64,000 bases of DNA from Pseudomonadota bacterium. Its GTDB lineage: Bacteria > Pseudomonadota > Alphaproteobacteria > Paracaedibacterales > CAIOTO01. Positions 1 to 64,000 of the stretch are shown here, in pieces. How positions within the stretch are numbered: the stretch's first letter is position 1; each line of letters opens with the position of its first letter. The stretch is taken from assembly GCA_040387495.1 (NCBI GenBank), contig JAZKDQ010000006.1, positions 49,391 to 113,390 on the forward strand, in the 5' to 3' direction. Below the pieces are notes generated by a model, which had not been told where the DNA came from, did not search any database, and saw only the letters and a list, made by a program, of their open reading frames with translations. The position numbers were made by a program, and so were the translations under genes.

Positions 1-209
1 GACATTAATGACGGCGTACCTCCGCCAAAGAAGATGCTACACAACGTGCGCGGCTCCATCAGGTCGCGCGTTCGGGTCATTTCACGGATGATCGCATCAA
101 TCCACATGTCTTCTGTAATTGTACGAAGGACATGGCTATTAAAATCGCAATATGGACATTTTGATTCGCAAAATGGCCAGTGAATGTAGAGAGAAAAGGT
201 AGGTATCAT
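1..209 (-). CDS. hemW: Radical SAM heme chaperone / HemN-like oxygen-independent coproporphyrinogen oxidase family, N-terminal part (gene runs off the window)
   Basis: Not in the ORF track. Reverse-strand translation from ATG at 209-207 gives MIPTFSLYIHWPFCESKCPYCDFNSHV...SIFFGGGTPSLMS. It carries the CxxxCxxC radical-SAM motif plus the GGGTPS motif typical of HemW/HemN-like proteins. Confidence 0.8.
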   Translation of the reverse strand, partial: MIPTFSLYIHWPFCESKCPYCDFNSHVLRTITEDMWIDAIIREMTRTRDLMEPRTLCSIFFGGGTPSLM

Positions 210-401
210 GTTGGTATTATATCTTTTTCTGGAATACGCTACATCATAAGGAAAAGGTGCGTAATTAGCAAACACCTGTGTAATTGCAAAATTTGAAAGT
301 CCGAGTATGCGGCAAAATAAGATAGATAAAGATTTATCCACTCATATTCTGATAAGCTAGATTATACATTTATACATCCACATTTAAAAACGGTATTCCA
401 C

Positions 402-1199
402 ATGTCCCTCATCGCCCTCACGCATCGCACTATTATCGAACTTACAGGCGAGGACACCATTGCCTTTTTGCAAGGTCAAACCACAAATGACATGACCAAA
501 TTGGTGCACGGCGCATGCCTTTATACTGTGTTTTTGAATTCCCAAGGGAAATTCATGAATGATGCCTTTGCGATCATGCCAACAGCTGATCATGTGTGGC
601 TTGACATTGAAGCTGAACATGCCATCACTTTACTTAAAAAACTGAATATGTATAAATTGCGGTCAAAGGTAACGCTTGCACTACGCGTTGATATTGCTGT
701 GTATGCATCCTTTGATGCGCCAACTGTTGATGGAAGTGATGCTTTAATCATGCAAGATCCACGCACTGCAGAAATGGGATATCGTGTTTATACCACAACG
801 AAACAGCAATCATGCACAGACCTCACAGCTTATGACAAACAGCGCATCCCTTTGTGTATTCCTGATGGTGCGCGAGATGTGCCGTATGAACGTGGATTTA
901 TTATGGAATATGGTTTTGACCGGTTAAATGCGATTGATTTCCAAAAAGGGTGCTATGTCGGACAAGAGTTAACAGCGCGTATGCATTATCGAAAACTCGG
1001 CAAACGACAACTGGTTTGCGTGAAATTTGAAATGGATACACCCGAAAGCGGAACTGATCTCACACACGATGGGCTTAGTGTTGGCACGCTTCGTTCCACA
1101 TGCAGGCAGCTTGCACTTGCACATATAAAAACAGAAGCACTCGACATAACCAACACGTTCATGGCAGATGGCCATGTGATGAAAATTTATACACCATAG
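402..1199 (+). CDS. ygfZ: YgfZ/GcvT-like folate-binding protein (Fe-S cluster repair / tRNA modification associated)
   Basis: 265-aa ORF. The C-terminal KGCYVGQELTARMHYR motif is the YgfZ family signature. Confidence 0.8.
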   Translation: MSLIALTHRTIIELTGEDTIAFLQGQTTNDMTKLVHGACLYTVFLNSQGKFMNDAFAIMPTADHVWLDIEAEHAITLLKKLNMYKLRSKVTLALRVDIAVYASFDAPTVDGSDALIMQDPRTAEMGYRVYTTTKQQSCTDLTAYDKQRIPLCIPDGARDVPYERGFIMEYGFDRLNAIDFQKGCYVGQELTARMHYRKLGKRQLVCVKFEMDTPESGTDLTHDGLSVGTLRSTCRQLALAHIKTEALDITNTFMADGHVMKIYTP

Positions 1200-1596
1200 A
1201 ATTGAGTTACCCGTCAAATCATTTCACAAACTACTTCAGCCCGGCACAGCATAATGATGGGAATTTTATGTATTTAATTCCTCTGGATGGTCAATTTTTT
1301 TCATAAAAAGAGATGAGCTAAAAAGCTTGTCTAACAGGCATGTCGCACCCATTCACATAAGACAGCAAGGTCAAATTATCAAAAGCTGAGCATTATAGCT
1401 GCCTATATAATTTTCAAACGAGCCTTCGATAGAGAATTCATAAAAATAGAATAAAATACATGAATAAACAAAATCAATTTGTAAATGAGAAAATATATAT
1501 TATTTTTCAAACAACAACACTTGATTTTATTAGAGACCATCCCCATATTGTAGAATGTGGAATGAGAATGCATCACTAATAAGGAGAAAGCTCTAC

Positions 1597-3552
1597 ATGA
1601 TCAAATTGTTACTCACATTAATTTCTGTCGCTGTTTATATTACATCACCACTTTGTGCTGCTGCTGATTCCGAACTTGAAGACTACCAGAACCACTTAGA
1701 ACTTTGGAAAACTGAAATAGAACCAGATCAAACACGGGTAGAACAAGCCGGCGCAATTATTGCGCAAGGCGCAAATCTAGCAGGACAAATAGGGGGCGGA
1801 TGTTATCATTGGTATAATGCAAGTACTAAAGAAAAAGCCGAGTTATGCTCTGAATTCGGCTTACAAATGTTGCGTTCAATTATTTCTGCACCTGTTGATT
1901 TTATAAACCATAGTCCATGCACGTTAACTTTAATTGCATTTAGCCATTTATATAAAGCACAAAATAAATTATCAGCATCAGAGTTTGCATATACTTTTTT
2001 ATGTATTCAAACGCTTATCTTTGTGGTCAATATCTTCGAAAGATTTTGCTCAGTAACAGAGCGAATAGATTTTTTCTCTCAATGGAATCCTATTGATGAA
2101 GATAAATATTCAGCACTTCATGCAAGTGATGTTAATGCTAATGCAAACCCTCTCGTCAAAGGATTTTCTGTTGATACTAATAAGAAAACATTATCTTTAC
2201 ATAAACGGAGTGTCATTAAAAAAATTGCAAGCTTAAAATTTAAAAGAACTATCTTACTAAACAAAGATAACAAAGCTCATCAAGCGGTGCTTGATTCAGC
2301 CTCTCACCGTAGAGAAACTGGAAAGTTAAGAGTCATCGGTCAGCCTATAAATTATATTTCATGTGTAATGCCATTCATGGAAAACCGCTATCCAAATATC
2401 TTTATTATATTCCAAAAAATAAATGGACAGGCACACACTGATTTAGATAATACATTTATTATTGATTTAGAACGAAAAATTAATAACATTGGAAATCCAG
2501 CATTTGTTACTGCACCTAATTTTAGCCAACTAAGTCCCACTGAAAAAGATAATTTAACGACAGAATTAAAAACACGTATATACAATGCACCTACTGAATA
2601 TCAACGTTATTTAGCTAAAAACTGGACTGCATTTATCACTGGTCTAGATAAGGATTGTTCTCAAACAAATGTAAAAAAATGCCTAACTGAGTTTATCGAT
2701 ACCGAGCTTGATACGGCTTACTATGATACCCATACAGACGAAATTAACATCATGAGAACAAAATATAAAGTTCGCAACTTAACCGAGGCAGAGAAAAAAA
2801 GAACGGCGCGTAAACATTCCACACTATTACGTGGACGAAACTATTTTACGGATTTGAGCACGAATGAAGAGACATCTGTTCGTATAGATGGGCAAAAAGA
2901 AAAAGAATTAAAGCTAATTGAAACATATAATCGTGATGTTCTTGTTGATCTATTCTTAAATCAATGCCACAAAATGGTAGAGAAAGCAGAAGCTGACGCC
3001 GACATCACTGAGTGGGAGCGTGTTGCAGAAAATACTGATGATGTCCCTGTTGCGGATTATATTCATAAGTATTTAAGTATGTTAAAAATAGATGAAAATG
3101 ACATCGAAGCAAAAGTTTGTAATTTTATGAATAAACATCTTTTTCTCAGTGAAGATATTTCTCGTGAATATACTTTTGATTATAGTAACAAATTACAATT
3201 TTTACGCCACTTATTTGAAGATGACATGAATAACATCCAGTTGGGTGCAGATACCATAGCGTTTCAAGAGCTTATTGATCAAAAAAGTTTGTCAAATCAA
3301 GGTATTGGATTTGAAGAGTTGAAGAGGGAATATGCGCAAAAGAATCAAGAGGACCAATCACCAATAGGATTATGGAATTTTATTCAGGGAAAGAAGCGAG
3401 ATCTTTATTTGCAAGTGTCTGAAGAAGACTTTATGGATGCTTATTTAAATGAGGTGCTTTATCACCAAAGTTTTTCAGATGAACTTGCTAATCCATTACT
3501 GTATGAGTACAAAAATTCTCTTGATAGTGTCCCTTTTATTATTGAAGATTAA
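1597..3552 (+). CDS. Hypothetical secreted protein, 651 aa, no recognisable domain
   Basis: ORF track 1555..3552. Preferred start is ATG 1597, preceded by AAGGAG at 1581-1586. The N-terminus MIKLLLTLISVAVYITSPLCAAADS looks like a signal peptide. The gene is visibly AT-richer than neighbouring core genes. Confidence 0.6.
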   Translation: MIKLLLTLISVAVYITSPLCAAADSELEDYQNHLELWKTEIEPDQTRVEQAGAIIAQGANLAGQIGGGCYHWYNASTKEKAELCSEFGLQMLRSIISAPVDFINHSPCTLTLIAFSHLYKAQNKLSASEFAYTFLCIQTLIFVVNIFERFCSVTERIDFFSQWNPIDEDKYSALHASDVNANANPLVKGFSVDTNKKTLSLHKRSVIKKIASLKFKRTILLNKDNKAHQAVLDSASHRRETGKLRVIGQPINYISCVMPFMENRYPNIFIIFQKINGQAHTDLDNTFIIDLERKINNIGNPAFVTAPNFSQLSPTEKDNLTTELKTRIYNAPTEYQRYLAKNWTAFITGLDKDCSQTNVKKCLTEFIDTELDTAYYDTHTDEINIMRTKYKVRNLTEAEKKRTARKHSTLLRGRNYFTDLSTNEETSVRIDGQKEKELKLIETYNRDVLVDLFLNQCHKMVEKAEADADITEWERVAENTDDVPVADYIHKYLSMLKIDENDIEAKVCNFMNKHLFLSEDISREYTFDYSNKLQFLRHLFEDDMNNIQLGADTIAFQELIDQKSLSNQGIGFEELKREYAQKNQEDQSPIGLWNFIQGKKRDLYLQVSEEDFMDAYLNEVLYHQSFSDELANPLLYEYKNSLDSVPFIIED

Positions 3553-3710
3553 TTACATGCTATTTATTCAAAAAAAAAAGAGTAGACAATCCGAATTGCA
3601 AATGGTATAAGCATACAGTATTCTTTTGATTCCTTTATAAGAAAAACTTAAAATACCTAAACCGTGCGCGATAAAAAAATATTTGCTAGAAATATAAAAA
3701 ACAGAAAGCC

Positions 3711-4217
3711 GTGAGAATGAATTTAAACTACGCCTTCTTTACTGCCACAATCGCTATGATTTTATCAGTGAATACTGCTACCAGTAATTTAATCCAGCAT
3801 GAAAATTATACAAAGTCAGATTTCAGAGACAGTGCAACTTATGTGTTTCTTGAAAGATTCAAAGCAGATGACTCTTTGCCTACGGTAGTTCCTGCAATTA
3901 AGGCTGCTAGCGTTGTGCATTCTGGTGATGCTGATCTTAACACAGCTCCACGTAAGTACACAAAAGCTGACTTCAGAAAAGCTGCAGATTATACATTTGT
4001 CGAAAATTTCAAAGCAGATGATTCTTTGCATCATGTAGAAAAAAGTGTTCCACAAGAACCAAAAAGGACCTGGCCCAGCTATATTGAAACAAAAGCGTCA
4101 GAAGGCTTGACTTACATATATAATTCCACAAAGAACGCATTTGGATCAGCTATGAGTTGGGGATCAAAATTATCTGCAAATCTATCTAGATACATTTCTG
4201 CCACATCATGGTTCTAA
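3711..4217 (+). CDS. Hypothetical secreted protein with an internal duplicated module of about 30 aa
   Basis: 168-aa ORF (GTG 3711 or ATG 3717) with a hydrophobic N-terminus. It contains two copies of Y-T-K-[SA]-D-F-R-x-[SA]-A-x-Y-x-F-[LV]-E-x-F-K-A-D-D-S-L. A good terminator follows. Confidence 0.55.
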   Translation: MRMNLNYAFFTATIAMILSVNTATSNLIQHENYTKSDFRDSATYVFLERFKADDSLPTVVPAIKAASVVHSGDADLNTAPRKYTKADFRKAADYTFVENFKADDSLHHVEKSVPQEPKRTWPSYIETKASEGLTYIYNSTKNAFGSAMSWGSKLSANLSRYISATSWF

Positions 4218-4240
4218 CGTATTAATTTACCATCCTACAT

Positions 4241-4276
4241 GCCGGCTTGAATTTCAACATTTAAGCCGGTTTTTTT
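4241..4276 (+). terminator. Rho-independent terminator between convergent genes
   Basis: GCCGGCTT - 14-nt loop - AAGCCGGT stem-loop followed by a T-run, 24 nt after the stop at 4217. Confidence 0.65.
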
Positions 4277-4311
4277 ATCCTTATGCATTAGTTCATGAAT
4301 ACGTCCTTCTT

Positions 4312-6606
4312 TTACCCCTTCAAATACGATAGCAAACTCAATTCGTGGCTTCCAATCGTTACCCCTAAGGTTCCAGTTGTTTCTTCATGCAAGAATTGTT
4401 TATACACCATAAAGTTTTCTAACACGCGCTGTACGTAATTTCGTGTTTCCGCATATGGAATGCATTCGATCCAGTGCACAATATCAACATCTGGTAGCCG
4501 AGGGTCTCCATAATCCCTGATCCATTCGCTCACAGGCTTTGGTCCTGCGTTATAGGCTGCAAGACTAAGAACTAAACTACCATTATAGTTGTCGAGCAGA
4601 CTCTCAATATGTGACGTTCCAAGTGTAATGTTTTGATTTTTTTCATACAAATTCATTTTTGAAGAAAGATTGATTCCAAACCGTTTAATTGCACGTGCTT
4701 CTTCCTTAGCTGTTGCTGGAGTTAATTGCATCATCCCGCGCGCATTAGCTGAACTAAGTGCATATTCATCAAATCCACTTTCACGACGAATAATAGCATG
4801 TGAAAGCGGCATCAAAAGGCTTCCAAATCGACTTTTAGGTACGATGCGACTCACAGTAGATTTTCTTGTTTCTGCACGCAGCAGCGGATAAGCTACTCTA
4901 AATGTCATATGCTTTTTCTTAGCAAGTAATATTGCATAGGCTTCGCCTTTTTTCTCTTTTGCCAAATCAAATACTTGTCGCTGAAATGCAAGCGTTTGAC
5001 TGATTTTAAGCAACGCAAAAAAGAAAGAATCGCAATTGTGACCTTTTCTTGCCTCTGAAACAGACCTGATAACCTGCACGAGTTCTAAATTCTCGAAAGC
5101 CGCTTTTTCTGCTGGAGGCACAGTTACTTCCAACACCGCCTTAAAGGACACATTTTTAATTATTGGGTGTTGATCTTTTAGCTTAGCATTGGCAATTTGG
5201 CTCGCAGCCATTTGACCATAAAATGTTGTCGAATAGGTACTTGCTTCAAGAAACGCTTTTTTTGCTTCACTTAGTTGATTAAGTTTCAAATAAGATTCCC
5301 CAATCCAATAATGCACCCGAGATTTACTAATTGCTTCCTTTACAACGGTTTCAATACCTTTAAAAACACCTAAAGCCTTTTCTGGCTTATTCGCATAATT
5401 AAGGGCAAGCCACCCTGTCATGCAATGTGCATGTGCGCATTCTTCACCGCACCGTATTTCTCCAAAATGTTTTTCTTTATTAATCTTAAAACCATGCTTC
5501 TTAACTAACGTATATGCATCTATTGGACGCTTTGCATCCATCATTCGGCGCGCAAGCAGATTCCTTTCTTTCCAGAAAACGCTCGCATGTTGCTCTTCAT
5601 CTAGAAATGTATTGTTAATAAAAAGCTGAACCGCAGCTTCTGTTCCCTCAGGTGTTTTGAGCTGCCGATAATATCGGATTAATTCAAAAATAACGCCTTC
5701 ATTATTACCAGCTTTACTAATAAGTTTTTGCGCTCGCGCAGCCGCATCTGATTTTTTAGCCAACAAATCAAGGCGCAATGAAATACGTTCTTTTTCATCC
5801 GGAGTTAAATACCCAAGCAAAGCCGTTGCATCTCTACTATGCTTTGTATAAAGTAAATTGCTTGCATGTAAATATGCCCATAAAAAAGGTAAGTATTGTT
5901 TATAATTGACAAGCTGAACAATAATATCGGTTGGTATTGGAAAAGAAACGAGCAACTTATAGAACTCTTGCTTTGCTTGATCAATTTTCCCTTTTACAAG
6001 CAATGCCTTCGCGTAATAAAACTGCCCCTTTCCAGTTTTTGGGTGATAGCGATCAAAAAATTCAATCACTTGACCTGCAGCCACAGGATCCGCACCTGGG
6101 TCTTCCAATACATTCTCAGCTTTTTCACATAGCACTGATTGTTTTGGCCAGGTAGGATGCTGCTCAATGAATGTGACTATTTCAATAAATGTAGCCGTCC
6201 CTAACAATAAATGTCTCCATTGATCAAAAAAAGCTTTTGCATCAATTCGCACATTTGCTATTGGTGTTGCTATTGCTGACTGAGCTGTAGGCACAGGCAC
6301 TGCTGTTGGTGCCGACGCGACTGGTATTAACGGCGTTATTGCGGGCACAACTACTGACGATGCTTTATTTGAATTTTCTGGTGCAACCAGTGCTAGTGTA
6401 CTCGAAAGTATGGCGGGCACATTTATTTGTGTTATAGTGGGCGTCATAAATGTTGGTGCACTTTGCTTGATGGCGGCAGGGGCCACAACTTGCGCTCCTT
6501 GTGCAGCTGGCATTACTGACGTCATAATATCAGCTTTAGCCATTACACAAAACCAACACATAATAAAGAGATAACAAAAAAACAAACGAAGCAACACATC
6601 TTTCAA
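4312..6606 (-). CDS. slt: Soluble lytic murein transglycosylase (Slt70-like) with an Ala/Pro/Val-rich N-terminal extension
   Basis: 764-aa ORF. The C-terminal SLT domain carries the motifs ESGFD...GMMQLTPATA...AYNAGP. A long superhelical middle region is typical of Slt70. Confidence 0.85.
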   Translation of the reverse strand: MKDVLLRLFFCYLFIMCWFCVMAKADIMTSVMPAAQGAQVVAPAAIKQSAPTFMTPTITQINVPAILSSTLALVAPENSNKASSVVVPAITPLIPVASAPTAVPVPTAQSAIATPIANVRIDAKAFFDQWRHLLLGTATFIEIVTFIEQHPTWPKQSVLCEKAENVLEDPGADPVAAGQVIEFFDRYHPKTGKGQFYYAKALLVKGKIDQAKQEFYKLLVSFPIPTDIIVQLVNYKQYLPFLWAYLHASNLLYTKHSRDATALLGYLTPDEKERISLRLDLLAKKSDAAARAQKLISKAGNNEGVIFELIRYYRQLKTPEGTEAAVQLFINNTFLDEEQHASVFWKERNLLARRMMDAKRPIDAYTLVKKHGFKINKEKHFGEIRCGEECAHAHCMTGWLALNYANKPEKALGVFKGIETVVKEAISKSRVHYWIGESYLKLNQLSEAKKAFLEASTYSTTFYGQMAASQIANAKLKDQHPIIKNVSFKAVLEVTVPPAEKAAFENLELVQVIRSVSEARKGHNCDSFFFALLKISQTLAFQRQVFDLAKEKKGEAYAILLAKKKHMTFRVAYPLLRAETRKSTVSRIVPKSRFGSLLMPLSHAIIRRESGFDEYALSSANARGMMQLTPATAKEEARAIKRFGINLSSKMNLYEKNQNITLGTSHIESLLDNYNGSLVLSLAAYNAGPKPVSEWIRDYGDPRLPDVDIVHWIECIPYAETRNYVQRVLENFMVYKQFLHEETTGTLGVTIGSHELSLLSYLKG

Positions 6607-6620
6607 GGAGCATTTCCCTT

Positions 6621-7505
6621 ATGCTAAAAGGTTCAATTGTAGCACTTATAACGCCATTTCGTTCTAATCAAATAGATGTCGTGGCCTTAAAACGCCTTTT
6701 AGAATGGCACCTATCTCAAGGCACCGATGGTATTGTTGTATGCGGCACAACAGGAGAAGCAGCCATGCTCACCCCAGAAGAACGTACCCTTATAATAAGC
6801 ATAGCTGTATCTGTACTAAAAGGTAAAGTACCTGTTATTGTTGGCTGCGGCACTTCGTCAACGGCTCAAACATTGACATTTATGCAAGAAGCCGAAACAT
6901 TAGGTGCCGATACCACACTTGTTGTAGCTCCTTATTATGTAAAGCCATCGCAACATGGAATTATCGAACACTTTAAAACTTTACATGAACATACACGGCT
7001 TCCCATTATCGTATACAATAACCCTGGGCGTGTTGGGGTAAATATCGAAATTGAAACAACAGTAAGGCTTTGTGAAATGCCGCGCATACTTGGTTTTAAA
7101 GACTCTCATTCTGACCCAACGCGTATTGCGGCATTAAGACTCGCTGTCGGAAATAAAATGTCTTTGCTTTCAGGTGAAGATAGCATTGCTTCCGCGCACA
7201 TGTTGTATGGTGCAGATGGTGCTATTTCCGTCTTAGGAAACGTTGTGCCTAACTTGTACAAACGCCTTATGAATGCATGGAAAACACACGATATTCAGGC
7301 ATTTACAAAGCTAACATTTGAATTGCATCCATTATGCACAGCTATTTCTGCCGAGACAAATCCATGCACAATTAAGTATGCTGTTTCTAAAATAGGTTAT
7401 TGCACAGCGGATGTACGCTTACCACTAACGCCTATTCGTCCTGAAACAGAAAAACGCATTGATGCAGCACTTACAACATTGAATAAAATGCCGAAAACGG
7501 CCTAG
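6621..7505 (+). CDS. dapA: 4-hydroxy-tetrahydrodipicolinate synthase
   Basis: 294 aa. It has the motifs GTDGIVVCGTTGE, YNNPGR and APYYVKP characteristic of DapA. Confidence 0.9.
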   Translation: MLKGSIVALITPFRSNQIDVVALKRLLEWHLSQGTDGIVVCGTTGEAAMLTPEERTLIISIAVSVLKGKVPVIVGCGTSSTAQTLTFMQEAETLGADTTLVVAPYYVKPSQHGIIEHFKTLHEHTRLPIIVYNNPGRVGVNIEIETTVRLCEMPRILGFKDSHSDPTRIAALRLAVGNKMSLLSGEDSIASAHMLYGADGAISVLGNVVPNLYKRLMNAWKTHDIQAFTKLTFELHPLCTAISAETNPCTIKYAVSKIGYCTADVRLPLTPIRPETEKRIDAALTTLNKMPKTA

Positions 7506-7520
7506 ATTAAGAGAACCAAT

Positions 7521-8012
7521 ATGAGTAAAGACAAAGACACAGACAATTACAAAGTTGTCGCACAAAACAAACGTGCACGCTTTGACTATGATCTAATCGA
7601 AATTATCGAGGCTGGGATCATGCTGAAAGGCAGTGAAGTTAAGTCTTTACGACTTGGCAAGAGCAGCATTAACGAAGCCTATATTGGCGAAATGACAGAA
7701 GAAGGTGCGGATCATTGTGGCCTTTATTTGATCAATGCAACCATATCCGAATATGCACAAGCAAATAGTTTTGGTCACGCCGAAAAACGTCCGCGATGTC
7801 TGCTTGTACGAAAACGGCAAATGAATAAGTTTTTAGGTTCCATCCGAAAAAAAGGAATGACTGTTGTTCCATTGCGCCTTTATTTCAATGGAAAAGGCAT
7901 TGCAAAGTTAGAAATTGCGTTGGCAAAAGGACGCCAAACACATGACAAACGCGCCGCCATTAAAGACCGTGATTGGGGCCGTGAAAAAGCACGTGTACTA
8001 AAGGGAGAATAA
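7521..8012 (+). CDS. smpB: SsrA-binding protein
   Basis: 163 aa. It has NKRARFDY...GSEVKSLR...AYI and a basic C-terminal tail, as in canonical SmpB. Confidence 0.9.
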   Translation: MSKDKDTDNYKVVAQNKRARFDYDLIEIIEAGIMLKGSEVKSLRLGKSSINEAYIGEMTEEGADHCGLYLINATISEYAQANSFGHAEKRPRCLLVRKRQMNKFLGSIRKKGMTVVPLRLYFNGKGIAKLEIALAKGRQTHDKRAAIKDRDWGREKARVLKGE

Positions 8013-8017
8013 GAAAC

Positions 8018-8879
8018 GCCCATTCAACATTGAAACACACCACTAGGAAACTCCTGGTTAATGACTTAAGAATCTCTCTGCTGGTGTTTCAAAATTTAAA
8101 CTAAAATGTGGTCTATTATTGAGTCCTTTCTCAACTTCTATAACCTGATCTTGCGTTAGCATAGTGAAGTTTGTTCCTTTTGGAAACTATTGCCGAACAA
8201 GACCATTTGTATGTTCATTCAAGCCACGTTCCCATGCATGATATGGTTTAGCAAAATAGAACAGTGCATTTAACGATTTGCTCACCTGCTCATGATCTGA
8301 AAACTCTTTCCCATTATCCGCTGTTAACGTATGAATCATTGCATGAATATGCTTTAAACGTCGAATGATGACTTCGCTAGCCGCGTGTGCCGTTGCTCTT
8401 GGAACAAGTTCAAGTCCAGCATGTTTGTCTTTTCAAAGCAAACGATAGATGCTTTTATGGCTGATCTTAATGCCGCTCTTTTAAGAGTCTGCCTGAAATT
8501 TGCACAGGACTTGATTGAGAATGGGTTAAGTGCCATTTGATTTTTTCAATGACTCCTGGCGTCAGTTTTCGTTTAACGCCACTGGCCTTGCTTTTCCTGT
8601 TTAATGTCTCTGCGTGGGCGTGTTGATAACGATAACCTCGTTTACCCTGGTTACGATTAATTTCTCATATGATGGTGGATGGCAGACCTGTAATTGCTTT
8701 GCTATGAAACGTTTTGACTTTCTACTTTTCAAAAGTCCATAAATCTGCATCTTTCATCTTGGATCAAATGCGTGCCGATTGCTCGATTCATGACAATCTC
8801 CTTTTTGCGATAGAGATCAGCTTAAATACACTTGACTTTTTTGTTATCCCCTAGTGGTGCGTTTCAATGTTGAATGGGC
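8018..8879 (-). mobile_element. Degenerate IS30-family insertion sequence (internally deleted, frameshifted), termini intact
   Basis: 30-bp terminal inverted repeats GCCCATTCAACATTGAAAC[A/G]CACCACTAGG lie at 8018-8047 and 8850-8879 (1 mismatch). GAAAC is present on both outer flanks (8013-8017, 8880-8884). The interior encodes IS30-type transposase pieces. Confidence 0.8.
8058..8791 (-). pseudogene. IS30-family transposase pseudogene
   Basis: Reverse-strand translation across several frames gives ...ISREINRNQGKRGYRYQHA...KLTPGVIEKIKWHL...SPVQISGRL... and ...TADNGKEFSDHEQVSKSLNALFYFAKPYHAWERGLNEHTNGLVRQ*FPKGTNF...NNRP.... It has multiple frameshifts and stops. The segment that should carry the first catalytic D is missing. 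Confidence 0.75.
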
Positions 8880-9293
8880 GAAACCTTTAATGAAATTACA
8901 CAAGGATTAGATTCAGGAACAAACTTTGCACATGTTTTACCTAAAAAAATAAGGGCATATTTGCAAGCTCAGGGTCAGGCAGAAATTCCTGCCGCCCCTG
9001 ATAATTTTCGTGCACCCACTCCTTCTCCATCTCAAGAAAGACATCTATCTCCTGCTCCACAGCCTAGAGCAGTAGAATATACATATATTGATGCAGGTGG
9101 AAATGTTAACTTAAATGGCAGAACCGTCGCTATGCAGTCCGTAAGAAATTATTACCTTGAAAATGAGATGAAAATTGAATCTGGGGTAAAAAATGCTCTT
9201 ACAAATTTATTTCCTACAGGCACAAATCAAACTGAAAGATCTAATGTAGAACTAGAAATACGACCTTATTTAAAAATAATTGGGATTGTTTAA
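8874..9293 (+). CDS. Orphan ORF, 139 aa, whose ATG lies inside the IS30 right inverted repeat
   Basis: ORF track only. No recognisable domain. It has a Pro/Ser-rich N-terminal third. The start codon (8874-8876) is part of the IS terminal repeat. Confidence 0.3.
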   Translation: MGETFNEITQGLDSGTNFAHVLPKKIRAYLQAQGQAEIPAAPDNFRAPTPSPSQERHLSPAPQPRAVEYTYIDAGGNVNLNGRTVAMQSVRNYYLENEMKIESGVKNALTNLFPTGTNQTERSNVELEIRPYLKIIGIV

Positions 9294-9392
9294 GAACTAA
9301 AAACCTCAAGATAGTACTAATGCTCTCTCAAATATAAAATAAGTTCGCATTTGTCATGGAGAGACCCGCAGGGCATATGAAACCAAAAAGTA

Positions 9393-9515
9393 CATGGATC
9401 ATCTGGTCAGGGTAGATAAAAACTACAAGAACACTACCAACTTCCCTTTGGCTTGACCAAAGGGTCCATGCGTGGGGCGATAAGTACATGGGTCCGCGTG
9501 TCAAGCACGAAGAAA
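9393..9515. repeat. Modular intergenic hairpin repeat, copy A
   Basis: CCCTTTGG-CTTGA-CCAAAGGG hairpin at 9444-9464. CGTG-TCAAG-CACG hairpin at about 9496-9508, followed by GAAGAAAAC. The same modules recur at 40111-40182, 15166-15300 (inverted) and 60929-61023. Confidence 0.55.
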
Positions 9516-10447
9516 ACTAGGGAGGCACCAGAGCCAATGGCATTCGGTTAGTATACAACTCCAACTTTTTGTCCCTTTTTCCCGCACTTTTTCTCTGGTT
9601 TATAAGATCGCCTTGGAAAGGATCTGCCCGTTCGAATCTTTTGTCGTACATTAAGAATCATGCCAATAATTTTAGCTGTCCAGTCTTTTATTTCTTCATA
9701 CGTAGCAAGAAATAGATTATCTACATAGCGTCCTACAACCATGAGACAATTTTAAAAATTAATATTAAACATAGATGCTGGATTGAAGAACTTATAGAAA
9801 TTAGCCTGGTCACACTTTTCTTTATCTTCTTGATTCATTGGAGGCAAACTATCTTGAGCATCATATTCAAAAAATCGTGACAACTTAATAAACCTTGAGG
9901 ATAATGTCGGCGTTCTTCGTCATAAATTTTGAATCCGAAGTTTACAAGTTCATGAGGGATATTAATTCGTGATCCATCTGTCGCATAGACGCGATGTCCT
10001 CGCCAAAGAGGAAGTGAACGTTTTGTATCCCAATTTTTTAACACGTCTTTGTTAATTTTCTTGAAAATATCTTCGGATACTTTTTGGCGAGCCTCACAAA
10101 AAGAAGATGCGGCTACAGGCTTTGTCTGCGGCAAAACTATGTCTTTTTCAGCACATCTATCCCAGAACTCAGTCAGATTTATAGTAAGCCCTCGGTTTTT
10201 GTCGCTTAGGATTATTTTAAAAATCATAAGGATAATTATTTTACTGTTTAAAACACGATTTCGCTTTTTCCAACTGGCATCATAGTCGACACAAACTTTA
10301 TCTATAATATCCCTAACGCTTGACCAATAATCTGTTATTCTTTCTTGTTCAATCATAGAAGTATACTCCCATTTACATGAATTCATAAGAAGTATAACAT
10401 GTTTCTTTTGGTAACCGAATGCCATTGCTTGCAGAAGACCCCCCTCA
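9516..10447 (-). mobile_element. Remnant of an IS4-like element bounded by imperfect inverted repeats of about 35 bp
   Basis: CCAATGGCATTCGGTTA at 9534-9550 and its reverse complement TAACCGAATGCCATTG at 10412-10427. Weaker similarity continues outward on both sides, ending in CT[A/G]AGGG. The repeats enclose a truncated DDE transposase ORF. Confidence 0.55.
9835..10356 (-). pseudogene. Truncated IS4-family (DDE) transposase, N-terminal part only
   Basis: From M at 10356: MIEQERITDYW...NRVLNSKIIILMIFKIILSDKNRGL...SSFCEARQKVSEDIFKKIN...WRGHRVYATDGSRINIP. This is the typical IS4-type N-terminal region up to the first catalytic D (xxDGS). The ORF stops shortly after that. The 64-aa ORF at 9548..9742 may be a further degenerate piece. 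Confidence 0.65.
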
Positions 10448-10583
10448 GGGACAGATGATAAAGTGATGTCATAAAAAACCAAGTTAAAGATATTTTCCCT
10501 AGCTTGGCTAATGTATTTAAAAATGTGTTGTTCTAAAATAGCCCTGGCTTTTGTTTACCTTCCGATATGTGACCCAGGCAATT

Positions 10584-13500
10584 TTATGGGCGCATTTTAT
10601 ATAGACTAGCTTTAGACCATAAATTTGTGCCCGTTATTTCTTCAGGACCTTGTATGATTTTGGGACTCGTTGAATCTGAAAGGTCAATGAATATTGGTTC
10701 TTTTTTGTGAAAATCAGGATATTCTTTAAAACAAACTACAGAGTTGCTCATTTGACCATATGCATCGAGACATGAAAATGCTCTACCTAAGATTTTTTTC
10801 GCTCCATCCTTATGCGCTACTAATTGCCAAAATTCACTAACATAGCCATAAGATGACACATGATAACCTTTTTGTGATCCAGGTATATATTCAATCATAA
10901 GACTTCCCGAACCCTGAAAAGAAGAATCTGAGGGGAAACTTATACTTCCCAACTTTCGCTTTAAGGCAGGAATTGGGTCACCAAAATCCTTAGCATCATA
11001 TCGAAACGCACTTTCTGACGTTGTGGGCATGTTAAGATTTTTTCCCTGTTCAATATCCATGGCATCTCTCTGCGCCGCAGCACCTCTGGCTTCAGCTTCA
11101 TCCTCTTGCATGAACTGCCGCTGAAGAGTAGCTGTTAAATTACTTTGTATTTTTTTATAACTTTCACTTGTTTTATCGGGATGTGCATCAAGAGCCTCTT
11201 TAAAAAGCTCTATGGCACGCGGAAAATCGCGGACAACACCATTCGTTCCATTACGAAAAGCATCTGCATATTTATTAATCATATATGATAAACTATTTTG
11301 TATTACCTTATAATAACTGTTCGTTTTATCTGGGTATAAATAAAGACCTTCTTTGAAGAGTTTAATCGCACGCGGATAATCGCGAATAATATCATTCATT
11401 TGAAGAAATAAATCGGTCGCATATCCATGAAGGGTAGTTGCTAACTTACTTTGTATTTTCTTATAACTTTCACTCGTTTTATCGGGATGTACATTAAGAA
11501 CCTCTTTAAAAAGGTCTATGGCACGCGGAAAATTGCGGGTAATATAAACGTCATTCGTTCCATTACAACATTCAAGCGCATATGTAATAAGGGTATTTTC
11601 TAAATTACTTTGCAACTTCTTATAAAATTCCTTTGTTTTATCGGGAACCATATCAAGTGCTTCTTTAAAAAGCTCTATGGCACGCAGCAAATCGCGGACA
11701 ACATCGTTTGTTCCATTACGAAAATCATTTGCATATTCATTAAGTATAGTTGACAAACTAATTTGTATGTTTTTATAATTTTCACTCGTTTTATCTGGAT
11801 GTACATCAAGGGCTTCTTTAAAAAGTTCTATCGCACGTGGCAAATCGCGGGTACAACCATTCGTTTTATGAAATAAATGGCCCGCATATGTATTGAGGGT
11901 ATTTGCTAAATTACTTTGCATTCCCTTATAAGATTCCTCCGTTTTATCGGGATGTACATCAAGAGCCTCTTTAAAAAGTTCTATCGCACGCGGCAAATCG
12001 CGGGTACAACCATTCGGTCCATAAAATAAATGATGGCCCGCATATGTATTAAGGTAAAGCACTAAATTACTTTGCATTTCCTTATAAAATTCCTCCGTTT
12101 TATCGGGATGTACATCAAGAGCCTCTTTAAAAAGTTCAATCGCACGCGGCAAATCGCGGGTACAACCATTCGGTCCATGAAATAAATGATGGCCCGCATA
12201 TGCATTAAGGGAAATTGCTAAATTATTTTGTATTATTTTATAACTTTCACTCGTTTTATCGGGATGTACATCAAGAGCCTCTTTAAAAAGCTCTATGGCA
12301 CCCGGCAAATTGCGGACAATACCATTTGTTCCATTACGAAGATCATTTGCACATTCATTAAGTATAGTTGATAAATTAATTTTCAGCTTCTTATAATGCG
12401 CGCTCGTTTTTTCGGGATGTACATCAAGAACCTCTTTAAAAAACTCTATGGCACGTGGCAAATTGCGGACAATACCATTTGTTCCATTACGAAGATCATT
12501 TGCATATTCATTAAGTATAGTTGATAAATTAATTTTCAGCTTCTTATAAGGCGCGCTCGTTTTATCGGGATGTACATCAAGAACCTCTTTAAAAAACTCT
12601 ATGGCACGCGGCAAATTGCGGACAATACCATTTGTTCCATTACGAACATTATTTGCATATTCATTAAGTATAGTTGACAAAGTAATTTGGATATTTTTGT
12701 AAGAAATGTCAGTTTTATTGGGGTATATATCAATGGATTCTTTACAGATTATAGCAGCACGCAGCAAATCGCGGGTAGAACCATTGGTTCTATTAAATAA
12801 ATCGGTCGCATATGTATTAAGAGTACCTGCTAATTTTTTTTGTATAGTTTTATAAAGCGCGCTCGTTTTATCGGGATTTACATCAAGGGCTTCTTTAAAA
12901 AGTTCAATCGCACGCGGCAAATCGGGGGCAATACCATTTACTACATTACGAAGTTCTTTTGCATATTCATTAAGTATATTTGATAAATTAATTTGCATAG
13001 TTTCATAAGAATTTTCAGTTTTATCGGGATGTACATCAAGGGCTTCTTTAAAAATTTCAATCGCACGCGGCAAATCGCGGACAACACCATTTGTTCCATT
13101 GCCGAAATCAACTGCATATTTATTAAGTATAACTGCTAATTCACTTTGTATAGCTTCATAAGAAAAACTCTTTTTGTTGGGGTCTAAAGGATGAATTTTA
13201 TTGGGGTGCACATCAAGAGCTTCCTTATACAGTTCAATCGCACGCAGCGAATCACGAACAGGATTATTCTTGGCCTCTATACGCAATGCCTGCCATAGCC
13301 CTTTTGCATGTCCTTCGGCTAGTTTTTCATTAGTTACATTTAAAGAAAGACAAGCAAAACTAAGGTTATATATTTCACTCATGTGATCATTAGAAATAAT
13401 GCTATCTGAATTTAAAAGTAAATGTTCTAATTCTGATGGCACAGTGCGTTTAAACACAAGTAAAGGTAAAGGCATACCATCTACATCATGACCACGTGCC

Positions 13501-14462
13501 CGAAGTGTTGGGTTATAATAATAAGCAATAACCGCCTTTGTTATATCAGATTCAGAAGTTTTCACCCCACGTGAAGAGGTGGAATAAAGGGGATAGGACT
13601 CTGGATTATCAAATATATCTTTTACAAAAGCCACTCTTATCTCATTTTCCCTATTGAGATATTGTTGTTTTTCATCAAGTGTCAAGGTAACAACGTAAGA
13701 CCAGCTACTTAGCCCGTCGATTTCCCAACCTTTGTAATTTCCACCAGAAATAGCCAACTGGTCGTAAACTTTAAACAAATTCAATTTTGGCGCACAAAGA
13801 TCAAAAATATCTCCTGAAAGCCTGATGAGCTTTGGGTTTTGTATAAGCACATTGCGTACGGCACCCGTAAATGATGCCACAGTCTTAGCAGACCATCCAT
13901 GAGCTGTCATATTTTTAATAACAGAATCAACAAACGCTTCTGAAACTTCCGTATCTGCAGATTGCTGTAACCATAAATCAGCAAAATCTTCATTATCAAG
14001 TGCTGTTTGTGCTAGTGCGTCAATTGCCATAATTGATGCAAGTTGCGGTATTTCTGTAAGACCGTCGTTGGAGTCAAAATTAGGAATATAACGATTAATC
14101 ATACCACCCTTACCAAGACATGGCTGACCTGGGAAGGTCTGACGTGTTTGAATAACGGAATTAACAAGAAGATCTAGTGATTGACCTGATGGTAATGTCA
14201 CCTCTGTGCAAATTTTCATAATGCAACTAGAAATCTCAGCGGTTAATTCTTTAAGTGCCGAATAGTCATTAAAAATGGCCTGTTCACGACGCTTTTCAAG
14301 ATCACGTAAATCATGCAAGACTGAATCTGAGCTACGTACATCTAAGGATGTTGATGATTGGGCTACTTTAGAGGCTAGCTCACTTGCGAATGCGACGGTA
14401 AATGGAGCAAGTATTGCAAGCGTCAGCGCTGTAGATGCATAAAGGTATTTTTTGATTTTCAT
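10584..14462 (-). CDS. Large secreted repeat protein: signal peptide, N-terminal domain of about 400 aa, 14 x 51-aa TPR-like repeats, C-terminal domain of about 175 aa
   Basis: ORF track 10584..14510. Preferred start is ATG 14462 (MKIKKYLYASTALTLAILAPFTVAFASE). The repeat consensus is [VT]RDLPRAIELFKEALDVHPDKTSESYKKIQSNLxxxLNxYAxxxxNGTNG. The flanking domains are unrecognisable. Confidence 0.8.
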   Translation of the reverse strand: MKIKKYLYASTALTLAILAPFTVAFASELASKVAQSSTSLDVRSSDSVLHDLRDLEKRREQAIFNDYSALKELTAEISSCIMKICTEVTLPSGQSLDLLVNSVIQTRQTFPGQPCLGKGGMINRYIPNFDSNDGLTEIPQLASIMAIDALAQTALDNEDFADLWLQQSADTEVSEAFVDSVIKNMTAHGWSAKTVASFTGAVRNVLIQNPKLIRLSGDIFDLCAPKLNLFKVYDQLAISGGNYKGWEIDGLSSWSYVVTLTLDEKQQYLNRENEIRVAFVKDIFDNPESYPLYSTSSRGVKTSESDITKAVIAYYYNPTLRARGHDVDGMPLPLLVFKRTVPSELEHLLLNSDSIISNDHMSEIYNLSFACLSLNVTNEKLAEGHAKGLWQALRIEAKNNPVRDSLRAIELYKEALDVHPNKIHPLDPNKKSFSYEAIQSELAVILNKYAVDFGNGTNGVVRDLPRAIEIFKEALDVHPDKTENSYETMQINLSNILNEYAKELRNVVNGIAPDLPRAIELFKEALDVNPDKTSALYKTIQKKLAGTLNTYATDLFNRTNGSTRDLLRAAIICKESIDIYPNKTDISYKNIQITLSTILNEYANNVRNGTNGIVRNLPRAIEFFKEVLDVHPDKTSAPYKKLKINLSTILNEYANDLRNGTNGIVRNLPRAIEFFKEVLDVHPEKTSAHYKKLKINLSTILNECANDLRNGTNGIVRNLPGAIELFKEALDVHPDKTSESYKIIQNNLAISLNAYAGHHLFHGPNGCTRDLPRAIELFKEALDVHPDKTEEFYKEMQSNLVLYLNTYAGHHLFYGPNGCTRDLPRAIELFKEALDVHPDKTEESYKGMQSNLANTLNTYAGHLFHKTNGCTRDLPRAIELFKEALDVHPDKTSENYKNIQISLSTILNEYANDFRNGTNDVVRDLLRAIELFKEALDMVPDKTKEFYKKLQSNLENTLITYALECCNGTNDVYITRNFPRAIDLFKEVLNVHPDKTSESYKKIQSKLATTLHGYATDLFLQMNDIIRDYPRAIKLFKEGLYLYPDKTNSYYKVIQNSLSYMINKYADAFRNGTNGVVRDFPRAIELFKEALDAHPDKTSESYKKIQSNLTATLQRQFMQEDEAEARGAAAQRDAMDIEQGKNLNMPTTSESAFRYDAKDFGDPIPALKRKLGSISFPSDSSFQGSGSLMIEYIPGSQKGYHVSSYGYVSEFWQLVAHKDGAKKILGRAFSCLDAYGQMSNSVVCFKEYPDFHKKEPIFIDLSDSTSPKIIQGPEEITGTNLWSKASLYKMRP
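11110..13270 (-). repeat. Intragenic tandem repeat, 14 units, period mostly 153 bp
   Basis: The motif (C/T)ATGGCACGCGG / AATCGCACGCGG (reverse complement of the PRAIE codons) recurs near 11211, 11361, 11515, 11675, 11830, 11983, 12137, 12293, 12447, 12600, 12753, 12906, 13059 and 13240. Confidence 0.85.
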
Positions 14463-15119
14463 TTTTTTTCTCTTCTTTATTTTTATTATGTATGCGGCTG
14501 GAAGTACCATTGAGGGCTCTGTCGCAAATTTTTAGTAGAAGTAATTTTATTTTGAAAAGTTGTTTCTAAGTATAAAAAATTTGAGATTTTCAGCTCATTT
14601 TCTTTAAAGAGCATACTTACTTTTATAAAATTACTTAAAATTTCAGGATGCGATAGAACTGCCGCATTGCTTCTTGCTACGCAGCGGCAAGTTCATTCCC
14701 ATCATTCATACAAAAGCCGTTTCCCACAATAAATGTTTTTGTTAAAAATAATGCTAATTTTCTCATAATTATATTTCTTTTCGACATATTCGATTTTTCT
14801 ATACTTATTATATATACATGAAACAATAAATATTCAAGGAGGGAAATGAAAAAATATTTTAGCCGGATCATATGCCCTCTTTTTCGATGATTTTGGATAA
14901 AATAGCAATACCTATACTCCGTCGTCACTGTGAATCGGTTCTGAGCGCTGTAGTAGCTCATCCTTAACCAATATTCTAAAAAATGAATGTAAAAAGTTTG
15001 GCAGCTAGGGCAGTATTACAATCAGTAAGACGCATGAGAGTCAATAGTTTACTTCTAGTCAGTGTTTTTCTATTACTTCTTGAGGCATTGAAATTAAGAA
15101 AAATCTGACTGTAGGAAAT

Positions 15120-15300
15120 GTGAAATTCCTTAACCGAACGCCATTGGCGCCAGAGCACCCTCAGCGCCTTTGACGAGGTTTTCTTCATTGCGAAACTTCG
15201 TAGAGGGTGTGGCAATCTCTCTCGTGTGTATTCCTCGTGTTTGACACGTGGATCTAGATCCCCGGATCACGTCCAGGGATGACACGGGAGGGGAACATAA
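15120..15300. repeat. Composite repeat copy C: solo IS4-like end plus hairpin modules, inverted relative to copy A
   Basis: TAACCGAACGCCATTGG at 15131-15147 matches the IR core at 9534-9550 / 10412-10427. The reverse complement of 15226-15300 carries CCACGTG-TCAAA-CACGAGG and a GTCATCCC...GGGGATC hairpin. Confidence 0.5.
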
Positions 15301-15339
15301 ATCGCAATGACGGGACTGAATTCAATAAGGTGTTATTTT

Positions 15340-16767
15340 CTACCCAACCATTTGCTTAAGTGTATCCGCAGACGGCGTGCCAAACTCACGTAGCAGCGTA
15401 ATGCTAATGCGGCGATTTGACTCAGCAAAGGGATCTTCTTTCACAAACGGGTCTGTTGCCTCTTTCCCCATTACAGACTCGAACCGTTTCGCATCAACAT
15501 TAAATTCTTCCAGTGTGCGACGCGTCGCATTTGCGCGGTCTGCTGACAACTCCCAATTGCTATACTTACGTGTCCCCACAAAGGGGTGTGCATCTGTATG
15601 ACCCGATATCACGAGCGCATTCGGCATCTTATCAATTAAATTCGCGACCGTCCTAAGCAGCTGTTTTGTAAGCACTGTCATGGAACTACTGCCAGATGCA
15701 AACATTGATCGCTTATCCTTATCTATCAGTTGGATGCGAAGTCCCTCTGGTCTATTCTCAATGATAATATGTGGCATCAACCCTTTTAATTCCGGGTTTT
15801 TCTGAACAAGATTCTTAATTGACGCAGCCACTTCTTTTAGCTTCTCATTCTCGGCCAACTGAAGTTTTTTGATGGCTTCTCGCGTTTCTCTTGACTCAGC
15901 AGCTGCTTTCTCAATTGCTTTTTGCTGCTCCATCTTTTTATCAGATAATGCACTGGAAATAGAGCGTTCATACGTTGTAGCAGCCATGTTATTTTTAATT
16001 GTGTTTGCCGCTTGGTTGAGCGTTTTTTCTTCCATTGCTTTTTTAGACACTTGGGTTTTTGCAGTTTTAATTTCGTGCAGATCTACTTTAATTATTTTTT
16101 CAATAGTCTCATTTATTTTTTTTACTTCTATTTTAGCTGAATCAACTTTAGTAGGCGCAGCTTTAGGCTGTTCTTTTTTAACCTGTTCTGCTTTAGAGGG
16201 ATCAGCTTTAGTCACACCATTCTTTTGCGTCTTGCTCAAAGCTTGCTCTTGTTTCATCTTTAATGGCTCCACGACAACTTGCTCTTTTGCAGCCGATACA
16301 GTTGATTTTTCGACAGACTTGATTGAATCATTCTTTTTTATTTTTTCACTATTCGTAGGGTCAACCTTATTTTTTTTAGCTGCATTCAAAGCATCCTTAC
16401 TAACGTCCTTTTTATCTTGAAATTCATCTTGATGTTTGCTTTTTACTACATCGACTTCAATTTCAGTGCTTTTTGCACGTTCCTCTGTACTTTTCCCGCT
16501 GCTATTATTTGGATTGCTTAAATTAACACCCCCCAACAATCCAGCGCTTCCATTTTGGGTTTGTGTGTTAATAAAACTTGGCGAGAAATAATCGGCGATC
16601 CCTTTACGTTGCTCTTCGCTTGTAACGTTAATCAACCACATAAGCAAAAAAAAGGCCATCATTGCTGTTACAAAATCTGCGTATGCAATCTTCCAACTAC
16701 CACCATGTGCTTCATGTGGTTTTTTCTTACCCCGCTTTTTAATAATAATAATAGGTTTATTATCCAT
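15340..16767 (-). CDS. motB: Flagellar motor stator protein MotB with an unusually long Lys/Glu-rich linker
   Basis: 475 aa. The N-terminus WKIAYADFVTAMMAFFLLMWL is the MotB TM/plug region. The C-terminus has the OmpA-like motif ISGHTD...NWELSADRANATRR. About 250 aa of K/E/A/S-rich sequence lies between them. Confidence 0.85.
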   Translation of the reverse strand: MDNKPIIIIKKRGKKKPHEAHGGSWKIAYADFVTAMMAFFLLMWLINVTSEEQRKGIADYFSPSFINTQTQNGSAGLLGGVNLSNPNNSSGKSTEERAKSTEIEVDVVKSKHQDEFQDKKDVSKDALNAAKKNKVDPTNSEKIKKNDSIKSVEKSTVSAAKEQVVVEPLKMKQEQALSKTQKNGVTKADPSKAEQVKKEQPKAAPTKVDSAKIEVKKINETIEKIIKVDLHEIKTAKTQVSKKAMEEKTLNQAANTIKNNMAATTYERSISSALSDKKMEQQKAIEKAAAESRETREAIKKLQLAENEKLKEVAASIKNLVQKNPELKGLMPHIIIENRPEGLRIQLIDKDKRSMFASGSSSMTVLTKQLLRTVANLIDKMPNALVISGHTDAHPFVGTRKYSNWELSADRANATRRTLEEFNVDAKRFESVMGKEATDPFVKEDPFAESNRRISITLLREFGTPSADTLKQMVG

Positions 16768-16769
16768 AA

Positions 16770-17636
16770 CTAAACATCACCTAGCTGTTGCGTAGCTATT
16801 TCCAATTCATCAAATGTTGGCCGCTGCTCTTCTTCCAATGATTTACGGGCAAACTCAACGATGATAATTGGTGCACATCCATTTAAATACGCAATGATAC
16901 TTGATTTAATGCATAAAATATATTTCTGATCAGACTCGACCACACCTTTAAGCGACTGAGCCATTGGCCCTATAATTCCATACGAAATCAAAACACCTGC
17001 GAAGGTTCCAACCAAGGCACCACCAATTAAGTGACCGAGTATTTCAGGGGGTTGACTAATAGACCCCATCGTATGAATCACACCAAGCACTGCTGCAACA
17101 ATTCCGAGTGCTGGCGTACCGTCTGCCATTTTCTCAATTGCCGTCACATCGCAATGATCCTCATGCATTATTACGTCTATTTCTTCCATCATAAGATCTT
17201 CCATTTGATGGACATTTTCGCTACCCATTGTCAAAAGACGTAAATGATCGCACAAAAATGTTAACGCAGCATGATTTCCTAAGAATGAAGGGAAACGTTG
17301 AAAAATAGTAGATTCATTAGGCGATTCAACATGTGCTTCAAGAGACAGCATGCCCTTTGACTTTGCCAATTTAAAAATACAAAACAAAAGACACAACAAT
17401 TGCAAATATTCTTTCTTATGATAAGTCGGCCCTGCTGCAATACGCTTTATATTACCAACTGTTCGACCTACAACACTTGATGAATTACCAATGGTATAAG
17501 CACCAAATGCAGCACCAAGAATAATCAAAAATTCAAACGGTTGCCATAAAACAGCAAGGTGCCCTCCATTAGCCACATAACCAAATATTACGCTTCCTAA
17601 AACAATAAGTAACCCAATGAGTAATTTCATAATCAT
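16770..17636 (-). CDS. motA: Flagellar motor stator protein MotA
   Basis: 288 aa, four TM segments, with the conserved C-terminal half ...PALGIVAAVLGVIHTM...LGHLIGGALVGTFAGVLISYG.... Its stop lies 2 nt upstream of the motB start. Confidence 0.85.
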   Translation of the reverse strand: MIMKLLIGLLIVLGSVIFGYVANGGHLAVLWQPFEFLIILGAAFGAYTIGNSSSVVGRTVGNIKRIAAGPTYHKKEYLQLLCLLFCIFKLAKSKGMLSLEAHVESPNESTIFQRFPSFLGNHAALTFLCDHLRLLTMGSENVHQMEDLMMEEIDVIMHEDHCDVTAIEKMADGTPALGIVAAVLGVIHTMGSISQPPEILGHLIGGALVGTFAGVLISYGIIGPMAQSLKGVVESDQKYILCIKSSIIAYLNGCAPIIIVEFARKSLEEEQRPTFDELEIATQQLGDV

Positions 17637-17933
17637 TCATGATATTAATTTCTTAATTTTAGTGTACGTACCATTTATTAGGGATTCGTTAATTTTAAAG
17701 GGCTTTAGGAGAAATTAATGTGAGATCAAAAATTTAATAGATTGCAGGTAAATTAACACCAAGAATACGATACATGCGTCATTGCGACCAGTTATTAGCC
17801 TATATTGAAATGATAATATAAAAAATAAATATTACCTTCAATTAACACCAAAATCTTTTGACTTTATTAATTAATTTAAGATAAAATTATATCTACATTG
17901 CTATATGTTTTATTTAACTGGAAGGAAACTCAA

Positions 17934-19628
17934 ATGCGCATTTCCCTAACACAAACAATCCTGCTCAGCACAGCCTTACTTACAATGAATTTTCCACTTT
18001 CAGCAATGGAGGATGGAGTTAATGGTAAAGATGGTGCCAATAAAGTCTCAACAACTGCAGCCGCTAAAGAGCAGACTGACCCATCACTACAAGAACCAAC
18101 CGCAAATATTATAATCCCAGTTAACAGTCCATATCAGGAAAAGGCAGAAAAACTTGCAAGATCTTTTTTTAATGATGAAGAAGAAGTAAAAGCATCATTA
18201 ACTATTTTTTGCCTAATAGCAGAACTTCTTGATAATAAAGATGCAGGTACTTCCCTACTTTCTTCTGACAATAGCTCAGTTTCAACAATAGTAAGTTTAA
18301 ACGTCCTAAATAACAGCACAGTAAGAGAAGCTGGAACTACAGAATCACTTGTTCTTTCCAATCAATTATCAACAGACACACAAAGTTTTATTTCAGGAAA
18401 TTTATTGTTAATTGCTGAACACCACAATCATCGACATCCTGACTTTAATGAAATTTACACTGTTTTAGCGGATGACTTTCTTAGCACTACACTTCCAAAT
18501 AATGCTCAAGGGAAAGTCTCTGGCACTCAAGAAACAACAGAACGGCTTACGAAAATTCATATGTTTTTCAAAGGATTGATTGATCAAACAAATTCAAAGA
18601 TACAAGAGCATACTTCATCTTTAGCAACTGCTGATACTCCTACGACAGAATCTGCAGCGCAAGTATTAATACAAGAATACAAAGCTCAAAATAATGAATT
18701 AAAAGAACGTCTGTTTAACTTATTAGAACATTTTTCAAATACTCGAAATTTTATTATACAAACAGATAAAACGATCTATAGCAAGATGAAGGTCATAAAA
18801 AACACAGCATCCCCTGACCTGTCATTTAAGAGTATAGGAGAAAAAACTAGCACGATCAGCAAGAATTTAGAAAGCGACATCTCTTATTTAAAAAAATTAA
18901 AAAGAGATTCCGAAACTCTTCTTCACACCCTATATGACTATGATCGTACCGATAGAGATTTGTCGGCAACCCCAAATCTTTTTGCAAAAGGTGTAGTTCT
19001 ATTCCAGGCAGCACTTACATCTGCTGCTGGCAATATTCTTAATCTAACAGAAGGACGAAAATTACGTTATGAGCGCACAGGTTATTCTACCTTGCCGCTT
19101 ACAATCAGCATATCATCAACATTTGTTTCTGAGAAATGTGAAGGTGCTACCGATCAAGCAACACACGAGCGCTATATAGAATATATAAAATCCATGATCA
19201 AACCCACACCAGCTTTATTTGATGCTATTAAAGCTAAACGTATTAAATTTGTTGGGCAAATAACTCCAGAAACAGAAAACAAAACTATTTCTAGTGCGAA
19301 TATTTGCTCATCAACTGCAAATTCAAAATTACTAGATGAAGCAAATGGAGAAAAAAGTGAGGAAAAAGATGAAATTGATGCACCAAGTGATGCGTTAGAC
19401 ACCCCTCCTAATGTTAAAGAAGATCTAAATGCTGCCAGCTTTAGTGAAGCTGGATCAGACGTTGATTGGTCTGCAGAACAGGCGGGCATTGTCACCATCC
19501 GACAGGAGTTTCCTGGTAATAATTACCAGATTGATTCTTGTGATGTAGATCCAATTGAATTAGCTAGTATTGATGAACTATATAGAATTAAACCAAATTT
19601 TAAATCCTTCGATCTTATAAAAAAATAA
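17934..19628 (+). CDS. Hypothetical secreted protein, 564 aa, acidic C-terminal region
   Basis: ORF track 17898..19628. Preferred start is ATG 17934 after GGAAGG. The signal-like N-terminus is MRISLTQTILLSTALLTMNFPLSAMEDG. No recognisable domain. A strong terminator follows. Confidence 0.6.
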   Translation: MRISLTQTILLSTALLTMNFPLSAMEDGVNGKDGANKVSTTAAAKEQTDPSLQEPTANIIIPVNSPYQEKAEKLARSFFNDEEEVKASLTIFCLIAELLDNKDAGTSLLSSDNSSVSTIVSLNVLNNSTVREAGTTESLVLSNQLSTDTQSFISGNLLLIAEHHNHRHPDFNEIYTVLADDFLSTTLPNNAQGKVSGTQETTERLTKIHMFFKGLIDQTNSKIQEHTSSLATADTPTTESAAQVLIQEYKAQNNELKERLFNLLEHFSNTRNFIIQTDKTIYSKMKVIKNTASPDLSFKSIGEKTSTISKNLESDISYLKKLKRDSETLLHTLYDYDRTDRDLSATPNLFAKGVVLFQAALTSAAGNILNLTEGRKLRYERTGYSTLPLTISISSTFVSEKCEGATDQATHERYIEYIKSMIKPTPALFDAIKAKRIKFVGQITPETENKTISSANICSSTANSKLLDEANGEKSEEKDEIDAPSDALDTPPNVKEDLNAASFSEAGSDVDWSAEQAGIVTIRQEFPGNNYQIDSCDVDPIELASIDELYRIKPNFKSFDLIKK

Positions 19629-19653
19629 ATATAACACTGAGATAACACTTCAA

Positions 19654-19685
19654 CTTACCCGTCATAAACAGCGGGTAAGTTTTTT
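19654..19685 (+). terminator. Rho-independent terminator
   Basis: CTTACCCG - loop - CGGGTAAG followed by TTTTTT, 26 nt after the stop at 19628. Confidence 0.75.
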
Positions 19686-19771
19686 GTATTACTCAATATT
19701 CATCTCACCCATTGCATTCCGGCCCAAATCACTTAAAATACACTCATAAAACAACCAAAAAGAACTGTCTT

Positions 19772-20797
19772 ATGCAGCCTTCTTATAGCAACATCCTTAT
19801 TATTTCAAATGGCGAGCTTATCGGTGACGGGCTCGTTAAGTTACCTTTTGTACGTGCTTTTAGACGAGAATTCCCAAGCGCTCATATCACATGGCTGGCA
19901 CGAAATGGATGCGTCTATGCAAACGTGTTGAAAGATATCATTGGCAACAACATAGACGAAGTTATTACCAATACACGCCTTGGAGAATCATTGTTAGATA
20001 TTGTGCGTCCTGCAGTTAGACCTAAGAGCGCAAAAAAATTCGATCTCATTATCAATCCAGAGCTCCGCTGGAATCGCACACTCGCGGCATATCGCATACC
20101 GCATCACACATTCTATTCGCGCCATAAGAATTTTGCATTGTCAGACATCAAACAAAACTTATCCATCCCCAGACGACCGCCTCATGTGTTGGACGACCTC
20201 ATGTGGCTTTTATCGAATGTGTGCGAGCGAGAAATAGAAGCAGATCACGCACCAATAACTGTTCCCGACACCTATTCGAAATTAGCAGAAGCCCTTGTGC
20301 CAGAAGCTGACATCGGACGAGCCATCGGCTTAGCACCAGGCTCAGGTGGACGCAATAAATGCTGGTCCCTTGAATCATATATTGCACTTGGACAGAAATT
20401 GCTACGTGAAGGGTTACTGCCTGTGTACCTGATTGGCCCACAAGAGTTGGAATGGCACCCCATTATTCGTGACTCTGTGCCAAATGCATTGTTTCCACTT
20501 CAAGGAACAGATGATCGATCTGTGTATGTCACCTTAGCGGTTGCTAAACGCCTTCGAGCTGGTATTGCGAATGATGCAGGGGGCGCACATTTAATGGCAA
20601 CGGCAGCATCACTACCGCTAATTGTGCTATATGGCCCTACCCCACCAACGGAATTCGTACCAAATACAAAGCATTTTTATCCCATGCCTGTTCAAGAATT
20701 TGGGTTCGCATCTCTCGATAAGTTACCTGTGGATACAGTGCATGACCGAATTAGATTAGTTTTGGAAAAAGAAAATAGAACCATTTACTCTCGTTAG
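19772..20797 (+). CDS. Glycosyltransferase family 9 (LPS heptosyltransferase-like)
   Basis: From M at 19772: NILIISNGELIGDGLV..., GLAPGSGGRNKCW and IANDAGGAHLMA, which are GT9 hallmark segments. Confidence 0.75.
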   Translation: MQPSYSNILIISNGELIGDGLVKLPFVRAFRREFPSAHITWLARNGCVYANVLKDIIGNNIDEVITNTRLGESLLDIVRPAVRPKSAKKFDLIINPELRWNRTLAAYRIPHHTFYSRHKNFALSDIKQNLSIPRRPPHVLDDLMWLLSNVCEREIEADHAPITVPDTYSKLAEALVPEADIGRAIGLAPGSGGRNKCWSLESYIALGQKLLREGLLPVYLIGPQELEWHPIIRDSVPNALFPLQGTDDRSVYVTLAVAKRLRAGIANDAGGAHLMATAASLPLIVLYGPTPPTEFVPNTKHFYPMPVQEFGFASLDKLPVDTVHDRIRLVLEKENRTIYSR

Positions 20798-20849
20798 AAA
20801 TAGCAGTAAATACCTCCTGCCAATTTTTTATTTTCAGAAGTGATTGGAT

Positions 20850-21350
20850 CTATAACGAAACAACATTTGTAATCCACTCTTTCCACATCCTTAATTGTGT
20901 TAGTTCCTGATCAATTGCGGCCATCGTGTCGCTTTGGTCAGGCGTTTCATCACGCAGCCAAACACGCAGCCAATGATTGAAATACACTGTATACATCTGC
21001 AAACGTGCTTTGCTAGTAAGATCATCGGGTGCTAAGCCTAATTGACAAAACATACGTGTGAAAAAATCACGTGCTACGGGGATAAAATCTTTTAACACGC
21101 ACGGTGACGATAGCATATCAGGGCAAAGCCGATTAAGCGCAGGTTTATCTGGCATAAGCGCATCAAATACAACAAGCGTTGCCTCTAACAAACGATCATG
21201 AATTGGTAAAGTCGCATCAACAATATTGATTTGTGGTGCTGTTCTTGTTTCCACGTAATAGACATAAGCTGTCAACGTTTCAGCCGGTTCATTTCCAAGA
21301 CCCTGCAGCCCCATTGATTCGATAGCGTCGTGATCAAGTGGATTTTTCAT
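20850..21350 (-). CDS. COQ9-like / TetR-C-terminal-like protein (possible rpsU-divergently-transcribed family), short form
   Basis: 166 aa. The C-terminal ...YTVYFNHWLRVWLRDETPDQSDTMAAIDQEL resembles the COQ9 domain pattern (Y..R..L...WL.D.S.D...T..F...R). No N-terminal HTH is present. The call is tentative. Confidence 0.45.
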   Translation of the reverse strand: MKNPLDHDAIESMGLQGLGNEPAETLTAYVYYVETRTAPQINIVDATLPIHDRLLEATLVVFDALMPDKPALNRLCPDMLSSPCVLKDFIPVARDFFTRMFCQLGLAPDDLTSKARLQMYTVYFNHWLRVWLRDETPDQSDTMAAIDQELTQLRMWKEWITNVVSL

Positions 21351-21482
21351 ATATTTCGATCTGCAATTTGTAAGGAGCCATTCTTTTGGATAACCTTTAT
21401 TGCGTGCAAGTGCAAATCATATTTGCATTTTTGGTTAAAGATTTGTATCGTCAGTGCATAGAAACAAAAAAGAGAATTATGT

Positions 21483-21731
21483 ATGGAAGAATCAGTTATT
21501 GGCGGCGTTTCAGGCGCAGAATTAAGACAGTATATCGAGAGGATAGAAAATCTTGAGCAAGAAAAAGCAGAACTAGCTGAACAAATTCGTGAGGTATGTG
21601 CTGAAGCAAAAGCTGAAGGTTTTGATATTAAAATTTTGCGCCAGCTTATCCGTATGCGTAAAATGAAGAAAGAAGATTTAGCTGAGCAAGAAGAGCTTTT
21701 GGAGTTATACAGACGCGCACTTGGCGAGTAG
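21483..21731 (+). CDS. gapR: DUF2312 / GapR-family nucleoid-associated protein
   Basis: 82 aa. GVSGAELRQYIERIENLEQEKAELAEQIREVCAEAKAEGFDIKILRQLIRMRKM matches the highly conserved alphaproteobacterial UPF0335/GapR sequence. Confidence 0.85.
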   Translation: MEESVIGGVSGAELRQYIERIENLEQEKAELAEQIREVCAEAKAEGFDIKILRQLIRMRKMKKEDLAEQEELLELYRRALGE

Positions 21732-21749
21732 CTTAACTGAGGAAGAACA

Positions 21750-22496
21750 ATGCTAAAACGACGCCTCGCTGCTTTTAGTCTGCTTGAAATGGCACTGGTG
21801 CTATCAATCATGGGCGTTATTTCCGCCTATGCGATTCCAGCATTATTACAAGCCCGTGCGGCGACGGGATGGCGCGAAACGGATACGAAACTAGAGTCAG
21901 CGATTTATGCACTAGCGGGGTTTGTTCAGGTACACCAACGGTTGCCAAGTCCGGCAGATCCAGCCTCCAAAGATAATCCGGGAGGTGAGGATAGAAGCCG
22001 CACTATAGGCATTCTTCCTTATCGAACGCTCGGCATTCAAGAAAGTGATGCACAAGATGGTTTTCGTCACTGGATCAGTTATTCAGCCTCACAAGATTTA
22101 ACGGCTGATGCTCAAAATGCACCGCGAAAACCTGTTACGGCACATCGTGGATTGCCTGGCAGTAACTCGCAAGATAGCAGCAATCCTATTTGCCATGTTC
22201 GTCCACATTCGAGTCGGCTCGATGTCCGAAACGCACAAGGGCAATCGATGTTAGCGACGGGTTTTTTTGACGATCTTATCGCATTTGTATTGGTAAGTCA
22301 TGGCCCATCTGGGGCGGGATCTTTTGATGATGCAGGTCAACGCCGGCCAGCGACTGGCGATAAACTACAGAATTTAGGTGTTACACCTTTTCTAGATCGT
22401 GCTATTACACAAGAATATGACGATCGTGTGCGCTGGGTATCGCGCAATAATTTAATGGCGATGTACGCGAAACAACCGTGCAAGCCTTTAACTTAA
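21750..22496 (+). CDS. Prepilin-type N-terminal cleavage/methylation domain protein (orphan pseudopilin-like)
   Basis: 248 aa. The N-terminus AAFSLLEMALVLSIMGVISAYAIPAL is the class III signal / pilin-like hydrophobic helix with the invariant E. The rest is unrecognisable. Confidence 0.7.
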   Translation: MLKRRLAAFSLLEMALVLSIMGVISAYAIPALLQARAATGWRETDTKLESAIYALAGFVQVHQRLPSPADPASKDNPGGEDRSRTIGILPYRTLGIQESDAQDGFRHWISYSASQDLTADAQNAPRKPVTAHRGLPGSNSQDSSNPICHVRPHSSRLDVRNAQGQSMLATGFFDDLIAFVLVSHGPSGAGSFDDAGQRRPATGDKLQNLGVTPFLDRAITQEYDDRVRWVSRNNLMAMYAKQPCKPLT

Positions 22497-22638
22497 CAAG
22501 GCTTAAGACAACGCATAAAATAAATATGCAGATTTAGAATATCAATACCACGTGATTAATTCGATAGAATTAGCTATGATGTTATTTGCATCCATTAAAT
22601 GCTTGCACAACACTTAGAAACAATAATGTGGTTTTCCA

Positions 22639-25233
22639 ATGACATCTGATATTCGTGCTCAAACTCTGGTCAATTCTGACCTAACTCCGACTGCTGAGAC
22701 AGCTACACTTGTGGCTATCCCAACAACGCACACCCCTATGATGCAGCAATATTGGGAAATCAAACAACGCCACCCAAACGAATTGCTCTTTTACCGCATG
22801 GGCGATTTTTATGAAATGTTTCATGACGACGCAGTGATTGCGGCGCGCGATTTGGATATTGCATTAACTAAACGTGGAAAAACCGATGGCGAAGATATCC
22901 ACATGTGCGGGGTACCATTTCATGCATATGAAAATTACTTAGCGCGGTTGATTCAAAAGGGGCACCGTGTAGCTATTTGTGAGCAGTTGGAATCGCCCGA
23001 GGACGCTAAAAAACGCGGTGCAAAAGGTCCGTTGAACCGAGATGTTGTGCGTATTGTAACGCCTGGAACGCTCACCGAGGAAACACTGCTGCCAGCGCGT
23101 CAGAACAATTACTTGGTAGCTGTGTCACCGCTTGTAAAAGGGAAGCTTGGCATTTCGATCATTGATATTTCCACTGGGGAATTCATGCTTGAACCGTGCG
23201 CGGCCGTTGATCTTGCAACCACATTGGCGCGCCTTGATCCGTCTGAAATCCTCATCCCTGACACGCATCTGAATCCAGGTGAATTGTTTGATACATTGCT
23301 GCCGTGGCGCCGTAAATGCACGCCAATGCCCTTAGTGCGTTTTAGTCATGCCAACTGCGTGGAACGGTTGATGACATTCTTTTCCACGAAGACCTTGGAC
23401 GTTTTTGGGCAAATTCCCGATGAATGTTTAATGGCGGCAGGTGTCGCATTGGATTATCTGTATCTAACACAAAAAGAAGCATTGCCGCGCCTAGCATATC
23501 CCCGCTTTGTACAAAAATCGGAATCGCTTATTATTGATGCAGCGACACGCAAAAGTCTGGAACTGACTTATACGCAAAACGGGCACTTTCAAGGCTCACT
23601 ATTGCACAGCATTGACAGGACGTTGACTTCGATGGGTGCGCGATTGCTAATGCGACGTCTGTCATCCCCGTTGATTGATCCTGTTTCTATCCATCAACGC
23701 CAGGATAAAGTGACGTATTTTTATGATCAGGCGCCCATAAGGCGGGATGTGCGTGCGCTACTGGCAAAATGCCCTGATGCGGAACGTGCACTCGGGCGGT
23801 TATTGATGAATCGTGGCGGTCCGCGTGATGTTGGCTTGGTGCGACAAGCGTTGAGTCAGGCTGAGCAGCTAAGCCATTTTCTGGATGAAACGCCTGCTTT
23901 CTCTGAACAGTGGAAAGATGCACTTACCTGCAACCCAGATACGCTCACGTTGCTAACGAATGCTTTTCATGACGAACAATTGCCACTGCTTGCGCGTGAT
24001 GGCGGGTTCATTGCGGATGGTTATTCGCCTGACCTTGATCGCGTGCGGCATGTGCGTGCAAATGGAAAATCGATGATTGAAGCGCTGCAGCAGCGTTATG
24101 TCATGGAAACATCGATCACCACGCTTAAAATTCGTCACAACCATGTGCTGGGCTACCATATCGAGGTAAGCCCCAGTCATAATAGTAAGGTGCCAGATTA
24201 TTTTATTCACAGGCAAACGTTATCAACCAGTTATCGATACACAACCATTGAACTTGCTAAACTTGAGCAGGACTTGAGCCAGGCAGAGGCAACAGCGCTG
24301 TCCATTGAGCTGTCTTTGTATGAAAGCTTGATCGAAGAAATTGCACTGGCTGAAGCGTCGCTTAAAAAGACATTACGCGCGTTGGGTGATATCGATGTGG
24401 CAGCGGCTGCAGCGGAACTTGCGGTTGTTGAACGATATACGGCACCTATTATTGATGATTCGCCTATGATTCATATTGAAAATGGTCGCCACCCTGTGGT
24501 GGAGCAAGTCTTAAGGCAATCTTCTGCAACGATGCCTTTTACAGCAAATGATTGTAAGGTGACTGAACTAAAACGCTTTTGGCTCATGACAGGGCCAAAT
24601 ATGGGTGGAAAAAGTACGTATCTTCGTCAGAATGCCTTGATTATTATCATGGCACAAATGGGCATGTATGTGCCGGCGGAGTCTGCACGCATCGGTTGGG
24701 TTGATCGAATTTTTAGCCGCGTTGGCGCATCGGATGATTTAGCTGCTGGACGATCAACGTTTATGGTAGAGATGGTCGAAACAGCAGCTATTTTACATCA
24801 AGCAACAGATCGATCTTTTGTGATTTTAGATGAAATCGGCCGTGGAACGGCGACGTATGATGGCCTTGCCATTGCGTGGGCTGTGTCTGAACATCTGCAC
24901 AATGAAATTAAATGTCGTGCAATTTTTGCGACACATTATCATGAACTGACAAAACTGCAAGATACATTGCCAATGATGGCGTGCTTAACCGTTAAAGTCG
25001 AAGAATGGCAAAATCAAATTGTCTTTTTGCATAAAGTAATTGAAGGAGTGGCGGACAGATCATATGGTGTGCACGTGGCTGCACTTGCGGGCTTGCCAAA
25101 AACGGTCGTGAAACGTGCGGAGATAGTGCTGCGTGGGTTAGAGAAAGCAAAGAAAGATAAACAGGCTAAAACACTATCCGATAAAACTGAAGAAGCTCAG
25201 GAACAAAGAAAGCAATTGAAATTAGTGTTTTAG
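22639..25233 (+). CDS. mutS: DNA mismatch repair protein MutS
   Basis: 864 aa. [12 protein letters not shown]..., [11 protein letters not shown], Walker [10 protein letters not shown] and [12 protein letters not shown]. Confidence 0.95.
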
Positions 25234-25328
25234 TGCTTTTATCCATTGTCACATTTTGTCACACACAATTGCTGTCGTTTAGGTTATCTTAAGTCTGAAA
25301 TTCATTAATCAATAAAAGAGAAAAATAT

Positions 25329-27179
25329 ATGTGTGGCATTATTGGAATTATCAGTCAAACCGACGTTAGTGAACGCTTGCTTGATGGTCTTAAGCGGCTT
25401 GAGTATCGCGGGTATGATTCGGCTGGGATTGCAACATTGGCAGCTGATGGTGAGATTGATCGTCGCCGCGCTGAAGGTAAACTTGAAAAACTTGCTGACG
25501 TCTTATGTGAACGCCCACTTGCTGGAACTATTGGTATTGGCCATACACGTTGGGCAACGCACGGTGGTATCACGAAAAATAACGCTCACCCTATGGCGAA
25601 TGATAGTGTTGCAGTTGTACATAATGGCATTATTGAAAACTTTGCTCCGCTTAAAGAAATGTTGCTGAAACGTGGGGCAATCTTTACCAGTGATACGGAT
25701 ACTGAGGTCGTCATGCACTTGGTCTCTATGTATATGCAAGATGGTTTGGCTCCGCTTGAGGCCGTTCAAAGAACTCTATCACAAATTAAAGGTGCATTTG
25801 CACTTGCGTTCCTGTTTAAAGCGCACTCACATATGTTGATCGCTGCCCGCCGAGGCAGCCCACTTGTACTAGGCGTTACTGAGTCAGAGCTATTCATTGG
25901 ATCAGATGCCATTGCACTTGCGCCGTGGGTGCGCACGCTGTGTTATCTTGAAGAAGGCGATGTTGCAACCTTAACATTGCACCGTGATAAAGCTAAAGTT
26001 TCAATTCTGAACGAGGAAGGCATACCAGTAGAGCGCCCGCTTCGACAAACAAACATAACAACAGATGCAATCAGTAAAGGTGCTTTCACGCACTATATGC
26101 TGAAAGAGATTTTTGAGCAGCCGTTGACGGTGAGCGATACGTTGCAGTCACTTATTTCTGTTGAAGACGAATCATTTCACGCACCCCTGCTTGCGCTTGA
26201 TAAACCCTTTTCTAAGATTCGTATTATTGCATGTGGCACATCATATTATGCGGGGCTTGTGGCAAAGTATTGGTTTGAAAAACTGGCACGTATTCACGTA
26301 GATGTAGAAATTGCGTCTGAGTTTCGGTACCGCTCACCTGTGTTTGATGGTAATACATTGAACTTCTTCATCACACAATCAGGTGAAACCATTGATACGC
26401 TAGCCGCCTTAACGCTGGTTAAGCAGCACAGTGAAACATGCGTTGCAATTATGAACGTAGCGGAAAGCTCCATTGCACGTGCGTCGGATCATGTAATTCA
26501 AACAATGGCGGGCCCTGAAATTGGTGTGGCGAGTACAAAAGCATTTACAGCGCAACTCGTCGTTCTGGCTTCATTGTGTTTGAAATTTGCAAAAGAAAAC
26601 AAAACAATATCTGATAGTGAATGGACGCAGTTTTTCCAGTCTATTGCACAAATTCCAGGGCATATCAGTGATATGTTACGTAATGACGGGGTATATCACC
26701 AACTGGCAGCACATTTGTGTCAGATGCACCATGCTTTGTATTTGGGTCGCGGTGCTAACTTTCCAATCGCACTCGAGGGCGCATTAAAACTTAAAGAGAT
26801 TTCATACATTCACGCTGAAGGCTATCCTGCAGGCGAGCTTAAACACGGTCCCATTGCCTTGATTGATTCTAAAATGCCCGTGATTGTCGTGGCACCACAT
26901 GATGAATGGTTTGAAAAGACGCTGTCGAATGTACAAGAAGTATTAGCGCGTTGCGCGCAGGTGATTGTGTTCACAGATGAAAAAGGTGCAGCAGCAATTG
27001 AGGCACAAACAAAAACAATGCCGTGCTATCGCATTATAACATTGCCGGAATCGAATATGCTGACGGCACCGCTTTTGTATACGGTTCCAATCCAGTTGCT
27101 TGCGTATTATACCGCGCATATGAAAGGCACAGATGTGGATCAGCCACGGAATTTGGCGAAGTCTGTGACGGTGGAGTAA
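25329..27179 (+). CDS. glmS: Glutamine--fructose-6-phosphate aminotransferase
   Basis: 616 aa. N-terminal MCGIIG, two SIS domains, C-terminal ...DVDQPRNLAKSVTVE. Confidence 0.95.
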   Translation: MCGIIGIISQTDVSERLLDGLKRLEYRGYDSAGIATLAADGEIDRRRAEGKLEKLADVLCERPLAGTIGIGHTRWATHGGITKNNAHPMANDSVAVVHNGIIENFAPLKEMLLKRGAIFTSDTDTEVVMHLVSMYMQDGLAPLEAVQRTLSQIKGAFALAFLFKAHSHMLIAARRGSPLVLGVTESELFIGSDAIALAPWVRTLCYLEEGDVATLTLHRDKAKVSILNEEGIPVERPLRQTNITTDAISKGAFTHYMLKEIFEQPLTVSDTLQSLISVEDESFHAPLLALDKPFSKIRIIACGTSYYAGLVAKYWFEKLARIHVDVEIASEFRYRSPVFDGNTLNFFITQSGETIDTLAALTLVKQHSETCVAIMNVAESSIARASDHVIQTMAGPEIGVASTKAFTAQLVVLASLCLKFAKENKTISDSEWTQFFQSIAQIPGHISDMLRNDGVYHQLAAHLCQMHHALYLGRGANFPIALEGALKLKEISYIHAEGYPAGELKHGPIALIDSKMPVIVVAPHDEWFEKTLSNVQEVLARCAQVIVFTDEKGAAAIEAQTKTMPCYRIITLPESNMLTAPLLYTVPIQLLAYYTAHMKGTDVDQPRNLAKSVTVE

Positions 27180-27199
27180 TCTCCACCTCACTACTGCAC

Positions 27200-27299
27200 G
27201 TCATCCTCGCCTAGGCGGGGATCCAGTTGGGTTTTTAACGCTACTTGTTATGGTTTGATATTCTACTTTTTCCTGGATCCCCGCTTTCGCGGGGATGAC
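27200..27299. repeat. MITE-like composite palindrome between glmS and map
   Basis: GTCATCCTCGCCTAGGCGGGGATCCAG (27200-27226) and CTGGATCCCCGCTTTCGCGGGGATGAC (27273-27299) are inverted copies. Each arm is itself a GC hairpin. They flank a 46-nt AT-rich spacer. Confidence 0.7.
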
Positions 27300-27314
27300 A
27301 AATATCATATCCTT

Positions 27315-28151
27315 TTACGAAACCGTGAAAATCTCAACGCCATTTGCGGTCACACCAAGAGTGTGTTCAAATTGAGCGGATAAAGATCGATCACGGGTCA
27401 CAGCGGTCCAGCCATCATCCAACATTTTTACTTGATATTTTCCTGCATTGATCATGGGTTCAATTGTGAAGAACATCCCTTCTTTAAGAACAATACCTTC
27501 GCCTGGCTTACCATAATGCACAATACTTGGTGCGCCATGAAATGCACGGCCTAACCCATGCCCGCAGAAATCACGTACAACGGAAAAACTATTCTTCTCG
27601 GCATGTGATTGAATTGCATGGCCAATGTCACCTAGGGTTGCGCCAGGCCTCACTACGTCAATCGCACGCATAAGGCACTCGTATGTAACGTTAACCAGCT
27701 TTTCGGCACGCAGAGGCACTTTACCAATGCTAAACATGCGACTTGTGTCTCCATGCCAACCATCTACGATCAATGTGACGTCAATATTAATAATATCGCC
27801 CGTTACAAGCTTTTTTGCCGATGGAATACCGTGGCAGACAACATGATTGACAGATGTGCAAATTGATTTAGGAAAAGGATTATGCCCAAATGGTGAATAA
27901 TTGAGTGGAGCAGGTATGGCCTTATGTTCCATCGTCCATGTATGACATATGGTATTAAGCTCATCCGTAGTTATACCAGCCTTTACAAATGGCGTAACAT
28001 AATCCAATAATTGCGAGGCAAGTTTGCCTGCTTTGCGCATACCTTCAAATTCAGCTGCACCATGAATGATGATGTCAGTATCATCTGATTCTTCTTCGTG
28101 ATGGCCATGGTTACAATGCTCGCCGTGAACATGATGTTGTGGGTTGATCAT
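27315..28151 (-). CDS. map: Type I methionine aminopeptidase with a His-rich N-terminal extension
   Basis: ORF track 27315..28253. Preferred start is ATG 28151 with GGAG 10 nt upstream. The core has the metal ligands in ...DIINIDVT..., ...GHGLGR..., ...FTIEP... and ...QFEHT.... The N-terminus is MINPQHHVHGEHCNHGHHEEE. Confidence 0.9.
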   Translation of the reverse strand: MINPQHHVHGEHCNHGHHEEESDDTDIIIHGAAEFEGMRKAGKLASQLLDYVTPFVKAGITTDELNTICHTWTMEHKAIPAPLNYSPFGHNPFPKSICTSVNHVVCHGIPSAKKLVTGDIINIDVTLIVDGWHGDTSRMFSIGKVPLRAEKLVNVTYECLMRAIDVVRPGATLGDIGHAIQSHAEKNSFSVVRDFCGHGLGRAFHGAPSIVHYGKPGEGIVLKEGMFFTIEPMINAGKYQVKMLDDGWTAVTRDRSLSAQFEHTLGVTANGVEIFTVS

Positions 28152-28171
28152 AGATTTGCTCCTTAAATCAT

Positions 28172-28204
28172 AAAAAACCCCGCAAACGATATCGTAGGCG
28201 GGGC
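28172..28204 (-). terminator. Rho-independent terminator downstream of rpsD
   Basis: On the minus strand: CCCCGC - loop - GCGGGG followed by TTTTTT, about 55 nt after the rpsD stop. Confidence 0.7.
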
Positions 28205-28260
28205 TTGTGTGTTTTAAAAGTGCATTCTTTGCAATGCAGAGAATACCAGCCAAAAATTAA

Positions 28261-28875
28261 TTAACGTGAATAAAATTCAACAACTAAGTGTGGTTCCATT
28301 TGCACAGGATATGGCACATCAGAATGCTTTGGCGTACGAACAAACGTACCCTTCATCGTTTTATGATCAACGTTCATGTATTCAGGAACATCACGTTCTG
28401 CGAGTTGTGCTGCACCCAATACAACTGCATTTTCTTTCATCGATGTCGTAATTGAAATCTCATCACCTTCTTTTACGAGGTATGATGGAATGTTTACGCG
28501 TTTGCCATTTACTGAAATATGACCATGGTTTACGATCTGACGTGCAGCAAAAACAGTTGCTACAAATTTCATACGGTATACAACCGCATCTAAACGACGC
28601 TCAAGCAAACCAATCATGTTTTCTGACGTATCGCCCTTGCGACGCACAGCTTCATCATACACGCGGCGGAATTGACGTTCGCTGATGTTACCATAGTAGC
28701 CCTTAAGCTTTTGTTTTGCACGTAACTGAACACCATAGTCAGATGGTTTTGAACGTTGTTGTCCGTGTTGCCCAGGGCCATAATTGCGGCTGTTAAATGG
28801 GCTTTTTGCACGACCCCACAGGTTTACGCCCAAACGGCGGTCGATTTTGTGTTTTGCTGTGACTCGCTTTGTCAT
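28261..28875 (-). CDS. rpsD: 30S ribosomal protein S4
   Basis: 204 aa. [22 protein letters not shown]..., S4 RNA-binding domain [14 protein letters not shown]...[22 protein letters not shown]. Confidence 0.95.
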
Positions 28876-29106
28876 TGATAAGCCTTATCTCAAGTAATAT
28901 ATTTTCAAATAGAAGTTCCAAATTAATGACATGTTTTTTTTGTTTTGTCAATATTCAACGTTGCTTTTTTACAGACAAAACATTTTTATTTTGCTAAATG
29001 ATGTTTTTGGCGACAATAATTAATAAAAAACGACGACCAAACATGTTGATCGTCGTGCAATTATTACTTAGCTAATATTGGCTAAATTAACGTCAGTTGA
29101 TGCTTA

Positions 29107-29697
29107 TTAACCAGCAACTTGAGCATCATTTTCGTCATCAATAGAAGAAACTTTCATATAAGCTTTTGCTTCTCTTGACATAATTGCTTTTACTTCAGGC
29201 TTTTTGAGATCATCTTCTGATAAATGATTTAACCACTTGCCAGTATTTTTGAATTTGCCTTCAGTTGCATCAGATGCAGCTTGTTTTTCATCAGCTGATG
29301 CTGTGCTTTTCACTGGCAAAGACATCATTCTGAACATTTGTGCTGACATTGCGTAAGAAGCACGTTCGCAGCTTTTGCCTTTTTTGTTTGCAGACATATC
29401 TGGCAACATACACCACTTTTTATAACCTGCAGCAGAGCAACGCAAAATTTGCATTGGTGTTGTTTTACACTTATCAGAGCATTCTTGAAATTTATTTTCA
29501 TTTGAAGAGCATGCATTTGCACTGCAGTTCTCATTACATTGTGCTGCAGTCCATTTGCCACCAGGTGTATTTGCTGATGCTTTTGGTGATACTTTTGCCT
29601 TTTTTGCAGGTGGAGCCATGCCTTCTTCTTCAGCAAAAGTTGAGCTCGCGAAACCAATAGCCAATAATGCAGCCATAATCATTTTAATTTTTAACAT
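29107..29697 (-). CDS. Hypothetical secreted Cys-rich protein
   Basis: 196 aa. The signal peptide is MLKIKMIMAALLAIGFASSTFAEEEG. About 10 Cys cluster in the first half (CNENCSANACSS...CSDKCK...C...C). No recognisable family. Confidence 0.6.
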   Translation of the reverse strand: MLKIKMIMAALLAIGFASSTFAEEEGMAPPAKKAKVSPKASANTPGGKWTAAQCNENCSANACSSNENKFQECSDKCKTTPMQILRCSAAGYKKWCMLPDMSANKKGKSCERASYAMSAQMFRMMSLPVKSTASADEKQAASDATEGKFKNTGKWLNHLSEDDLKKPEVKAIMSREAKAYMKVSSIDDENDAQVAG

Positions 29698-30091
29698 GTT
29701 TAATACCTTCCTATATAATTAAACAACCAATACTACACTTTAAGATCATTAAAACTGCTATGCAGAGTATAATTTATATCTCAACGTGCGGTTAACAAGA
29801 TCACGATATCACAGTGACCCTTAAGAAAAGGTTAACGTGGTAACTTTTTATTTACAATAGATAAATTTTTAATAAATTTACTTTTATTAATTTTCAGCCA
29901 CAGCATAACATTTCTGTCCTTGGATTTGATCCCTATGGATAACCGCAAGCTTTCTATCTCAGACATGAACTAATTTGCATGCGTGACATCTCTGCATCTT
30001 GCTAACAATACAAAACTTAAGATCCCAGATAACGTTACGTTACCTAAGTTGGAAGTGGCATAAAATGATAAGAAAGGGTTTAAGAAAAGTT

Positions 30092-31117
30092 TTACCAGCG
30101 AATAATAGCAGAAGCCCATGTTAGCCCGCCACCCATAGCTTCTATCAGCACAAGCTGTCCTGGCTTAATACGCCCGTCAGTGACAGCCTCGTACAAAGCA
30201 AGTGGAATAGACGCGGCCGATGTATTCGCGTGTTTATCGACAGTTATAACTACCTTTTCAGGAGGCAAGTGAAAATGGTCAATGACGCCTGCTATGATGC
30301 GTTCATTCGCTTGATGCGGAACAAACCAATCAATATCATCAACTGTTAGCTTATTCGCGGCGAGCGCTTTTTCAACGGCTTCACCAATTTTCTTAACGGC
30401 ACTTTTGAATATTTCACGCCCATTCATAACGACAGCGCCACGCATATTTGGTGTATCAATGGTATGGTCAACATAAAGCAAATCATATCCACATCCATCA
30501 GAATAAAGATGAGTTGACAATACGCCACGTTTATCAGCATTACGTGATTTGGTACTATTCGTATTTGCACTTTGAATATGTGATGATATCTCTTTATCAA
30601 GTTCCGTTGCTTTTAATACAAGCGCTGCAGCACCATCACCAAAAAGCACACATGTACCGCGATCGTTCCAGTCAACAATGCGTGACATAGATTCAGCGCC
30701 AATTAAAAGAACTGTTTTTGCTTGACCTACTTTGATAAAATTATCAGCAACACTTAAAGCATATACAAATCCAGAACAAACAGCCTGCACATCAAAAGCA
30801 AAAGCATTTGATGCCCCAATCAGAGCCTGCACACGTGTAGCCGTTGCGGGGAATCCATTATCAGGTGTCGTAGTCGCAAGAATAATCGCATCTACTTCCG
30901 TGGCACGAATACCTGCTTTGAAAAGTGCTTGTTTAGCCGCATTTGCGGCCATGTATGCTGTTGTTTCTTCACTATTGGCTGTATGACGCTGTGTTATGCC
31001 AGTACGTTCACGAATCCATTCATCAGATGTATTAAGATGCTTCGGTAAATCAGTGTTTTTAACACAATTTTTAGGTAGATAATGCCCAATACCGGCAACA
31101 CATGAACGAAAAGTCAT
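30092..31117 (-). CDS. fabH: Beta-ketoacyl-ACP synthase III
   Basis: 341 aa. Active-site region AFDVQAVCSGFVYAL, PHQAN, GNTSAAS, and C-terminal EAMGGGLTWASAIIRW. It carries an extra loop of about 22 aa compared with E. coli FabH. Confidence 0.9.
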   Translation of the reverse strand: MTFRSCVAGIGHYLPKNCVKNTDLPKHLNTSDEWIRERTGITQRHTANSEETTAYMAANAAKQALFKAGIRATEVDAIILATTTPDNGFPATATRVQALIGASNAFAFDVQAVCSGFVYALSVADNFIKVGQAKTVLLIGAESMSRIVDWNDRGTCVLFGDGAAALVLKATELDKEISSHIQSANTNSTKSRNADKRGVLSTHLYSDGCGYDLLYVDHTIDTPNMRGAVVMNGREIFKSAVKKIGEAVEKALAANKLTVDDIDWFVPHQANERIIAGVIDHFHLPPEKVVITVDKHANTSAASIPLALYEAVTDGRIKPGQLVLIEAMGGGLTWASAIIRW

Positions 31118-31142
31118 TGGTCGTTGTTCCTACTTTTTTGAT

Positions 31143-32252
31143 TCAAGTTAAAGTTGGCTCAGATGATTCTTTATTAGATAGAGCTTCAACGTGTTGTGCC
31201 TGTGCTGCTTGATCAAGTTTCATTTGTTCTTGTTGTGTTTGCAATAAGGTGAGCCTTGCTTGCACGCTCTCAATAAAATTGCTTTTAACCATATTGATAG
31301 CAACGCCAACAGCATTTGCAAATCCTATAGCATCCGTGCCACCGTGGCTTTTTACAGCAATATGACGTAGACCAAGAAAAACAGCACCATTATAATAACG
31401 TGCATCACTCACTTGTTTTACACGATCGAAAGCAGGCTTGGCAACAAGGTAGCCAAGTTTACCGCGCCATGATGAAGACATGCATGTTTGCAGGATATGA
31501 CGCACAAAACGGGTCGTTCCTTCGATGGCCTTGAGGGCAATATTACCTGAAAAACCATCTGTGACTACAACATCGGTTGTTCCAGCCATAATATCATCGC
31601 CTTCAACGAAACCATGAAAATTAAAATTCGGTATGCCGCGCAGCAATTGAAATGCTTCCTGAACACCAGCATGCCCTTTAAGCTCTTCTGAACCAACATT
31701 AAGTAAACCAACGGTTGGTCTATCAATGTTGAAAATTTTGGCAGCAAAAGCTTCGCCCATAAGAGCAAACTGCACGAGATTAATAGGAGAACATTCAATA
31801 TTAGCACCTAAATCAAGTACAATAGTACGGCCATGGCTGCTTGTTGTAGGCAGAACTGCAGGAATTGCTGGGCGATTAATCCCATCAAGTGTTTTTAAAA
31901 TGACTTTTGATAAAGCCATATAGGCCCCTGTATTGCCTGCTGAAACAACAGCATGGGCACGACCTTCACGCACTGCATCAATGGCCATTCCAAGATTAGA
32001 CTTACGCCCACTTCGAACCGCAACGGCAGGTTTTGTATAATTTGTTACAATTATATCTGTATGGATAACTTCACTGCATGCTTTTAGGAGCGGTGCTGTT
32101 TCAAGCGCGCTTTGAATGCTCGGTGCATCACCATACAGTAAAAAACGCAAGTCTTTTACTTGCGTTTTCTTGAGTGCCAATTCTGTACCGGGGATAACCA
32201 TGGATACACCAAGATCCCCGCCCATGGCATCAATTGCGAGCGTGAAAGACAT
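31143..32252 (-). CDS. plsX: Phosphate acyltransferase PlsX
   Basis: 369 aa. IAIDAMGGD, SAGNTGA and SHGGTD motifs. It sits in the canonical rpmF-plsX-fabH order. Confidence 0.9.
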   Translation of the reverse strand: MSFTLAIDAMGGDLGVSMVIPGTELALKKTQVKDLRFLLYGDAPSIQSALETAPLLKACSEVIHTDIIVTNYTKPAVAVRSGRKSNLGMAIDAVREGRAHAVVSAGNTGAYMALSKVILKTLDGINRPAIPAVLPTTSSHGRTIVLDLGANIECSPINLVQFALMGEAFAAKIFNIDRPTVGLLNVGSEELKGHAGVQEAFQLLRGIPNFNFHGFVEGDDIMAGTTDVVVTDGFSGNIALKAIEGTTRFVRHILQTCMSSSWRGKLGYLVAKPAFDRVKQVSDARYYNGAVFLGLRHIAVKSHGGTDAIGFANAVGVAINMVKSNFIESVQARLTLLQTQQEQMKLDQAAQAQHVEALSNKESSEPTLT

Positions 32253-32449
32253 TAGCTCTCGTCAACAGTTGATGCCTTTAATTTCAATACTTGGCGGCCA
32301 TTATAATGACCGCAGCTTTGGCACACATGATGTGGAAGTTTACGTGCGCCACAATTTGTGCATTCTGCTGTATTGATTGGCGCCAAGTGGTGATGCGAGC
32401 GGCGCATACCCTGACGGGAAACGGATGTTTTCTTCTTTGGAACTGCCAT
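32252..32449 (-). CDS. rpmF: 50S ribosomal protein L32
   Basis: 65 aa. [22 protein letters not shown]... with CxxC...CxxC zinc ribbon. Confidence 0.9.
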
Positions 32450-32679
32450 GAATAACCTCTCTCATGATTGAGAAAAAAATATAAAACTTAACTCCGAACA
32501 ATACAGATTTTTATGAAAAAAATCAAGCCCCTTGTTTCCTGTTTTTATTTTATCGGCTAATTTTGCTTTAAAATTAATTTTTTAGCTGTTGTTATTTAGG
32601 AGTATATAAAAAATGGAGTAGCATCGATCATGCTTCTTGGCGTATAGTGTGCATAGATTTTTTAAAATAATAAAATTAT

Positions 32680-33450
32680 ATGCGTATCTTATTATCCAAT
32701 GACGACGGTATTAACGGCCACGGTCTAAAAGTACTTGAAAAAATAGCACGCACGCTTTCAGATGATGTGTGGATTGTCGCCCCTGAGCTTGATCAAAGTG
32801 GTTCGAGTCATTCACTTACACTACGCGACCCCCTGCGCATCCGCGAGATTTCTCCAAAGAAATATGCAGTCTCAGGCACCCCAACAGATTGCGTGATGCT
32901 TGCAGTATCACATCTTATGAAAGACAAAAGACCTGATTTACTGTTGTCGGGCATTAACTATGGCGCCAACATTGCCGAAGATGTTACCTATTCAGGTACA
33001 ATTGCAGCAGCAATTGAAGGTGCTCTCTTAAACATTCGATCAATTGCTTTTAGTGTTAACATTCAATATGGGAGCCCAGCCAAATGGGCAACGGCTGAGC
33101 ACTTCGGCCCAGAAATTTTAAAAACAGCATCTGCCATACCGCTCGAAAAAAATGTAATTATTAACGTTAATTTCCCCGATGTAATTGTATCTTCTGTAAA
33201 AGGGATCCGCATAACAACGCAAGGGCATCGCTCTGGTGAAGATGAGCTTGTGGAATGTAAAGATCCGCGTGGAAAGTCTTATTTTTGGATGGGTGCAGGT
33301 ATGTATCGTTACTCTCCCGATCCATCGGCGCTCGAGTCAGGATCTGACCTTGAGGCGATTCATGATGGGTACATATCAATTACACCATTGACTCTCAATT
33401 TAACGCATGAGAAAACGTTAAGCAGCTTGAAAGGTGCTTTTGGACTATGA
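32680..33450 (+). CDS. surE: 5'/3'-nucleotidase SurE
   Basis: 256 aa. MRILLSNDDGI, SGINYGAN and YSGTIAAA motifs. Confidence 0.9.
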   Translation: MRILLSNDDGINGHGLKVLEKIARTLSDDVWIVAPELDQSGSSHSLTLRDPLRIREISPKKYAVSGTPTDCVMLAVSHLMKDKRPDLLLSGINYGANIAEDVTYSGTIAAAIEGALLNIRSIAFSVNIQYGSPAKWATAEHFGPEILKTASAIPLEKNVIINVNFPDVIVSSVKGIRITTQGHRSGEDELVECKDPRGKSYFWMGAGMYRYSPDPSALESGSDLEAIHDGYISITPLTLNLTHEKTLSSLKGAFGL

Positions 33451-34364
33451 AATTCTTTTCTCTAAATGAAAAACTAATTATTTCGTTGATGTTTTTGTTG
33501 TCATTAACAGCATGTAGTGATCGTGAAAATGGCCCATCTGAAATCGTGAATGCACGCCCTATATCACCGTATTATTTTGTAAAAAAAGGTGAGACTTTAG
33601 CCGACGTAGCAGCAAAGCATTCCATGAAGGAGGAAGAGCTAATTTCACTTAACAACCTGAAACCCCCTTACACATTGTTCGAGCGGCAACGTATTCTAGT
33701 TCGCATACTTGGAAAAAATAATGCGGATTATACAAAACCAGGTGGTGACATTATGGTCAAGGAACTAGATGTTGAAGGACAAAAAGATATCAATGCTGAG
33801 GATAATAAGGATAAAGACAAGGATGCTGCGGTAGATCCAATGGCTTCCTCAGATAGCACGTTGAATGATGCTGGCGCAATTGATACTGTTGATTCGACGT
33901 TATCATCCGGCGCTTCTTCCGGCAAAGAAGCTTTGGTGTCAAAAGGAGTCGCTGCAAAAAGTGCAGGCGCTGCTGCAGCACCCGTTGCTTTTGATTGGCC
34001 AGTAAAAGGAAAGATATTAACAAAATTTGGAAAAAAGATGCCAGATGGAACCCTTAGCGATAGCTTACAAATTGATGCACCTGTTGGCACAAAAGTAAAG
34101 GCAGCAGCGGCTGGTAAAGTTCAAAAGGCAGGTGAAACACTTCCTGGATTTGGAAAAATTGTTGTTGTTAAGCATGCCGATGGAAAATTATCGTTGTATG
34201 CACATTTAAAAGAAGTATCAGCAAAGACAGGCCAACAGATTGCGCAAGGGCAAGAGCTTGGGCGTGTAGGTAAAAATGGTGCGCAACCAATGCTATTATT
34301 CCAAGTTAGGAAAATGGTCGGAAAGAAATTTGTTCCAGTAGATCCAACACAATTCTTACCATAA
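33447..34364 (+). CDS. LysM + M23 peptidase lipoprotein (NlpD-like)
   Basis: 305 aa. Lipobox LSLTAC. LysM segment YFVKKGETLADVAAKHSMKEEELISLNNL. C-terminal M23 segment ...VVVKHADGKLSLYAHL.... It overlaps the surE stop by 4 nt. Confidence 0.85.
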   Translation: MKFFSLNEKLIISLMFLLSLTACSDRENGPSEIVNARPISPYYFVKKGETLADVAAKHSMKEEELISLNNLKPPYTLFERQRILVRILGKNNADYTKPGGDIMVKELDVEGQKDINAEDNKDKDKDAAVDPMASSDSTLNDAGAIDTVDSTLSSGASSGKEALVSKGVAAKSAGAAAAPVAFDWPVKGKILTKFGKKMPDGTLSDSLQIDAPVGTKVKAAAAGKVQKAGETLPGFGKIVVVKHADGKLSLYAHLKEVSAKTGQQIAQGQELGRVGKNGAQPMLLFQVRKMVGKKFVPVDPTQFLP

Positions 34365-34496
34365 CTAGAATGAGCAAGAGCCCAGCGGACTCTTGCCACT
34401 CATTTACGGTAATAATTCTTGCTCTACTATTTATGGCTAACCATCAAGACAGCAATTTCAGAACTAGGAGTACTCAGTTTTTTACTGGAATAGTTA

Positions 34497-34793
34497 CTAG
34501 CGTGCTTCTGCATGGTGTTCTTGGCTATCACGAGCAGCATTTTCCGGTTTTGGGTTAGCTTCCATTACACGTATTTGGCGTCCAGCAACGTCAATGCCAT
34601 TGAGAGCAGCCATTGCTTTTTGGGCTTCTTCAGAGCTTAGCATTTCCACAAAACCAAAACCTTTGCTTCGTCCTGAAAAGCGATCCATCACAACTTTTGC
34701 TGATACAACTGAACCAAAACTAGCAAAAACTTCTTGCAACTCTGCATCGCGCATGGTAAATGATAAATTGCTGACATATAACTTGTTATTCAT
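34497..34793 (-). CDS. RRM-type RNA-binding protein
   Basis: 98 aa. RNP-2 KLYVSNL and RNP-1 KGFGFVEM motifs. Confidence 0.85.
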   Translation of the reverse strand: MNNKLYVSNLSFTMRDAELQEVFASFGSVVSAKVVMDRFSGRSKGFGFVEMLSSEEAQKAMAALNGIDVAGRQIRVMEANPKPENAARDSQEHHAEAR

Positions 34794-35036
34794 AACTGCT
34801 CCTTAAAAAATCAATGACTGTAGTGTTCAATGGCATAAATGCTCCTTGATCGACCGTCATGATTAGAATAAATCGACAATAGTTAAAATCGAGTAAAGGC
34901 AGAAAAAAATAATGTGAGAATGTGCATTTTTTTGTTGAATCAGATCCTTGTGTTCTACTAAATATATTTGAACCTATTCTTAATCCAGAAAAATCTTGAT
35001 TTATCACTTAAGTTACCTTATGTTCAAAAGTGCAAT

Positions 35037-35112
35037 GTCCCCTTCGTCTAGTGGCCTAGGATACCACCCTCTCACGGTGTAGACACGGGTTCGACTCCCG
35101 TAGGGGACGCCA
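35037..35112 (+). tRNA. tRNA-Glu (anticodon CUC)
   Basis: GTCCCCT acceptor stem pairs with AGGGGAC. The anticodon stem CCACC/GGTGT has loop CT-CTC-AC. T-arm is ACGGG-TTCGACT-CCCGT. A 3-prime GCCA is encoded. Confidence 0.9.
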
Positions 35113-35182
35113 AATTTCAGTCTTATGATGTCCAGTATTGTTTTAAAATTCCTATAAATACGATTACGAAAAACATATAACA

Positions 35183-35935
35183 ATGCTCACAGACCCTCCC
35201 CGTCCCTTTTGGCAACATGTGGCAGAACTGCGCACTGCAGTTATTATTTCGCTGACATTCTTTCTGATTGGCACAGGCGTTGCTTATTTTTTATCTGAAC
35301 CCATTTTTCATATTCTTGTGTCACCGCTGGAACAACTCTTCGCAATCAAAGGCGAGGCACGTCGATTCATATACACCAACCTTACCGAAGCATTTGTCAC
35401 TTATCTTAAAGTTGCTCTCTTTGCTGGGCTATTTTTCACATTTCCTTTTATCGCACTACAAGCATGGTTATTCATTAGTCCAGGATTATTCAAACGCGAG
35501 CGAGGACTTTTTTTCGTTCTGTTATTTTCAATTCCATTCTTTTTCACTGTTGGCGCTCTTTTTGCCTACTATATTGTTTTACCTGCTGCATTTTCGTTCT
35601 TTTTAAGTTTTGAAACAATGATCGGCAGCATACCATTGCAGTTAGAAACCAGAATGAGCGAATATTTATCGCTCGTCATGCGAATGCTGTTGGCATTTGG
35701 GCTTAGTTTTGAGCTGCCTGTTATTTTAGGCGGTCTCGCTTGGCTCGGCATACTCTCGAAAGAGACATTAATCAAACCTTGGCGTTTAGCCGTTGTAGGT
35801 GTGACATTTCTTGCCGCCATTATTACGCCACCTGATGCGCTCAGCATGATTTTGCTCGCACTGCCGTTGCTATTTTTATATGCTTTATCTATTATTGTCG
35901 TTAGCTTTATAGAAAAACATAAAAACCATGCATGA
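35183..35935 (+). CDS. tatC: Sec-independent protein translocase TatC, copy 1
   Basis: 250 aa, 6 [15 protein letters not shown]..., ...PGLFKRERG... and ...ITPPDALSM... typical of TatC. It is identical to copy 2 except for residue 2. Confidence 0.85.
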   Translation: MLTDPPRPFWQHVAELRTAVIISLTFFLIGTGVAYFLSEPIFHILVSPLEQLFAIKGEARRFIYTNLTEAFVTYLKVALFAGLFFTFPFIALQAWLFISPGLFKRERGLFFVLLFSIPFFFTVGALFAYYIVLPAAFSFFLSFETMIGSIPLQLETRMSEYLSLVMRMLLAFGLSFELPVILGGLAWLGILSKETLIKPWRLAVVGVTFLAAIITPPDALSMILLALPLLFLYALSIIVVSFIEKHKNHA

Positions 35936-35989
35936 CATTAAATTTATTCGCAGCACCCCTGATCAATTCAACGCCGGCCTTGCGCGTCG
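35928..35989 (+). pseudogene. Truncated 5-prime fragment of serS (first 20 codons)
   Basis: [20 protein letters not shown] matches the start of the full serS at 38810. Similarity ends at 35989 and the sequence continues into IS982-type sequence. Confidence 0.8.
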
Positions 35990-36017
35990 CAAAAAGTTGA
36001 ACATTACTTTGTCTTAA

Positions 36018-36455
36018 GGCCATCCTTTTATCACACAACATGGCCCTGTTGTAGGAGATGAAGTGGCGGTTGCCAATATTGATGAACGTGGTATTCTGCC
36101 AAAGATTCTTAGCAATCGAAGTGGCATGTTGCTTGGTGATAAAGGACTCATTCATCCTACATTGGAAGCAATGCTTGCACAGCAGAATTTAAATCTACAA
36201 ACACCTTTGCGTCGGAACATGCCTGATTCGAGGCCTAAAAAACTCGTTTCTACAATGATGAATATGCGCCGCATTGTTGAGACAATGATTGGACAACTCG
36301 TCGATCTCTTTCATATACGGTCAATTAAAGCTAAAGATATATGACATTTATCCGCAAAAGTGGGACGAAAAATATTGGCTTACACTGTTTATTTTATGTT
36401 TAACTCAATCGTAAATCCTGAAACACCCCTGGCATTCAAGTTGCGACTTGATTAA
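36018..36455 (+). pseudogene. IS982-family transposase, C-terminal fragment with an internal stop
   Basis: Translation ...VAVANIDERGILPKILSNRSGMLLGDKGLIHPTLEAMLAQQNLNLQTPLRRNMPD...RRIVETMIGQLVDLFHIRSIKAKDI*HLSAKVGRKILAYTV... follows the IS982 pattern (ANV.D...L.GDKGY.S...L.TP.R.NM...R..IET...QL). The N-terminal half is absent. Confidence 0.7.
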
Positions 36456-36643
36456 AAAAAACTTGATTGCCGCGTTATATCTTACCACAATCCATTCAGT
36501 GCATCGATAAGTTCACAACAACCAAGCATCTAAAGCTTTATCTAAAAAGAAAATTCCGCTAGATTACTGTCTAAGAAGGAAAAAGTGAAATCTTTTTATT
36601 TTACTTTCTAGAATCTTCATCAATATTTTCAAAAGGCTTTCCC

Positions 36644-37951
36644 ATGCGCTTAACCTCTATAAAAATTCTGCCGCTGCTATTTACAATTTTTTGTAATGAC
36701 ATTTGCAATGCATCAACACAAGAAATTTCAAAAGATCTTGCGGTTTTGGCAAAACAATTTACAGGACGTTTTTTAAAGAATGGTTATTCACAATCTGACA
36801 TTTACGATGCATTGATTTACCTCAGGAAGCAAACTGAAATGAACATTTATGTTTACACATTTAAAAACAAAACATGGACAATGATTCCTTTTAGTCCTCA
36901 AAAAGACTGTTCAACAAACTATCCACAATCTCGATTATTACTTTCATGGCTGAATGAAAACGCAACAAAAAAGATAAAAGAAGGTTTTACCTTCTGTAGC
37001 GTCCCTCAAGAACCAATCCATGACAATAGTTGGCTGGGAGAAGAACGCCAAATAAAAATAAGGCATTTATTTGATACATGTCCAGTTTTAGCAACATGCA
37101 CTCATCCTGAGATTTTATGGACAGAAAATGCCGTACTTATTCCAGATTATTTTATTTTAAATGAAAACTATTATTCAAATTGTAATGAAATAATAAAAGA
37201 AAACAATACTTCTTTTGTGAATAGAAAACCAGTCATTTTCTTTCGCGGAGCAATAACAGGTGCCTATTCTCAGATACAATATGACATGGAAAGTATAAAA
37301 AAAGATGATCGTTTAGTGTTATTTGGCATGTCAAAAGAAAAAGAATTTATTGATGCAAAAATAACTGCTGACTATTGGCTGGATAACGAAGGAAAGGCAA
37401 CCGTAGATTTTCTAAACTGGTACAAACACAATTTAACCAGCAGAAAAAGTGCTCCCGTAGATTTTATAGCGCATGCCCAAAATAAGTATCTTATATCGAT
37501 TGATGGATTCGGAGCAGCATGGTCACGTGTCCCCTATATTTTATTTACAGGATCTGTCTTATTATTACGCGCAGATTGCAAACAATATTTTTATAAATTA
37601 CTCACGCCGAAGAAAACGCATGTTGAGATAAATCGCTATTTAACAAACATTGAAGAAGTTTACACATATCTTGAACAAAATCCTAAAGTTGCAGAATCTA
37701 TTGCCAATAACGGCAAAGCTTTTGCTGAAAAATACTTGATAAAAGACGCGATTGATACATATCTAACACATGTTATTTATGATTTAAATGAGGCATACTA
37801 TGAGCCCACGGGATGGATGAACAAAACTATTCTTGCATTCAAAAAAATAAGATTTCAAATCGCAGAAATCAAATATGCATCAAAAAGATATTTCAGAAAA
37901 CATTTAAAACCGTATTTTATGAGATTAAAATCAATAACCCATAATATTTAA
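36644..37951 (+). CDS. Glycosyltransferase family 90 (CAP10 / protein O-glucosyltransferase-like) with N-terminal signal sequence
   Basis: 435 aa. RKPVIFFRGAITG..., KYLISIDGFGAAWSRVPYILFTGSVLLL..., YFYKLLTPKKTHVEINRYLTNIEEVYTYLEQNPKVAESIANNGKAFAEKYL aligns by eye with the C-terminal catalytic region of POGLUT1/KDELC/CAP10 proteins. The gene is AT-rich. Confidence 0.75.
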   Translation: MRLTSIKILPLLFTIFCNDICNASTQEISKDLAVLAKQFTGRFLKNGYSQSDIYDALIYLRKQTEMNIYVYTFKNKTWTMIPFSPQKDCSTNYPQSRLLLSWLNENATKKIKEGFTFCSVPQEPIHDNSWLGEERQIKIRHLFDTCPVLATCTHPEILWTENAVLIPDYFILNENYYSNCNEIIKENNTSFVNRKPVIFFRGAITGAYSQIQYDMESIKKDDRLVLFGMSKEKEFIDAKITADYWLDNEGKATVDFLNWYKHNLTSRKSAPVDFIAHAQNKYLISIDGFGAAWSRVPYILFTGSVLLLRADCKQYFYKLLTPKKTHVEINRYLTNIEEVYTYLEQNPKVAESIANNGKAFAEKYLIKDAIDTYLTHVIYDLNEAYYEPTGWMNKTILAFKKIRFQIAEIKYASKRYFRKHLKPYFMRLKSITHNI

Positions 37952-38064
37952 GCTTCGTTGAAAAAGCATGCACCACATATGAAGTCAGAAACTATAATTC
38001 TAATGAAACCAGATTAAATTGATGCTCCAATCAATATAAAAAGAGAAAAATTGCATATATTATC

Positions 38065-38817
38065 ATGATCACAGACCCTCCCCGTCCGTTTTGGCAACAT
38101 GTGGCAGAACTGCGCACTGCAGTTATTATTTCGCTGACATTCTTTCTGATTGGCACAGGCGTTGCTTATTTTTTATCTGAACCCATTTTTCATATTCTTG
38201 TGTCACCGCTGGAACAACTCTTCGCAATCAAAGGCGAGGCACGTCGATTCATATACACCAACCTTACCGAAGCATTTGTCACTTATCTTAAAGTTGCTCT
38301 CTTTGCTGGGCTATTTTTCACATTTCCTTTTATCGCACTACAAGCATGGTTATTCATTAGTCCAGGATTATTCAAACGCGAGCGAGGACTTTTTTTCGTT
38401 CTGTTATTTTCAATTCCATTCTTTTTCACTGTTGGCGCTCTTTTTGCCTACTATATTGTTTTACCTGCTGCATTTTCGTTCTTTTTAAGTTTTGAAACAA
38501 TGATCGGCAGCATACCATTGCAGTTAGAAACCAGAATGAGCGAATATTTATCGCTCGTCATGCGAATGCTGTTGGCATTTGGGCTTAGTTTTGAGCTGCC
38601 TGTTATTTTAGGCGGTCTCGCTTGGCTCGGCATACTCTCGAAAGAGACATTAATCAAACCTTGGCGTTTAGCCGTTGTAGGTGTGACATTTCTTGCCGCC
38701 ATTATTACGCCACCTGATGCGCTCAGCATGATTTTGCTCGCACTGCCGTTGCTATTTTTATATGCTTTATCTATTATTGTCGTTAGCTTTATAGAAAAAC
38801 ATAAAAACCATGCATGA
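38065..38817 (+). CDS. tatC: Sec-independent protein translocase TatC, copy 2 (contiguous with full-length serS)
   Basis: 250 aa, same motifs as copy 1. Its stop overlaps the serS start (ATGCATGA). Confidence 0.9.
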
Positions 38818-38871
38818 CATTAAATTTATTCGCAGCACCCCTGATCAATTCGACGCCGGCCTTGCGCGCCG
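38065..38871 (+). repeat. Direct repeat 2 (807 bp) of the tatC-serS-prime duplication
   Basis: See 35183-35989. Confidence 0.9.
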
Positions 38872-40078
38872 TGGCCTCAATGCACAAGCGGAAGAAATTC
38901 TAGATCTTGATACAAAGCTTCGTCAGATTCAAACGGATTTACAAGATTTCCAAACACGTCGCAACGCAATTGCCAAAGAATTTGGTGCAATAAAAAAAAC
39001 AGGCGGAGACACATCATTTCTTACTGCTGAAAATGATAAAATAAAAGAAAAGATGACCATCCTCGAAGTAGAAATGCTTGCATTTGAAAATGAATTGCAC
39101 TCCGTTCTATCATATATCCCCAACTTACCTGCAGCGGATTGTCCTGATGGAAAAACCGAAGCAGAAAACGTAGAAATTCGCCGTCATGGCACCCCACGTG
39201 AATTTGATTTTACACCAAAGCAGCATTTTGAGATTGGTGAGAACCTAAAAATGATGGATTTTGAACGTGCCGCTAAAATGTCAGGTTCACGCTTTGTTGT
39301 GCTCACCGGGCAGCTTGCCCGATTAGAGCGTGCCATTGCTCAATTCATGCTTGATACGCACACAGGCACTTTTGGTTACACCGAGGCTTATGTACCATTA
39401 CTTGTGCATGACGCAGCTCCTTATGGTGTTGCGCATTTGCCAAAATTTGCCGACGATATGTTTAAAACCACGACTGGGCACTGGTTAACATCAACATCTG
39501 AAGTAACACTAACTAACTTGGTAGCGGGTGATATTTTAACAGAAGCAGAGCTACCACTACGTTTTACAGCCTATAGCCAATGCTTTAGATCAGAAGCAGG
39601 ATCGGCCGGCAAAGACACCCGTGGCATGATTCGTCAGCATCAGTTTTCAAAAGTTGAACTTGTTAGTATTACATTGCCTGAACAATCCCTTGCTGAACAT
39701 GAACGCATGACAGAGGCCGCTGAAACAATTCTGAAAAAGCTTGAATTACCATTTAGAACACTAGTACTTTGTACTGGCGATATGGGCTTTGCGTCTGAAA
39801 AAACATACGATTTAGAAGTGTGGCTGCCAGGGCAAAACGCTTATCGTGAAATTTCAAGCTGCTCACGCTGCAATGACTTTCAAGCACGCCGTATGAATAC
39901 ACGATATAAATCTAAAGCAGACGGCAAAAATTACTTTGTGCATACCTTAAATGGTTCTGGGTTGGCTGTTGGCCGCACAATGGTTGCGATTTTAGAAAAT
40001 TATCAGCAAGCTGATGGCTCAGTAATGATACCAGATGTGTTGCTACCTTATATGGGCGGCGTCACGATTATTAGGTGA
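38810..40078 (+). CDS. serS: Seryl-tRNA synthetase
   Basis: 422 aa. N-terminal coiled-coil arm and class II motifs (...[21 protein letters not shown]..., ...GSGLAVGRT...). Confidence 0.95.
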
Positions 40079-40110
40079 CTTAACATTTCTAAAAACATTT
40101 TCTTTGCTAA

Positions 40111-40182
40111 TTTCCCTCGGGCGTGACCCGAGGGTCCATGAACCCAAGCAACTGGATCCTCTGGTCAAGCCAGAGGAAAACT
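40111..40182. repeat. Modular intergenic hairpin repeat, copy B (cleanest copy)
   Basis: TTCCCTCGGG-CGTGA-CCCGAGGGTCCATG (hairpin 40114-40134) and CCTCTGG-TCAAG-CCAGAGG (40158-40176) followed by AAAACT. It has the same architecture as copy A, with compensatory stem changes. Confidence 0.6.
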
Positions 40183-40242
40183 GAAAAAAAAGGGTAAGCT
40201 CTAATAACACAGCCTGCTCAGTTATTAATCAAGGAATTTTCA

Positions 40243-41766
40243 GTGAATCAATATACAAATAAAATCCTCGCATTCTTTGCAAATAACCCACGCATGAGTG
40301 CAATAATCTTAGGCGCGCTATCCACGTTTTCTTTTGCCCCACTCTATTTCCTACCCGCGCTCTTTGTGTCTGTTTGGGGGCTGTTGCGCTTACTTGACAA
40401 TTCACAAACATCGCGCCAACTATTTGAAAGAATTTATTCCTTTGGTTTTGGATTCTTTACAACCAATCTTTATTGGATTGGCTTTTCCTTTTGCGCAATC
40501 GATTTAGGCTGGGTTGGCATTCCTGCTGTTCTTACGTTATCGGCGTTTCTAGCACTTTTTTTCGTGATCAACGGATTCTTCATCCTCCCCTTTGCACCAT
40601 TTACTATTGAACGACGCATTGCTTTTGCCGTGGGGTTTGCCATTTGTGAATGGCTTCGTGGACACATATTGACAGGTCTTCCTTGGAATTTAGTTGGTTC
40701 AATCTGGGGTGCATATACATGGCCTTACCTAAATGATATAGGGTTATCTATTTTACAAATCACTGCTTGGATTGGCATTTATGGATTATCCTTCCTGACA
40801 ATGCTCGTTGTCGTACTCATCACTGGCACACATCGTTTATGCCGCATCATAGCGTTAGCAGGAATTATTGCATGTGCGCTGTTTGGTGGAATGCGCCTTA
40901 TGCGCACACCAACTGAATTATTACCCATCAATCTACGCCTTATACAACCAAGTCTAGATCAACGTCTTAAATGGCTTTCCAGCAGCTTTGAACGGAATCT
41001 AGAGCTTCAACTGGGGCTTTCAAGCCTAGAAGCTGAGCGTCCACTAGCCGCCATTATTTGGCCAGAAGCGGCGATTACAACATTCCTAAATGAATCACTG
41101 GAACTTCGAGAAATCTTAAGTAGCGTTGCGCCAAAGAATGGTTACATCATAACGGGTACTCCGCGCCGGGAAGATGGCAAAGTGTTCACGACTCTTTCTG
41201 TAATCAATGAAAATGGTGATATCCCATATCATTACAAAAAATCACATCTTGTGCCTTTTGGTGAATATGTGCCTTTTAAACAATATTTACCCGTCGAAAA
41301 ACTTACGTCAGGCACACTCGATTATTCAGAAAGTGACGGCTTAAGAACGCTTGACGTTCCAGGCCTGCCACCATTCTCTCCACTCATTTGTTTCGAGGCA
41401 CTATTTCCTGGTGAAGTCATAAGCAAGGCAGTTAACACTAAGCGTCCCCTATGGCTTTTAAATATTACAAACGATGCATGGTATGGTGTGTCTGCCGGCC
41501 CTTATCAACATTTAGCATTGGTACGAATTCGTGCCATCGAAGAAGGCATGCCACTAGTGCGGGTTGCCAATAATGGTCTATCCGCAGTGATTGATCCATG
41601 CGGCCGGGTTGCACATAAATTGGGGCTCTATGATATAGGATTTATTGATTTTGAATTGCCAAAAGCATTACCAACTACACTGTATAACCGCATAAAAGAA
41701 GGTGCTTTTTGGGCATTGTTAATGGTGGCGTTTGTGGGTGCGATACTTATGCGGCGCCGGCGATAG
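40243..41766 (+). CDS. lnt: Apolipoprotein N-acyltransferase
   Basis: 507 aa (GTG start). Multi-TM N-terminal half, then a C-terminal nitrilase-like domain with ...WPEAA..., ...YHKKSHLVPFGEYVP..., ...ICFEALFP... and ...NDAWY.... Confidence 0.9.
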   Translation: MNQYTNKILAFFANNPRMSAIILGALSTFSFAPLYFLPALFVSVWGLLRLLDNSQTSRQLFERIYSFGFGFFTTNLYWIGFSFCAIDLGWVGIPAVLTLSAFLALFFVINGFFILPFAPFTIERRIAFAVGFAICEWLRGHILTGLPWNLVGSIWGAYTWPYLNDIGLSILQITAWIGIYGLSFLTMLVVVLITGTHRLCRIIALAGIIACALFGGMRLMRTPTELLPINLRLIQPSLDQRLKWLSSSFERNLELQLGLSSLEAERPLAAIIWPEAAITTFLNESLELREILSSVAPKNGYIITGTPRREDGKVFTTLSVINENGDIPYHYKKSHLVPFGEYVPFKQYLPVEKLTSGTLDYSESDGLRTLDVPGLPPFSPLICFEALFPGEVISKAVNTKRPLWLLNITNDAWYGVSAGPYQHLALVRIRAIEEGMPLVRVANNGLSAVIDPCGRVAHKLGLYDIGFIDFELPKALPTTLYNRIKEGAFWALLMVAFVGAILMRRRR

Positions 41767-41852
41767 CCATATCTATCCACATTTAATTGGACTTCCTCCT
41801 CTAATCTCATTAAAATCAATCTTATTTGCTTGCTCTGAAAGGCACATCTTTA

Positions 41853-42620
41853 ATGACAATCAGTTTTGTAAAATTTTTCTCTGCACTCGCACTAGTATCA
41901 TTTCTCGTTGGCTGTAAAGATGATAAAAAGCCAGAGACAGGTAAAAACGGCCCTCTAACAGTTGCTGTATCAGCAGATTACCCGCCATTTGAATTCCATA
42001 AAGATGGTAAAATAGTTGGTTTTGAAATTGATCTTATGAATGCTATTGCAAAAGAATTAAAACGCGAAGTTACATTCCAAGACTTACCGTTTGAAAGCAT
42101 TCTTGGCGCCCTTCAATCAAAACGTGTTGATCTGTCAATCTCATGCTTAAGCGCAACAGTCGAGCGTGCGAAAGTTGTTGATTTTTCTGTGCACTACAAC
42201 ACATCAAAAACGGTTCTTATAACTGATGATACAACTATTAAAAGCATGGATGATCTAAAAGACAAAACTGTTGGCGTACAGCTTGGCTCAACAAATGAAA
42301 TCTGTCTTAAAGAATGGTTACCAAAAGTTTCGGGGATGCAAATACAGTCCCTTAGTAAAGTGCCTGACCTGATTCAGAACCTAAAAGTAAAGCGTATTGT
42401 GGGAATTGTACTGGGTGAAACCGAAGCCCACGCCGTTATGAATGAAGTCAAAGGCCTTAATATGATTGAGATACCAGACACTGAGTTTTCCTCAGCCATT
42501 GCCTTTCCAAAGGGGTCAACACTTGTTACATCAGTAAACGAAGCTATTCAAAAAATGCAAAAGGATGGATCGCTAAAGGCACTACAGGATAAATGGCTTA
42601 AAGGGAAAATCAATGCTTAA
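41853..42620 (+). CDS. Amino-acid ABC transporter substrate-binding lipoprotein (family 3 SBP)
   Basis: From M at 41853. Lipobox LVGC. ...YPPFEF...GFEIDL...AI...SATVERAKVVDFS... typical of polar amino-acid SBPs. Confidence 0.85.
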   Translation: MTISFVKFFSALALVSFLVGCKDDKKPETGKNGPLTVAVSADYPPFEFHKDGKIVGFEIDLMNAIAKELKREVTFQDLPFESILGALQSKRVDLSISCLSATVERAKVVDFSVHYNTSKTVLITDDTTIKSMDDLKDKTVGVQLGSTNEICLKEWLPKVSGMQIQSLSKVPDLIQNLKVKRIVGIVLGETEAHAVMNEVKGLNMIEIPDTEFSSAIAFPKGSTLVTSVNEAIQKMQKDGSLKALQDKWLKGKINA

Positions 42621-43278
42621 CGCTGAACTTAATTTTAGCGCTATACTTCCCTCATTTCCTTATATTCTGACGGGAGTCATAATTACCTTAAAATTCACTG
42701 TTATATCAGCATTATGTGGACTACCGTTGGGTGTTGCTCTGGCTCTTATGAAAATAGGCGCAATTCGTCCACTGCGTGCTTTTTCAAATGCATACACATC
42801 TATTTTTCGTGGCACACCATTGCTTGTTCAGCTAATGTTGATTTTCAATGCGGTTCCGCACTTTACAGGCTATAATATTACAGCATTCGAGGCTGGTGTG
42901 ATAACGTTTTCGCTAAACTCCGCAGCTTATGCCTCTGAAGTTATACGCGGAGGTATTCAATCGATTGACATTGGTCAATGGGAGGCAGGGCACGCTCTTG
43001 GACTATCCCGTTTTCAAACGTTCTATCATGTGATCATGCCACTTGCAGTTCGAAGTATTTTTCCAAATCTTGTAAATGAATTCACCACTTTACTTAAAGA
43101 GTCAGCACTTGTTGGCATTATTGGTGAAGCAGATTTACTCTATCGTGCAAAAGTTGTCGCTGCTGAAAAATTCATGTATTTTGAACCGTTTATTTTAGCT
43201 GCCGCCATTTACTATGCAATGGTAATGATTATTTCTTTCTTTGCAAAACGCCTTGAAAAGAGCCTTTCTTATGCTTAA
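42613..43278 (+). CDS. Amino-acid ABC transporter permease (His/Glu/Gln/Arg/opine family)
   Basis: 221 aa. ...FRGTPLLVQL... and the EAA-like loop ...SAAYASEVIRGGIQSIDIGQWEAGHALGLS.... Confidence 0.85.
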   Translation: MLNAELNFSAILPSFPYILTGVIITLKFTVISALCGLPLGVALALMKIGAIRPLRAFSNAYTSIFRGTPLLVQLMLIFNAVPHFTGYNITAFEAGVITFSLNSAAYASEVIRGGIQSIDIGQWEAGHALGLSRFQTFYHVIMPLAVRSIFPNLVNEFTTLLKESALVGIIGEADLLYRAKVVAAEKFMYFEPFILAAAIYYAMVMIISFFAKRLEKSLSYA

Positions 43279-43993
43279 TGTCAATGCACTTACCGTCACT
43301 ATGCAACGTGACCCATCTAAGCGTATTTTGGACGAGATTACCTTTGATGTTAAAGATGGCCAGATTCTTGCCATACTTGGGCCATCTGGCGCAGGAAAAA
43401 CAACGTTGCTTCGCTGTTTAGCGCTATTACATGAACAAACAAGCGGCACAATTACTGTTAATGGCGCCCCCATTAACACCCTTGCTGCTGGAAAAATCGG
43501 CATTGTCTTTCAGGGGTTCAATTTATTTCCGCACCTAACTGTGTTTGATAATATGCTATTAGCACCTACATGTCATAAAAAAGATACTGCAGAGGCTTTG
43601 AATAAGAAAGCACATGAGTTGCTTACGCAATTTGGCCTTGCTGCACATTCAGGCGCCCATCCACACAATCTTTCTGGTGGACAGAAGCAACGTGTTGCGA
43701 TCGCACGTGCATTAATGATGGATCCGCCGGTATTACTGTTTGATGAGCCAACATCAGCGCTTGACCCTGAACTGATCAATGAAGTGTCCGAGATCATTAA
43801 AGCGCTTCGTCAACCCAATCGTGTGATTTTGGTTGTAACACATGAAGTACGCTTGGCGCGTCATGTAGCGGATCATATTTTGTTTCTAGATAATGGGGTG
43901 TTGCTGGACAATGTTTCACGAGATGTATTTTTTAATGAGTCTGGCGAGGGATTATCACCTCGTGCACGTACATTTTTGAGCAATTTGAGTTAA
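43271..43993 (+). CDS. Amino-acid ABC transporter ATP-binding protein
   Basis: From M at 43271 (overlaps the permease stop). Walker A GPSGAGKTT, signature LSGGQKQRVAIARAL, Walker B LLFDEPTSALD. Confidence 0.9.
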   Translation: MLNVNALTVTMQRDPSKRILDEITFDVKDGQILAILGPSGAGKTTLLRCLALLHEQTSGTITVNGAPINTLAAGKIGIVFQGFNLFPHLTVFDNMLLAPTCHKKDTAEALNKKAHELLTQFGLAAHSGAHPHNLSGGQKQRVAIARALMMDPPVLLFDEPTSALDPELINEVSEIIKALRQPNRVILVVTHEVRLARHVADHILFLDNGVLLDNVSRDVFFNESGEGLSPRARTFLSNLS

Positions 43994-44986
43994 ATGCTCT
44001 CTGCCCGCCTACGAAATCATATCAACACCTACGGTCCACTTACTGTACGTGAATTCCAAGACCTTGTTCTTTTTGATGCAACAGATGGTTATTATGCCAA
44101 CTCAGATGTCATTGGTCGACAAGGTGATTTCATCACAAGCCCCGAAATCTCACAAGTTTTTGGCGAGATCATTGCACTTACTTTTGTTAATCAATGGCAT
44201 CATATGGGCTGCCCTGATCAGGTCCTACTAACAGAACTTGGGCCTGGGCGCGGCACACTAATGGCAGACATGGTTCGCACGTTTAAGCAGTTTCCTGACT
44301 TTTGGAGTACACTCAGCATTTATCTGGTTGAGGTCTGCCCCGCACTGATGCAACAACAAAAAGCTTTGCTTGGTGATGCAATTACACATGTACCGACGCT
44401 AGCAACTGTACCCGAGTCAGACGTTACGTTTGTTATTGCGAACGAATTTTTTGACGCACTACCCGTTGAACAATTTATTTTTGATCCAATTACAAACACG
44501 AAAGAGTTGCGCTTAATTAACTATACTTCAGCGGATAGCTGGCATTTCTCACCCCATGCCGCACATAAACACATTATTGAAACCTCAGATGCATCACTAA
44601 GCATCATTACCGAGATTAAGCGGCGCCTTACGCATGGCGAGGGCATGGCAATAATAATTGATTATGGAGATGACTGCACACAACGAACTGGCGATACACT
44701 CCAAGCGGTATATAAGCATCAACGTGTGTCTGTCTTTGATCACATGGGACAAGTTGACTTATCGCACCAAGTTGATTTTGGTGAACTTCAGCAACTTATG
44801 GCGCCATTATCGACAACGTTCACTACACAGAGTGAGTTTCTTATTCAAAGTGGCATTAATGAACGCACTGAATATCTTGCACAAAAAAACCCTGAATTGG
44901 CTAGCAATTTGCGGACAGGAACGATGAGACTGACAGCACCATCAGCCATGGGGTCGTTATTTAAGGTACTTATTATTACGCATTAA
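43994..44986 (+). CDS. Class I SAM-dependent methyltransferase, NDUFAF7/MidA (DUF185) family
   Basis: 330 aa. ...GDFITSPEISQVFGE..., ELGPGRGTLM, ANEFFDALP motifs. Confidence 0.8.
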   Translation: MLSARLRNHINTYGPLTVREFQDLVLFDATDGYYANSDVIGRQGDFITSPEISQVFGEIIALTFVNQWHHMGCPDQVLLTELGPGRGTLMADMVRTFKQFPDFWSTLSIYLVEVCPALMQQQKALLGDAITHVPTLATVPESDVTFVIANEFFDALPVEQFIFDPITNTKELRLINYTSADSWHFSPHAAHKHIIETSDASLSIITEIKRRLTHGEGMAIIIDYGDDCTQRTGDTLQAVYKHQRVSVFDHMGQVDLSHQVDFGELQQLMAPLSTTFTTQSEFLIQSGINERTEYLAQKNPELASNLRTGTMRLTAPSAMGSLFKVLIITH

Positions 44987-45071
44987 TCACCAATCCTAAT
45001 TTTCCCCATGGTGAAAACATCAAAACCAAGGTATCCTAATAAAATCCCTTAATAATAGAAACATTGCTTAC

Positions 45072-46196
45072 ATGACGCGTATAATTTTTTATATTTTCAT
45101 CTCGACTTTTTTTATACGTATTGCACCTTGCGTCTCTCGTGCCGATGACACCACAGAACCCTTAAAGCAACTCACCCATCAGATTGAGCACCTCATTAAA
45201 ACAAAAAAGATCCCTGGCTGTGCTATTGCTATTGTTGATCACGATAAAATTATTTATATGAATGCCTTTGGTGTACGAAAAATGGTCAAAGGGAACAGAG
45301 GAATTCCTATTAACATAGATACGGTATTTCAACTTGGATCAATCTCAAAACCCATCACAGCAACACTTGTTGCCATTTTACAAAAACACGGCGTACTTAA
45401 CATTGACCAGCCTGCACAGGCACATTTACCCTGGATAAGTGCAAACACAACAACGCGCCACTTACTCAGCCATACCAGCGGATTTATACGCACAGGTTGG
45501 AACAATAAAATTGAAGCAAATATCCCACGCATTACACTGGTACGCGATTTATCAGCGCATCCTCAAAGTATACCCGGTGAAACGTTTGACTATCACAACT
45601 TGGCTTTCAGTTTGCTCGAAGACATCCTGATGCACGCCACAAAATCACCTTTCGAAAATCTTTTGCAACGCTACCTCTTTAAGCCCGTTGGTATGACCAA
45701 TGCAAGTTGCGGATATCCTCTGTTTGATCTTAATGAAAACAAAGCATGGCCGCACCAAATTACAAAAAGGGGAGTCCTCGTGCCAAGCTCTTCCTTATCT
45801 CGATTTTATCATGCACACGTTCCATCCGCTGGCGGTTTGAATGCTAATATTCGGGATATGGCTAATTTTTTACTATTGCAGTTAAATGGACAAACAAATT
45901 TGATTCATACAGATGACCTAGCGGCTTTCCACACTCCTATCACACCAACAAAAGATGCACCTAATTGGTTGAAAAAAGCACTGCCAGAAACAAATGTACA
46001 AACTTGGTATGGGCTTGGGTGGCGTATTTTAGATATTGGAAAACAGCGCATTGTTTACCATGGTGGATGGCTCAAAGGATTTAAGAACTTCTTAGCCTTC
46101 CTTCCTGATAGAAAAGTAGGGATTGTTATTCTACATAATAGTGAAGCTGACTTTTCGAAAAAGGCAGTCGTTAAATTTTTACAGCAAATTGGGTAG
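45072..46196 (+). CDS. Serine hydrolase, beta-lactamase class C / PBP4*-like family, secreted
   Basis: 374 aa. Signal-like N-terminus. SxxK motif in FQLGSISKP. YxN-like and ...HGG(W)... elements. Confidence 0.8.
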   Translation: MTRIIFYIFISTFFIRIAPCVSRADDTTEPLKQLTHQIEHLIKTKKIPGCAIAIVDHDKIIYMNAFGVRKMVKGNRGIPINIDTVFQLGSISKPITATLVAILQKHGVLNIDQPAQAHLPWISANTTTRHLLSHTSGFIRTGWNNKIEANIPRITLVRDLSAHPQSIPGETFDYHNLAFSLLEDILMHATKSPFENLLQRYLFKPVGMTNASCGYPLFDLNENKAWPHQITKRGVLVPSSSLSRFYHAHVPSAGGLNANIRDMANFLLLQLNGQTNLIHTDDLAAFHTPITPTKDAPNWLKKALPETNVQTWYGLGWRILDIGKQRIVYHGGWLKGFKNFLAFLPDRKVGIVILHNSEADFSKKAVVKFLQQIG

Positions 46197-46437
46197 GCTG
46201 AATTGTTATACCTATGGGCTTCATATCGTCATTTCGCCATGGCCAGACTGAAACCTCTAGCAGCCTCAATGAGAGCGCCTAAAGGATAGGGCCTTGCAAA
46301 TGGCACGGCAATTTAGAATAAACCAGATCACCACATCGATGCTGCCTGCTCGCAAAGACGTAAGGTTAATTGATGCCCAGCGTTTCTGAGAATTAGGCAA
46401 ACAAGTTAAACATAAAAACTCTAATTGATAGCAATAC

Positions 46438-47298
46438 TTACGTCGGCTTTAATTCATTTTCTTTACGGCGGGCTTCTATCTTTTTTCCAAGTGCTTCTTG
46501 CTTTTGGAAAAAGACACTACGCATACCCACATAAAAATCACTCGACATACGTTCAAGATCGCGAAGTGGAATAAGTACTTGGCGACGACGCTCAAGCGCA
46601 TCAAGACCATAGATTGCCTCTAGAATAAGCCATTGCTGTCTGTGGCGGTTGTGTGCACGGTGTTTATTACGTGCAATGTAATAAAGTGGATTACTAAAGT
46701 AGTCTCCCACTTTTCCAGCTGTATCACGGAAGGAGGATGGTCCAAGTATTGGCAATACAAGATAAGGACCTGTGCCGACACCCCATGTAGCAAATGTCTC
46801 ATTCATAGTTGTTGTTTCTTTTGGCAATCCCATACCGTCAGCTGCGTCCATCAAGCCAAAGAAGCCAATTGTTGTATTAATAACAAAACGACCTATCGTA
46901 CGGGTCGCACGTTCTCCTTCACCTTGCAATGTATGATTAATGGCTCCTACTGGTTCAAACGCATTACTCACAACATTACGTACTGCTTCTTTAGCTGTTT
47001 CGTGTACCGTGTCTTCATAAAGCGCCGCTATAGGTTTTAAAATCAAGCCATCGATAATACGGTTAAACCCAAATGTAATGCGATTGAGCGGTTCAAGCGG
47101 ATCTGGTTCATCTAAAACAGAATCATCTTCGTCATCAATGAATTCTTCATCAACGCCATCTGATTTTTTTATTAATTCTTTTTTTTGTGCATGTGCATCA
47201 TTTTTTTGCGCATACACTGCACCAATAAGACAATTGTACGCCCAAAATAGTGCGCATATAATTCTTGTGATTCGGGTTAACAGCGGAAAGTCAGCCAT
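46438..47298 (-). CDS. mlaA: MlaA/VacJ family outer-membrane lipoprotein
   Basis: Preferred start is ATG 47298. DPLEPLNRITFGFNRIIDGLILKPIAALY and ...GPYLVLPILGPSSFRD... are MlaA hallmarks. Confidence 0.8.
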   Translation of the reverse strand: MADFPLLTRITRIICALFWAYNCLIGAVYAQKNDAHAQKKELIKKSDGVDEEFIDDEDDSVLDEPDPLEPLNRITFGFNRIIDGLILKPIAALYEDTVHETAKEAVRNVVSNAFEPVGAINHTLQGEGERATRTIGRFVINTTIGFFGLMDAADGMGLPKETTTMNETFATWGVGTGPYLVLPILGPSSFRDTAGKVGDYFSNPLYYIARNKHRAHNRHRQQWLILEAIYGLDALERRRQVLIPLRDLERMSSDFYVGMRSVFFQKQEALGKKIEARRKENELKPT

Positions 47299-47422
47299 AT
47301 GTTTTAATAAAACCTTTTGTAATTTCTTTAAAAGATTACAAGAATGCTCCATAAAATAAAAGCAAGAATTAGCAAAAAGCTATCTTTTTCTAATGCTACG
47401 ATTTAATTGTGTGTTTTTTAGC

Positions 47423-48016
47423 CTACACCCCAATATTTGCCATTATCGATGCTAAGGCGATAAACAAACGATTACGTCTTCCTGGAAGACAACCACCTCC
47501 TGTTGTTTTATTATCTTCAAGTGTTGCAAACCAAGCTATGCCATCATCTATTTCCCATTTCTCTTCAAGATCTTTAGCAAGGGTAACTAATCTCGAAAAA
47601 AGTAATTTATCTTGTTCATTAAAATCATTGCATAGACCATTTAAATACTCTGATGATGCAAATTGAGGCTGATATATATCATGTGCAACACAAAATGCGT
47701 GACCTAAAGAAAGAGATCGGCCTAAATCCAGTGATTGAGCAATAGCTAATAGATGGGCAAGTTCTCGGTCAACGAATGCATCCAATGCATGCACACTCGC
47801 ATCAAATGGAACAGCAGAAATACCCTCTAAAATCCGTGTAAGATTCGCATGGCAATTAGGTAAAATATCTACATAGTTACTAAGATATACTGTACGAAAT
47901 TCCATTACTCTTTGCTCAGGAAGAGGAAGATCATCATTTGCATACACAAACAATACATTTACACCAAGAAGAACAAGCACAGAAGCCGCAAACTCTTTAG
48001 CATTCAATATGAACAT
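47423..48016 (-). CDS. Hypothetical protein with N-terminal hydrophobic segment
   Basis: 197-aa ORF, no recognisable domain. It is longer and more protein-like than the overlapping + strand ORF at 47409..47666. Confidence 0.45.
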   Translation of the reverse strand: MFILNAKEFAASVLVLLGVNVLFVYANDDLPLPEQRVMEFRTVYLSNYVDILPNCHANLTRILEGISAVPFDASVHALDAFVDRELAHLLAIAQSLDLGRSLSLGHAFCVAHDIYQPQFASSEYLNGLCNDFNEQDKLLFSRLVTLAKDLEEKWEIDDGIAWFATLEDNKTTGGGCLPGRRNRLFIALASIMANIGV

Positions 48017-48133
48017 AATAATACCAGATATAATATTTCTGGTTTATATTAGTCATAATAATGTTAATATATTGATAATATGTATGAGTAATTATAAAAA
48101 TAAACAAATACAATTATAGAAAGAAAATACTTC

Positions 48134-49162
48134 TTAACGAACAATCGTTTTTCGCGGATCAAAGGCGTCCCGCACAGCCTCGCCAATAAAAATCAACAGG
48201 CTGAGCAACACCGCTGTCGAGAAAAACGCCGTAATACCAAGCCAAGGCGTGTGAATATTATTTTTGCCTTGTGTTATAAGTTCACCAAGAGAGGCCGACC
48301 CAGGAGGCAATCCAAATCCAAGAAAATCCAATGCTGTTAACGTACTAATTGACGTATTTAGCATAAATGGCAAATAAGTAATTGTTGCTACCATGGCATT
48401 TGGCAGAATGTGGCGCATAATAATACGAAAACTCGGCACGCCTAACGCCTCTGCAGCGCGCACATAATCAAGGGACCTGGTTCTAAAAAACTCAGCACGT
48501 ACAACGCTGGACAGCACCATCCAATTAAACAATAACATAATCCCTAAAAGCCAGCCAAAGCCGGGCTCGATCATGCTGGATAGAATCATCAGCAGGTACA
48601 AAACAGGTAACCCAGACCAAACCTCGGTCACGCGCTGAGTAATCATATCAAAGCGTCCCCCAAAATACCCTTGAAGGGCCCCCATAAAAATACCAATAAT
48701 GCCTGAAAAAAATGTCAAACACAGGCCAAATAAAATGGAAACACGATATCCATAAATAAGCCGCGCAAGCACATCACGTCCTTGGTCATCCGTGCCAAAC
48801 CAATTATCGCGTGATGGCGGCGCTGGTGCTGGTACTGATAAGTTATAATTTACTGTTGATGGACTATACGGCACAGGCGGAAAAAGCATCCAACCATCTT
48901 TTTCAACAAGTTCTTGTACAAATGCATCACGATAATTCGTGTTGGTTTCAAATGTACCACCAAAGGTCGTTTCAGGATAATTCTTAAAGATAGGGCAATA
49001 TAATTTACTTTTGTAACACACAACTAGCGGACGTTCGTTCGCGATGAATTCAGCACCCAGTGTGACAAAACACAAAGCAAGAAAGAACCAAAATGACCAA
49101 AATCCGCGTTTGTTTGCACGAAATTGAGCCAAGCGACGCTGTGTAAGTGGTGAAAGTTTCAT
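48134..49162 (-). CDS. yejE: ABC transporter permease, YejE (peptide/microcin C type)
   Basis: 342 aa. The N-terminus ...RRLAQFRANKRGFWSFWFF...EFIANERPL... and the DppC/OppC-type core ...WFGTDDQGRDVLARLIYG... are present. Confidence 0.8.
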   Translation of the reverse strand: MKLSPLTQRRLAQFRANKRGFWSFWFFLALCFVTLGAEFIANERPLVVCYKSKLYCPIFKNYPETTFGGTFETNTNYRDAFVQELVEKDGWMLFPPVPYSPSTVNYNLSVPAPAPPSRDNWFGTDDQGRDVLARLIYGYRVSILFGLCLTFFSGIIGIFMGALQGYFGGRFDMITQRVTEVWSGLPVLYLLMILSSMIEPGFGWLLGIMLLFNWMVLSSVVRAEFFRTRSLDYVRAAEALGVPSFRIIMRHILPNAMVATITYLPFMLNTSISTLTALDFLGFGLPPGSASLGELITQGKNNIHTPWLGITAFFSTAVLLSLLIFIGEAVRDAFDPRKTIVR

Positions 49163-49402
49163 AAAGGTAATATGTACCGGTGAACGTATTTGGAATGTTA
49201 CTAGTTAATAGGTAGCACGAATGGAAGCCCGTTGGAATAACTTCTATTGTTTTGGTATGCTTGCACCTGCATCTTTGTTCTACAACTATGCAATTATCAT
49301 GTAAAAAACCAACCGCTTAACATTAGCTATGGCGCATCTTTTAGCCATTGATCTTTAAAAACTCAAGAGTGACTAACTTTCTCTTTCGAGAAAATACCTA
49401 CA

Positions 49403-49855
49403 TTATCTCTTTTGCTTAAAAAAATCACTCAGCAATCGCCCGCAAATAATTTCATTAATACCACCAATAACCTCAGGTTTATGCAACGTATGCTCAAAAA
49501 CACGCGCACCATGATCTACACCGCCGCCCTTCTCATCGTATGCTCCAAAAAAGACACGGCGAACACGCGCACTGGCAATCGCCCCCGCACACATGGGGCA
49601 AGGTTCAAGCGTAACGTATAAATCACAATCGGTTAGCTGCTGCGTTTTAAGCAATTGGCATGCTTCACGAAGACATAGCATTTCAGCGTGTGCTGTAGCA
49701 TCTGAATTTTGACGCATTCGGTTGGATGCAACTGCAATCACAACGCCATCTTTTATTAAAGCCGCTCCAACGGGAACTTCATCATGCAAAAACGCATATT
49801 GAGCTTGTTCAAAAGCAACATTAAAAAAAGAAGAAGGATTCTGAGACAACATCAT
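49403..49855 (-). CDS. tadA: tRNA adenosine(34) deaminase
   Basis: 150 aa. HAEM...C and PCPMCAGA zinc-binding motifs. Confidence 0.9.
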   Translation of the reverse strand: MMLSQNPSSFFNVAFEQAQYAFLHDEVPVGAALIKDGVVIAVASNRMRQNSDATAHAEMLCLREACQLLKTQQLTDCDLYVTLEPCPMCAGAIASARVRRVFFGAYDEKGGGVDHGARVFEHTLHKPEVIGGINEIICGRLLSDFFKQKR

Positions 49856-49911
49856 TATTTTTATGTAATTTTTTTTATGGGATAAACAATTGATTCATGT
49901 GGGAGAAAGAA

Positions 49912-49988
<77 letters not shown>

Positions 49989-50206
49989 ACATGGGAATCA
50001 ATGTAGTTTTTTTATAAAGTGATTTAGGTGTGGAGTCAATAGTTTTTTTGATAAATTATCAGTTCTTTTCTCACTATCGTCGTTACGAGCCTCGTAAGAG
50101 ACGCGATAATCCAGGAAAACCTGGATCATCGCGTCAACATAAGCTTCCTTGAAGATAACAAAGAAAATAAGCGAGATAACAAGCACTAAAAGCAGAAAAG
50201 GGCTAC

Positions 50207-50779
50207 TTACGCAAGTTTTCGACTTGGATCAATCCAACCCACATGACCATCAGTGCGTCTAAAGACCACATTCATCTCGCCATTTGCTGCATTTCTAAAA
50301 ATAACAACAGGCATAGATGACAAATCCATCCGCATAACTGCATCACCAACACTTAGTGTGTGAATTTCACTCGTTGTTTCAGCAATAATCAATGGATTAT
50401 CGTCATGAGTATCTTCTTCTTGTGGTTTTATTACAAATTTTTGAACTATCTCAGCACGATGTTCGTGGTTAGCAGCATGACGCTTTTTATCACGTAGACG
50501 TGTTTTATACCGACGAATTTGTGATTCTAACTTTGTAAGCGCTGATGAAACGCTCTTATAAGGCTCAGAATCACTACCAGTACAATGCACCAGAAAACTC
50601 TTACCCACATGAAGTGTGATTTCTGTCTTAAATTGATGGTGTGCATCTTTCACCATGGTAATCGTTACTTCATGCGCATCTTCCATATAACGCATAATAA
50701 CAGTTTCAATTTCTTTGTTGATAAACTCTTTCAAGCTATCGCCAATTTCCATTTGTTTTCCTGTAATTGTGATTATCAT
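50207..50779 (-). CDS. hpf: Ribosome hibernation promoting factor, long form
   Basis: Preferred start is ATG 50779 (MIITITGKQMEIGDSLKEFI...). The C-terminal dimerisation domain is ...LSVGDAVMRMDLSSMPVVIFRNAANGEMNVVFRRTDGHVGWIDP. Confidence 0.85.
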   Translation of the reverse strand: MIITITGKQMEIGDSLKEFINKEIETVIMRYMEDAHEVTITMVKDAHHQFKTEITLHVGKSFLVHCTGSDSEPYKSVSSALTKLESQIRRYKTRLRDKKRHAANHEHRAEIVQKFVIKPQEEDTHDDNPLIIAETTSEIHTLSVGDAVMRMDLSSMPVVIFRNAANGEMNVVFRRTDGHVGWIDPSRKLA

Positions 50780-50968
50780 AATATGATGTCCCTTTCTACG
50801 GTTCTCAGTTAATAAGAATAGTTTTCGCACACTCCTTCGTCAAGGCCTAGAGACGCGAATTCCGAGTGAAAATTCATTTTTTATGCATAATATAAAAAAT
50901 AATCTTTCATCCTTCCTCTAAGATGCTTATAAATAAGTGTATAGCTTAGATTTGAAACGACTTAAAAA

Positions 50969-51433
50969 TTGATGAAAAAACATATCCACCTAATACTTGC
51001 AACATTCATGATTTCGGCGTGCAGCCCTTTTATTGACAACCGTGGCTTCAACCATGAAACTCTTGATATTTCAAAAATAACCATTGGTACCGATACAAAA
51101 GAAACTGTTATGGAAAAATTCGGCTCTCCTTCAACGACAGCATTATATCCCTCACAGCCAGGCAGCAAAGAAACAAAATGGTACTATATTACGAAACGTA
51201 CATCGACTAAGGCGTTTTTCAAACCAGAAACATTAAACCAACAAACGGTTGCAATCTGTTTTAACGAAAAAGGTATCGTAGACGATATTCTAAAAATTGA
51301 AGGCGAGACTATTATTTCGATGAACCCTGACAAAACAATAAGCACAGGATATGAATCAAATGTGATGCGTGATATTTTTGGGAACTTTGGTCGCTACAGT
51401 GCGAAAAGCCCGGTTCCTCAAAACAATCATTAA
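50969..51433 (+). CDS. bamE: Outer membrane protein assembly factor BamE (SmpA/OmlA) lipoprotein
   Basis: 154 aa. Lipobox MISAC followed by ...IDNRGF...I..G.....V...GSPS... typical of BamE. Confidence 0.75.
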   Translation: MMKKHIHLILATFMISACSPFIDNRGFNHETLDISKITIGTDTKETVMEKFGSPSTTALYPSQPGSKETKWYYITKRTSTKAFFKPETLNQQTVAICFNEKGIVDDILKIEGETIISMNPDKTISTGYESNVMRDIFGNFGRYSAKSPVPQNNH

Positions 51434-51436
51434 ATC

Positions 51437-51907
51437 ATGACGTTGCAGGTTTCATTTTATCAATTAATGCTCACACCGATGGAAAAAGTCGTGCCGCGCA
51501 TTGTTGATAAAATTTACGCCTCAAAATTACGTGCCATGATTTGGATTGAAAATGATGAAAAGTTGGCCTTATTAAACACATCGCTTTGGACCTACTCAAC
51601 CCTTGCATTTATACCTCACGGTTGCCGCCTTGATTCGGAAGAAACAAAAGATCAACAACCCATTTGGCTGTCGACCGCCCTTGAGAATCCCAATCAATCG
51701 AGTGTTTGTATGGTCACCAATGGGTGCATAGTGTTAAATCCAGGATCACTTGGGTTTGATCGCATAGTTGATATCTTTGATGCAACAATCGCCGAAACAC
51801 GAGATGGTGCAGCTTCGTATGCAGAACGATTAAACTTTTATAACGCGAAGAATGCCGCAATCACACAGTGGCAACAAACTAAAGAAGGCTGGCAGAAGCT
51901 GACATGA
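51437..51907 (+). CDS. holC: DNA polymerase III subunit chi
   Basis: 156 aa. Starts ...VSFYQL... and has ...LNTSLWTYSTLAFIPHG... (compare E. coli HolC ATFYLL ... LDEALW...SFVPH). Confidence 0.7.
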   Translation: MTLQVSFYQLMLTPMEKVVPRIVDKIYASKLRAMIWIENDEKLALLNTSLWTYSTLAFIPHGCRLDSEETKDQQPIWLSTALENPNQSSVCMVTNGCIVLNPGSLGFDRIVDIFDATIAETRDGAASYAERLNFYNAKNAAITQWQQTKEGWQKLT

Positions 51908-52614
51908 CAGTGCTTATCACACGTCCACTAGCGGCAGCGAAACGTACAGAGCAAACCTTTCAATCAGCCGGCATTACAACATGGCTCGCCCCTGTTTTGG
52001 CCATCATCCCTATTCCCGCAACCATTAATCCCATTGCATACGATGCAATCATTACCACATCTGGCAATGGCGTAGAATCCTTCGCAATTCATACACAAAA
52101 TAGAGATCTCTCCATCTTTTGCGCAGGCGCGGTCTCTGCTGCCATCGCGCGCGAGCTTGGCTTTCAGTCTATTTCTTACCCAGACATACCAGGTGCAAAA
52201 GATCTAATTACTCTTGTCAAACATTCTTCCTTCAAACGTCTTGGCTACATACGTGGTGAAGTCGTTAAAATCGATATCGCAGAAGAGCTGGCAAACATCC
52301 CAGGCATGCACATCGATACACACATTACGTATAAAACTGTTCCAACAACTGACTGGTCACATGAAACAGTAGGTTTATTTCATGCAAAGAAAGTAACTGC
52401 TATCACGTTTTATTCGGAACATAGTGCGCGCATAATACTTGATTTACTGAAATCACATAGCCTTTTATACTATACATCATCGATCACAGCGCTTTGCCTA
52501 AGCGATGCTATATCTGATATAATTCAAATGAATATATGGAAAAATATTGTGATAGGATCGACATCAGAGGAATTAGCAGCTAACTTACTAGAAACAAGTG
52601 TAAAAGTGGGGTAA
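51904..52614 (+). CDS. hemD: Uroporphyrinogen-III synthase
   Basis: 236 aa. MTVLITRP... start, two-lobed HemD-like pattern, and position next to the HemY-like gene. Confidence 0.7.
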   Translation: MTVLITRPLAAAKRTEQTFQSAGITTWLAPVLAIIPIPATINPIAYDAIITTSGNGVESFAIHTQNRDLSIFCAGAVSAAIARELGFQSISYPDIPGAKDLITLVKHSSFKRLGYIRGEVVKIDIAEELANIPGMHIDTHITYKTVPTTDWSHETVGLFHAKKVTAITFYSEHSARIILDLLKSHSLLYYTSSITALCLSDAISDIIQMNIWKNIVIGSTSEELAANLLETSVKVG

Positions 52615-52619
52615 TACCA

Positions 52620-53564
52620 ATGACCATAGATAACGACGAAACACAACTACCACAAGAAAAACCTTGGTTTCTTTCTCAGCTTTTCAAAACTTTGTTAATC
52701 ACAGGCTCTATAAACTTGATACTCTGGGGCGGAGTTATTACAGCGTTACCTTTTTTTGGTCCAGAAATTGAAAATCTTCTTTTTCCATCGATTAAGAAGT
52801 TTCAAAATTTACGCAATGAACTCGATCGTGTTCACGTGATTCAAGATGAAAAGAGTAAGGCATTGACAGCACTAACAGAACAAACACAAAAGGAACTTGC
52901 TGCGCTTAAGGAATCTCTCAATAAGCTTTCCGACCAAGTAAAAGTGCTGCACGATCGTGTATCAACATCTGCCAATCTGCCTGCTTCTGGATTAAGCGAG
53001 AGTGCTAAGCACTGGCATGCCTTACTACAACAATTTGATAAAGGAGAACCTTTTGAAGAACAACTGCATGCTCTCAGCCCATTTATTGCTGGGAATAAAG
53101 ATATTTTAATGGCGGTGCATGAATTGGTTAATGTAGCTTCTAAAAAAACAAAACCTTTCCATAAGCTGACCGAGGAATTACTCACCCTAAAAAAAGACTT
53201 ACTCAGTGCTCAGCATAGAAATGATAGCAATCCATCCGCAGGTACGAAAAGCAATTCATGGCTCAGCAGTCTTTGTGAAAAGGCAAAAAGCCAAATATTA
53301 TCTGAGCGTACAGATCAAGCTGCTATTAAGGCCGCCAGTCCATCCACAAAGGAAATATTAATAAAAACAATTGAAACGGCTATTTCCTTGATTGAAAAAC
53401 ATCAATTTGAAGAGGCTATCAAAACAATAAAAGAACAACAAGTACTCGCAAAGCCCATCTTTGAACAATGGATTGCTGATGCTGACATGCGAGTTTCTGT
53501 AGGACAAAAAATCGAAACCCTGAGGCAACGAATTGCCCCACTTCTTAACAAAAAGGTGAGTTAA
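52620..53564 (+). CDS. Membrane-anchored coiled-coil protein, candidate alphaproteobacterial Mic60 (mitofilin-like)
   Basis: 314 aa with one N-terminal TM (LLITGSINLILWGGVITALPFFG), a coiled-coil centre and a conserved-looking C-terminal block. It sits between hemD and the hemY-like gene, which is the context reported for alphaproteobacterial Mic60 homologues. The mitofilin domain was not verified. Confidence 0.5.
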   Translation: MTIDNDETQLPQEKPWFLSQLFKTLLITGSINLILWGGVITALPFFGPEIENLLFPSIKKFQNLRNELDRVHVIQDEKSKALTALTEQTQKELAALKESLNKLSDQVKVLHDRVSTSANLPASGLSESAKHWHALLQQFDKGEPFEEQLHALSPFIAGNKDILMAVHELVNVASKKTKPFHKLTEELLTLKKDLLSAQHRNDSNPSAGTKSNSWLSSLCEKAKSQILSERTDQAAIKAASPSTKEILIKTIETAISLIEKHQFEEAIKTIKEQQVLAKPIFEQWIADADMRVSVGQKIETLRQRIAPLLNKKVS

Positions 53565-54919
53565 TGCGCATTTTTCATGGATCACGATTTTTCTTTAAAC
53601 TCTCGCTTATTTGCGTTATTGCTACATTATTCACGCTTTACCCAGGTCAATTTAGCATTGAATGGTTCGGGCATAAAAAGACAATGCCCATTACTTACTT
53701 GTTGGCATCATTGTTTACCCTAGTGTCTGCACTTATATTAATTCATCATTGCTGGCGCTGGTTTCAAGATATTCCAAATCGCACCAAAGGATTTTTTCAA
53801 AAAAGACGCATCAAGAAATTCGAAGATGTTGTCATCGAGGGCTTAACAGCCATTGCTGCCCAACAACCAGAGGAAGCACAAAGTTACGCAGATCTTGCGC
53901 GCGGTTTAGCGCCGAACCATCCATTGGCGCTTTTCCTAACTGGGCAAACGTCTTATTTAACGCAAGATTATGCCTTGGCACAGAGCACGTTTGCACTCAT
54001 GACTGAACAGGCTCCTCTCAAGTTTCTTGGTCTTCGTGGCTCAACATTGCTTGCCGTAGAACGCCAAGACTGGGCGCGCGCGCAATCCTATCTTGAACAA
54101 CTGTATGAAATTCGTCCTGATTCACCATGGGTACTTAAGCAACTAGAGCTTAATTCGCTCAAACTCGCCTTGGTTGATTCAACAAACAAAGCAATCGACA
54201 TGCTGCCGTTTTATCGTCACTTGCCAAAGGCAGATGCACTTATGCATCAAGGTTTATTGCTCTGGATAAAGCTTAAACATAACACGTGTGTAAAGCTTAC
54301 CGAGGCTCAGCAACTTGATTTGCTCAAGAACACCTATGAAATGATTCCATCAAACCCTGTTGTGGCATCTGAGTTTGCCTATGCTCTGCAGAACCATCAG
54401 CAAAAACAAAAAGCGCTACGTATTTTACAGCGTAGTTATAAACTATCGCCCCATCGATTGCTTGCTGAAACATGGAAACATATCCATAACGTTTCAGAAC
54501 CCATCGATACCTATCGGAAAATTGAAAAACTGACAGCGCAATATCCACACCACGAGGAAAGCTATTGGTTGCTTGCCAAAGCGGCACTTGATGCTGATTT
54601 GTGGGGGCAAGCGCGTCATCATATTCAGCCACTTCTGCATGATCTGCCTACGAAAAGCACGTACCAACTAATGGTCGAAATCGAACATCGCGAGCATCCT
54701 GATCAAGGATTCAAAGCTGATTTCTGGCGCACAAAGCTGGTCGAAATTCATCACGAATGGGAATGGACATGCCATAATTGCAATCATGCAGCACCAACAT
54801 GGGATGCATTTTGTTCGGCGTGCGGTCAATTTGGCAGTATTGATTGGAAAAAGACGTCGCTTATTGCACCAGCACCGCTGAGCAATATGACCGCAATTGC
54901 ACATTCTCGGATTATTTAA
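53564..54919 (+). CDS. HemY-like TPR membrane protein with C-terminal CxxC...CxxC zinc ribbon
   Basis: 451 aa. Two N-terminal TM segments, TPR-like middle region, and C-terminal CHNCNHAAPTWDAFCSACGQ. Confidence 0.7.
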   Translation: MRIFHGSRFFFKLSLICVIATLFTLYPGQFSIEWFGHKKTMPITYLLASLFTLVSALILIHHCWRWFQDIPNRTKGFFQKRRIKKFEDVVIEGLTAIAAQQPEEAQSYADLARGLAPNHPLALFLTGQTSYLTQDYALAQSTFALMTEQAPLKFLGLRGSTLLAVERQDWARAQSYLEQLYEIRPDSPWVLKQLELNSLKLALVDSTNKAIDMLPFYRHLPKADALMHQGLLLWIKLKHNTCVKLTEAQQLDLLKNTYEMIPSNPVVASEFAYALQNHQQKQKALRILQRSYKLSPHRLLAETWKHIHNVSEPIDTYRKIEKLTAQYPHHEESYWLLAKAALDADLWGQARHHIQPLLHDLPTKSTYQLMVEIEHREHPDQGFKADFWRTKLVEIHHEWEWTCHNCNHAAPTWDAFCSACGQFGSIDWKKTSLIAPAPLSNMTAIAHSRII

Positions 54920-54925
54920 ATATTC

Positions 54926-55894
54926 ATGCAATTAACCCTTCCAGAACCAACAGGACAGTATAGAATAGGCCTCACGAAATTTGAACTTTATGATGAGGAC
55001 CGCCCCGAAATTGAGCACCCTAAAGGACGTTTAATCCCATTTCAAATTTATTTTCCGACTATCATTGGTACAAATTCTCCTCAACCAAAAATATTCGAAC
55101 CCCGTGCGCCAAGAACATTCTCGCCACTCGATGTAATGGGATACAGTTCCCCTGCCCACCTTTCAAAACTAGCCCCAGGGCAACACCCAATTATTTTTTT
55201 AAATCATGGGCATGATGTTGCGATGACAGATTATGCATGCATTGCTGAGGATCTTGCATCGCATGGATATATAGTTTTTTCAATTCAACATCAGCTTGAT
55301 ACGGACAAAGATCCTCCGGAGTTTTGGAAAGAGCGCAGTATTTCAAAATATGCGAACGTTATTGACAACATATTATATGTATTTGAATGGCTAAAACAAA
55401 AGCAGGCGGATCTTTTCAACAGTAAACTTTATCTTTCAAAAATAGGACTAATTGGCCACTCACTAGGTGGAAATGCTTTACAACTTTTTGCAAATCGAGC
55501 TGCTTCTTCCTTTAAAAAGAAAGAAAGGCTGACATTGCTGCCACACGATACTACTAATGCGGAGATAAAAGAATGCATTATTGTTTTGGATGCAGGCGGG
55601 GTTTCATACCCAAGCAGCAATCAATTTCCATTTCTTTTTCTATTATCAGGTGAGCGCGAATCTTATCAAAAAGAATCTGCCATGTATGATGATATGATCA
55701 AAATTGGTCACAAAGTGAAATATTACCCGGGATCTAAACATATTAGTTTCATGGATCACGGCTATGTCGATCCGCCTAATCCCGTTAATGCATGCGAACA
55801 TTATTTTAATGGGACGCGTGCTGAAATTGATGTCTTCTGGCAAACATTACCTCAGGATATTCGTGATTTTTTAAAACAAAACGGGGTGACTTAA
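54926..55894 (+). CDS. Alpha/beta hydrolase, PAF-acetylhydrolase / lipase-like
   Basis: 322 aa. The N-terminus is GQYRIGLTKFELYDEDRPE...FQIYFP. The nucleophile elbow is GHSLGG. Downstream D and H candidates are present. Confidence 0.65.
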   Translation: MQLTLPEPTGQYRIGLTKFELYDEDRPEIEHPKGRLIPFQIYFPTIIGTNSPQPKIFEPRAPRTFSPLDVMGYSSPAHLSKLAPGQHPIIFLNHGHDVAMTDYACIAEDLASHGYIVFSIQHQLDTDKDPPEFWKERSISKYANVIDNILYVFEWLKQKQADLFNSKLYLSKIGLIGHSLGGNALQLFANRAASSFKKKERLTLLPHDTTNAEIKECIIVLDAGGVSYPSSNQFPFLFLLSGERESYQKESAMYDDMIKIGHKVKYYPGSKHISFMDHGYVDPPNPVNACEHYFNGTRAEIDVFWQTLPQDIRDFLKQNGVT

Positions 55895-55964
55895 AATGAT
55901 ATCATCGTCATTTCTTAGGATTAGGTGTATAAATATACTCAGATTAAATTAATAGGAATGCTCC

Positions 55965-56186
55965 ATGCAACTAACTCTCATGACCAGCATTGTTGTCTAT
56001 TTTATCACGTGGTGGGTAGTGCTGTTTATGGTGCTGCCAATTGGCATTAGGCAAAACAGATCCCCTGCCAAAGGCTGGGATGCCGGTGCGCCGCGCAATC
56101 CAAACATCAAACACAAATTGCTTATGGTAACGATTATCACCACTGTTTTGTTTGCTGTATATATTGCCGTAATGCTGTGGGTTTAA
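55965..56186 (+). CDS. DUF1467 family small membrane protein
   Basis: 73 aa, two TM. ...FITWWVVLFMVLPIG...GAPRNPNIKHK... matches the conserved alphaproteobacterial DUF1467 pattern. Confidence 0.75.
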   Translation: MQLTLMTSIVVYFITWWVVLFMVLPIGIRQNRSPAKGWDAGAPRNPNIKHKLLMVTIITTVLFAVYIAVMLWV

Positions 56187-56212
56187 GGCTAATCCACTAG
56201 GCCTCAACTATG

Positions 56213-58315
56213 TTATTCTTCAATTTCACCGACACATGTTTTCAAGTAATATCCCAGACTTTTGTTTTTCAAAATAGCTTCAGCTTCTTCCCAAGATATG
56301 CCACGTTTATATTTTAAACTTTCCAAAACACGTACAATTGACAAGGAAACCACGGATGCATCGTTATGTTCTTGCTTGTAATTCATGACATCAAACAAAA
56401 CGGCATTGGCTGCTGCATAGCTAATGAGAGGACAATTCCCATAGTATTTAATCCATGCTGGATGTGCTAACTGTTCATTGACATGATTCTCTATCAAAAA
56501 CGTTGCCCGATCGATTAATTTTAAATTAGATGGTTTTACATAAGTCATTGTGTTGCCAACAATTCGCCCAAGTTTTGCCATTACTGCCGTTGAATGTGCA
56601 TTCATTAACATTTTAAGGCTAATTTGTTGATTGAGGCCAAGGGGATCTCCTTGTTGAAAAACTGGTGTCGCCAAAACAGTGGCATTTGGATACATATTTC
56701 TTATTTTTTCCAAATTTTGTTTTGTTAACGTGTTTGGTGCAATGGCAACAATGACTAATTTAGTATTAACTGATGAGAACAAAACGAGCCACTTTGCAAA
56801 AAGCACCTCAATTGGCTGTTCATCTGAGAACAATACGATAACACCCAAATTATTTTCAACAGGCTTTCGATTAGCAATATTAGCCGATGAAAAAGAAAAA
56901 TCATAAATATATTGCTGGTCATTGCCAGCTTTGTTCAAACTTTTTAATGCTGTTTCTCGTGAATGTGGATCATCTATTTCATTCTCAAAATAAGGCTTAT
57001 AAAATGATGAATCTAAGCCTCTAAAAGGTCGCTGCAAGAGTGCAAACCAAGCCTCTTGACGATTATCAGCTGGCGAACAAATTTGAATCCACGACTTTCT
57101 CTCTTGTCTATTAACTGGATCCAATGGATAAAGACTAAATGTTGGTGCTCGCTCTGTTGAATCAGTAAAAACGGTTAACAATGCTTGCTGAGCTACATAT
57201 GTTGTGCGGTTATGCGAAGCGTATGTTTCTGATTCTAGGTCTGTCCATTTACTAAGCGAACTAGCCATATTAAAAATATTTTGTTGAAGATCAACAAAGC
57301 TTAACAGACGTTTTTTTATAGTCATGCCAGGGGGAAAACCAAGCTTTTCCAATTCCTGGTCAGATAAATACTGTTTCAACAGAGTACGAATGGCATCTTC
57401 TAGTATGATCCCCATTACAAAGAGCGCGCTCGTGGTTGCTTGCATGCGTGTTGAGCCAGCCAATGCTTGAGGTCCAGTCGTTAAATTTATTTTTATAATA
57501 GAAGAATCATCAAGAACTGAACGACTTCTATGAAATGGATATAGCAAATTATCAGGATTATTATACAGAAAAAATAATTTTCCTGGTTTCTGGTCCCTGC
57601 TTTGTTGGGCGGCATCTAAAATAGTGCCAATGACGGCGGAAGTCTCTCCGCCTTCACTAATAGCAAACACGACATCCTCTTTGGTAATTTGGTAATTTTG
57701 TTTTTGCAACTTACCAATTAGCTGTAAATCCTCAAACCCCTCCAGCGAACTAATCAGCGCGCGATCTCCCCCTGTCATTTCCCCTATAAGTTGTTCTTCA
57801 ATATCAGAAAAATGCGGGCCTATTTTTTTCCATTCAGGTTTTGTTTGTACATTCATCCAAAAAGAACGCCACAATGAACTTTCAATTTGTTTTGCTAAAC
57901 GACCGGGGGAGCCAGTGCCATATATATAAATTTTTCGTCGTTGCTTAATCGCTTTTTGAATAGCTTCTGAAGCTTTTTTTAATTTTTCCATATATGCTGG
58001 ATTTCCTGCCATCTCCGTGAATTTTTGAGAAATATCAGCATCGACAGACAGCAAGGCCTGCAATCCAGCCGTTGTGTTATCAATACATACGTCACTTAAG
58101 TTTATTGTTTTTGGATGGCGTTGTTCGGTTAAAAGACTATGAACCTGAAATTGCTTTTTATTTTTTACATAATCAATAGATTGAGCAGATGGGGAGATAT
58201 TTAATATTTTTAAAACAGTGGATGACACCTGTGCTCTTGACGAGAAAATTATATATATCAATATAATTGCAATAAAAAAACTTACTATAAATTTAAATGT
58301 GTTTTCGATTAACAT
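56213..58315 (-). CDS. Membrane-anchored double-SIS protein of the MurQ etherase / glucokinase-regulatory-protein (GKRP) superfamily
   Basis: ORF track 56213..58357. Preferred start is ATG 58315 (MLIENTFKFIVSFFIAIILIYIIFSS = TM anchor). TEQRHPKTINLS (cf. TE..NP.T..ID), YIYGTGSPGRLA, MTGGDRALISSLEGFEDL, TTGPQALAGSTRMQATTS, and a C-terminal ...NAHSTAVMAKLGRIVGNTMTYVKPSNLKLIDRA... all parallel human GKRP. At 700 aa it has the GKRP-type two-domain length, not the 300-aa MurQ length. Confidence 0.65.
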   Translation of the reverse strand: MLIENTFKFIVSFFIAIILIYIIFSSRAQVSSTVLKILNISPSAQSIDYVKNKKQFQVHSLLTEQRHPKTINLSDVCIDNTTAGLQALLSVDADISQKFTEMAGNPAYMEKLKKASEAIQKAIKQRRKIYIYGTGSPGRLAKQIESSLWRSFWMNVQTKPEWKKIGPHFSDIEEQLIGEMTGGDRALISSLEGFEDLQLIGKLQKQNYQITKEDVVFAISEGGETSAVIGTILDAAQQSRDQKPGKLFFLYNNPDNLLYPFHRSRSVLDDSSIIKINLTTGPQALAGSTRMQATTSALFVMGIILEDAIRTLLKQYLSDQELEKLGFPPGMTIKKRLLSFVDLQQNIFNMASSLSKWTDLESETYASHNRTTYVAQQALLTVFTDSTERAPTFSLYPLDPVNRQERKSWIQICSPADNRQEAWFALLQRPFRGLDSSFYKPYFENEIDDPHSRETALKSLNKAGNDQQYIYDFSFSSANIANRKPVENNLGVIVLFSDEQPIEVLFAKWLVLFSSVNTKLVIVAIAPNTLTKQNLEKIRNMYPNATVLATPVFQQGDPLGLNQQISLKMLMNAHSTAVMAKLGRIVGNTMTYVKPSNLKLIDRATFLIENHVNEQLAHPAWIKYYGNCPLISYAAANAVLFDVMNYKQEHNDASVVSLSIVRVLESLKYKRGISWEEAEAILKNKSLGYYLKTCVGEIEE

Positions 58316-58572
58316 ACTCGACACCTCTTTTCTTGACTTGATAACTATGAACAACAATTGAACAAGGGATGCGCCTAGAATAAACCTCTAACATACAGAT
58401 TCCAATCACAGCAGGACACATCTCACTCAATTTCATAAAGTGAGATTACACACAATTCATGTATTACTGAGCAATTCATAAAAAACGATAGATCATAAAT
58501 AATAAATAATAAAGGGGCAAAGACAGTGAAATTCCTAACGCGAACTAACATCAGAACCATATCAAAAAAACA

Positions 58573-58818
58573 ATGTTTTACTTATTTTCTATACAATTGC
58601 TAATGTTGCGACAAAGTAGCAGTGCATATGCGATTACACGTCTCATTAGAGTCAGGCAAGATCATGCACCCATCAATGGCTGCGATGCCGGCGCCCCGTA
58701 TAATCCAAACATCAAACACAAATTGCTTATTGTAACGCTTATCATCACGATTTTGTTTGATATGTATGTAGCTATGATGTTGTGTACTTTAAGGACAGGA
58801 CAACATATCAGCACTTAA
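58573..58818 (+). pseudogene. Degenerate second copy of the DUF1467 gene
   Basis: 58645-58795 aligns with 56047-56190 (GATGCCGG.GC.CCG...AATCCAAACATCAAACACAAATTGCTTAT.GTAACG.TTATCA.CAC). The peptide ...DAGAPYNPNIKHKLLIVTLIITILF... retains the C-terminal half, but the first TM helix is replaced by polar sequence. Confidence 0.5.
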
Positions 58819-58954
58819 GCCAGCCATAATTGTACAAAAAATCTCTCTTGCACAAAACAAACTAACATGTTAAAAACCACCAGGTTTAACAACATTTTTT
58901 TGTTAGATTTATATTAATTTTATTAAAATAGATACATTCAAGGAAACGCCCATC

Positions 58955-59518
58955 ATGCAAAATAAAATATTAATGGCACTCATATGCACAGTAAGTTTAT
59001 ATATCAGCACTGGTTATGCAATGAACAATGTAGATTTCATTGGGCTTGAAATAGGAGCCACCCCCACTAATGTTGCAAGTGCCAATTGCATGGATATATT
59101 CGATGGAATTGCTTTCTGTGGCACACATACATACATTTATGAATCTGATGAGGACGCAGGAAAACTAAATAGAAATGCACTCAAAACAGAAAAAAAACGT
59201 TCAAAAAATGTTGACTTAGATGCAGATGAAATGAGAAAAAGTGAAGTGCTTTCAGCGCTAGCAGTCCTAGCCATTCATGGAGTCGCTCCCGAAGAACAAG
59301 ACTGTACTTCTGACACAAAGGATCAAAATTCTAAAATTCAAAAACGAAAAAAATCTGCACGCAAGAATCAAACAATACGTGAGAAGCAAGAAGGCGTTAA
59401 CTTGGAAATGACTGACATCGCAGCACAAACACATGCTACAAACACGAATAAAGCATCCGAATTTCTAGAGCACGCAGAGGATCCAGCATCTAAAGAATAT
59501 TTAATTTCTATTTTATAA
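58955..59518 (+). CDS. Hypothetical secreted Lys-rich protein
   Basis: 187 aa. The signal-like N-terminus is MQNKILMALICTVSLYISTGYA. No recognisable domain. Confidence 0.5.
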   Translation: MQNKILMALICTVSLYISTGYAMNNVDFIGLEIGATPTNVASANCMDIFDGIAFCGTHTYIYESDEDAGKLNRNALKTEKKRSKNVDLDADEMRKSEVLSALAVLAIHGVAPEEQDCTSDTKDQNSKIQKRKKSARKNQTIREKQEGVNLEMTDIAAQTHATNTNKASEFLEHAEDPASKEYLISIL

Positions 59519-59748
59519 ATTGCTCATATGCAGCTAAAAACAAAGAGCAACCATTATTAGCCCTTATTGCGGGGTTTTTTTACATATCAAAAGCATCAAA
59601 AACACAAACCTCCTACACAACCAATTGAATCCTGGTTGAAGTCTTTTAATAAAACGGGTATCCTGTTTATCGTATGCTATTAATAATAATATTCTATCTC
59701 GAATCAAAATCGTGATAGACACTTAACACATTCATCGAAAGGTTTTCC

Positions 59749-60888
59749 ATGTCCGCTTTTTTCTCAACTATTTTACCGTTTATTCTTGTACTCGGTGTGC
59801 TTGTGTTCGTACATGAATATGGTCATTTTTGGGTGGGACGCCGAAATGGAGTCCGCGTGAGCACATTTTCAATCGGTTTTGGACCAGAACTTTTTGGCTG
59901 GACAGACGTGCAAGGAACGCGCTGGAAATTAAGTGCTATCCCCCTTGGCGGTTATGTAAAATTCTTTGGGGACCAAGACATTAGCAGCACAACTGTTGAT
60001 AAAAAATTGGAAAATACACTATCTGATGCTGAAAAAGAAACAATGCTTCACAACAAAACTCCATTGCAACGTATCGCAGTAGCAGTTGCAGGCCCTGCTG
60101 CTAATTACATTTTTGCAATCGTTGTATTAACGGTACTAATTGTGATGAAAGGCATGCCTACTGCTCCTGCGGTTATAGGAACAATTAAAGCCAACTCTTT
60201 CGCAGAAAAAATTGGGCTTAAGGTCAACGATAAAATCGTTCGTTTTGGCGAACATGATATTAAAAAGTTTGATGACTGTGTAAAAGCGCTATCAGAATTA
60301 ACTGGGAAAGACGTAGCTATTACCGTTGATCGCAATGGTAGCAAACTTGATTTCCAAGCAAAACTCTATACAGAAGAAAATGGTCAACGCAAACCCATTA
60401 AGTTGCTAGGCATTGGCTCTGGCGGCGAACCTATGTATGAAAAAACTTCTGTCATTAACGCTCTTGGAAAGTCTATCCACTATTGCTATTCAATGTCCGT
60501 TCAAATATTAAAAATGTTGGGCAGTATGATCACAGGCAATGCTGGCGGTGACGTTGGTGGCTTGATTTCCATTGGAAAAATGGCAAGTGAAAGTTGGAAT
60601 GGGGGAATTGCAACGCTCGTAATGTTCATGGCAATGCTATCAATCAATCTTGGTTTGATTAACTTGCTACCCGTTCCTATGCTTGATGGTGGTCATATAT
60701 TGTTATGCTCAATTGAAGCTATTCGTGGCCGCGCACTTTCTGAAAAATTACAAGAACGTATATTCATGGTTGGTGTTGCGCTTGTGCTGAGTCTTATGGT
60801 GTATTCAAACGTAGCAGATGTAATACGTGAAAAATCTTCGTTTTTCAAAGCATTTGCATACCTTGGAAGCCTGATTGGGATTAAATAA
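59749..60888 (+). CDS. rseP: RIP metalloprotease RseP (site-2 protease)
   Basis: 379 aa. HEYGHF zinc motif in TM1, a PDZ segment, and a C-terminal NLLPVPMLDGGH motif. Confidence 0.9.
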   Translation: MSAFFSTILPFILVLGVLVFVHEYGHFWVGRRNGVRVSTFSIGFGPELFGWTDVQGTRWKLSAIPLGGYVKFFGDQDISSTTVDKKLENTLSDAEKETMLHNKTPLQRIAVAVAGPAANYIFAIVVLTVLIVMKGMPTAPAVIGTIKANSFAEKIGLKVNDKIVRFGEHDIKKFDDCVKALSELTGKDVAITVDRNGSKLDFQAKLYTEENGQRKPIKLLGIGSGGEPMYEKTSVINALGKSIHYCYSMSVQILKMLGSMITGNAGGDVGGLISIGKMASESWNGGIATLVMFMAMLSINLGLINLLPVPMLDGGHILLCSIEAIRGRALSEKLQERIFMVGVALVLSLMVYSNVADVIREKSSFFKAFAYLGSLIGIK

Positions 60889-60928
60889 GTACGGCGTCAT
60901 TTTTCTATAATATCGCCCCTTGCCTCAT

Positions 60929-61023
60929 ACCCGGACTTGACCCTGGTAACTATATAATTAAAAACATACGCACTAATAATACTGATGAATGAGCCCAGAG
61001 ATCCCCGTCCACGCGGGGATGAC
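60929..61023. repeat. Modular intergenic hairpin repeat, copy E
   Basis: A degenerate hairpin-1 module TACCCGGA-CTTGA-CCCTGGTA lies at 60929-60949. The ATCCCCG-TCCACG-CGGGGAT GAC hairpin lies at 61001-61023 and is related to the arms at 27200-27299. Confidence 0.45.
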
Positions 61024-61091
61024 AAAAAAATGTTGAAGATAACAATTTTAAAAACAGCGGCAGCATAATAAACAAAGAAAGAATACTAAAA

Positions 61092-62843
61092 ATGAACTTT
61101 TTTCATGGGCTACTTAGTCATGTCAAATCAATTATCGATGACATTGCATCCACACAAGGGATAGTTGCACCTGACACAACAAAAATAGTCGTTGAGCCTG
61201 CAAAAGACACATCTCATGGTGACGTAGCAACCAATGCTGCACTTGTACTTGCAAAACCACTCGCTATGAATCCACGGCAACTGGCTGAGCTTTTATGTGT
61301 GAGACTTAACACGCCTCCTGAAATTAGTAACGTTGCTGTTGCAGGTCCAGGATTTGTTAACATCAGTTTTACGAATGATTTTTGGTTCAAGCAATTACAC
61401 AACCTGCTTACTGCTGGCGCAAGCTACGGTCGTGCAGACATTGGCAAAAATGCACTTATTAATGTTGAATTTGTATCCACCAACCCAACAGGCCCGCTTC
61501 ATGCTGGGCATGGTAGGAACGCTGTCCTTGGCGATGCCATTGCATCTCTACTTCAATTTACTGGCTATAACGTTACACGCGAATACTACATTAATGATGC
61601 TGGCGGCCAAGTAAATGCCTTGGCACGATCTGTTTATTTACGTTATTGCGAAGCACTTGGTGACACCATTTCTGATGATGATTTCAAAGACGGTATGTAT
61701 GGTGGTGATTACCTTGTTCCTGTCGGAAAAGCCCTTGCTAAACAATTTGCTGATATATACCGCGGACAAGCTGAATCAGTTTGGCTTGAACCATTTAAAG
61801 AAGCCACCGTAGCTATCATGATGGTAGACATCAAAGCCGATCTTGCTACCGCTGGTGTTACAATGGATGTCTATACATCGGAAAAAGCATTGGTCAAAGC
61901 AGGTCTTGTTGATGATACACTTGCTGCCCTTGAGGCAACAGATGATGTCTACATTGGCGTTCTTGATGCACCAAAAGGAATGGTTATTGAAGATTGGGAA
62001 GAGCGTCCACAAACATTGTTTCGTGCGACGAAATACGGTGACGATGTTGATCGTGCCCTGAAAAAATCTGATGGTAGCTGGACATATTTCGCAGGCGATA
62101 TCGCGTACCATTATGACAAACACCGCCGGGGCTTTTCGAATATGATCAATGTGTTTGGAGCCGATCATGCAGGTTATCTAAAACGCCTTACGGCTGCTGT
62201 TTCAGCGATTACGCATTCAAAAGCATCATTTGAAATTAAAGTCAGCCAAATGGTGAACTTTATGGACAATGGCACACCTGTGCGTATGTCAAAGCGTGCT
62301 GGCACATTTATTACATTTAAAGATGTGATCGATCGCGTTGGGAAAGATGCTACACGCTATATGATGGTATCACGTCACCAGGACATGAGCCTTGATTTTG
62401 ATTTTGCTAAAGTAATTGAGCAATCAAAAGACAATCCAATTTTCTACATTCAGTATGCCCATGCGCGTATTCATTCAGTGTTACGTCATATGCTAGTGGC
62501 TGATCCTTCGTTTTTGACAACTACACTAACAGACACAAAACTTAGTTTGTTAACAGATGATGCAGAACTAACAGTTATCAAACATCTTGCCGCGTGGCCA
62601 CGTGTTATTGAAATAGCTGCAATGGCACGAGAACCACACCGTGTTGCTAATGCCTTATACGATATTGCAGCACTCTTCCATTCTCTTTGGAATAAAGGTA
62701 AAGATAATACAAGCTTACGTTTTATTGATGCAAATCAACCTGAACTTACAAAAGCCCGTATGGCTCTTATTTGGGGGGTTGCAAATATACTCAAGTCAGG
62801 GCTATCGTTACTTGGCATAACAGCCGTTGAAGAAATGCACTAA
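61092..62843 (+). CDS. argS: Arginyl-tRNA synthetase
   Basis: 583 aa. Class I HIGH-type motif (NPTGPLHAGHGRN), MSKRAG (KMSKS-like), and C-terminal anticodon-binding DALR domain. Confidence 0.95.
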   Translation: MNFFHGLLSHVKSIIDDIASTQGIVAPDTTKIVVEPAKDTSHGDVATNAALVLAKPLAMNPRQLAELLCVRLNTPPEISNVAVAGPGFVNISFTNDFWFKQLHNLLTAGASYGRADIGKNALINVEFVSTNPTGPLHAGHGRNAVLGDAIASLLQFTGYNVTREYYINDAGGQVNALARSVYLRYCEALGDTISDDDFKDGMYGGDYLVPVGKALAKQFADIYRGQAESVWLEPFKEATVAIMMVDIKADLATAGVTMDVYTSEKALVKAGLVDDTLAALEATDDVYIGVLDAPKGMVIEDWEERPQTLFRATKYGDDVDRALKKSDGSWTYFAGDIAYHYDKHRRGFSNMINVFGADHAGYLKRLTAAVSAITHSKASFEIKVSQMVNFMDNGTPVRMSKRAGTFITFKDVIDRVGKDATRYMMVSRHQDMSLDFDFAKVIEQSKDNPIFYIQYAHARIHSVLRHMLVADPSFLTTTLTDTKLSLLTDDAELTVIKHLAAWPRVIEIAAMAREPHRVANALYDIAALFHSLWNKGKDNTSLRFIDANQPELTKARMALIWGVANILKSGLSLLGITAVEEMH

Positions 62844-62855
62844 GGGTAGAATAAT

Positions 62856-64000
62856 ATGTCTCGTTTTGGATTTAGTTTTGGTCGCGATAATAAAAAAAAT
62901 AACCGTCATGAACGTGATGATATCGTATTACGTCATGAGCCTTCATCTGGGTATGACAACTACGAAACAAACGAGGAAGATAACACCTATTATGATCCAC
63001 GAGACTCTCGTGATCCACGCCTAATGCGCCCTTATCGCACTGACGATGCTCGATTGCAACGAAGCCCAAGGCAAAGGCCTGAGCATGATGATTTTGACGA
63101 TGATATGCCCATTGGTTTTAGGCGTACCAATACATCACATGATGACATGCCTCGTGGTAGATACTCTGAGCGTGATGACTACGTACCCTTACATAACCCA
63201 GCACAGCGGGCACCCGCTGGTTATGAGCAAAGACCAAAAAGACCAAGCTCTAATAACCGCCAAGCACAAAACGATGATTTAAGAGGATTAGGTTTTTGGC
63301 ATAACGAAGAATCTGACGCACAATACGATGATTCAGAAGCCGATGTAGACCGCCCATCACCAGTAAAATTTATTGTTGCTGTCACCGGCCTTGTCTTCAT
63401 ATGCACAGTGACTTGGCTTGCGTATCGGTGGATCAGCCTTCCCACATCAGATACGCCACCACTTATTCAAGCTGAAACAGATTCCTATCGCGTCCGCCCA
63501 GAGAATCCGGGGGGGACTGATTTTCCACACCAAGATAAATTGATTTATGGACGCCTCGCGCCAGCCACAGAGCAACCGGTGGAGCGTTTGCTTCCTGCAC
63601 CAGAACAATCTGTCATTATGGCGCCAACCTACACGCAACCACAACAACTAGTTCAGCCACAGCAACCTGGTCAGCAACAAGCACAGTATCCACAACAACC
63701 ATATTATGCTCACCAAGCACAAGGACAAGCTGTTGGTCAACCGCCGCAACCTCAGGTATATGCTGCACCCGCTTATGCGCCAACAAATCAACCTGAGCAG
63801 ACACCAAATCAAGCTGCAGCACAACCTGCCCAACAAGCTACTGCGGAATATATGCAGCACTATTCTGGACAGCCGTATGTGCAATCACAACAACCTCAGC
63901 CACAACAACCTCAGCCACGAGCCGCTCAATATCAAGGCCCACCTGATTTAAATGGGTTACCACAAAATCAACCGCAGCACTATCAACAACAAATGGCACA
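62856..64000 (+). CDS. Membrane protein with Gln/Pro-rich region, probable SPOR-domain protein (3-prime end outside the window)
   Basis: Not in the ORF track because no stop falls in the window. ATG at 62856. Translation is MSRFGFSFGRDNKK...; TM VKFIVAVTGLVFICTVTWLAY; then the conserved PLIQAETDSYRVRPENPGGTDFPHQDKLIY block typical of the gene following argS in alphaproteobacteria; then a Q/P-rich low-complexity region. Confidence 0.7.
   Translation, partial: MSRFGFSFGRDNKKNNRHERDDIVLRHEPSSGYDNYETNEEDNTYYDPRDSRDPRLMRPYRTDDARLQRSPRQRPEHDDFDDDMPIGFRRTNTSHDDMPRGRYSERDDYVPLHNPAQRAPAGYEQRPKRPSSNNRQAQNDDLRGLGFWHNEESDAQYDDSEADVDRPSPVKFIVAVTGLVFICTVTWLAYRWISLPTSDTPPLIQAETDSYRVRPENPGGTDFPHQDKLIYGRLAPATEQPVERLLPAPEQSVIMAPTYTQPQQLVQPQQPGQQQAQYPQQPYYAHQAQGQAVGQPPQPQVYAAPAYAPTNQPEQTPNQAAAQPAQQATAEYMQHYSGQPYVQSQQPQPQQPQPRAAQYQGPPDLNGLPQNQPQHYQQQMA

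Follow-up and report, generated by a model that had tools for sequence, protein, structure and literature searches.

Positions 10584..14462 of the window (the whole stretch of DNA analysed, 64,000 nucleotides in length) encode a protein of 1292 amino acids in which a unit of about 51 residues recurs 14 times. This locus raises the question to which class of repeats the unit belongs, and which role a protein of this architecture might play for the bacterium that carries it.

The gene and its genomic setting

The gene, its parts and the gene remnants around it are the following:

10584..14462, minus strand: complete gene, 1292 codons plus stop, start MKIKKYLY (ORF list)
14385..14462, minus strand: predicted Sec signal peptide, residues 1-26, MKIKKYLYASTALTLAILAPFTVAFA then SE (read by eye and with a hydropathy heuristic)
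13260..14384, minus strand: family-defining N-terminal domain (N-domain), residues 27-401 (phmmer family and AlphaFold2, AF2)
11124..13259, minus strand: 14 expanded Sel1-like units, residues 402-1113 (repeat analysis, family HMM, hhalign and AF2)
10584..11123, minus strand: C-terminal tail, residues 1114-1292 plus stop; no detected relative
14703..14915, minus strand: upstream remnant, promoter region and signal-peptide start of a secreted ankyrin-repeat gene (DNA match to L043)
9835..10482, minus strand: degraded IS4-like transposase N-terminal fragment, directly downstream of the gene (Nterm_IS4 E 0.027, below threshold)
8187..8750, minus strand: degraded IS fragments (short ORFs), read as IS30-like (integrase-core remnant; rve at 8187-8339, E 0.057, below threshold)

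No ORF in the window exceeds this gene in size; mutS (864 amino acids) comes next. An earlier, sequence-only reading of this DNA had recognized this rank and also the layout of the protein, which our ORF and repeat analyses bear out: a Sec-type signal peptide, an N-terminal region of 375 amino acids, 14 tandem units of 51-53 amino acids and a tail of 179 amino acids. An alternative upstream ATG at 14510 would yield a protein of 1308 amino acids. The NCBI entry identical to the 1292-aa protein is annotated as 'MAG: hypothetical protein V4544_03080 [Pseudomonadota bacterium]', and no paralogues are present within the window. Since by our own estimate some 7% of random codons would be stops at a GC content of about 36%, an uninterrupted ORF of 1292 codons is, on this reckoning, not a product of chance. 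A disrupted reading frame, which the sequence-only reading had named as evidence that would speak against it, was not found; all 1292 codons are intact.

Judged by its surroundings, the gene appears to be accessory: it resides in an island made up of IS remnants and gene debris. The IS debris pointed out earlier is real but weak, as both profile matches stay below threshold. Upstream of the gene, the segment 14703..14915 shares 72% DNA identity over 214 nt with the 5' end of the L043 ANK-repeat gene (Pfam ANK), and the short ORF of this ankyrin remnant (14677-14790) stops after about 36 codons. Both an SLT-domain gene (4312-6606) and motA/motB (15340-17636) are found within a few kb. The order slt-dapA-smpB is a common housekeeping arrangement, which the island merely abuts (smpB at 7521-8012); this conserved cluster explains the nearness of the SLT-domain gene.

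Identity of the 51-residue unit

The units start at residues 402, 461, 512 and so on up to 1077; the first spans 59 residues and the following ones 51-53, with half a unit closing the array. Each consists, in this order, of helix B (LPRAIELFKEALDV), the turn HPDKT, a long helix A (SESYKKIQSNLSTILNEYANDLR) and the loop NGTNGVVRD, and the consensus VRDLPRAIELFKEALDVHPDKTSESYKxIQxNLxxxLNxYAxxLxNGTNGx reproduces at the protein level the one given in the sequence-only reading. Tandem Repeats Finder detects a DNA period of 153 nt (13.2 copies, 75% matches, score 1444), along with higher-order periods of 306 and 465 nt (scores 1735 and 1794). Between units 5 and 6, identity reaches 94% at the protein level and 97% at the DNA level, and units 7-9 are 75-89% identical. 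Variation among the units is focused in helix A, with helix B and the turn being conserved.

In the AF2 model of the repeat region, a single-sequence run with a mean pLDDT of 65.9 including the unfolded tail, each unit is formed by two helices of 14 and about 23 residues that are connected by loops of 6 and 9 residues (pLDDT 70-90). These antiparallel helices are predicted to stack into a solenoid, as is characteristic of Sel1-like repeats. Foldseek searches with this model yield TPR solenoids as the best matches, and the Sel1-like repeat protein Hrd3 at rank 38.

The sequence-only reading had suggested a three-helix repeat variant not assignable to a named family; at its most radical, this would mean a new class unrelated to TPR or Sel1. 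The period of 51 amino acids does indeed lie, as had been stated, beyond the 36-44 residues of Sel1-like repeats (Mittl & Schneider-Brachert 2007, quoted in PMC10868440) and beyond the published TPR range; moreover, single Pfam matches span half a repeat, and a phmmer search of the repeat region against the PDB gives no match. However, a new three-helix class is already contradicted, and we regard it as extremely improbable: the model shows two helices per unit, the unit aligns end to end with the 44-aa repeat of related proteins (hhalign 98.9%, E 3.4e-17) apart from one insertion of seven residues, and the HMM of this family repeat matches all 14 units over positions 2-44.

For family assignment, the Sel1-like repeat was taken as Pfam PF08238 (TPR clan) and the canonical TPR of 34 amino acids as PF00515. 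The relatives' 44-aa repeats are Sel1 repeats in Pfam (50-142 bits versus a cut-off of 30.7), with no other significant family, and their consensus covers 35 of the 36 Sel1 profile positions. PDB sequences matched by the family repeat profile are 6ok3, 6deh (which we take to be Legionella LpnE), EsiB, MotX and HcpB/C, with E-values from 1e-13 to 0.16. Our protein as a whole attains a Sel1 score of 71.3 bits against the cut-off of 30.7, a sum of partial matches in which one stretch alone passes. On the basis of these sequence comparisons, the repeat is a stretched Sel1-like repeat of Sel1 ancestry and not a new repeat class, although its units (51-53 residues, the first 59) exceed the length range into which the 44-aa repeats of its relatives fall.

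Hand mapping via the family alignment onto the Sel1 consensus residues A3, L7, G8, Y11, G14, G16, D20, A24, A31, A32 and G35 (SMART, quoted in PMC10868440) finds G14, G16, D20, A24 and A31 retained, L7, G8 and Y11 replaced by the like-sized Y, A and L, and A3, A32 and G35 lost to I/T, L and H. The 7-residue insertion swaps the Sel1 'LG' turn for a TPR-like 'VHPDKT' turn. This is in keeping with the TPR-like character that the sequence-only reading had ascribed to the AIELFKEAL-turn segment: the Pfam TPR_1 profile is matched over its positions 16-33, and the top-scoring PDB sequences for the unit profile are consensus-TPR (CTPR) designs, aligned over unit positions 3-26. A canonical TPR would comprise a 34-residue unit and the whole profile, whereas here positions 16-33 alone are matched and the period is 51. 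Additional Pfam matches (DUF7125, Cpf1_PI-like, Rtt106_N and Glyoxalase) were taken as spurious, as summed partial matches to the repeated helix.

We envisage that each unit gained seven residues after helix B, thereby converting the Sel1 'LG' turn, and that helix A lengthened; the stretched unit would then have multiplied to 14 copies by internal duplication, and the tail of 179 amino acids would have been added to the array. In this way, the case would illustrate how a repeat period changes, namely through one insertion that is spread through an array by duplication. With a unit outside the textbook range, profile libraries are half-blind, and the detection by Pfam of mere fragments of the stretched Sel1 unit is a concern for annotation.

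The N-terminal domain, its family and the tail

An exhaustive phmmer search with the N-domain retrieved 35 cluster representatives at 50% identity (E 1e-191 to 2e-4), 34 of them distant (E 6e-56 to 2e-4). These roughly 35 metagenomic clusters follow a common plan of signal peptide, N-domain of about 340 amino acids and 44-aa Sel1 repeats; most carry all three elements, and successive repeats are spaced by exactly 44 amino acids in 47 of 58 intervals. Within one 90% cluster, two alleles are set apart by exactly one such unit (744 versus 788 amino acids, 5 versus 6 repeats). The protein studied here shares the leader, the homologous N-domain and the Sel1-type repeats that directly follow it. Its C-terminus departs from the family plan: members usually stop no more than some 10 residues past the last repeat (mostly 4-12), and our protein carries a tail of about 179-200 residues.

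In the AF2 model (32-sequence MSA; pLDDT 86.3, pTM 0.86), alpha-helices make up most of the N-domain, alongside a small beta sheet. The domain matches nothing in Pfam, NCBIfam or among PDB sequences, PHROGs and PADLOC yielded nothing, and Foldseek with the model found no match (best E 0.46 in the PDB and 0.14 in BFVD); searches of all 32 N-domains against NCBIfam and Pfam produced chance-level single matches only, including 2CompART at E 0.059. An ADP-ribosyltransferase (an R-S-E reading with the conserved R107 and STS around S296) was considered and dropped in view of the predominantly helical structure and the lack of a supporting fold match. The best-conserved motif of the domain, SIxRTRHxF, is altered in our protein (Q105, Q108); this copy may be degenerate, if the motif is functional.

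The capping helix of the array continues into the tail as one long helix that reaches about residue 1139; past this point, pLDDT drops below 35 and AF2 gives no confident structure. No homologue of the tail turned up in the word-index search, in other proteins of the family or in the loci retrieved, nor did it match Pfam, NCBIfam, PDB sequences, PHROG or PADLOC. Queried with the entire protein, its N region or its tail, word-index searches recovered nothing beyond the protein itself, one TPR protein and the close relative P0003; these negatives are weak since sub-sequence queries failed to recover the parent protein. No relatives emerged when genome and metagenome contigs were scanned with the protein or with the alignments of its repeats and its N-domain, and tblastn with two N-domains had no match in PLSDB. 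Of the two unrecognizable domains claimed by the sequence-only reading, it thus holds true that neither terminal region belongs to a named family; the N-domain is, however, not unique, and the C-terminal part is at most a putative domain.

MutS of the window is 87-90% identical to that of alphaproteobacterial MAGs and 77% to that of a 'Candidatus Paracaedibacteraceae' MAG. The source organism is hence an alphaproteobacterium near the Paracaedibacteraceae, and probably a protist symbiont. All family loci have a GC content of 36-40%, and one of them (L046) shares neighboring genes with the window at 84-87% amino acid identity; on this limited evidence from few loci, we assign the family to Paracaedibacter-like (Holosporales) alphaproteobacteria of low GC content. 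The repertoire of Paracaedibacter-like endosymbionts includes secreted TPR and ANK proteins as well as a T6SS (PMC8163844). Family members elsewhere reside on Rep3/ParA plasmid-like contigs, or beside tssF/tssG or Fic/ANK genes. The tssF/tssG genes accompany a family member in one of ten family loci. A T6SS link was set aside, given this frequency and a Sec leader that is atypical of T6SS cargo.

One might suppose that the gene is a decaying accessory gene without current function, a remnant in a junkyard island whose tail was captured by rearrangement. The flanking IS fragments and the truncated start of the ANK gene would fit such a history, as would a close related allele that is cut off at a DDE transposase (IS), the altered RTRH motif, and a tail that is atypical for the family and has neither relatives nor a predicted fold. 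Nevertheless, we consider decay quite improbable: an intact 3.9-kb ORF at 36% GC with a stop-free tail of 179 codons is very unlikely without recent selection, a near-identical pair of units has been kept in frame, the N-domain still models at pLDDT 86, and the promoter-proximal 684 nt are 95.6% conserved with the close relative L001.

Predicted export, proposed role and known systems

Read by eye and with a hydropathy heuristic, the N-terminus is Sec-like: MKIKK, a hydrophobic core of 18 residues, and then AFA/SE. A hydrophobic leader is likewise present at the start of complete homologues. A Sec leader alone carries a protein only to the periplasm, and no secretion system linked to the gene exists in the window. 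Legionella EnhC reportedly binds the lytic transglycosylase Slt, ExoR is said to bind ExoS, and MotX is said to form a ring that holds flagellar stators. In the manner of these proteins, our protein might be a periplasmic envelope factor that binds a bacterial partner and is not host-directed, a possibility that we rate as somewhat unlikely. The Sec leader without a linked secretion system points in this direction, as do the SLT-domain gene and motA/motB nearby, the weak match of the family repeat profile to MotX (E ~1e-3), the location of the family member P0018 near PBP1a and an M23 peptidase, and the precedent of EnhC as a large signal-peptide Sel1-like repeat protein (PMC10868440). However, the neighborhood is not conserved: homology of the window with L001 ends 684 nt upstream of the gene, motB is absent from L001, and the mutS neighborhoods of relatives (L002-L006) are rearranged and contain neither motAB nor the gene. 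Linkage to the stator genes exists in the window only and is missing in L001 and in nine other family loci (L039-L048), and none of the family loci has a flagellar setting. The slt-dapA-smpB order is a common housekeeping one that the island only abuts, and several family members lie on plasmid-like contigs, which would be unusual for envelope housekeeping.

Sequence and models together suggest that we are probably dealing with a Sec-exported modular protein scaffold of an unnamed accessory family, possibly one that interacts with a host. After export and cleavage of the signal peptide, the 14-unit alpha-solenoid would act as a protein-binding scaffold with the variable helix-A surface as its ligand face, and the conserved N-domain would supply a family-specific partner or activity. 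Rather than a housekeeping role confined to the periplasm, we favor an action at the surface of this protist-associated bacterium or at its interface with the host. In intracellular bacteria, Sel1-like repeat proteins with a signal peptide (LpnE, EnhC, LceB) take part in interactions with the host (PMC10868440), and the 'host-interaction scaffold or effector' of the sequence-only reading is a reasonable inference. A more far-reaching proposal, which we deem unlikely, is that the N-domain represents a new fold with a specific, possibly enzymatic or host-targeting activity, forming with its tunable Sel1 arm a new family of mobile, often plasmid-borne, secreted effectors specific to Paracaedibacter-like protist symbionts, and that the 51-aa unit gives the solenoid a structurally distinct geometry that arose under selection for a new ligand.

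The gene opens no long-standing question. Sel1-like and TPR repeat proteins rank among the leading candidates for factors by which intracellular bacteria interact with their hosts, and a partner is known for only a few of them. The head domain is conserved, confidently modeled, without a named family or structural match, always paired with Sel1-type repeats, and borne on variable, sometimes plasmid-like DNA of a poorly studied symbiont lineage; it lends itself to study by structural genomics or pull-down experiments.

Compared with canonical and consensus TPRs (Pfam TPR_1, CTPR), the unit shares helix B and the turn 'AIELFKEALDVHPDKT' at TPR positions 16-33, which corresponds to 'AIEYYQKALELDPNN' of consensus TPRs, and TPR solenoids are its best Foldseek matches; this is half a motif only, the loop between helices A and B is of the Sel1 type, and the period is 51, not 34. 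Legionella EnhC, a periplasmic protein of about 1200 amino acids with some 20 Sel1-like repeats, resembles our protein, as far as its description goes, in size, signal peptide and long array, and its bacterium lives in amoebae. EnhC is not known to have a counterpart of the N-domain; it reportedly binds Slt, and the slt gene of the window is part of a housekeeping cluster. Our protein is not of the MotX type, an all-repeat protein of about 210 amino acids, since it comprises 1292 amino acids with extra domains and its motAB linkage is not conserved.

The Sel1-like repeat proteins with a signal peptide (6deh, EsiB 4bwr, the 'Sel1 repeat protein' 6ok3, and Helicobacter HcpB/HcpC) share with our protein the two-helix units, the N-terminal leader and a common G-x-x-G-[IV]-x-x-D loop from helix A to helix B. 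Proteins of the LpnE, EsiB and HcpB/C type act as protein-binding solenoids (PMC10868440). They differ in their units of 36-44 residues, as compared with 51-53 and a helix A of about 23 residues here, in the LG turn (consensus G35) and A32 that our protein has lost, and in consisting nearly entirely of repeats, whereas our protein adds a head of 375 and a tail of 179 amino acids. Closest is the unnamed, metagenomic-only family of N-domain and 44-aa Sel1 repeats (P0004-P0037), with the same domain order, homologous repeats and low-GC contigs; N-domain identity amounts to 25-42% with these members and to 87% with P0003. The relatives carry 1-12 copies of a 44-aa unit, and our protein 14 copies of a 51-aa unit followed by a long tail.

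The gene and its surroundings

The predicted exported repeat protein is encoded, as the sequence-only reading had claimed, by the longest ORF of the window, and it lies in the 7.3-kb interval between smpB (ending at 8012) and motB (ending at 15340). The features of the region are as follows.

Upstream of the target in window coordinates: CAF17/YgfZ-like gene, a 665-aa unknown, SLT-domain lytic transglycosylase, dapA, smpB
10584-14462, minus strand: target ORF, uninterrupted, 1292 codons
14703-14915, minus strand: dead 5' remnant of a gene for a secreted ankyrin-repeat protein, a short way upstream of the target
Downstream of the target's 5' end: motB, motA
Beyond motB/motA, further along the window: mutS, glmS, map, fabH, lnt, argS

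An alternative in-frame ATG 16 codons further upstream would extend the product to 1308 aa, and an identical protein is deposited at NCBI as 'MAG: hypothetical protein V4544_03080 [Pseudomonadota bacterium]'. The N-terminus, MKIKK followed by 18 hydrophobic residues and AFA|SE, has the appearance of a textbook Sec leader, as judged by eye and from hydropathy only.

The remnant of the ankyrin-repeat gene comprises the promoter region and a signal peptide (MRKLALFLTKTFIVGNGFCMN...) followed by a stop; its DNA is 72% identical to the start of the gene for a 408-aa ankyrin-repeat protein on a related metagenomic contig (L043, 14264-14474). The IS debris that had been noted around the target near smpB is present, but the matches are weak (rve, E 0.057; IS4 N-terminal domain, E 0.027); the interval also holds a 139-aa ORF without a match. 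That the target is itself a decaying accessory gene in such surroundings appears quite improbable to us.

Two large ORFs without a Pfam or NCBIfam match flank the region (665 aa, 1555-3552, plus strand; 576 aa, 17898-19628, plus strand). A 435-aa ORF (36644-37951, plus strand) matches Glyco_transf_90 (E 4.7e-16), a mostly eukaryotic family of the CAP10/protein O-glucosyltransferase type, and may be a case of a symbiont carrying a eukaryote-like gene.

Since MutS of the window is 87-90% identical to that of three alphaproteobacterial MAGs and 77% identical to that of a 'Candidatus Paracaedibacteraceae' MAG, the host probably belongs to the Paracaedibacter-like Holosporales. The GC content of the window is 40.1%; Paracaedibacter-like Holosporales are protist endosymbionts with genomes of about 40% GC (PMC8163844). 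In the relatives found through mutS, the region upstream of this gene is rearranged and contains neither motAB nor the target.

The terminal regions and the protein family

The repeats had been described as lying between two unrecognisable domains. For the N-terminal region (residues 27-401) this holds in so far as profile searches against PDB sequences, Pfam and NCBIfam gave no match; yet the region is conserved. Word-index searches found a sole close relative, P0003 (385 aa), with 85-87% identity to the N-terminal region of the target, and scans of genome and metagenome contigs for relatives found nothing. An exhaustive HMMER search with residues 27-401 recovered 35 cluster representatives, 26 of them at E < 1e-10, with 25-42% identity to the target and all from metagenomes or MAGs. 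Many of the conserved residues occupy hydrophobic or structural positions (among them AID148, F220, AP225 and G-Y-GW246), and a polar motif, SIxRTRHxF in the family, reads SVIQTRQTF in the target; no convincing catalytic set was seen among the conserved residues. The N-terminal region is a real domain, conserved and unnamed, for which no structural relative could be detected and which a small metagenomic family has in common.

The contig encoding P0003 (L001) matches positions 13330-15146 of the window with 93% DNA identity and carries the same ankyrin-repeat remnant, but its similarity to the target ends at codon 378, where a DDE_Tnp_1 transposase follows (L001 2513-3372; E 1.9e-11). Either this allele is disrupted by an IS element, or the assembly breaks at the IS element or the repeats. 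Between the target and P0003, identity of about 95% on both sides gives way to sharp divergence over about 40 residues (residues 260-295; window about 13580-13680), including a 6-residue indel; recombination may have left a patch here, or the stretch may be a hypervariable loop of the domain. In another member, P0006, the N-terminal domain is interrupted by an extra module of about 200 aa (residues about 210-413) with the motif ...RHASTDEKKAILQSVMGTE..., and a stretch that resembles it by eye stands at the N-terminus of P0008 (residues about 40-200); the module looks like a second, mobile sub-domain.

For the C-terminal tail (residues 1114-1292), the claim of an unrecognisable sequence stands, that of a domain less so. 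No match was found in any library searched, among the family proteins or in the fetched loci; a word-index search was also negative, which is weak evidence, as the same index missed the parent protein from sub-sequences. In the AlphaFold2 model a capping helix extends to about residue 1139, and the remaining ~150 residues have pLDDT values below 35. The tail is nevertheless coding sequence, native or captured, because a stop-free run of 179 codons would arise in non-coding DNA of this composition with a chance of about 2e-6 by our own estimate; its GC3 is like that of the rest of the gene.

A lengthened Sel1-like repeat

The repeat observation itself was confirmed: 14 tandem units with the proposed consensus were counted at the protein level, starting at residue 402, the first of 59 aa, the following ones of 51-53 aa and the 14th only half a unit. 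In the DNA, Tandem Repeats Finder reported a period of 153 nt (13.2 copies, 75% matches) besides higher-order periods of 306 and 465 nt.

By their complete sequences, most family members consist of a hydrophobic leader, this same domain of ~340 aa and tandem repeats spaced by exactly 44 residues in 47 of 58 successive pairs; there are 1-12 copies, and the C-terminus normally lies 4-12 residues past the last one. The consensus of this unit is EKDIPKAIELCREAADLGFEDAKRNLPIALNNYAVWLFNGTNGI. Three tandem copies of it cover positions 1-35 of the 36 in the Pfam Sel1 profile with 79.7 bits, the members themselves score 50-142 bits for Sel1 with no other family significant, and the best PDB sequence matches of the family profile are Sel1-like repeat proteins (6ok3; 6deh, which we take to be LpnE; EsiB; MotX; HcpB/C).

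Profile-profile alignment of the 14 target units with 44 family units (98.9% probability, E 3.4e-17) pairs all 44 columns, with a single 7-residue insertion in the target right after the first, 14-residue helix of the unit (helix B), and an HMM of the family unit finds every target unit over positions 2-44. Through this insertion the Sel1 'LG' is lost and 'ALDVHPDKT' arises, a sequence similar to the TPR turn 'ALELDPNN'. For this reason matches to Pfam TPR models are confined to positions 16-33, and consensus-TPR designs are the best PDB matches of the target unit profile. The loop NGTNGVVRD retains the Sel1 signature G-x-x-G-V-x-x-D, and of 11 SMART Sel1 consensus positions (as quoted in PMC10868440) that we mapped by hand, five are kept, three conservatively replaced and three lost. 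Since the target unit aligns end to end with a Sel1-type repeat, the view that it cannot be assigned to a named family no longer applies; it is no new class but a Sel1-like repeat that has grown from 44 residues to 51.

The suggested third helix is likewise missing from the AlphaFold2 model (single sequence, residues 664-1292), which predicts, with pLDDT values of 70-90 across the repeats, two helices per unit (14 and about 23 residues) and loops of 6 and 9 residues. Foldseek placed this model next to TPR solenoids (LGN/Pins, SPY, OGT, Ctr9), with the Sel1-like Hrd3 lower down.

Mobility, array growth and likely role

No neighbour is conserved across the family loci. P0018 (L039 12588-15367; L040) directly adjoins the T6SS baseplate genes tssG and tssF and a pair of large proteins (808 and 677 aa) that lack Pfam annotation; PBP1a and an M23 peptidase are also beside it. 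Plasmid-like contigs (L045, L047, L048, L041) carry among them a Rep3 initiator, ParA, HicAB, MucR and a SUKH/SMI1 immunity-like gene: Rep3 initiators accompany P0004 and P0012, the former together with ParA and HicAB, and P0008 lies near ParA, MucR and an S24 peptidase. The gene after P0042 encodes a further Sel1 protein, and Fic and ANK genes lie nearby. The genes flanking the paralogue P0016 on L046 are 84-87% identical in amino acids to those of the window, which has no family gene at the matching site. Collectively, the missing common neighbour, the plasmid-like contigs and this difference show the family to be accessory and mobile, at least partly inside the same lineage; the GC content of all its loci is 36-40%.

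The identity of the target is well supported. As to its function, we infer that it is most likely exported by the Sec pathway and serves as a protein-binding scaffold, at the envelope or host interface of an alphaproteobacterium that lives in association with protists. A periplasmic factor resembling EnhC, ExoR or MotX, the last of these among the best PDB matches of the family repeat, is an unlikely alternative, though one we would rate above gene decay.

P0038 and P0039, which share the 90% cluster of P0004, differ by one 44-aa unit (744 vs 788 aa, 5 vs 6 repeats), which shows directly that repeat number varies within the family. In the target, units 5 and 6 share 94% of their residues and 97% of their nucleotides, identity among units 7-9 is 75-89%, and divergence is greatest in the outer units, as is usual for internal duplication. 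In the regular units helix B and the turn hardly vary, and variable positions concentrate in and around the long helix A. In TPR and Sel1-like solenoids this is the helix that lines the ligand groove, and by this analogy its variability would fit a diversifying binding surface.

Follow-up and report, generated by a model that had tools for sequence, protein, structure and literature searches.

When circular DNA integrates by a single crossover (Campbell-type, 'ends-in'), the product is a merodiploid with direct repeats, as in suicide-plasmid integrants. Concerted evolution by gene conversion is known from tufA/tufB in Salmonella and from rRNA operons. Homology-facilitated illegitimate recombination, known from transformation of Acinetobacter and Streptococcus, combines one homologous anchor with one illegitimate joint. 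The window analysed here (the whole stretch of 64,000 nucleotides) belongs to a metagenome-assembled genome of an uncultured, Paracaedibacteraceae-like alphaproteobacterium and contains a duplicated tatC-serS segment that brackets additional DNA. The features of this locus are listed with coordinates and strand.

35037-35112, plus strand: tRNA-Glu, anticodon CUC (ARAGORN, Rfam RF00005)
35183-35989, plus strand: direct repeat copy 1, 807 bp, with tatC1 (35183-35935) and serS nucleotides 1-62 (35928-35989)
35989-35990, no strand: junction J1, serS nucleotide 62 fused to an internal position of an IS982-family element
35990-36455, plus strand: IS982-family transposase remnant, C-terminal half only, protein homology 36018-36452, PF13612
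35990-38871, plus strand: variable unit, 2,882 bp, with the IS relic, GT90b and one repeat (equally phaseable as 35183-38064)
36456-36643, no strand: non-coding spacer that separates the IS relic from GT90b, no ORF, limit on the IS side approximate
36644-37951, plus strand: GT90b, predicted family-90 glycosyltransferase of 435 aa (PF05686, E=4.7e-16)
37952-38064, no strand: junction J2, the 113-bp GT90b-tatC2 intergenic region; identical spacer and GT90b 3' end in contig L047
38065-38871, plus strand: direct repeat copy 2, 807 bp, with tatC2 (38065-38817) overlapping the start of full-length serS (38810-40078)

As in Campbell integrants, two direct copies of homology bracket extra DNA, the empty site corresponds to one copy and the arrangement is reversible by homologous recombination; a circle-type junction (GT90b-tatC-IS) is found in contig L047. 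Unlike such integrants, the locus has no vector, origin or known donor, and its cargo is the normal upstream neighbour of tatC in the family. The near-identical repeat interiors, the divergence at the ends and the shared lineage-specific substitutions are comparable to tufA/tufB and the rRNA operons. The locus also resembles products of homology-facilitated illegitimate recombination, with tatC-serS as the homologous side and serS +62 joined to the IS interior as the illegitimate joint. In this species the variable glycosyltransferase locus no longer has its conserved left flank, which leaves homology on one side only. That process, however, usually replaces or deletes recipient DNA, whereas here 807 bp are duplicated. 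Copy number may vary via unequal crossover as in segmental amplification units, but the locus amounts to no more than 1.28 units, and assembly may have inflated the core identity. Since the unit holds DNA that is absent from single-copy strains, it is not a simple duplication relative to them. The 2.9-kb unit is an ordinary repeat-flanked structural variant and not a new kind of element or mechanism. A literature search by run and assembly accessions gave no match.

In an ungapped comparison, the 807 bases of copy 1 align to copy 2 without gaps at an offset of 2882, and a repeat search of the window recovers the same pair. There are only four mismatches (copy 1/copy 2): 35186/38068 (C/A), 35206/38088 (C/G), 35970/38852 (A/G) and 35987/38869 (T/C). 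The repeat core (35207-35969, 763 bp) has zero differences, and beyond the repeat limits the identity at offset 2882 is at the random level. The initial annotation had described the same gap-free repeat, the four mismatches, their closeness to the edges and the identical core, all of which are confirmed; each mismatch is at most 24 nt away from an edge. Under a uniform distribution of mismatches, all four would fall this close to an edge with P=1.1e-5, and the gene conversion proposed in that annotation from this clustering is judged reasonable. Position 35987 is just 3 nt from the junction and may therefore fall outside the true repeat boundary.

Both tatC copies share seven core differences from the single-copy assemblies L036-L039, including the private substitution R199P. 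Residue 199 is Arg in 10 of 10 comparable sequences of the TatC cluster at ≥90% identity and also in L001, L002, L003, L004 and L043. The divergence at the edges (4 in 44 nt) is far above the strain divergence of 1.1%; the second copy thus either predates the strain split or has a diverged source. Gene conversion between the copies would keep the central 763 bp uniform, and the terminal ~25 nt on either side would be too near to heterology for conversion and would drift.

Each repeat copy carries an intact TatC ORF of 250 aa, with residue 2 (Leu in copy 1, Ile in copy 2) as the sole difference, as had been annotated. The scanned copy, tatC1, differs from tatC2 at this residue only and is a full-length match to the family, with PF00902 (E=4e-62, 210 bits) and TIGR00945 (185.7 bits, cut-off 132.7). 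Full-length serS is present at the downstream copy only, again as annotated. It starts at 38810; the upstream fragment runs on into a stop at 36015-36017. A TatA/TatB-like ORF had been noted as missing before either copy, and none is found across the whole 64 kb. The end of tRNA-Glu is 70 bp from repeat copy 1, and a tRNA is the single match of the Rfam scan. Repeat search and Rfam revealed no repeat or RNA family in the spacer 36456-36643. A promoter and terminator scan gave consensus-level matches at a frequency not above that of shuffled sequence.

Four assemblies (L036-L039) with 98.9% DNA identity to the window, and by this measure conspecific with the window genome, have one tatC copy, arranged as tRNA-Glu, tatC, serS. 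This is the uninterrupted arrangement that the initial annotation suggested looking for in relatives. The difference between the window and these assemblies is exactly the 2,882-bp unit. Positions 9993-10807 of L036, which hold the one tatC, can be aligned to either copy in the window; on both sides the flanks are collinear at 98.9%. The left flank of copy 1 is contiguous with the empty-site strains, the right flank of copy 2 with the empty-site strains and all relatives. The spacer between tRNA-Glu and tatC is identical in the window and in L036-L039; tRNA-Glu natively adjoins tatC on the left in this species, and its position is outside the variable unit. A recombination-tract scan showed a uniform SNP density of ~1% between the window and L036 around the locus. 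The unit is a presence/absence polymorphism at the strain level.

Both junctions are real, as they are carried together with the edge SNPs by a unitig from the window's own reads and by a contig of a 99.8%-identical strain. The Logan unitig L041 (run SRR26324620) equals window 35940-38118 at 100%. Its two ends are each exactly 30 nt beyond an edge SNP, where a graph with k=31 would break; another unitig of this run, L042, matches window 1-8126 at 100%. The GenBank contig L047 (assembly GCA_040384145.1) shares J1, J2 and the edge alleles with the window, and a further contig of that assembly, L049, has 99.8% identity to the window. The locus has the properties of a repeat-flanked indel: two direct repeats, an empty site of one repeat with collinear flanks, and independent support for both junctions. 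L047 additionally joins GT90b to tatC and tatC to the IS remnant, an outward-facing linkage not found in the window. A circle or a tandem array of at least two units would give this linkage, so the real structure could hold at least two units or a circle; L047 is 1.9 kb long, and its assembly is of low coverage, with contigs of 2-4 kb. Its core differs from the window core at 468, 596, 610 and 624. The single-copy strains and the outward linkage fit the earlier claim that the cassette is excisable by homologous recombination.

By its domain match (59.1 bits to PF05686, cut-off 24, residues 186-379), GT90b is a predicted member of glycosyltransferase family 90. Its N-terminus is hydrophobic and, as read by eye, resembles a signal peptide; this N-terminus is conserved in the homologues P0026 and P0027. 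The closest homologues, P0026 (72% identity) and P0027/L043-45 (60%), are located directly 5' of tatC in related Paracaedibacteraceae genomes. A GT90 gene is also upstream of tatC in all other relatives, with L050 left out of this comparison as its contig stops 146 nt upstream of tatC. The GC content of GT90b is 32% and that of tatC 41%; in L043, GT90b is likewise ~10 GC points lower than its tatC, and low GC is typical of this gene family where it is native. The GT90a orthologue of the window genome diverges to a comparable degree, with 67-78% identity where TatC has 93-94%, and the divergence of GT90b is compatible with vertical descent of a fast-evolving gene. The initial annotation had regarded the cassette as foreign, a view that is not maintained given this neighbourhood, composition and divergence. 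In the gene orders compared, GT90b-tatC2-serS-lnt is the family-typical arrangement and tRNA-Glu-tatC1 a derived junction found in this species only. With GT90 next to tatC as the rule in relatives, J2 is probably not a new joint but a natural neighbourhood. A metagenome scan with the single GT90b protein found no relatives, and an alignment-based metagenome scan for GT90b relatives found one 50%-identical GT90a locus only. In L043, three copies of the tatC 3' end bracket two cassette genes.

The explanation favoured here, with somewhat better than even confidence, is that the IS relic, GT90b and the second tatC form a unit which is added or removed by recombination between tatC copies, and that the core is homogenised by conversion. 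RecA-type homologous recombination between the tatC copies would interconvert the states. An intramolecular crossover would delete or excise the unit and leave the single-copy form, unequal sister exchange would generate extra units, and a circle could re-integrate by the reverse of excision. As tatC and serS overlap, DNA at serS +62 is tolerated only with an intact tatC-serS after it; the duplication would be what makes the arrangement viable. A caveat to the favoured explanation is that, if the assembly is based on short reads, a single core node may have been used twice by the assembler; the core identity would then be partly a matter of construction, and sparse internal differences would have been collapsed. 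The linkage of each repeat to its outer flank runs across the 763-bp core, which is probably longer than short-read spans.

For the direction of change, there is about an even chance that the two-copy form is the older one in this species and that the single-copy strains lost the unit. The two-copy form would then be a scar of the rearrangement that put tRNA-Glu next to tatC. Against this order of events, three of the four edge differences are located where Campbell integration from a diverged donor would leave donor alleles, at the left edge of copy 2 and the right edge of copy 1, and the long persistence of an 807-bp direct repeat needs selection for GT90b or low recombination. A single inversion or a single tandem duplication does not fit, because the orientation of tRNA-Glu is kept. 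A reconstruction of the path from the GT90-first to the tRNA-Glu layout with L040, L048, L002 and L042 met with too many independent rearrangements.

The opposite direction, a recent Campbell-type gain, is possible but rather unlikely. Here a circle of IS relic, GT90b, tatC and serS nucleotides 1-62, derived from a relative with the order GT90-tatC-serS (e.g. excised from a tandem duplication in the donor), would have entered tatC of a tRNA-Glu-tatC-serS recipient by a single crossover, and conversion would then have overwritten the donor core. Empty-site strains exist, and on its left side the repeat is limited by the start codon of tatC, exactly where the homology of the two layouts begins. 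G24 of copy 2 and A788 and T805 of copy 1 are at expected donor sites and are synonymous or seen in relatives. The circle-type linkage in L047 also fits, and the GT90-first relatives L043-45 and the empty-site assemblies L036-39 come from metagenomes of one sample series (GROS21-1). However, the donor search gave no match, the nearest GT90b being 72% identical, and the tatC genes of known relatives are 78-83% identical in DNA, whereas the edges imply a donor of ~93%. The core is at background divergence from L036 and both copies carry R199P, so that ~50 donor differences would have been erased. Furthermore, the remaining edge difference (35186) is private to the resident copy, and a gain takes more steps than a loss by deletion.

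An assembly construct is improbable. In this case there would be one chromosomal tatC, and the cassette with its tatC would be on a 2,882-bp circle, be part of a tandem array or belong to a co-occurring strain, and the assembler would have joined the two into a single contig via their common core. The source is a metagenome-assembled genome, the Logan unitigs from the window's run end exactly at the core, and the GT90b-core-IS linkage of L047 is as a circle would give. A graph node traversed twice also yields perfect core identity, as in the window. Against a construct, three independent assemblies show the edge SNPs in phase with their flanks, a 2.9-kb circle lacking a replication gene cannot persist alone, and the path in L047 may arise by chance from missing branches at low coverage. 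The tatC core is present on both sides of the cassette in every assembly that has the cassette; a direct-repeat or cyclic structure is thus unavoidable.

That the repeat is a by-product of transposition of a composite or one-ended IS982 transposon is very improbable. As in IS982-family elements and composite transposons, a fragment of the family's DDE transposase is located at one edge of the cassette. It covers positions 117-241 of 243 in NF033520 (91 bits, below the cut-off of 130) and has an in-frame stop at 36342-36344, in agreement with the annotation of a C-terminal half with an internal stop. The joint to serS, however, is inside the truncated transposase gene (~codon 117) and not at a terminal inverted repeat. 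No second IS982 copy is present in the window or in the 52 related loci compared, and the 807-bp duplication differs from the short target-site duplication of such elements. The best homologues of the remnant among 5.8 billion proteins are 61-73% identical; with none above 73%, no active source is in sight. The N-terminal IS half is absent from every locus compared. A split of the IS by rearrangement, with this half left beside GT90a, was also considered and rejected, as no such fragment adjoins GT90a in L042 or elsewhere. The IS982 piece is an old, truncated and inactive relic, a passenger rather than an agent, and the IS-mediated origin suggested by the initial annotation is not supported. 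Least probable of all, and barely credible, is a tRNA-Glu-targeted genomic island inserted by a site-specific recombinase: despite the closeness of tRNA-Glu to copy 1, which the initial annotation had mentioned, the cassette has no integrase ORF, the repeats are tatC-serS sequence and not a tRNA 3' end, and the tRNA-tatC junction is the same in strains without the unit, so that the empty-site comparison contradicts an island.

Read as a unit added or removed by recombination between tatC copies, the locus is a natural example of an essential overlapping gene pair, tatC/serS, which tolerates adjacent DNA only through duplication. The sampled strains span the expected states, namely empty site, one unit and a junction of the circle or array type. 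For the annotation of metagenome-assembled genomes caution is advisable, as 'two identical tatC' may partly reflect the repeat handling of the assembler. A more speculative and improbable idea is that the unit serves as a recombinational dosage or on/off module, present in zero, one or at least two tandem copies or as a transient circle, which would switch a secreted GT90 of an intracellular symbiont; in the broader form of this idea, the family may repeatedly use tatC-serS as a homology anchor to take up and lose cassettes of surface-glycan and secreted-protein genes. The region 5' of tatC is a variable glycosyltransferase locus in Paracaedibacteraceae-like bacteria and may bear on their interaction with the host.

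Self-comparison of the window recovers the 807-bp direct repeat described in the initial annotation. Positions 35183–35989 and 38065–38871 align without gaps at an offset of 2882 bp, and identity between the copies falls to random level beyond these limits. The copies differ solely at 35186, 35206, 35970 and 35987 (paired with 38068, 38088, 38852 and 38869), and the 763-bp core is identical, as had been read by eye. All four mismatches lie at most 24 nt from the edges (P = 1.1 × 10^-5, assuming uniform placement). As annotated, each copy encodes an intact TatC of 250 residues, with Leu at residue 2 in one and Ile in the other, and both include the first 62 nt of serS. Full-length SerS (422 residues) is encoded from the downstream copy only; the upstream fragment closes as a 29-codon ORF. 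The overlap of tatC and serS amounts to 8 nt. The 3' end of tRNA-Glu(CUC) is indeed located 70 bp ahead of copy 1. The main features and deposited proteins are:

35183–35989, copy 1 of the repeat: tatC1 (MES2607715) and the start of serS
36342–36344, in-frame stop codon in the IS982-family transposase relic
36644–37951, glycosyltransferase gene GT90b (MES2607717)
38065–38871, copy 2 of the repeat: tatC2 (MES2607718) and the start of full-length serS (MES2607719)

The contig encoding these proteins (194,796 bp) belongs to a metagenome-assembled genome, and assembly questions therefore have to be weighed seriously. The closest genomes are labeled Candidatus Paracaedibacteraceae or Alphaproteobacteria.

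The uninterrupted arrangement of tRNA-Glu, tatC and serS, for which a comparison with related genomes had been proposed, is present with a single tatC in four contigs from other metagenomes (L036–L039). They share 98.9% identity with the window on either side and show the gene order surE, nlpD, an RRM-protein gene (minus strand), tRNA-Glu, tatC, serS and lnt. Positions 9993–10807 of L036 align with both repeat copies. Together with the collinear flanks, this double alignment shows that the window differs from these strains by exactly one 2,882-bp unit, which comprises the IS relic, the GT90 gene and one copy of the repeat. The presence of this unit, bounded by the 807-bp direct repeats, varies between strains.

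At the four variable sites the single-copy strains carry A, C, G and C; the C at 35186 is therefore private to copy 1 of the window. The other deviating alleles are G at 38088, A at 35970 and T at 35987. Seven core differences from L036–L039, including R199P, are common to both window copies. Codon 199 of tatC (35777–35779 and 38659–38661) encodes Pro in both. Arg is found here in all ten comparable sequences of the ≥90% TatC cluster, including the 99.8%-identical strain L047, and also in the relatives L001, L002, L003, L004 and L043. R199P is a radical substitution, private to the window and common to both tatC genes. Across the 64-kb window no TatA/TatB-like ORF was found, in line with the annotated lack of tatA/tatB, and neither gene adjoins tatC in any of the examined relatives. 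Within this bacterial family, tatC and the other Tat components are uncoupled.

The GT90b gene between the repeats (435 residues, PF05686, 32% GC) had been regarded as foreign. This view does not hold, as its nearest homologues are located directly upstream of tatC in relatives. The contig of the closest one (P0026, 72% identity; JGI 3300059473) has the order GT90a (404 residues), GT90b (430 residues), tatC, serS, and the next closest (P0027, 60%; L043–L045) is also immediately 5' of tatC. The second class, GT90a (388–390 residues), directly precedes tatC in L002, L040, L048 and L051/L052 and lies one gene upstream in L001, with a 310-residue ORF in between. The L050 contig reaches only 146 nt upstream of tatC. 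GT90a orthologues are 67–78% identical where TatC is 93–94% identical; the 60–72% of GT90b is therefore consistent with a rapidly evolving gene of vertical descent. In L043, the GC content of GT90b is about 10 points below that of the adjoining tatC. GT90b-tatC2-serS-lnt is thus the layout typical of the family, and the junction of tRNA-Glu and tatC is confined to this species. The GT90a orthologue of the window genome, P0033, is located ~2–3 kb past the left window end on the opposite strand (L042 10001–11470, ~1.9–3.3 kb beyond). This paralogue of 388 residues is 49% identical to the cassette GT90 and adjoins the usual 3'-5' exonuclease gene, as in relatives; a tRNA-like sequence (by-eye reading) follows in place of tatC. 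The P0033 locus marks the other side of an old synteny break.

Homologous recombination between the tatC copies would interconvert the two states. Deletion or excision would yield the single-copy form, unequal exchange would produce arrays and integration of a circle would be the reverse reaction. Gene conversion would keep the repeat interior uniform, and the last ~25 nt beside the heterology may escape conversion and diverge. DNA at position +62 of serS would be viable only with a complete tatC-serS downstream. Because of the 8-nt overlap of the two genes, a surviving structure with such an insertion carries the duplication.

The divergence at the edges is far above the 1.1% between strains. 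Hence, either the second copy predates the strain split or its source was ~7% diverged. An older duplication with later loss of the unit is preferred and is given about an even chance. No donor with ~7% divergence is known among the relatives, whose tatC genes are all 78–83% identical in DNA. Furthermore, the IS is ancient, the position of the cassette gene is that typical of the family, and the loss would require just one easy step, recombination between the repeats. Gain of the unit by Campbell-type integration is rather unlikely, even though three of the four edge differences are found where donor alleles are expected and the left limit of the repeat is the point where the homology of the two layouts stops.

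The remaining probability falls to assembly-related alternatives. If a short-read assembler traversed a single core node twice, the cores would come out identical, with any sparse internal bubbles popped. The edges, with four differences in 44 nt, are however far above any plausible core divergence. Both joints, for which a check had been suggested, and the edge SNPs are found in two assemblies independent of the window contig. L041, a raw Logan unitig of run SRR26324620, corresponds to window positions 35940–38118 at 100% identity; L042, from the same run, matches positions 1–8126 at 100%. The ends of L041 lie 30 nt outside the edge SNPs, before that at 35970 and after that at 38088. Such ends would be the cut expected of a k=31 graph for a cassette between two copies with a shared core. 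L047 belongs to a different GenBank assembly, GCA_040384145.1; another contig of this assembly, L049, shares 99.8% identity with the window. L047 comprises the 3' 565 nt of the GT90 gene, a 113-bp spacer as in the window, tatC, the initial 62 nt of serS and the IS relic. Its cassette parts agree with the window at 100%, the edge alleles are equal and the core differs at four positions (468, 596, 610 and 624 from the tatC ATG). Thus, both junctions and the edge SNPs are present in the reads of at least two samples. The linkage of GT90, tatC and IS relic in L047 is a combination that does not occur in the window contig. It could correspond to a circle or an array of at least two units; equally, it could stem from a low-coverage assembly with lost outer branches. 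Positions 1–33 of L047 have no match in the window or any locus, and the match begins abruptly at 37500 inside GT90b. Either the contig end is chimeric or GT90b has been truncated in that strain by a further rearrangement. In L049, ~114 extra bases (779–892) are present at the plsX/fabH boundary (window ~31089–31091).

The proposed IS-mediated origin is not supported. Only the C-terminal half of the transposase is present (NCBIfam positions 117–241 of 243), it is interrupted by the stop codon, the serS joint lies inside its gene and no second IS982 fragment was found in the window or any fetched locus. Its best homologues among 5.8 billion proteins are 61–73% identical. The relic is an old passenger and did not drive the event. 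Likewise, tRNA-Glu is not a meaningful target: the spacer to tatC is unchanged in strains lacking the unit and there is no integrase, which excludes a tRNA-targeted island.

The region 5' of tatC is a variable locus in which glycan genes are often present. The gene next to tatC differs by lineage, which gives the region the look of a variable surface-glycan locus with tatC as its anchor, as listed for the upstream intervals:

L001, 2630–4814: 310-residue AT-rich ORF next to tatC
L002, 6817–7989: GT90a
L004 (more distant relative), 6874–7998: DegT-type sugar aminotransferase
L043, 10001–11293: GT90b

In a related species (L043 12046–15290, also L044 and L045), tatC and serS are ~3.2 kb apart. 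The insert has two ORFs (282 and 320 residues), each with a hydrophobic N-terminus. Three copies of the terminal 58 nt of tatC (81–86% identical) bracket it, as does a 384–397-nt direct repeat (93–97%) containing a MITE-like element. This topology matches that of the window, with a cassette between duplicated tatC sequences. Several of these genomes contain a short repeated element (L043 13332–13529 and 14894–15091, L001 160–372), whose translation resembles "...WIPA..R..GMT..." and suggests a family of miniature mobile elements. In three sister species a tRNA-Glu module is located downstream of lnt (tatC-serS-lnt-tRNA-Glu; L001 8723–8798, L040 13858–13990, L048 13794–13926), and its counterpart in the window (34969–35137) is upstream of tatC. 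The tRNA-Glu block is circularly permuted between these species, and no simple route from one gene order to the other was found. A PhdYeFM/PIN toxin-antitoxin pair between glmS and mutS in the sister species L040 (2677–3357) is absent from the corresponding interval of the window (25233–25329).

Well documented by strain comparison, the window structure is a merodiploid or segmental duplication with concerted evolution, which is a known kind at a new place. Neither IS mediation, a tRNA island nor alien cargo accounts for it. A far-reaching and improbable reading is that the unit would act as a copy-number switch, driven by recombination, for a secreted glycosyltransferase, and that tatC-serS would be used recurrently as a capture anchor; the triple tatC 3' end around two cassette genes in L043 would fit the latter. 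That tatC is present in two identical copies is a by-product and not a functional innovation.

Follow-up and report, generated by a model that had tools for sequence, protein, structure and literature searches.

Among solved structures, the closest described relatives of the protein analysed here are the animal protein O-glucosyltransferases POGLUT1, POGLUT2 and Rumi. On the bacterial side, a literature search returned a single characterised GT90 enzyme, the apiosyltransferase XpApiT of Xanthomonas pisi, which uses UDP-apiose and is encoded in an operon with UDP-apiose synthase (PMC6193724); nothing on bacterial GT90 effectors was found in the literature beyond this enzyme. Two other bacterial transferases are relevant by their mode of action. 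Gonococcal Lst is surface-exposed and uses host CMP-sialic acid to cap the bacterium's own LOS (PMC4324315, and Shell et al. 2002 as cited there). The GlgA protein of Chlamydia trachomatis is a GT-B enzyme that is secreted from the bacterium and uses host UDP-glucose (PMC4829429).

The GT90 gene and its product

The window (the whole 64,000-nucleotide stretch of DNA that was analysed) contains an open reading frame that starts with ATG and encodes 435 amino acids. The gene and the parts of its product are as follows.

36644..37951, + strand: GT90 (CAP10-type) glycosyltransferase gene of the family's "long" clade (open reading frame, PF05686, AlphaFold, Foldseek)
36644..36712, + strand: predicted Sec-type signal peptide, residues 1-23, MRLTSIKILPLLFTIFCNDICNA/ST, the slash marking the cleavage site (inspection and hydropathy scan)
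36713..37198, + strand: N-terminal, acceptor-side domain, residues 24-185 (structural alignment; sequence divergence)
37199..37798, + strand: C-terminal nucleotide-sugar-binding domain, residues 186-385 (hhalign, conserved residues)
37814..37948, + strand: basic amphipathic helix of 45 residues at the C-terminus (391-435; AlphaFold, composition)

Residues 186-379 match the Pfam family PF05686 (Glyco_transf_90) with an E-value of 4.7e-16 and a score of 59.1 bits, the cutoff being 24, and a match to this family is precomputed for each of the 17 homologues. Searching the PDB with phmmer retrieved POGLUT1 (5.6e-8), POGLUT2 (8.4e-8) and Rumi (1.8e-3); with the family profile the corresponding values were 4e-14, 1e-13 and 2e-8. 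The AlphaFold model (pLDDT 85, pTM 0.84) had POGLUT1, POGLUT2 and Rumi as its top four Foldseek matches (E 2e-15 to 1e-13), with a TM score of 0.76, normalised to the target, over 404 alignment columns, generic GT-B enzymes following at about 1e-5 or weaker. Profile match and predicted structure thus identify the product as a genuine GT90/CAP10 glycosyltransferase with a predicted GT-B fold, in agreement with the family call made from the sequence alone. The label deposited at NCBI for the protein is "glycosyl transferase family 90".

Sequence likeness to POGLUT1 is confined to the C-terminal domain, which aligns with POGLUT1 residues 192-366 (hhalign probability 97%) at about 24% identity. 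The three matching segments singled out in the sequence-only reading were recovered, aligning to POGLUT1 YFRG, to a 26-residue block and to VHYIPV...AQEIAERGSQFIRNHL. In the hhalign alignment, R201 of FFRG pairs with YFRG, D287-G288 of KYLISIDG with KYLFNFRG, and R295 with the Arg in SFRFKH. Among 119 diverse GT90s, conservation reaches 90% or more at seven residues (G202, R223, Y282, D287, G288, R295 and S304), and FFRG (R201), KYLISIDG (D287-G288), R295 and S304 are kept across GT90s. By this comparison of sequences, the predicted nucleotide-sugar-binding residues are conserved.

The N-terminal domain gave no hhalign alignment, and no detectable sequence similarity, to POGLUT1, whose query sequence was confirmed against the PDB from about residue 217 onward. 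The structural alignment nonetheless covers most of the model's length. It contains the family-invariant residues E123, H126, H154 and D168, the motif TCTHP at 151-155, and a P167-D168 pair that is nearly invariant among the 119 diverse GT90s. Since the two N-domains do not align by sequence, a counterpart of POGLUT1 Asp133, the catalytic base of that enzyme, could not be mapped. Structure prediction and a check of catalytic residues, both proposed earlier, thus bore out the fold and the donor-site residues and left the Asp133 equivalent unplaced.

At the C-terminus, AlphaFold predicts residues 391-433 as a single helix, rich in Lys and Arg (12, with one Asp or Glu) and having the highest hydrophobic moment of the whole protein. 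The helix is aligned in the long-clade window protein and in homologues P0002 and P0003; homologues P0004, P0016 and P0017 have shorter tails.

Genomic setting and origin of the gene

The surroundings of the gene are rearranged.

35037..35112, + strand: tRNA-Glu(CTC), left edge of the rearranged segment, directly upstream of tatC copy 1 (ARAGORN)
35187..35989, + strand: repeat copy 1, with intact tatC (35183-35935) and 60 nt from the start of serS (35928-35989) (repeat; TIGR00945, E 1e-54)
35990..36450, + strand: decayed, 5'-truncated remnant of an IS982-family element, with an open reading frame at 36063-36344; right end estimated (NF033520, PF13612)
38069..38871, + strand: repeat copy 2, with tatC (38065-38817) and the start of intact serS (38810-40078) (collinear with L007, L008, L002 and L041)
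40243-41766: lnt, end of the ancestral GT90-tatC-serS-lnt block

The sequence-only reading had placed the gene downstream of an IS982 remnant, within a duplication, as the cargo of an inserted cassette. The remnant does lie upstream and tatC repeats do lie on both sides; the idea that an insertion brought the gene did not survive. The upstream open reading frame matches the transposase models of IS982-family elements (NF033520, positions 133-225 of 243, E 5e-21; PF13612), carries in-frame stops and belongs to a remnant that abuts repeat copy 1 and ends about 200 nt ahead of the GT90 gene, which is thus outside it. No inverted repeats or target duplication of the remnant were identified, neither the window nor the related loci had a second IS982 copy, and the IS region had no match among plasmids. 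What an IS-borne or composite-transposon cargo would have on both sides is here a decayed remnant on one side only, and relatives keep the gene without any IS. In five related genomes (L002/L003, the P0002 contig, L007, L008 and L041) GT90 stands upstream of tatC-serS(-lnt). It is directly adjacent in four, with gaps to tatC of 57 bp (L002/L003), 13 bp (P0002 contig), 11 bp (L007) and 30 bp (L041), and one gene intervenes in L008. Identity to the window in these relatives is 90-94% for tatC and 89-91% for serS; a metagenome scan added one family locus only, L041. Because these relatives keep GT90 at this place without an IS, and the remnant stops short of the gene, the GT90-tatC-serS-lnt block is taken as ancestral.

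The duplication itself is well supported. Positions 35187-35989 and 38069-38871 form a direct repeat of 803 bp that is 99.5% identical, its four mismatches all lying close to the two ends and its left edge set precisely at the start codon of tatC. L040, a Logan contig assembled independently, is 100% identical to window positions 35940-38118 and supports both junctions; it ends exactly 30 nt past the copy-specific variants, which is where a k=31 assembly should stop if the repeat is real. In L008, this tRNA-Glu and the DNA on either side of it are found downstream of lnt (L008 8654-8823 corresponds to window 34969-35137, 92%), and in L002, too, the tatC 3' end is a repeated insertion point. 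The upstream tatC/serS' copy and the IS982 remnant are a lineage-specific rearrangement scar, not the vehicle of the GT90 gene. Tandem duplication followed by deletion, Campbell-type integration and repair of an IS break are all possible histories for the tatC duplication.

One of these histories bears on the gene itself, which might have arrived recently, within the lineage, on a circular [IS982'-GT90-tatC-serS'] molecule from a related strain by Campbell-type recombination at tatC. This would account for the H-C-H structure with its 803-bp direct repeats, for a left repeat edge at the very codon where homology between differing contexts would begin, and for the repeated use of the tatC 3' end in L002. 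Composition points the same way. As stated earlier, the gene is more AT-rich than its flanks: its GC of 0.322 is the lowest of the 49 window open reading frames (mean 0.409, sd 0.034; z -2.6), whereas the GT90 genes of relatives are close in GC to the mean of their own locus. Low GC and the repeat edge together make re-acquisition from a relative a better fit than random duplication. Against it, GC3 is within range (0.257 versus 0.326, z -1.4), the IS remnant is decayed, and identity between the tatC copies is 99.5% when relatives differ by about 18% in DNA; this would call for a donor of almost the same strain, or else for gene conversion. Since, moreover, collinearity of GT90-tatC-serS-lnt with relatives is the simplest sign of vertical inheritance, we regard recent acquisition as distinctly improbable. 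That the gene is a vertically maintained resident of a Paracaedibacteraceae-like alphaproteobacterial lineage, with its home upstream of tatC-serS-lnt, is part of the explanation developed below, which as a whole we hold with moderate confidence.

Promoter scores at the locus were no higher than in shuffled background, and a scan for terminators found none between GT90 and tatC copy 2. A 29-nt inverted repeat around the gene (36586-36614/37829-37857, 76% complementary) was judged a chance occurrence in AT-rich DNA.

A eukaryote-type gene, recently transferred between domains, had also been proposed. The comparison of nearest relatives argues otherwise. With the family profile, the nearest named outgroups are bacterial (100-290 bits), and human POGLUT1, at 54 bits, does no better than Legionella or chlamydial GT90s. 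The names among the 30 nearest cluster representatives read only "MAG ... Pseudomonadota/Alphaproteobacteria", with no eukaryote; in this comparison many representatives are metagenomic proteins without a name, and protist GT90s were not explicitly sampled. Searching proteins with the family alignment, and likewise with the broad one of 119 sequences, added almost no further named relatives, and a viral scan returned distant giant-virus GT90s only. A neighbour-joining tree of the small alphaproteobacterial family resolves two syntenic paralogue clades, long and short; a paralogue (P0009) is found on this contig as well, some 1.9 kb to the left of where the window begins. The gene thus sits in an alphaproteobacterial family with bacterial outgroups, the very placement named beforehand as speaking against recent transfer, and its GC3 agrees. 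A deep eukaryotic origin of the exported bacterial GT90s is possible.

Divergence is much faster in the GT90 gene than in the genes next to it, and most of it falls in the acceptor-side domain. Orthologues are 60-78% identical versus 86-95% for adjacent genes, and in the closest relative (P0002, 72%) the N-domain is 60% and the C-domain 86% identical.

Predicted export and proposed function

The N-terminus has the features of a Sec signal peptide processed by signal peptidase I (positive n-region, h-region of 7-15 residues, small residues at -3 and -1). R2 and K7 make up the n-region, the hydrophobic stretch ILPLLFTIFC belongs to an h-region of about 12-15 residues with a core of roughly 14, and C-N-A at -3 to -1 is followed by S; positive charges precede the h-region and the net charge after it is negative. 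Inspection revealed neither a lipobox nor a twin-arginine motif, and AlphaFold pLDDT is below 50 across the segment. Most homologues with complete N-termini have C or S at -3 and A at -1 (SNA/T, CHA/T, CHA/V, SHA/M, SQA/V, CKA/D), at 25% identity over the segment. These findings sustain the earlier suggestion of an N-terminal secretion signal. Charge pattern and conserved small-x-Ala motif predict an N-in, C-out topology and cleavage; most likely, then, the protein is Sec-exported by a predicted cleavable signal peptide. The NCBI gene model, of 401 amino acids, cuts this conserved export signal off.

The hydrophobic segment might instead be a mere membrane anchor, and the protein a classical LPS or O-antigen glycosyltransferase working at the cytoplasmic face. 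CAP10 domains are annotated as "lipopolysaccharide-modifying", which fits this reading, and the genome makes LPS (GT9 heptosyltransferase at 19712-20797). Homologue P0004, from a Paracaedibacteraceae MAG, ends a polysaccharide cluster, GT2-rmlCBDA-GT2-GT11-GT90-(GT10-like), in which the GT11 and the GT10-like protein also have N-terminal anchors. XpApiT, for which UDP-apiose is the donor, is likewise encoded in a sugar-nucleotide operon (PMC6193724). Yet the h-region is short for an anchor and the predicted topology and cleavage speak for export; the cytoplasmic-type GT90s of free-living actinomycetes (Actinoplanes, Nonomuraea) and Solilutibacter have no signal-like N-terminus; and GT90 lies outside any polysaccharide cluster in the window and the five relatives. 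A cytoplasmic-face enzyme therefore seems improbable to us.

We favour, at roughly an even chance for the whole, a functional GT90 enzyme of GT-B fold that is exported by Sec, resident in its lineage, supplied with a host-derived UDP-sugar and directed at an envelope acceptor. The predicted signal peptide would take the protein across the inner membrane and then be cleaved, leaving the catalytic domain outside the cytoplasm. As bacteria do not themselves supply nucleotide sugars there, the donor would most likely be a host-derived UDP-sugar (UDP-Glc or UDP-Xyl type) that gets to the surface or into the periplasm of a bacterium living inside its host. The acceptor would probably be an envelope glycoconjugate, either LPS/LOS or an envelope protein; its identity is the weakest step of the proposal. 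The cluster around P0004 is a hint of such an envelope glycan, and the position of GT90 outside polysaccharide clusters in the window and the five relatives counts against it. For a periplasmic Leloir-type GT-B enzyme in bacteria we know of no direct precedent. That the source MAG is host-associated is suggested by its relatives and by its gene content, which includes a TPR/Sel1 protein. The basic amphipathic helix, which suggests membrane retention, would probably hold the enzyme at a membrane.

The wider distribution of such proteins fits this proposal and also invites another interpretation. About 30 of some 40 GT90 open reading frames in named bacterial loci have signal-like N-termini. In Rickettsiales MAGs, signal-bearing GT90s stand in tandem arrays of 3-7 copies, surrounded by housekeeping genes and outside LPS clusters (6-7 tandem copies in one MAG), and GT90 relatives are spread over lineages associated with amoebae (Legionella, Francisellaceae, Parachlamydiales, Simkaniaceae). 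The earlier idea of host-glycan mimicry or an effector role is plausible because the protein appears to be exported, evolves fast and belongs to a type expanded in intracellular lineages. As a secreted effector, it would leave the bacterium after Sec export (by a T2SS, vesicles or lysis) and O-glycosylate host proteins in the cytosol or endomembranes. The nearest solved structures, being protein O-glucosyltransferases of the POGLUT type that act on EGF repeats, accord with this, as do the fast-evolving acceptor-side domain, the arrays away from LPS clusters and the amoeba-associated relatives. On the other hand, a Sec signal is all that can be seen, and neither a signal for a secretion system nor secretion genes next to GT90 were found; there is no KDEL-type tail and no resemblance in sequence to the N-domain with which POGLUT1 binds EGF repeats; P0004 lies in an rml/GT2/GT11 surface-glycan cluster; and the basic tail suggests retention. 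We consider an effector unlikely.

In itself, the GT90 gene call is ordinary. An exported Leloir-type transferase makes sense only with nucleotide sugars outside, which would point to an intracellular bacterium drawing directly on what its host makes. Signal-bearing GT90s are expanded in several intracellular lineages that are not related to one another, with no characterised bacterial member found in the literature search. Very tentatively, the signal-bearing GT90s of intracellular bacteria that live with protists may be a class of exported glycosyltransferases that has gone unrecognised, using host-supplied nucleotide sugars and, in some genomes, joining anchored GT11 and GT10-like proteins in a "Golgi-like" suite for host-mimicking surface glycans or host-protein modification. 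Candidates are the Paracaedibacteraceae-like family, the Rickettsiales arrays and the copies in Legionellales, Francisellaceae and Chlamydiae. If the exported-enzyme idea is true, these genes are candidates for a part in mimicking surface glycans or in modifying the host, in symbionts of protists that have been little studied.

Comparison with described glycosyltransferases

The window protein shares with POGLUT1, Rumi and POGLUT2 the PF05686 domain, the GT-B fold and the donor-domain motifs; the POGLUTs have, as is predicted for the window protein, an N-terminal signal peptide and a catalytic domain topologically outside the cytosol (PMC7803782). Unlike them, it ends in ...KSITHNI, with a basic amphipathic helix in place of a KDEL-like tail, and neither Asp133 nor the EGF-contact residues of POGLUT1 can be mapped onto it. 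Neither mark of the POGLUT subfamily, the KDEL-like tail or the EGF-repeat-binding N-domain, was found in it, and its scores with POGLUTs are lower than those with bacterial GT90s.

XpApiT is a bacterial GT90 that, like the window protein, has its CAP10 domain in the C-terminal 200 or so residues, and it uses a UDP-sugar; PMC6193724 mentions no signal peptide or transmembrane segment for it, whereas the window protein has a predicted signal peptide. The XpApiT operon holds a sugar-nucleotide gene and none is near the window GT90.

The likeness to Lst of Neisseria gonorrhoeae and to GlgA would be one of working principle only. Lst is an extracytoplasmic Leloir-type transferase working with a host nucleotide sugar, but belongs to another GT family and transfers another sugar; GlgA differs in its type III secretion, in belonging to GT5 and in making glycogen. 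By analogy, the host-sugar logic proposed for the GT90 protein would follow that of Lst and GlgA.

Fold, donor site and export signal of the GT90 protein

The 435-aa GT90 product matches Pfam PF05686 (Glyco_transf_90) over residues 186-379 (E 4.7e-16, 59 bits, with the cutoff at 24), and a sequence search also matched it to the PDB sequences of the animal protein O-glucosyltransferases POGLUT1, POGLUT2 and Rumi. An AlphaFold2 model based on the family alignment (pLDDT 85, pTM 0.84) had these same enzymes as its best four Foldseek matches in the PDB (E 2e-15 to 1e-13; alignments of about 400 columns, TM 0.76 on the target); no generic GT-B enzyme appears before E ~1e-5. These results confirm the GT90/CAP10 assignment of the sequence-only reading, whose three blocks, picked out by eye, are those that hhalign places on POGLUT1 residues 192-366. 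Residues R201 (FFRG), D287-G288 (KYLISIDG), R295 and S304 do not vary within the family and reach 90% conservation or more in 119 diverse GT90s; R201 and R295 align with the arginines of POGLUT1 YFRG and SFRFKH, respectively. The donor side is intact. The protein adds a new member to a known family and already bears that annotation.

The public (NCBI) gene model is too short: its 401-aa product begins at residue 35 of the 435-aa frame and leaves out the export signal, whereas the Logan gene call on the same DNA also predicts 435 aa. In nearly all full-length homologues the N-terminus runs from one or two basic residues through a hydrophobic core of 12-15 residues to C/S-x-A (CNA-S, SNA-T, CHA-T, SHA-M or CKA-D, hyphens marking the presumptive cut), as the earlier suspicion of a secretion signal would have it. 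The pattern, conserved in a segment only 25% identical on average, resembles a signal-peptidase-I site, and on these alignments the predicted export signal is genuine. Neither a lipobox nor a twin-arginine motif is present in this N-terminal segment. At the other end, the "long" clade (the window protein, P0002 and P0003) shares a 45-residue helix that has 12 K/R to one D/E and a higher amphipathic moment than any other part of the protein, suggesting membrane association. The putative acceptor-side N-domain, 60% identical to the closest homologue (C-domain, 86%), is family-specific and evolves faster than the C-domain.

A resident gene beside a lineage-specific addition

The physical layout is as previously described, with the IS982 remnant upstream of GT90 and tatC repeats on both sides:

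35037-35112, + strand: tRNA-Glu(CTC), upstream of tatC copy 1
35183-35935 and 38065-38817: two intact tatC genes, differing by one residue (L2 vs I2)
35187-35989: repeat copy 1 (tatC copy 1 and first 60 nt of serS)
about 35990-36450 (right end estimated): IS982 remnant, 5′-truncated, many stops
36644-37951, + strand: GT90 open reading frame, 435 aa, PF05686 match; then tatC copy 2, serS and lnt

An assembly of the same sample made independently (k=31) contains a contig that is identical to window 35940-38118 and stops, on both sides, exactly 30 nt past the copy-specific variants, indicating that both repeat junctions are real. The 803-bp direct repeat has its left edge at the tatC start codon and all four mismatches near its ends. 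End-only mismatches suggest gene conversion or a recent event; together with the position of the edge, they fit Campbell-type integration of a related fragment with later gene conversion, and also copying of the downstream tatC during repair of an IS break. Neither tatC copy was seen to have tatA or tatB beside it. The tRNA-Glu(CTC) and its flanks (window 34969-35137) are 92% identical to positions 8654-8823 of a relative's locus, L008, where the tRNA lies downstream of lnt rather than upstream of tatC copy 1; a local rearrangement therefore involves the tRNA.

As noted earlier, the GT90 gene is AT-rich: its GC content is the lowest of the 49 window frames (0.322 vs 0.409 ± 0.034). GC3 is unremarkable (z -1.4), so codon positions 1 and 2 account for much of the shift.

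In every relative that is 90-94% (tatC), 89-91% (serS) and 78-79% (lnt) identical to the window, a GT90 gene lies upstream of tatC and no IS is present:

L002/L003: GT90, 57-bp gap, tatC
P0002 contig: GT90-GT90-tatC-serS, 13-bp gap
L007: GT90, 11-bp gap, tatC
L041: GT90, 30-bp gap, tatC
L008: GT90, one extra gene, tatC

The extra gene in L008 (3882-4814) encodes 310 aa; its product has a membrane anchor at the N-terminus and matches nothing in Pfam or the PDB. Collinearity of L007 with the window continues for another 6 kb downstream. This shared order indicates that the GT90-tatC2-serS-lnt block is ancestral, and the lineage-specific addition is the upstream tatC1/serS′/IS982′ piece. The view of GT90 as cassette cargo, already at odds with a truncated, stop-riddled IS remnant, is thus not supported.

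The contig has a second family member, P0009 (388 aa, 50% identical), which is encoded on the opposite strand some 1.9 kb beyond the left end of the window (8001-9167 of the flanking locus L001, whose positions 1-6126 are 100% identical to window 6126-1). It is flanked by an RNase D-like exonuclease gene on one side and tRNA-Arg/BamB-like/Der on the other; the exonuclease gene also flanks the GT90 genes of L007, L008 and L041. In a neighbor-joining tree P0009 falls in a "short" clade with P0005-P0014, L007 and L008, P0004 being sister to the long clade. Likely, the ancestral order was exo(-)-GT90short-GT90long-tatC-serS-lnt, split between the two paralogues in the window lineage, where the IS remnant now sits.

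GT90 orthologues diverge far faster than their neighbours. In the long clade, window and L002 share 60% identity in GT90 against 90% in tatC and 91% in serS; in the short clade, P0009 is 66% and 78% identical to its L007 and L008 counterparts, against 95% and 86% for the exonuclease.

In L002 (10046-13290) the last ~58 nt of tatC occur three times, spaced ~1.6 kb apart, bracketing two inserted frames of 282 and 320 aa, each of which encodes a signal peptide and neither of which matches Pfam; each insert is followed by a ~380-nt repeat opening with the palindromic motif GTCATCCCCG...GGGGATCC. The tatC/serS junction thus seems rearrangement-prone and looks like a recurrent insertion site. Upstream of exo-GT90-tatC, L007 (6749-8940 and 1876-4689) encodes two proteins of the DIT1_PvcA family (isocyanide-synthase-like), both signal-bearing, and a repeat-rich 937-aa protein with no Pfam match.

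Bacterial relatives and possible deep ancestry

The family proper comprises 18 clusters among 5.8 billion proteins, those with names all being Paracaedibacteraceae, Alphaproteobacteria or Pseudomonadota MAGs. An exhaustive profile search with a threshold of E <= 1e-3 returned 3553 representatives. Just outside the family, a tier aligned over the full length (E 1e-81 to 1e-50) includes "MAG: GT90 [Pseudomonadota bacterium]". Forty-three of the best 150 share 40% identity or more with GT90s or family members from the loci compared, which are mainly of Rickettsiales, Gammaproteobacteria, Actinoplanes, Nonomuraea and Solilutibacter. Eukaryotic names were found nowhere among the relatives, many close representatives being anonymous metagenomic proteins.

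Family HMM scores (bits)
Family members: 290-690
Rickettsiales, actinomycetes, Solilutibacter: 100-135
Human POGLUT1: 54
Legionella, Chlamydiae, Francisellaceae: about 40-65
Giant-virus MAGs: 30-50

By these scores and names the nearest named relatives appear bacterial, not eukaryotic, which, by the refuting outcome named with the first proposal, argues against a recent eukaryote-to-bacterium transfer. Deep eukaryotic ancestry of exported bacterial GT90s is possible, as it would explain the signal peptide. Matches to the model in BFVD show that giant viruses (Hokovirus, Hyperionvirus, Terrestrivirus, Pithovirus) commonly have GT90-fold domains, as do the "tyrosine kinase/LPS-modifying" proteins of iridoviruses and ascoviruses; distant relatives occur on two giant-virus MAG contigs (L096, L097).

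A candidate role at the host interface

A Leloir transferase outside the cytoplasm requires an external supply of nucleotide sugar, and for a bacterium inside a eukaryotic cell the host is such a source. This need and this supply, together with the precedents of Lst and GlgA, favour an enzyme that would be exported via its Sec signal and would use a host UDP-sugar. Its most likely acceptor would be a bacterial envelope glycoconjugate, given the Sec signal alone, the basic amphipathic tail, which suggests retention at a membrane, and a homologue that ends an rmlCBDA/GT2/GT11 cluster in Ca. Paracaedibacteraceae MAG GCA_030694965.1. At this locus (L004, 6703-10789; homologue P0004), consecutive GT11, GT90 and 519-aa (weak GT10 match) proteins, all with N-terminal hydrophobic anchors or signals, come after GT2-rmlC-rmlB-rmlD-rmlA-GT2; this set may form an extracytoplasmic "Golgi-like" glycosylation suite.

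The main alternative, an effector acting on host proteins, draws on the closest solved enzymes being protein O-glycosyltransferases and on Rickettsiales MAGs in which 3-7 signal-bearing GT90s form arrays surrounded by housekeeping genes. Such tandem arrays (L018 4243-13708; L019 6912-10867; L022 8268-12186; L030 9440-13374) occur in Rickettsiales and one Gammaproteobacteria MAG, almost all copies having signal-like N-termini. At the two loci examined, L018 and L019, the flanks hold lpdA, rodA/ftsW, prfB, maf, clpB, hemB and glyQS, and no polysaccharide cluster. A classical LPS transferase on the cytoplasmic face is less likely: the cleavage motif is conserved, and the GT90s without any hydrophobic segment at the N-terminus belong to free-living actinomycetes and Solilutibacter.

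Elsewhere, the window encodes a GT9 heptosyltransferase (19712-20797), a 1308-aa TPR/Sel1-repeat protein (10584-14510, - strand) and two low-GC frames with no Pfam match (1555-3552 and 17898-19628, both + strand; 665 and 576 aa). TPR/Sel1-repeat and large low-GC orphan genes are typical of host-associated bacteria.

This analysis corrects the GT90 start, which brings in the predicted export signal; it shows the gene to be a fast-evolving part of a syntenic block and not mobile cargo; and it brings out an apparent pattern of exported-GT90 expansions among intracellular bacteria. Our literature search found nothing relevant on GT90 effectors or on GT90 in Paracaedibacter, and a single characterised bacterial GT90, the UDP-apiose-using XpApiT of Xanthomonas pisi (PMC6193724). 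For the favoured host-sugar-using enzyme, precedents for using a host nucleotide sugar outside the bacterial cytoplasm are gonococcal Lst, which is exposed at the surface and caps LOS with CMP-sialic acid from the host (PMC4324315), and chlamydial GlgA, which is secreted and uses host UDP-glucose (PMC4829429).

Follow-up and report, generated by a model that had tools for sequence, protein, structure and literature searches.

Organization of the locus

The stretch of DNA analysed here (the window, 64,000 nucleotides) belongs to a Paracaedibacteraceae endosymbiont. Its features between hemY and rseP are listed below.

54926..54940, plus strand: B0, 15 nt from the very start of the ancestral DUF1467 gene (ATGCAATTAACCCTT, MQLTL), identical to positions 1668-1682 of the relative L175
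54926..55894, plus strand: alpha/beta-hydrolase gene, 322 aa, the second cargo gene (chlorophyllase/PAF-AH-like; Pfam)
55965..56186, plus strand: B1, intact DUF1467 gene, 73 aa, two TM helices (PF07330, 70.3 bits against a cutoff of 29.4)
56213..58315, minus strand: double-SIS MurQ/GKRP-like gene, product predicted to be exported, 700 aa (reading of the ORF; stop codon 56213-56215)
56216..56644, minus strand: C-terminal lid, approximately aa 558-700 (aligns to MurQ 200-265 and to GKRP ~486-538)
56645..57415, minus strand: predicted SIS-2, the second alpha/beta domain, diverged; approximately aa 301-557 (DSSP of the AF2 model; structural superposition)
57416..58183, minus strand: SIS-1, approximately aa 45-300, MurQ-like (aligns to MurQ; Pfam SIS_2 and GKRP_SIS_N matches)
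58229..58315, minus strand: predicted signal peptide or signal anchor, codons 1-29, MLIENTFK-FIVSFFIAIILIYIIFSS-RAQ (sequence and N-termini of homologues)
58316..58644, no strand: AT-rich spacer 5' of the SIS gene, 330 nt, containing the Shine-Dalgarno sequence (58324-58329) and a 20-mer (58526-58545)
58636..58818, plus strand: B2, 5'-truncated DUF1467 gene, codons ~23-73, stop codon lost (ORF 58573..58818)
58955..59518, plus strand: ORF187, an orphan with a signal-peptide-like start, in the place of the small ORF that resides between DUF1467 and rseP (no Pfam match)

The locus is more complex than first described, with three DUF1467-derived pieces and two cargo genes.

The 700-aa minus-strand ORF reported in the earlier note is present in the sequence, as are the four motifs by which it had been recognized, TEQRHPKTINLS, GTGSPGRLA, GGDRALISSLEGFED and GPQALAGSTRM. 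The NCBI gene call for the same protein is 671 aa long and lacks the N-terminal segment, whereas the Shine-Dalgarno sequence AAGAGG at 58329-58324, 8 nt upstream of the ATG at 58315, favours the longer reading.

Relationship of the SIS protein to MurQ and GKRP

The AF2 model of the protein (pLDDT 91.2, pTM 0.90) has its seven best Foldseek matches among GKRP chains, with E values of 1e-17 to 4e-19 over about 690 columns and TM scores of 0.69-0.73 normalized to the target and 0.61 normalized to the query. The best of them is 3w0l_B (E 3.6e-19, 697 columns, TM 0.61 query/0.71 target), with 4bb9 similar, whereas MurQ covers only about 310 columns. The predicted structure, superposing on GKRP over its full length as SIS-1, SIS-2 and lid, thus bears out the proposal that the layout is GKRP-like rather than MurQ-like.

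By sequence, the protein is nearer to MurQ than to GKRP. It matches the NCBIfam MurQ model PRK05441 (E 3e-29) and the MurQ structure 4s12 (E 9e-13, or 1.4e-19 with the family profile), and the full-length family profile gives 73 bits to MurQ against 26 bits to GKRP, the GKRP part lying in the lid. The Pfam family GKRP_SIS_N (PF22645) barely passes its gathering score (27.2 against 27.0 bits), and the curated cutoffs of the MurQ models TIGR00274, PRK05441 and PRK12570 are missed (101.9 against 168, 88.3 against 255 and 82.5 against 302 bits). In the alignment, MurQ residues 5-206 correspond to residues 56-297 of the SIS protein and MurQ residues 200-265 to residues 558-621. The C-terminal block also aligns to GKRP at about 435-538 (E 1e-3; 2e-5 with the profile), in agreement with the parallel drawn earlier between the C-terminal block and the GKRP lid.

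The motifs of SIS-1 are TEQRHP, GTGSPGRLA, GGDRALISSLEGFED, EGGETS and GSTRMQ. Residue E195, in LEGFED, aligns with Glu114 of MurQ (VEGAED), which reportedly has a catalytic role. E111, E114 and D115 of E. coli MurQ, its GSSRM sequence and the lid motifs are invariant in an alignment of 11 sequences (six exported and four cytoplasmic double-SIS proteins and E. coli MurQ); among 40 family members, E195, E145-S146, EGGETS and GSTR are invariant. The counterpart of MurQ Glu83, the catalytic residue that follows the GRLG helix, is ambiguous: the pair E145-S146 lies two positions upstream of it (MAFFT), beside a 15-residue family-specific insertion.

The picture is different for SIS-2. In the DSSP assignment of the model, it consists of five strands alternating with helices, and it bears the family-invariant motif DxTERxPTF. 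A SIS-2 profile of 15 sequences retrieved no GKRP, MurQ or other chain from the PDB at E values up to 10, and the hhalign comparison of SIS-1 with SIS-2 was not significant (E 0.28); the second SIS domain is therefore a prediction from the structural model.

With MurQ (N-acetylmuramic acid 6-phosphate etherase; E. coli b2428; PDB 4s12, 4lzj, 1nri) the protein shares a homologous SIS-1 and C-terminal helices (E 1.4e-19). Conserved between them are VEGxED, which contains Glu114, as well as GSxRM, the loop GxGxSGRL and, in the lid, LNxxST, GNxM and NxKLxxR; a link to the catabolism of peptidoglycan sugars is also common to both, here through the NamZ gene context described below. Unlike MurQ, which has about 300 aa and a single SIS domain, forms a homodimer and is cytoplasmic, it is a single chain of 700 aa, in which about 260 aa form an additional, diverged SIS domain, and is predicted from its sequence to be exported. 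GKRP (glucokinase regulatory protein; PDB 4bb9, 3w0l, 4ly9) and the GKRP-like etherases of protists (Naegleria) have the same three-part layout of SIS-1, SIS-2 and lid, and an unequal fusion of two MurQ units is apparent in both GKRP and the window protein. However, identity to GKRP is about 16%, SIS-2 lacks sequence similarity to its GKRP counterpart, and, unlike the eukaryotic cytosolic or nuclear GKRP, the window protein is bacterial, carries a signal peptide and has no glucokinase partner. For a bacterial protein with predicted export, binding or inhibition of glucokinase seems implausible. The isomerase domain of GlmS/GFAT and the AgaS/tagatose-6-phosphate isomerases also have two SIS domains per chain and match over about 505-525 columns in Foldseek, but they differ in lineage and chemistry and lack the MurQ motifs and the lid.

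Extent of the family and predicted export

More than 3600 homologues were found at about 50% identity, and the family occurs in at least 585 species, of Lysobacterales, Aminicenantes, Acidobacteriota, Bacteroidia, Chlamydiae and Legionella. Judged by these homologues, the window protein is no isolated GKRP-like case but belongs to a bacterial family of very large size. Literature searches, whose coverage did not extend to Veiga-da-Cunha et al. 2009, returned no bacterial GKRP-like or exported MurQ-like protein. In a neighbour-joining tree, the window protein stands alone on a long branch, and no donor lineage could be assigned.

Of the 120 closest homologues, 95 have N-termini that resemble signal peptides: their n-region is positively charged, and they have both a hydrophobic core and a site of the small-x-small type. 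The single N-terminal TM helix that had been described as unusual is thus real as a hydrophobic stretch (residues 9-26) but not as an oddity, and the segment is best read from the homologous N-termini as this copy's version of the signal peptide, pointing to export rather than membrane anchoring. It should be noted that the n-region of the window copy has no net positive charge, that its hydrophobic core spans 18-20 residues, and that R27 comes directly after the core; its cleavage and even its orientation are therefore uncertain. A related subgroup of about 600 aa from Armatimonadota, Phycisphaerales and Chlamydiota has no signal peptide.

Enzymes with SIS domains work on phosphosugars in the cell interior, so an exported enzyme of the MurQ type is unexpected. 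MurNAc-6-phosphate, the known substrate of MurQ, is produced in the cytoplasm, and an exported MurQ-type enzyme is therefore left without an established substrate.

Gene neighbourhoods and proposed function

NamZ, an exo-muramidase, releases MurNAc, and GH20 hexosaminidases release GlcNAc. A NamZ gene lies within 3 kb of the family gene in 22 of 83 loci (Lysobacterales 8/10, Aminicenantes 7/27, Acidobacteriota 2/6, Legionella 1/1); a GH20 gene is close by in 6 of the 83 and an SSF symporter gene in 11, while 50 have none of the three within 3 kb. All seven Bacteroidia loci have an adjoining gene for an exported PHP phosphoesterase (PDB match 3e38, E 7e-83). No NamZ, GH20 or SSF gene was found in the 64-kb window or in L001.

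What the analysis shows is the architecture, the conservation of the Glu114 equivalent and of the loops in the SIS domains, the presence of signal peptides and the kinds of neighbouring genes; the chemistry, substrate and location are what we infer. The family probably helps to digest cell-wall sugar outside the cytoplasm. Two MurQ-like units fused in one chain (SIS-1, a diverged SIS-2 and the lid) would mimic the MurQ homodimer, and the protein would be exported by a Sec-type signal peptide. Its partners are probably exo-glycosidases (NamZ, GH20) that strip sugars from peptidoglycan fragments; a MurNAc-type sugar would be converted and then imported through transporters of the SSF or MFS type. 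The substrate may be MurNAc in its free form or, as a second candidate, MurNAc-6-phosphate derived from the linkage sites of wall polymers. On balance, we lean towards this reading of the window protein, i.e., an extracytoplasmic enzyme of the lactyl-ether-cleaving MurQ lineage made of two fused units, active in the breakdown of peptidoglycan sugars and present here as a lineage-specific insertion between hemY, DUF1467 and rseP. Identity of about 50% across phyla and the exo-muramidase and hexosaminidase neighbours would then point to a missing step in the extracytoplasmic digestion of the cell wall, either the bacterium's own or that of prey.

Another possibility is a cytoplasm-facing MurNAc-6-phosphate etherase that is anchored by its N-terminus to the inner membrane and serves ordinary peptidoglycan recycling. 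The MurQ signature motifs and canonical SIS phosphate-binding loops are kept, and the N-flank without net positive charge, together with R27 and K36 after the helix, could by the positive-inside rule favour an N-out/C-in orientation; the subgroup of about 600 aa is, moreover, entirely devoid of signal peptides. Nevertheless, we regard this as unlikely, because N-termini of the signal-peptide type predominate overwhelmingly among the 120 closest homologues, the enzymes encoded next door (NamZ, GH20 and the PHP phosphoesterase) are exported, and the NCBIfam MurQ scores lie far under their cutoffs (102 against 168 and 82 against 302 bits).

Whatever the family does elsewhere, the window copy could also be a functionless, horizontally transferred passenger heading for decay. 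Of 233 highly conserved columns, 17 differ in this copy against a family median of 5, a threefold excess, and one of the differences is T137P in the GxGxTGR loop; the partner genes are not nearby, and the variable slot that holds the gene also contains an orphan ORF and the remnant of a gene. However, the other 216 conserved columns are kept, the ORF runs uninterrupted for 700 codons at a surrounding GC content of 38%, with a good Shine-Dalgarno sequence, and an identical protein was found in independent samples, which makes decay improbable. The GC content of the gene equals that of the host, indicating that it is no recent arrival.

A non-catalytic sugar-phosphate-binding or regulatory protein that uses the MurQ fold for sensing only would suit the GKRP-like predicted fold, the T137P change in the ligand loop and vertebrate GKRP, which has kept the fold and lost etherase activity (bioRxiv 10.64898/2026.05.08.723886), but it is very unlikely given that the Glu114 equivalent and the surrounding VEGxED are invariant in the family, that an exported protein beside glycosidases better suits an enzyme, and that etherase activity is reported for non-mammalian GKRPs and for the homologue from Naegleria (same source).

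Taking the extracytoplasmic enzyme further, its reaction may be the removal of the D-lactyl ether, outside the cytoplasm, from MurNAc released by NamZ or from MurNAc-6-phosphate at the linkage sites of teichoic acid or arabinogalactan; in the latter case, the neighbouring exported PHP phosphoesterase would complete the processing of MurNAc-6-phosphate. The second element concerns GKRP, in humans a locus for diabetes and lipid traits. In the literature consulted, GKRP is presented as the product of a fusion in eukaryotes that joined two murQ copies of bacterial origin. Many bacteria have this architecture as well, in exported and cytoplasmic forms, and the fusion may therefore be bacterial. Eukaryotic GKRP would then descend from a bacterial double-SIS gene, perhaps by way of protist-associated Paracaedibacteraceae, Legionella or Chlamydiae. 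No specific sequence relationship between the SIS-2 domains was found, and a fusion shared with eukaryotic GKRP and a convergent one are both compatible with the sequences. That both elements hold together, exported removal of the D-lactyl ether from MurNAc-type sugars and a bacterial origin of the GKRP architecture, is a speculative proposal that we advance only tentatively.

Insertion between hemY and rseP

The earlier note had proposed that the SIS gene is bracketed by an intact DUF1467 gene and a diverged duplicate without the first TM helix. The comparison confirms both points. B1 is a complete gene (Pfam E 1.3e-19; 72-78% protein identity to relatives), whereas B2 covers only HMM positions 33-75 and scores below the cutoff (E 2.9e-6, 27.6 bits), and codons 1 to 22-25, which encode TM1, have no counterpart in it. 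The two copies are 75% identical in DNA at 56040-56179 and 58645-58784, with a blastn match of 80% at 56069-56188 and 58674-58794 (E 1.5e-25); at the protein level, identity is 62% over 47 aa (E 2e-22). They have in common the derived residues DAGAP and KHK, which are missing in all relatives, and dS between them is about 0.45-0.6, compared with more than 1 to orthologues. These sequence comparisons indicate that B1 and B2 are true paralogs. A foreign (xenologous) B1 that arrived with the cargo is disfavoured by the same shared derived residues, although the sequences would also accommodate a B1 donor from the same sub-lineage.

The relatives useful for comparison came from DUF1467 matches (L089 and L092 are one genome, with 99.9% identity); a metagenome scan with RseP yielded mostly distant alphaproteobacteria, none with DUF1467 upstream. 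In L175, the order is hemY-DUF1467-o113-rseP, with a single DUF1467 gene, and identity between its flanks and the window is 81%; DUF1467 is likewise single in L176 and L178/L179. The SIS gene is in none of these closest relatives, where one uninterrupted DUF1467 gene stands between hemY and rseP, and we therefore regard it as an insertion, in line with its earlier description as accessory.

The flank downstream of B2 (58834-58887) is homologous to that of the single DUF1467 gene in L175 and L176, and B2 keeps the ancestral downstream context. At the other border, the L175 counterpart of B0 lies directly 3' of hemY, and the hydrolase ORF is an in-frame fusion that starts with DUF1467 codons 1-5 contributed by B0. 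The hydrolase gene is absent from L175 and L176, and a Peptidase_S26 gene occupies the same slot in L178. ORF187 is partly homologous to the 113-aa ORF of L175 (45% over 47 aa, E 3e-7; DNA 59186-59282).

The arrangement may have arisen through an insertion that duplicated target sequence, such as the single-crossover integration of a circularised fragment. As in Campbell-type insertion-duplication with non-replicating circular DNA, and in genomic islets of conserved slots, the cargo lies between direct repeats of the adjacent resident gene, one intact and one truncated at the junction; in contrast to these systems, the locus has neither a plasmid backbone nor an integrase, att site or IS. No recombinase domain was found at 54.9-59.7 kb and no tRNA nearby, so that an integrase island is not indicated and the mechanism is one that we infer.

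A hint of mobile-element involvement had been seen in the 20-mer at 58526-58545, which resembles positions 15120-15139. The match itself stands (17/20), but nothing marks 15120-15139 as an IS end, and the hint does not hold: there is no transposase and no terminal inverted repeat, and the exact core of 11 nt has no extension. The genes motB and motA lie next to it, at 15.3-17.6 kb, and with no DDE transposase or convincing inverted repeat there, IS4 was discarded as an explanation. Rfam gave nothing in the region of the 20-mer or its 15-kb counterpart, and neither 14.5-15.3 kb nor any other part of the window shows extended similarity to the spacer at 58316..58644. By our estimate, many 17/20 pairs are expected by chance in an all-against-all search of a 64-kb window.

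The pattern of flanking repeats recurs at the same slot in a relative, with AAA_14/DUF4143 cargo, and at tatC in the window. This suggests gene gain in a reduced endosymbiont genome, in which the hemY-DUF1467-rseP slot repeatedly takes cargo and pieces of resident genes are duplicated at the borders. The earlier statement that the window holds a second case of bracketed cargo is correct, since tatC is duplicated around a GT90 gene, the copies at 35175-35989 and 38057-38871 being 99.1% identical over 815 nt. The lengths of the repeats vary, at 15, about 150, 295 and 815 nt.

The Double-SIS Gene and Its Product

The gene is real: a 700-aa open reading frame lies on the minus strand at 56213..58315, as the earlier note had it, and all four (4/4) of the MurQ/GKRP motifs listed there are found in its sequence. 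An AAGAGG Shine-Dalgarno sequence stands 8 nt 5' of the ATG that gives the 700-aa protein, and the alternative TTG start further upstream (714 aa) has none of that kind. In the NCBI gene call (GenBank MES2607738.1), the protein is 671 aa long and begins at V30, after the hydrophobic segment, so that this signal/anchor segment is hidden.

In sequence alignment, residues 56–297 correspond to MurQ residues 5–206, and residues 558–621 both to MurQ 200–265 and to the start of the GKRP lid; the ~260 residues between the two blocks have no sequence match. Pfam SIS_2 and GKRP_SIS_N match at threshold, and the NCBIfam MurQ models match at E 3e-29, well under their cutoffs. We built an AlphaFold2 model from 40 homologues, which is confident (pLDDT 91.2, pTM 0.90), and full-length GKRP chains take the first seven places among its PDB structural matches (E 1e-17 to 4e-19, ~690 aligned columns; TM 0.58–0.61 query-normalised and 0.69–0.73 target-normalised). 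Other double-SIS enzymes (GFAT/GlmS isomerase domain, AgaS) align over ~510 columns, and MurQ chains over ~310 only. Since the matches to full-length GKRP span ~690 columns, the middle region is predicted to be a second SIS-like alpha/beta domain, in the order SIS-1, SIS-2, lid; the GKRP-like call, to which a single SIS domain with unrelated sequence would have been contrary, is thus borne out by the structure search. The divergence of SIS-2 is beyond the reach of sequence methods: hhalign of SIS-1 against SIS-2 gave E 0.28, and the SIS-2 profile matched no PDB chain.

The alignment, which included E. coli MurQ, shows E111/E114/D115 to be invariant (LEGFED, with E195, in the window copy), as are the GxGxxGRL loop, GSxRM and the lid motifs. 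Glu83 and Glu114 have catalytic roles in MurQ. The equivalent of Glu83 is placed less surely: an invariant E145-S146 lies two positions away in the alignment, next to an insertion.

A Large, Probably Exported Family

The 700-aa protein has many relatives: it is matched by more than 3600 clusters at 90% identity and, at 50% identity, by 587 clusters that score under E 1e-30, and at least 585 GTDB species genomes encode a relative. The top 120 homologues are all ~650–780 aa long and 47–58% identical. Members come from Lysobacterales (Pseudoxanthomonas, Luteimonas, Lysobacter), Aminicenantes, Acidobacteriota, Bacteroidales/Rikenellaceae, Chlamydiae, one Legionella MAG and unclassified Pseudomonadota, and are labelled in databases as "N-acetylmuramic acid 6-phosphate etherase (family protein)" or hypothetical.

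An N-terminus with basic residues, a hydrophobic core of 10–15 residues and a small-x-small site was found in 95 of the 120 closest homologues, the rest being mostly truncated gene calls or a small subgroup starting MSxILxY. The hydrophobic N-terminus described earlier as an unusual single TM helix is therefore present but no oddity: given the signal-type N-termini of these 95 homologues, it would correspond, in the window copy, to an export signal seen across the family. A second tier of relatives (~560–640 aa; Armatimonadota, Phycisphaerales, Chlamydiota) keeps the motifs and the double-SIS span without a signal peptide.

Some double-SIS relatives carry large extra domains (P0200, P0203, P0225, P0229 and P0277, ~1200 aa; P0067, 984 aa). 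In one fused type the C-terminal half (~600 aa) has no assigned function, and another carries cytidine/dCMP deaminase domains; in Aminicenantes the double-SIS gene likewise has a dCMP deaminase as its conserved neighbour upstream.

It should be noted that, of 233 highly conserved columns, the window copy deviates at 17 (the median for the family is 5), one of the changes being T137P in the GxGxTGR loop, and that in its signal the n-region is uncharged and the core runs to 18–20 residues. For these reasons, we are less sure of the activity and topology of the window copy than of those of the family.

Gene Neighbourhoods and Inferred Function

We surveyed 83 loci with flanks of up to 10 kb. NamZ (PF07075), characterised in Bacillus subtilis as an exo-beta-N-acetylmuramidase (PMC8054146), is encoded within 3 kb of the double-SIS gene in 22 of them: in Lysobacterales (8/10), Aminicenantes (7/27), Acidobacteriota (2/6) and the Legionella MAG. 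GH20 hexosaminidases are close by in 6/83 loci, and an SSF sodium:solute symporter gene lies directly downstream on the same strand in 11/83. In all seven Bacteroidia loci (7/7) the double-SIS gene is flanked on one side by a GH2 glycosidase gene and on the other by the gene of an exported PHP-type phosphoesterase (PDB match 3e38, E 7e-83). NamZ, GH20 and SSF are all absent from 50 of the 83 loci, including those of Chlamydiae, most gammaproteobacterial-type MAGs and the window, whose copy is a somewhat degenerate representative without partner genes.

That NamZ should adjoin the gene in four unrelated lineages is difficult to account for unless there is a functional tie to the release of MurNAc from peptidoglycan. 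The protein would be an exported lyase/hydrolase of the MurQ type, with a MurNAc-type sugar as its substrate and the periplasm or the cell exterior as its site of action. Catalysis by MurQ requires an open-chain reducing sugar and two acid/base residues, and the 6-phosphate serves for binding. The substrate could conceivably be MurNAc-6-phosphate, found extracellularly at former attachment points of teichoic acid or arabinogalactan on peptidoglycan, or else unphosphorylated MurNAc freed by NamZ. The link to NamZ fits either; MurNAc-6-phosphate is favoured because the SIS phosphate-type loops are kept and an exported phosphoesterase is a neighbour.

In its inferred function the protein resembles MurQ most closely, and it is built like GKRP. 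It falls outside curated MurQ by model cutoffs, size and location, and it cannot be named GKRP, being bacterial, exported and without a sequence link in SIS-2. The gene belongs to a large, uncharacterised exported branch of the MurQ/GKRP superfamily; our literature search found no paper on bacterial two-SIS or exported MurQ relatives. An exported SIS enzyme tied to NamZ would be a testable new step in cell-wall catabolism, and bacterial proteins of GKRP architecture may bear on the origin of GKRP.

Insertion between hemY and rseP

ArgS of the window organism is 80% identical to that of a Candidatus Paracaedibacteraceae MAG and 55–59% identical to those of Finniella and Paracaedibacter, which, as judged from this sequence, places the organism in Candidatus Paracaedibacteraceae (Holosporales). 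Four relatives were obtained via DUF1467 matches.

Gene order at the DUF1467 loci of the four relatives
L175 (closest; hemY and rseP 81% identical in DNA): hemY, 8 nt, DUF1467 (73 aa), 113-aa ORF, rseP
L176: hemY, 140-nt spacer, DUF1467
L178/L179: hemY, Peptidase_S26 gene, DUF1467, rseP

Features of the window between hemY and rseP
54926-54940: DUF1467 start (B0), 15 nt
54926-55894: alpha/beta-hydrolase ORF, 322 aa
55965..56186: intact DUF1467 gene (B1)
56213..58315, minus strand: double-SIS gene
58573..58818: ORF holding the truncated DUF1467 copy (B2, 58636..58818)
58834-58887: conserved flank
58955-59518: ORF187

None of the four relatives has the SIS gene or the hydrolase, and for this reason we regard the SIS gene as accessory in this genome, in line with the earlier claim. 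After hemY come 15 nt (ATGCAATTAACCCTT) that match the DUF1467 start of L175 exactly and open the hydrolase ORF (MQLTL|PEPTG...), B1 follows 70 nt 3' of the hydrolase gene, and the flank after B2 is that found after the single DUF1467 of L175 and L176, with ORF187 and then the conserved rseP leader beyond it. These two matches to relatives put the ancestral contexts of the resident DUF1467 at B0 (left) and B2 (right), and what lies between (hydrolase, B1, SIS gene and a 330-nt spacer) is extra.

The duplication of DUF1467 is real. B1 matches Pfam DUF1467 at 70 bits and the second copy at 27.6 bits, at HMM positions 33–75 only. The two have ~140–150 nt in common (75% identity ungapped), and their similarity, whose lack would have spoken against the duplication proposed earlier, is significant in blastn (80% over 121 nt, E 1.5e-25) and in protein (62% identity over 47 residues, E 2e-22). 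The loss of the 5' part is likewise seen, the first 22–25 codons having no counterpart in the second copy. As DAGAP and KHK are common to B1 and B2 and all relatives have D/E-VGAP and KQK, the copies are paralogs formed in, or exchanged within, this lineage; B2 keeps the ancestral QDHAPI, and B1 has QNRSPA. The dS between them is ~0.45–0.6 against >1 to orthologues, dN/dS is 0.4–0.5 for the copies against ~0.2, and insert and genome have the same GC content. The insertion event is not recent.

Several further features of the slot were observed. The hydrolase is chlorophyllase/PAF-AH-like, its first five codons being those of DUF1467 in an in-frame fusion to the resident start; in L178, the slot that it takes is occupied by the Peptidase_S26 gene, which begins MQ.... 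A conserved noncoding element (CTTGCACAA...AACTAACATGTTAAAAACC..CAGGTTTTAA) lies just 3' of DUF1467 in three genomes (window 58834-58887, L175 1891-1944, L176 ~3875-3925) and may serve the genes downstream as a promoter or small regulatory element. A conserved element of ~100 nt lies 5' of DUF1467 in L176 (3495-3627) and of both copies in L089, a more distant relative (8099-8200 and 9898-10000), and is absent from L175 and the window, in which hemY runs up to the DUF1467 start. The orphan ORF187 has an N-terminus like that of a signal peptide, and its C-terminal half is charged and of low complexity; it shows only partial similarity to the 113-aa ORF in the same position of L175.

Recurrence and Mechanism

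At this locus L089 (the same genome as L092) has the order tRNA_bind, Ank, 3'-truncated DUF1467, 80-nt copy of the tRNA_bind 3' end, AAA_14/DUF4143 gene, intact DUF1467, rseP, with DUF1467 repeats of 295 nt (86% identical). Since these repeats have other borders than the repeats of the window, this insertion was an independent event. The cargo between the two DUF1467 copies (L089 6873-10222, equal to L092 8708-12057) is an AAA_14/DUF4143 ATPase, and the 80-nt copy (94% identical) abuts the truncated DUF1467, giving an interleaved A..B A'..B' pattern.

The second case of bracketed cargo asserted for the window is also found, with tatC duplicated around a GT90 gene: tatC and the first 54 nt of serS are repeated (35175-35989 and 38057-38871; 815 nt, 99.1%, 7 mismatches). 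This cargo (36644-37951) encodes a GT90 glycosyltransferase of eukaryote type, tatC is intact in both copies, and a tRNA-Glu (35037-35112) lies just 5' of the first.

The common pattern is cargo between direct repeats that vary in length (15, ~150, 295 and 815 nt), one of the copies being cut off precisely at the junction, and neither a transposase nor an integrase accompanies it. It would fit insertion-duplication, that is, single-crossover integration of a circularised fragment; template-switch or unequal-exchange events may fit as alternative routes. A transposon does not seem to fit the pattern. The hint of an IS4-like end in a 20-mer at 58526-58545 was not upheld: its match to 15120-15139 is 17/20, the neighbours at that site are motB and motA, and there is no extended similarity, inverted repeat or transposase.

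The 20-mer at 15120-15139, called an IS4-like end in the earlier note, falls in a noncoding stretch downstream of motB (15100-15340) that is richer in GC (~45%) and has no ORF, Rfam match or repeat elsewhere in the window. At 10584-14510, on the minus strand, a 1308-aa TPR/Sel1 repeat protein is encoded, with ~13 tandem units of 153–156 nt (11087-13234; 68–93% identity).
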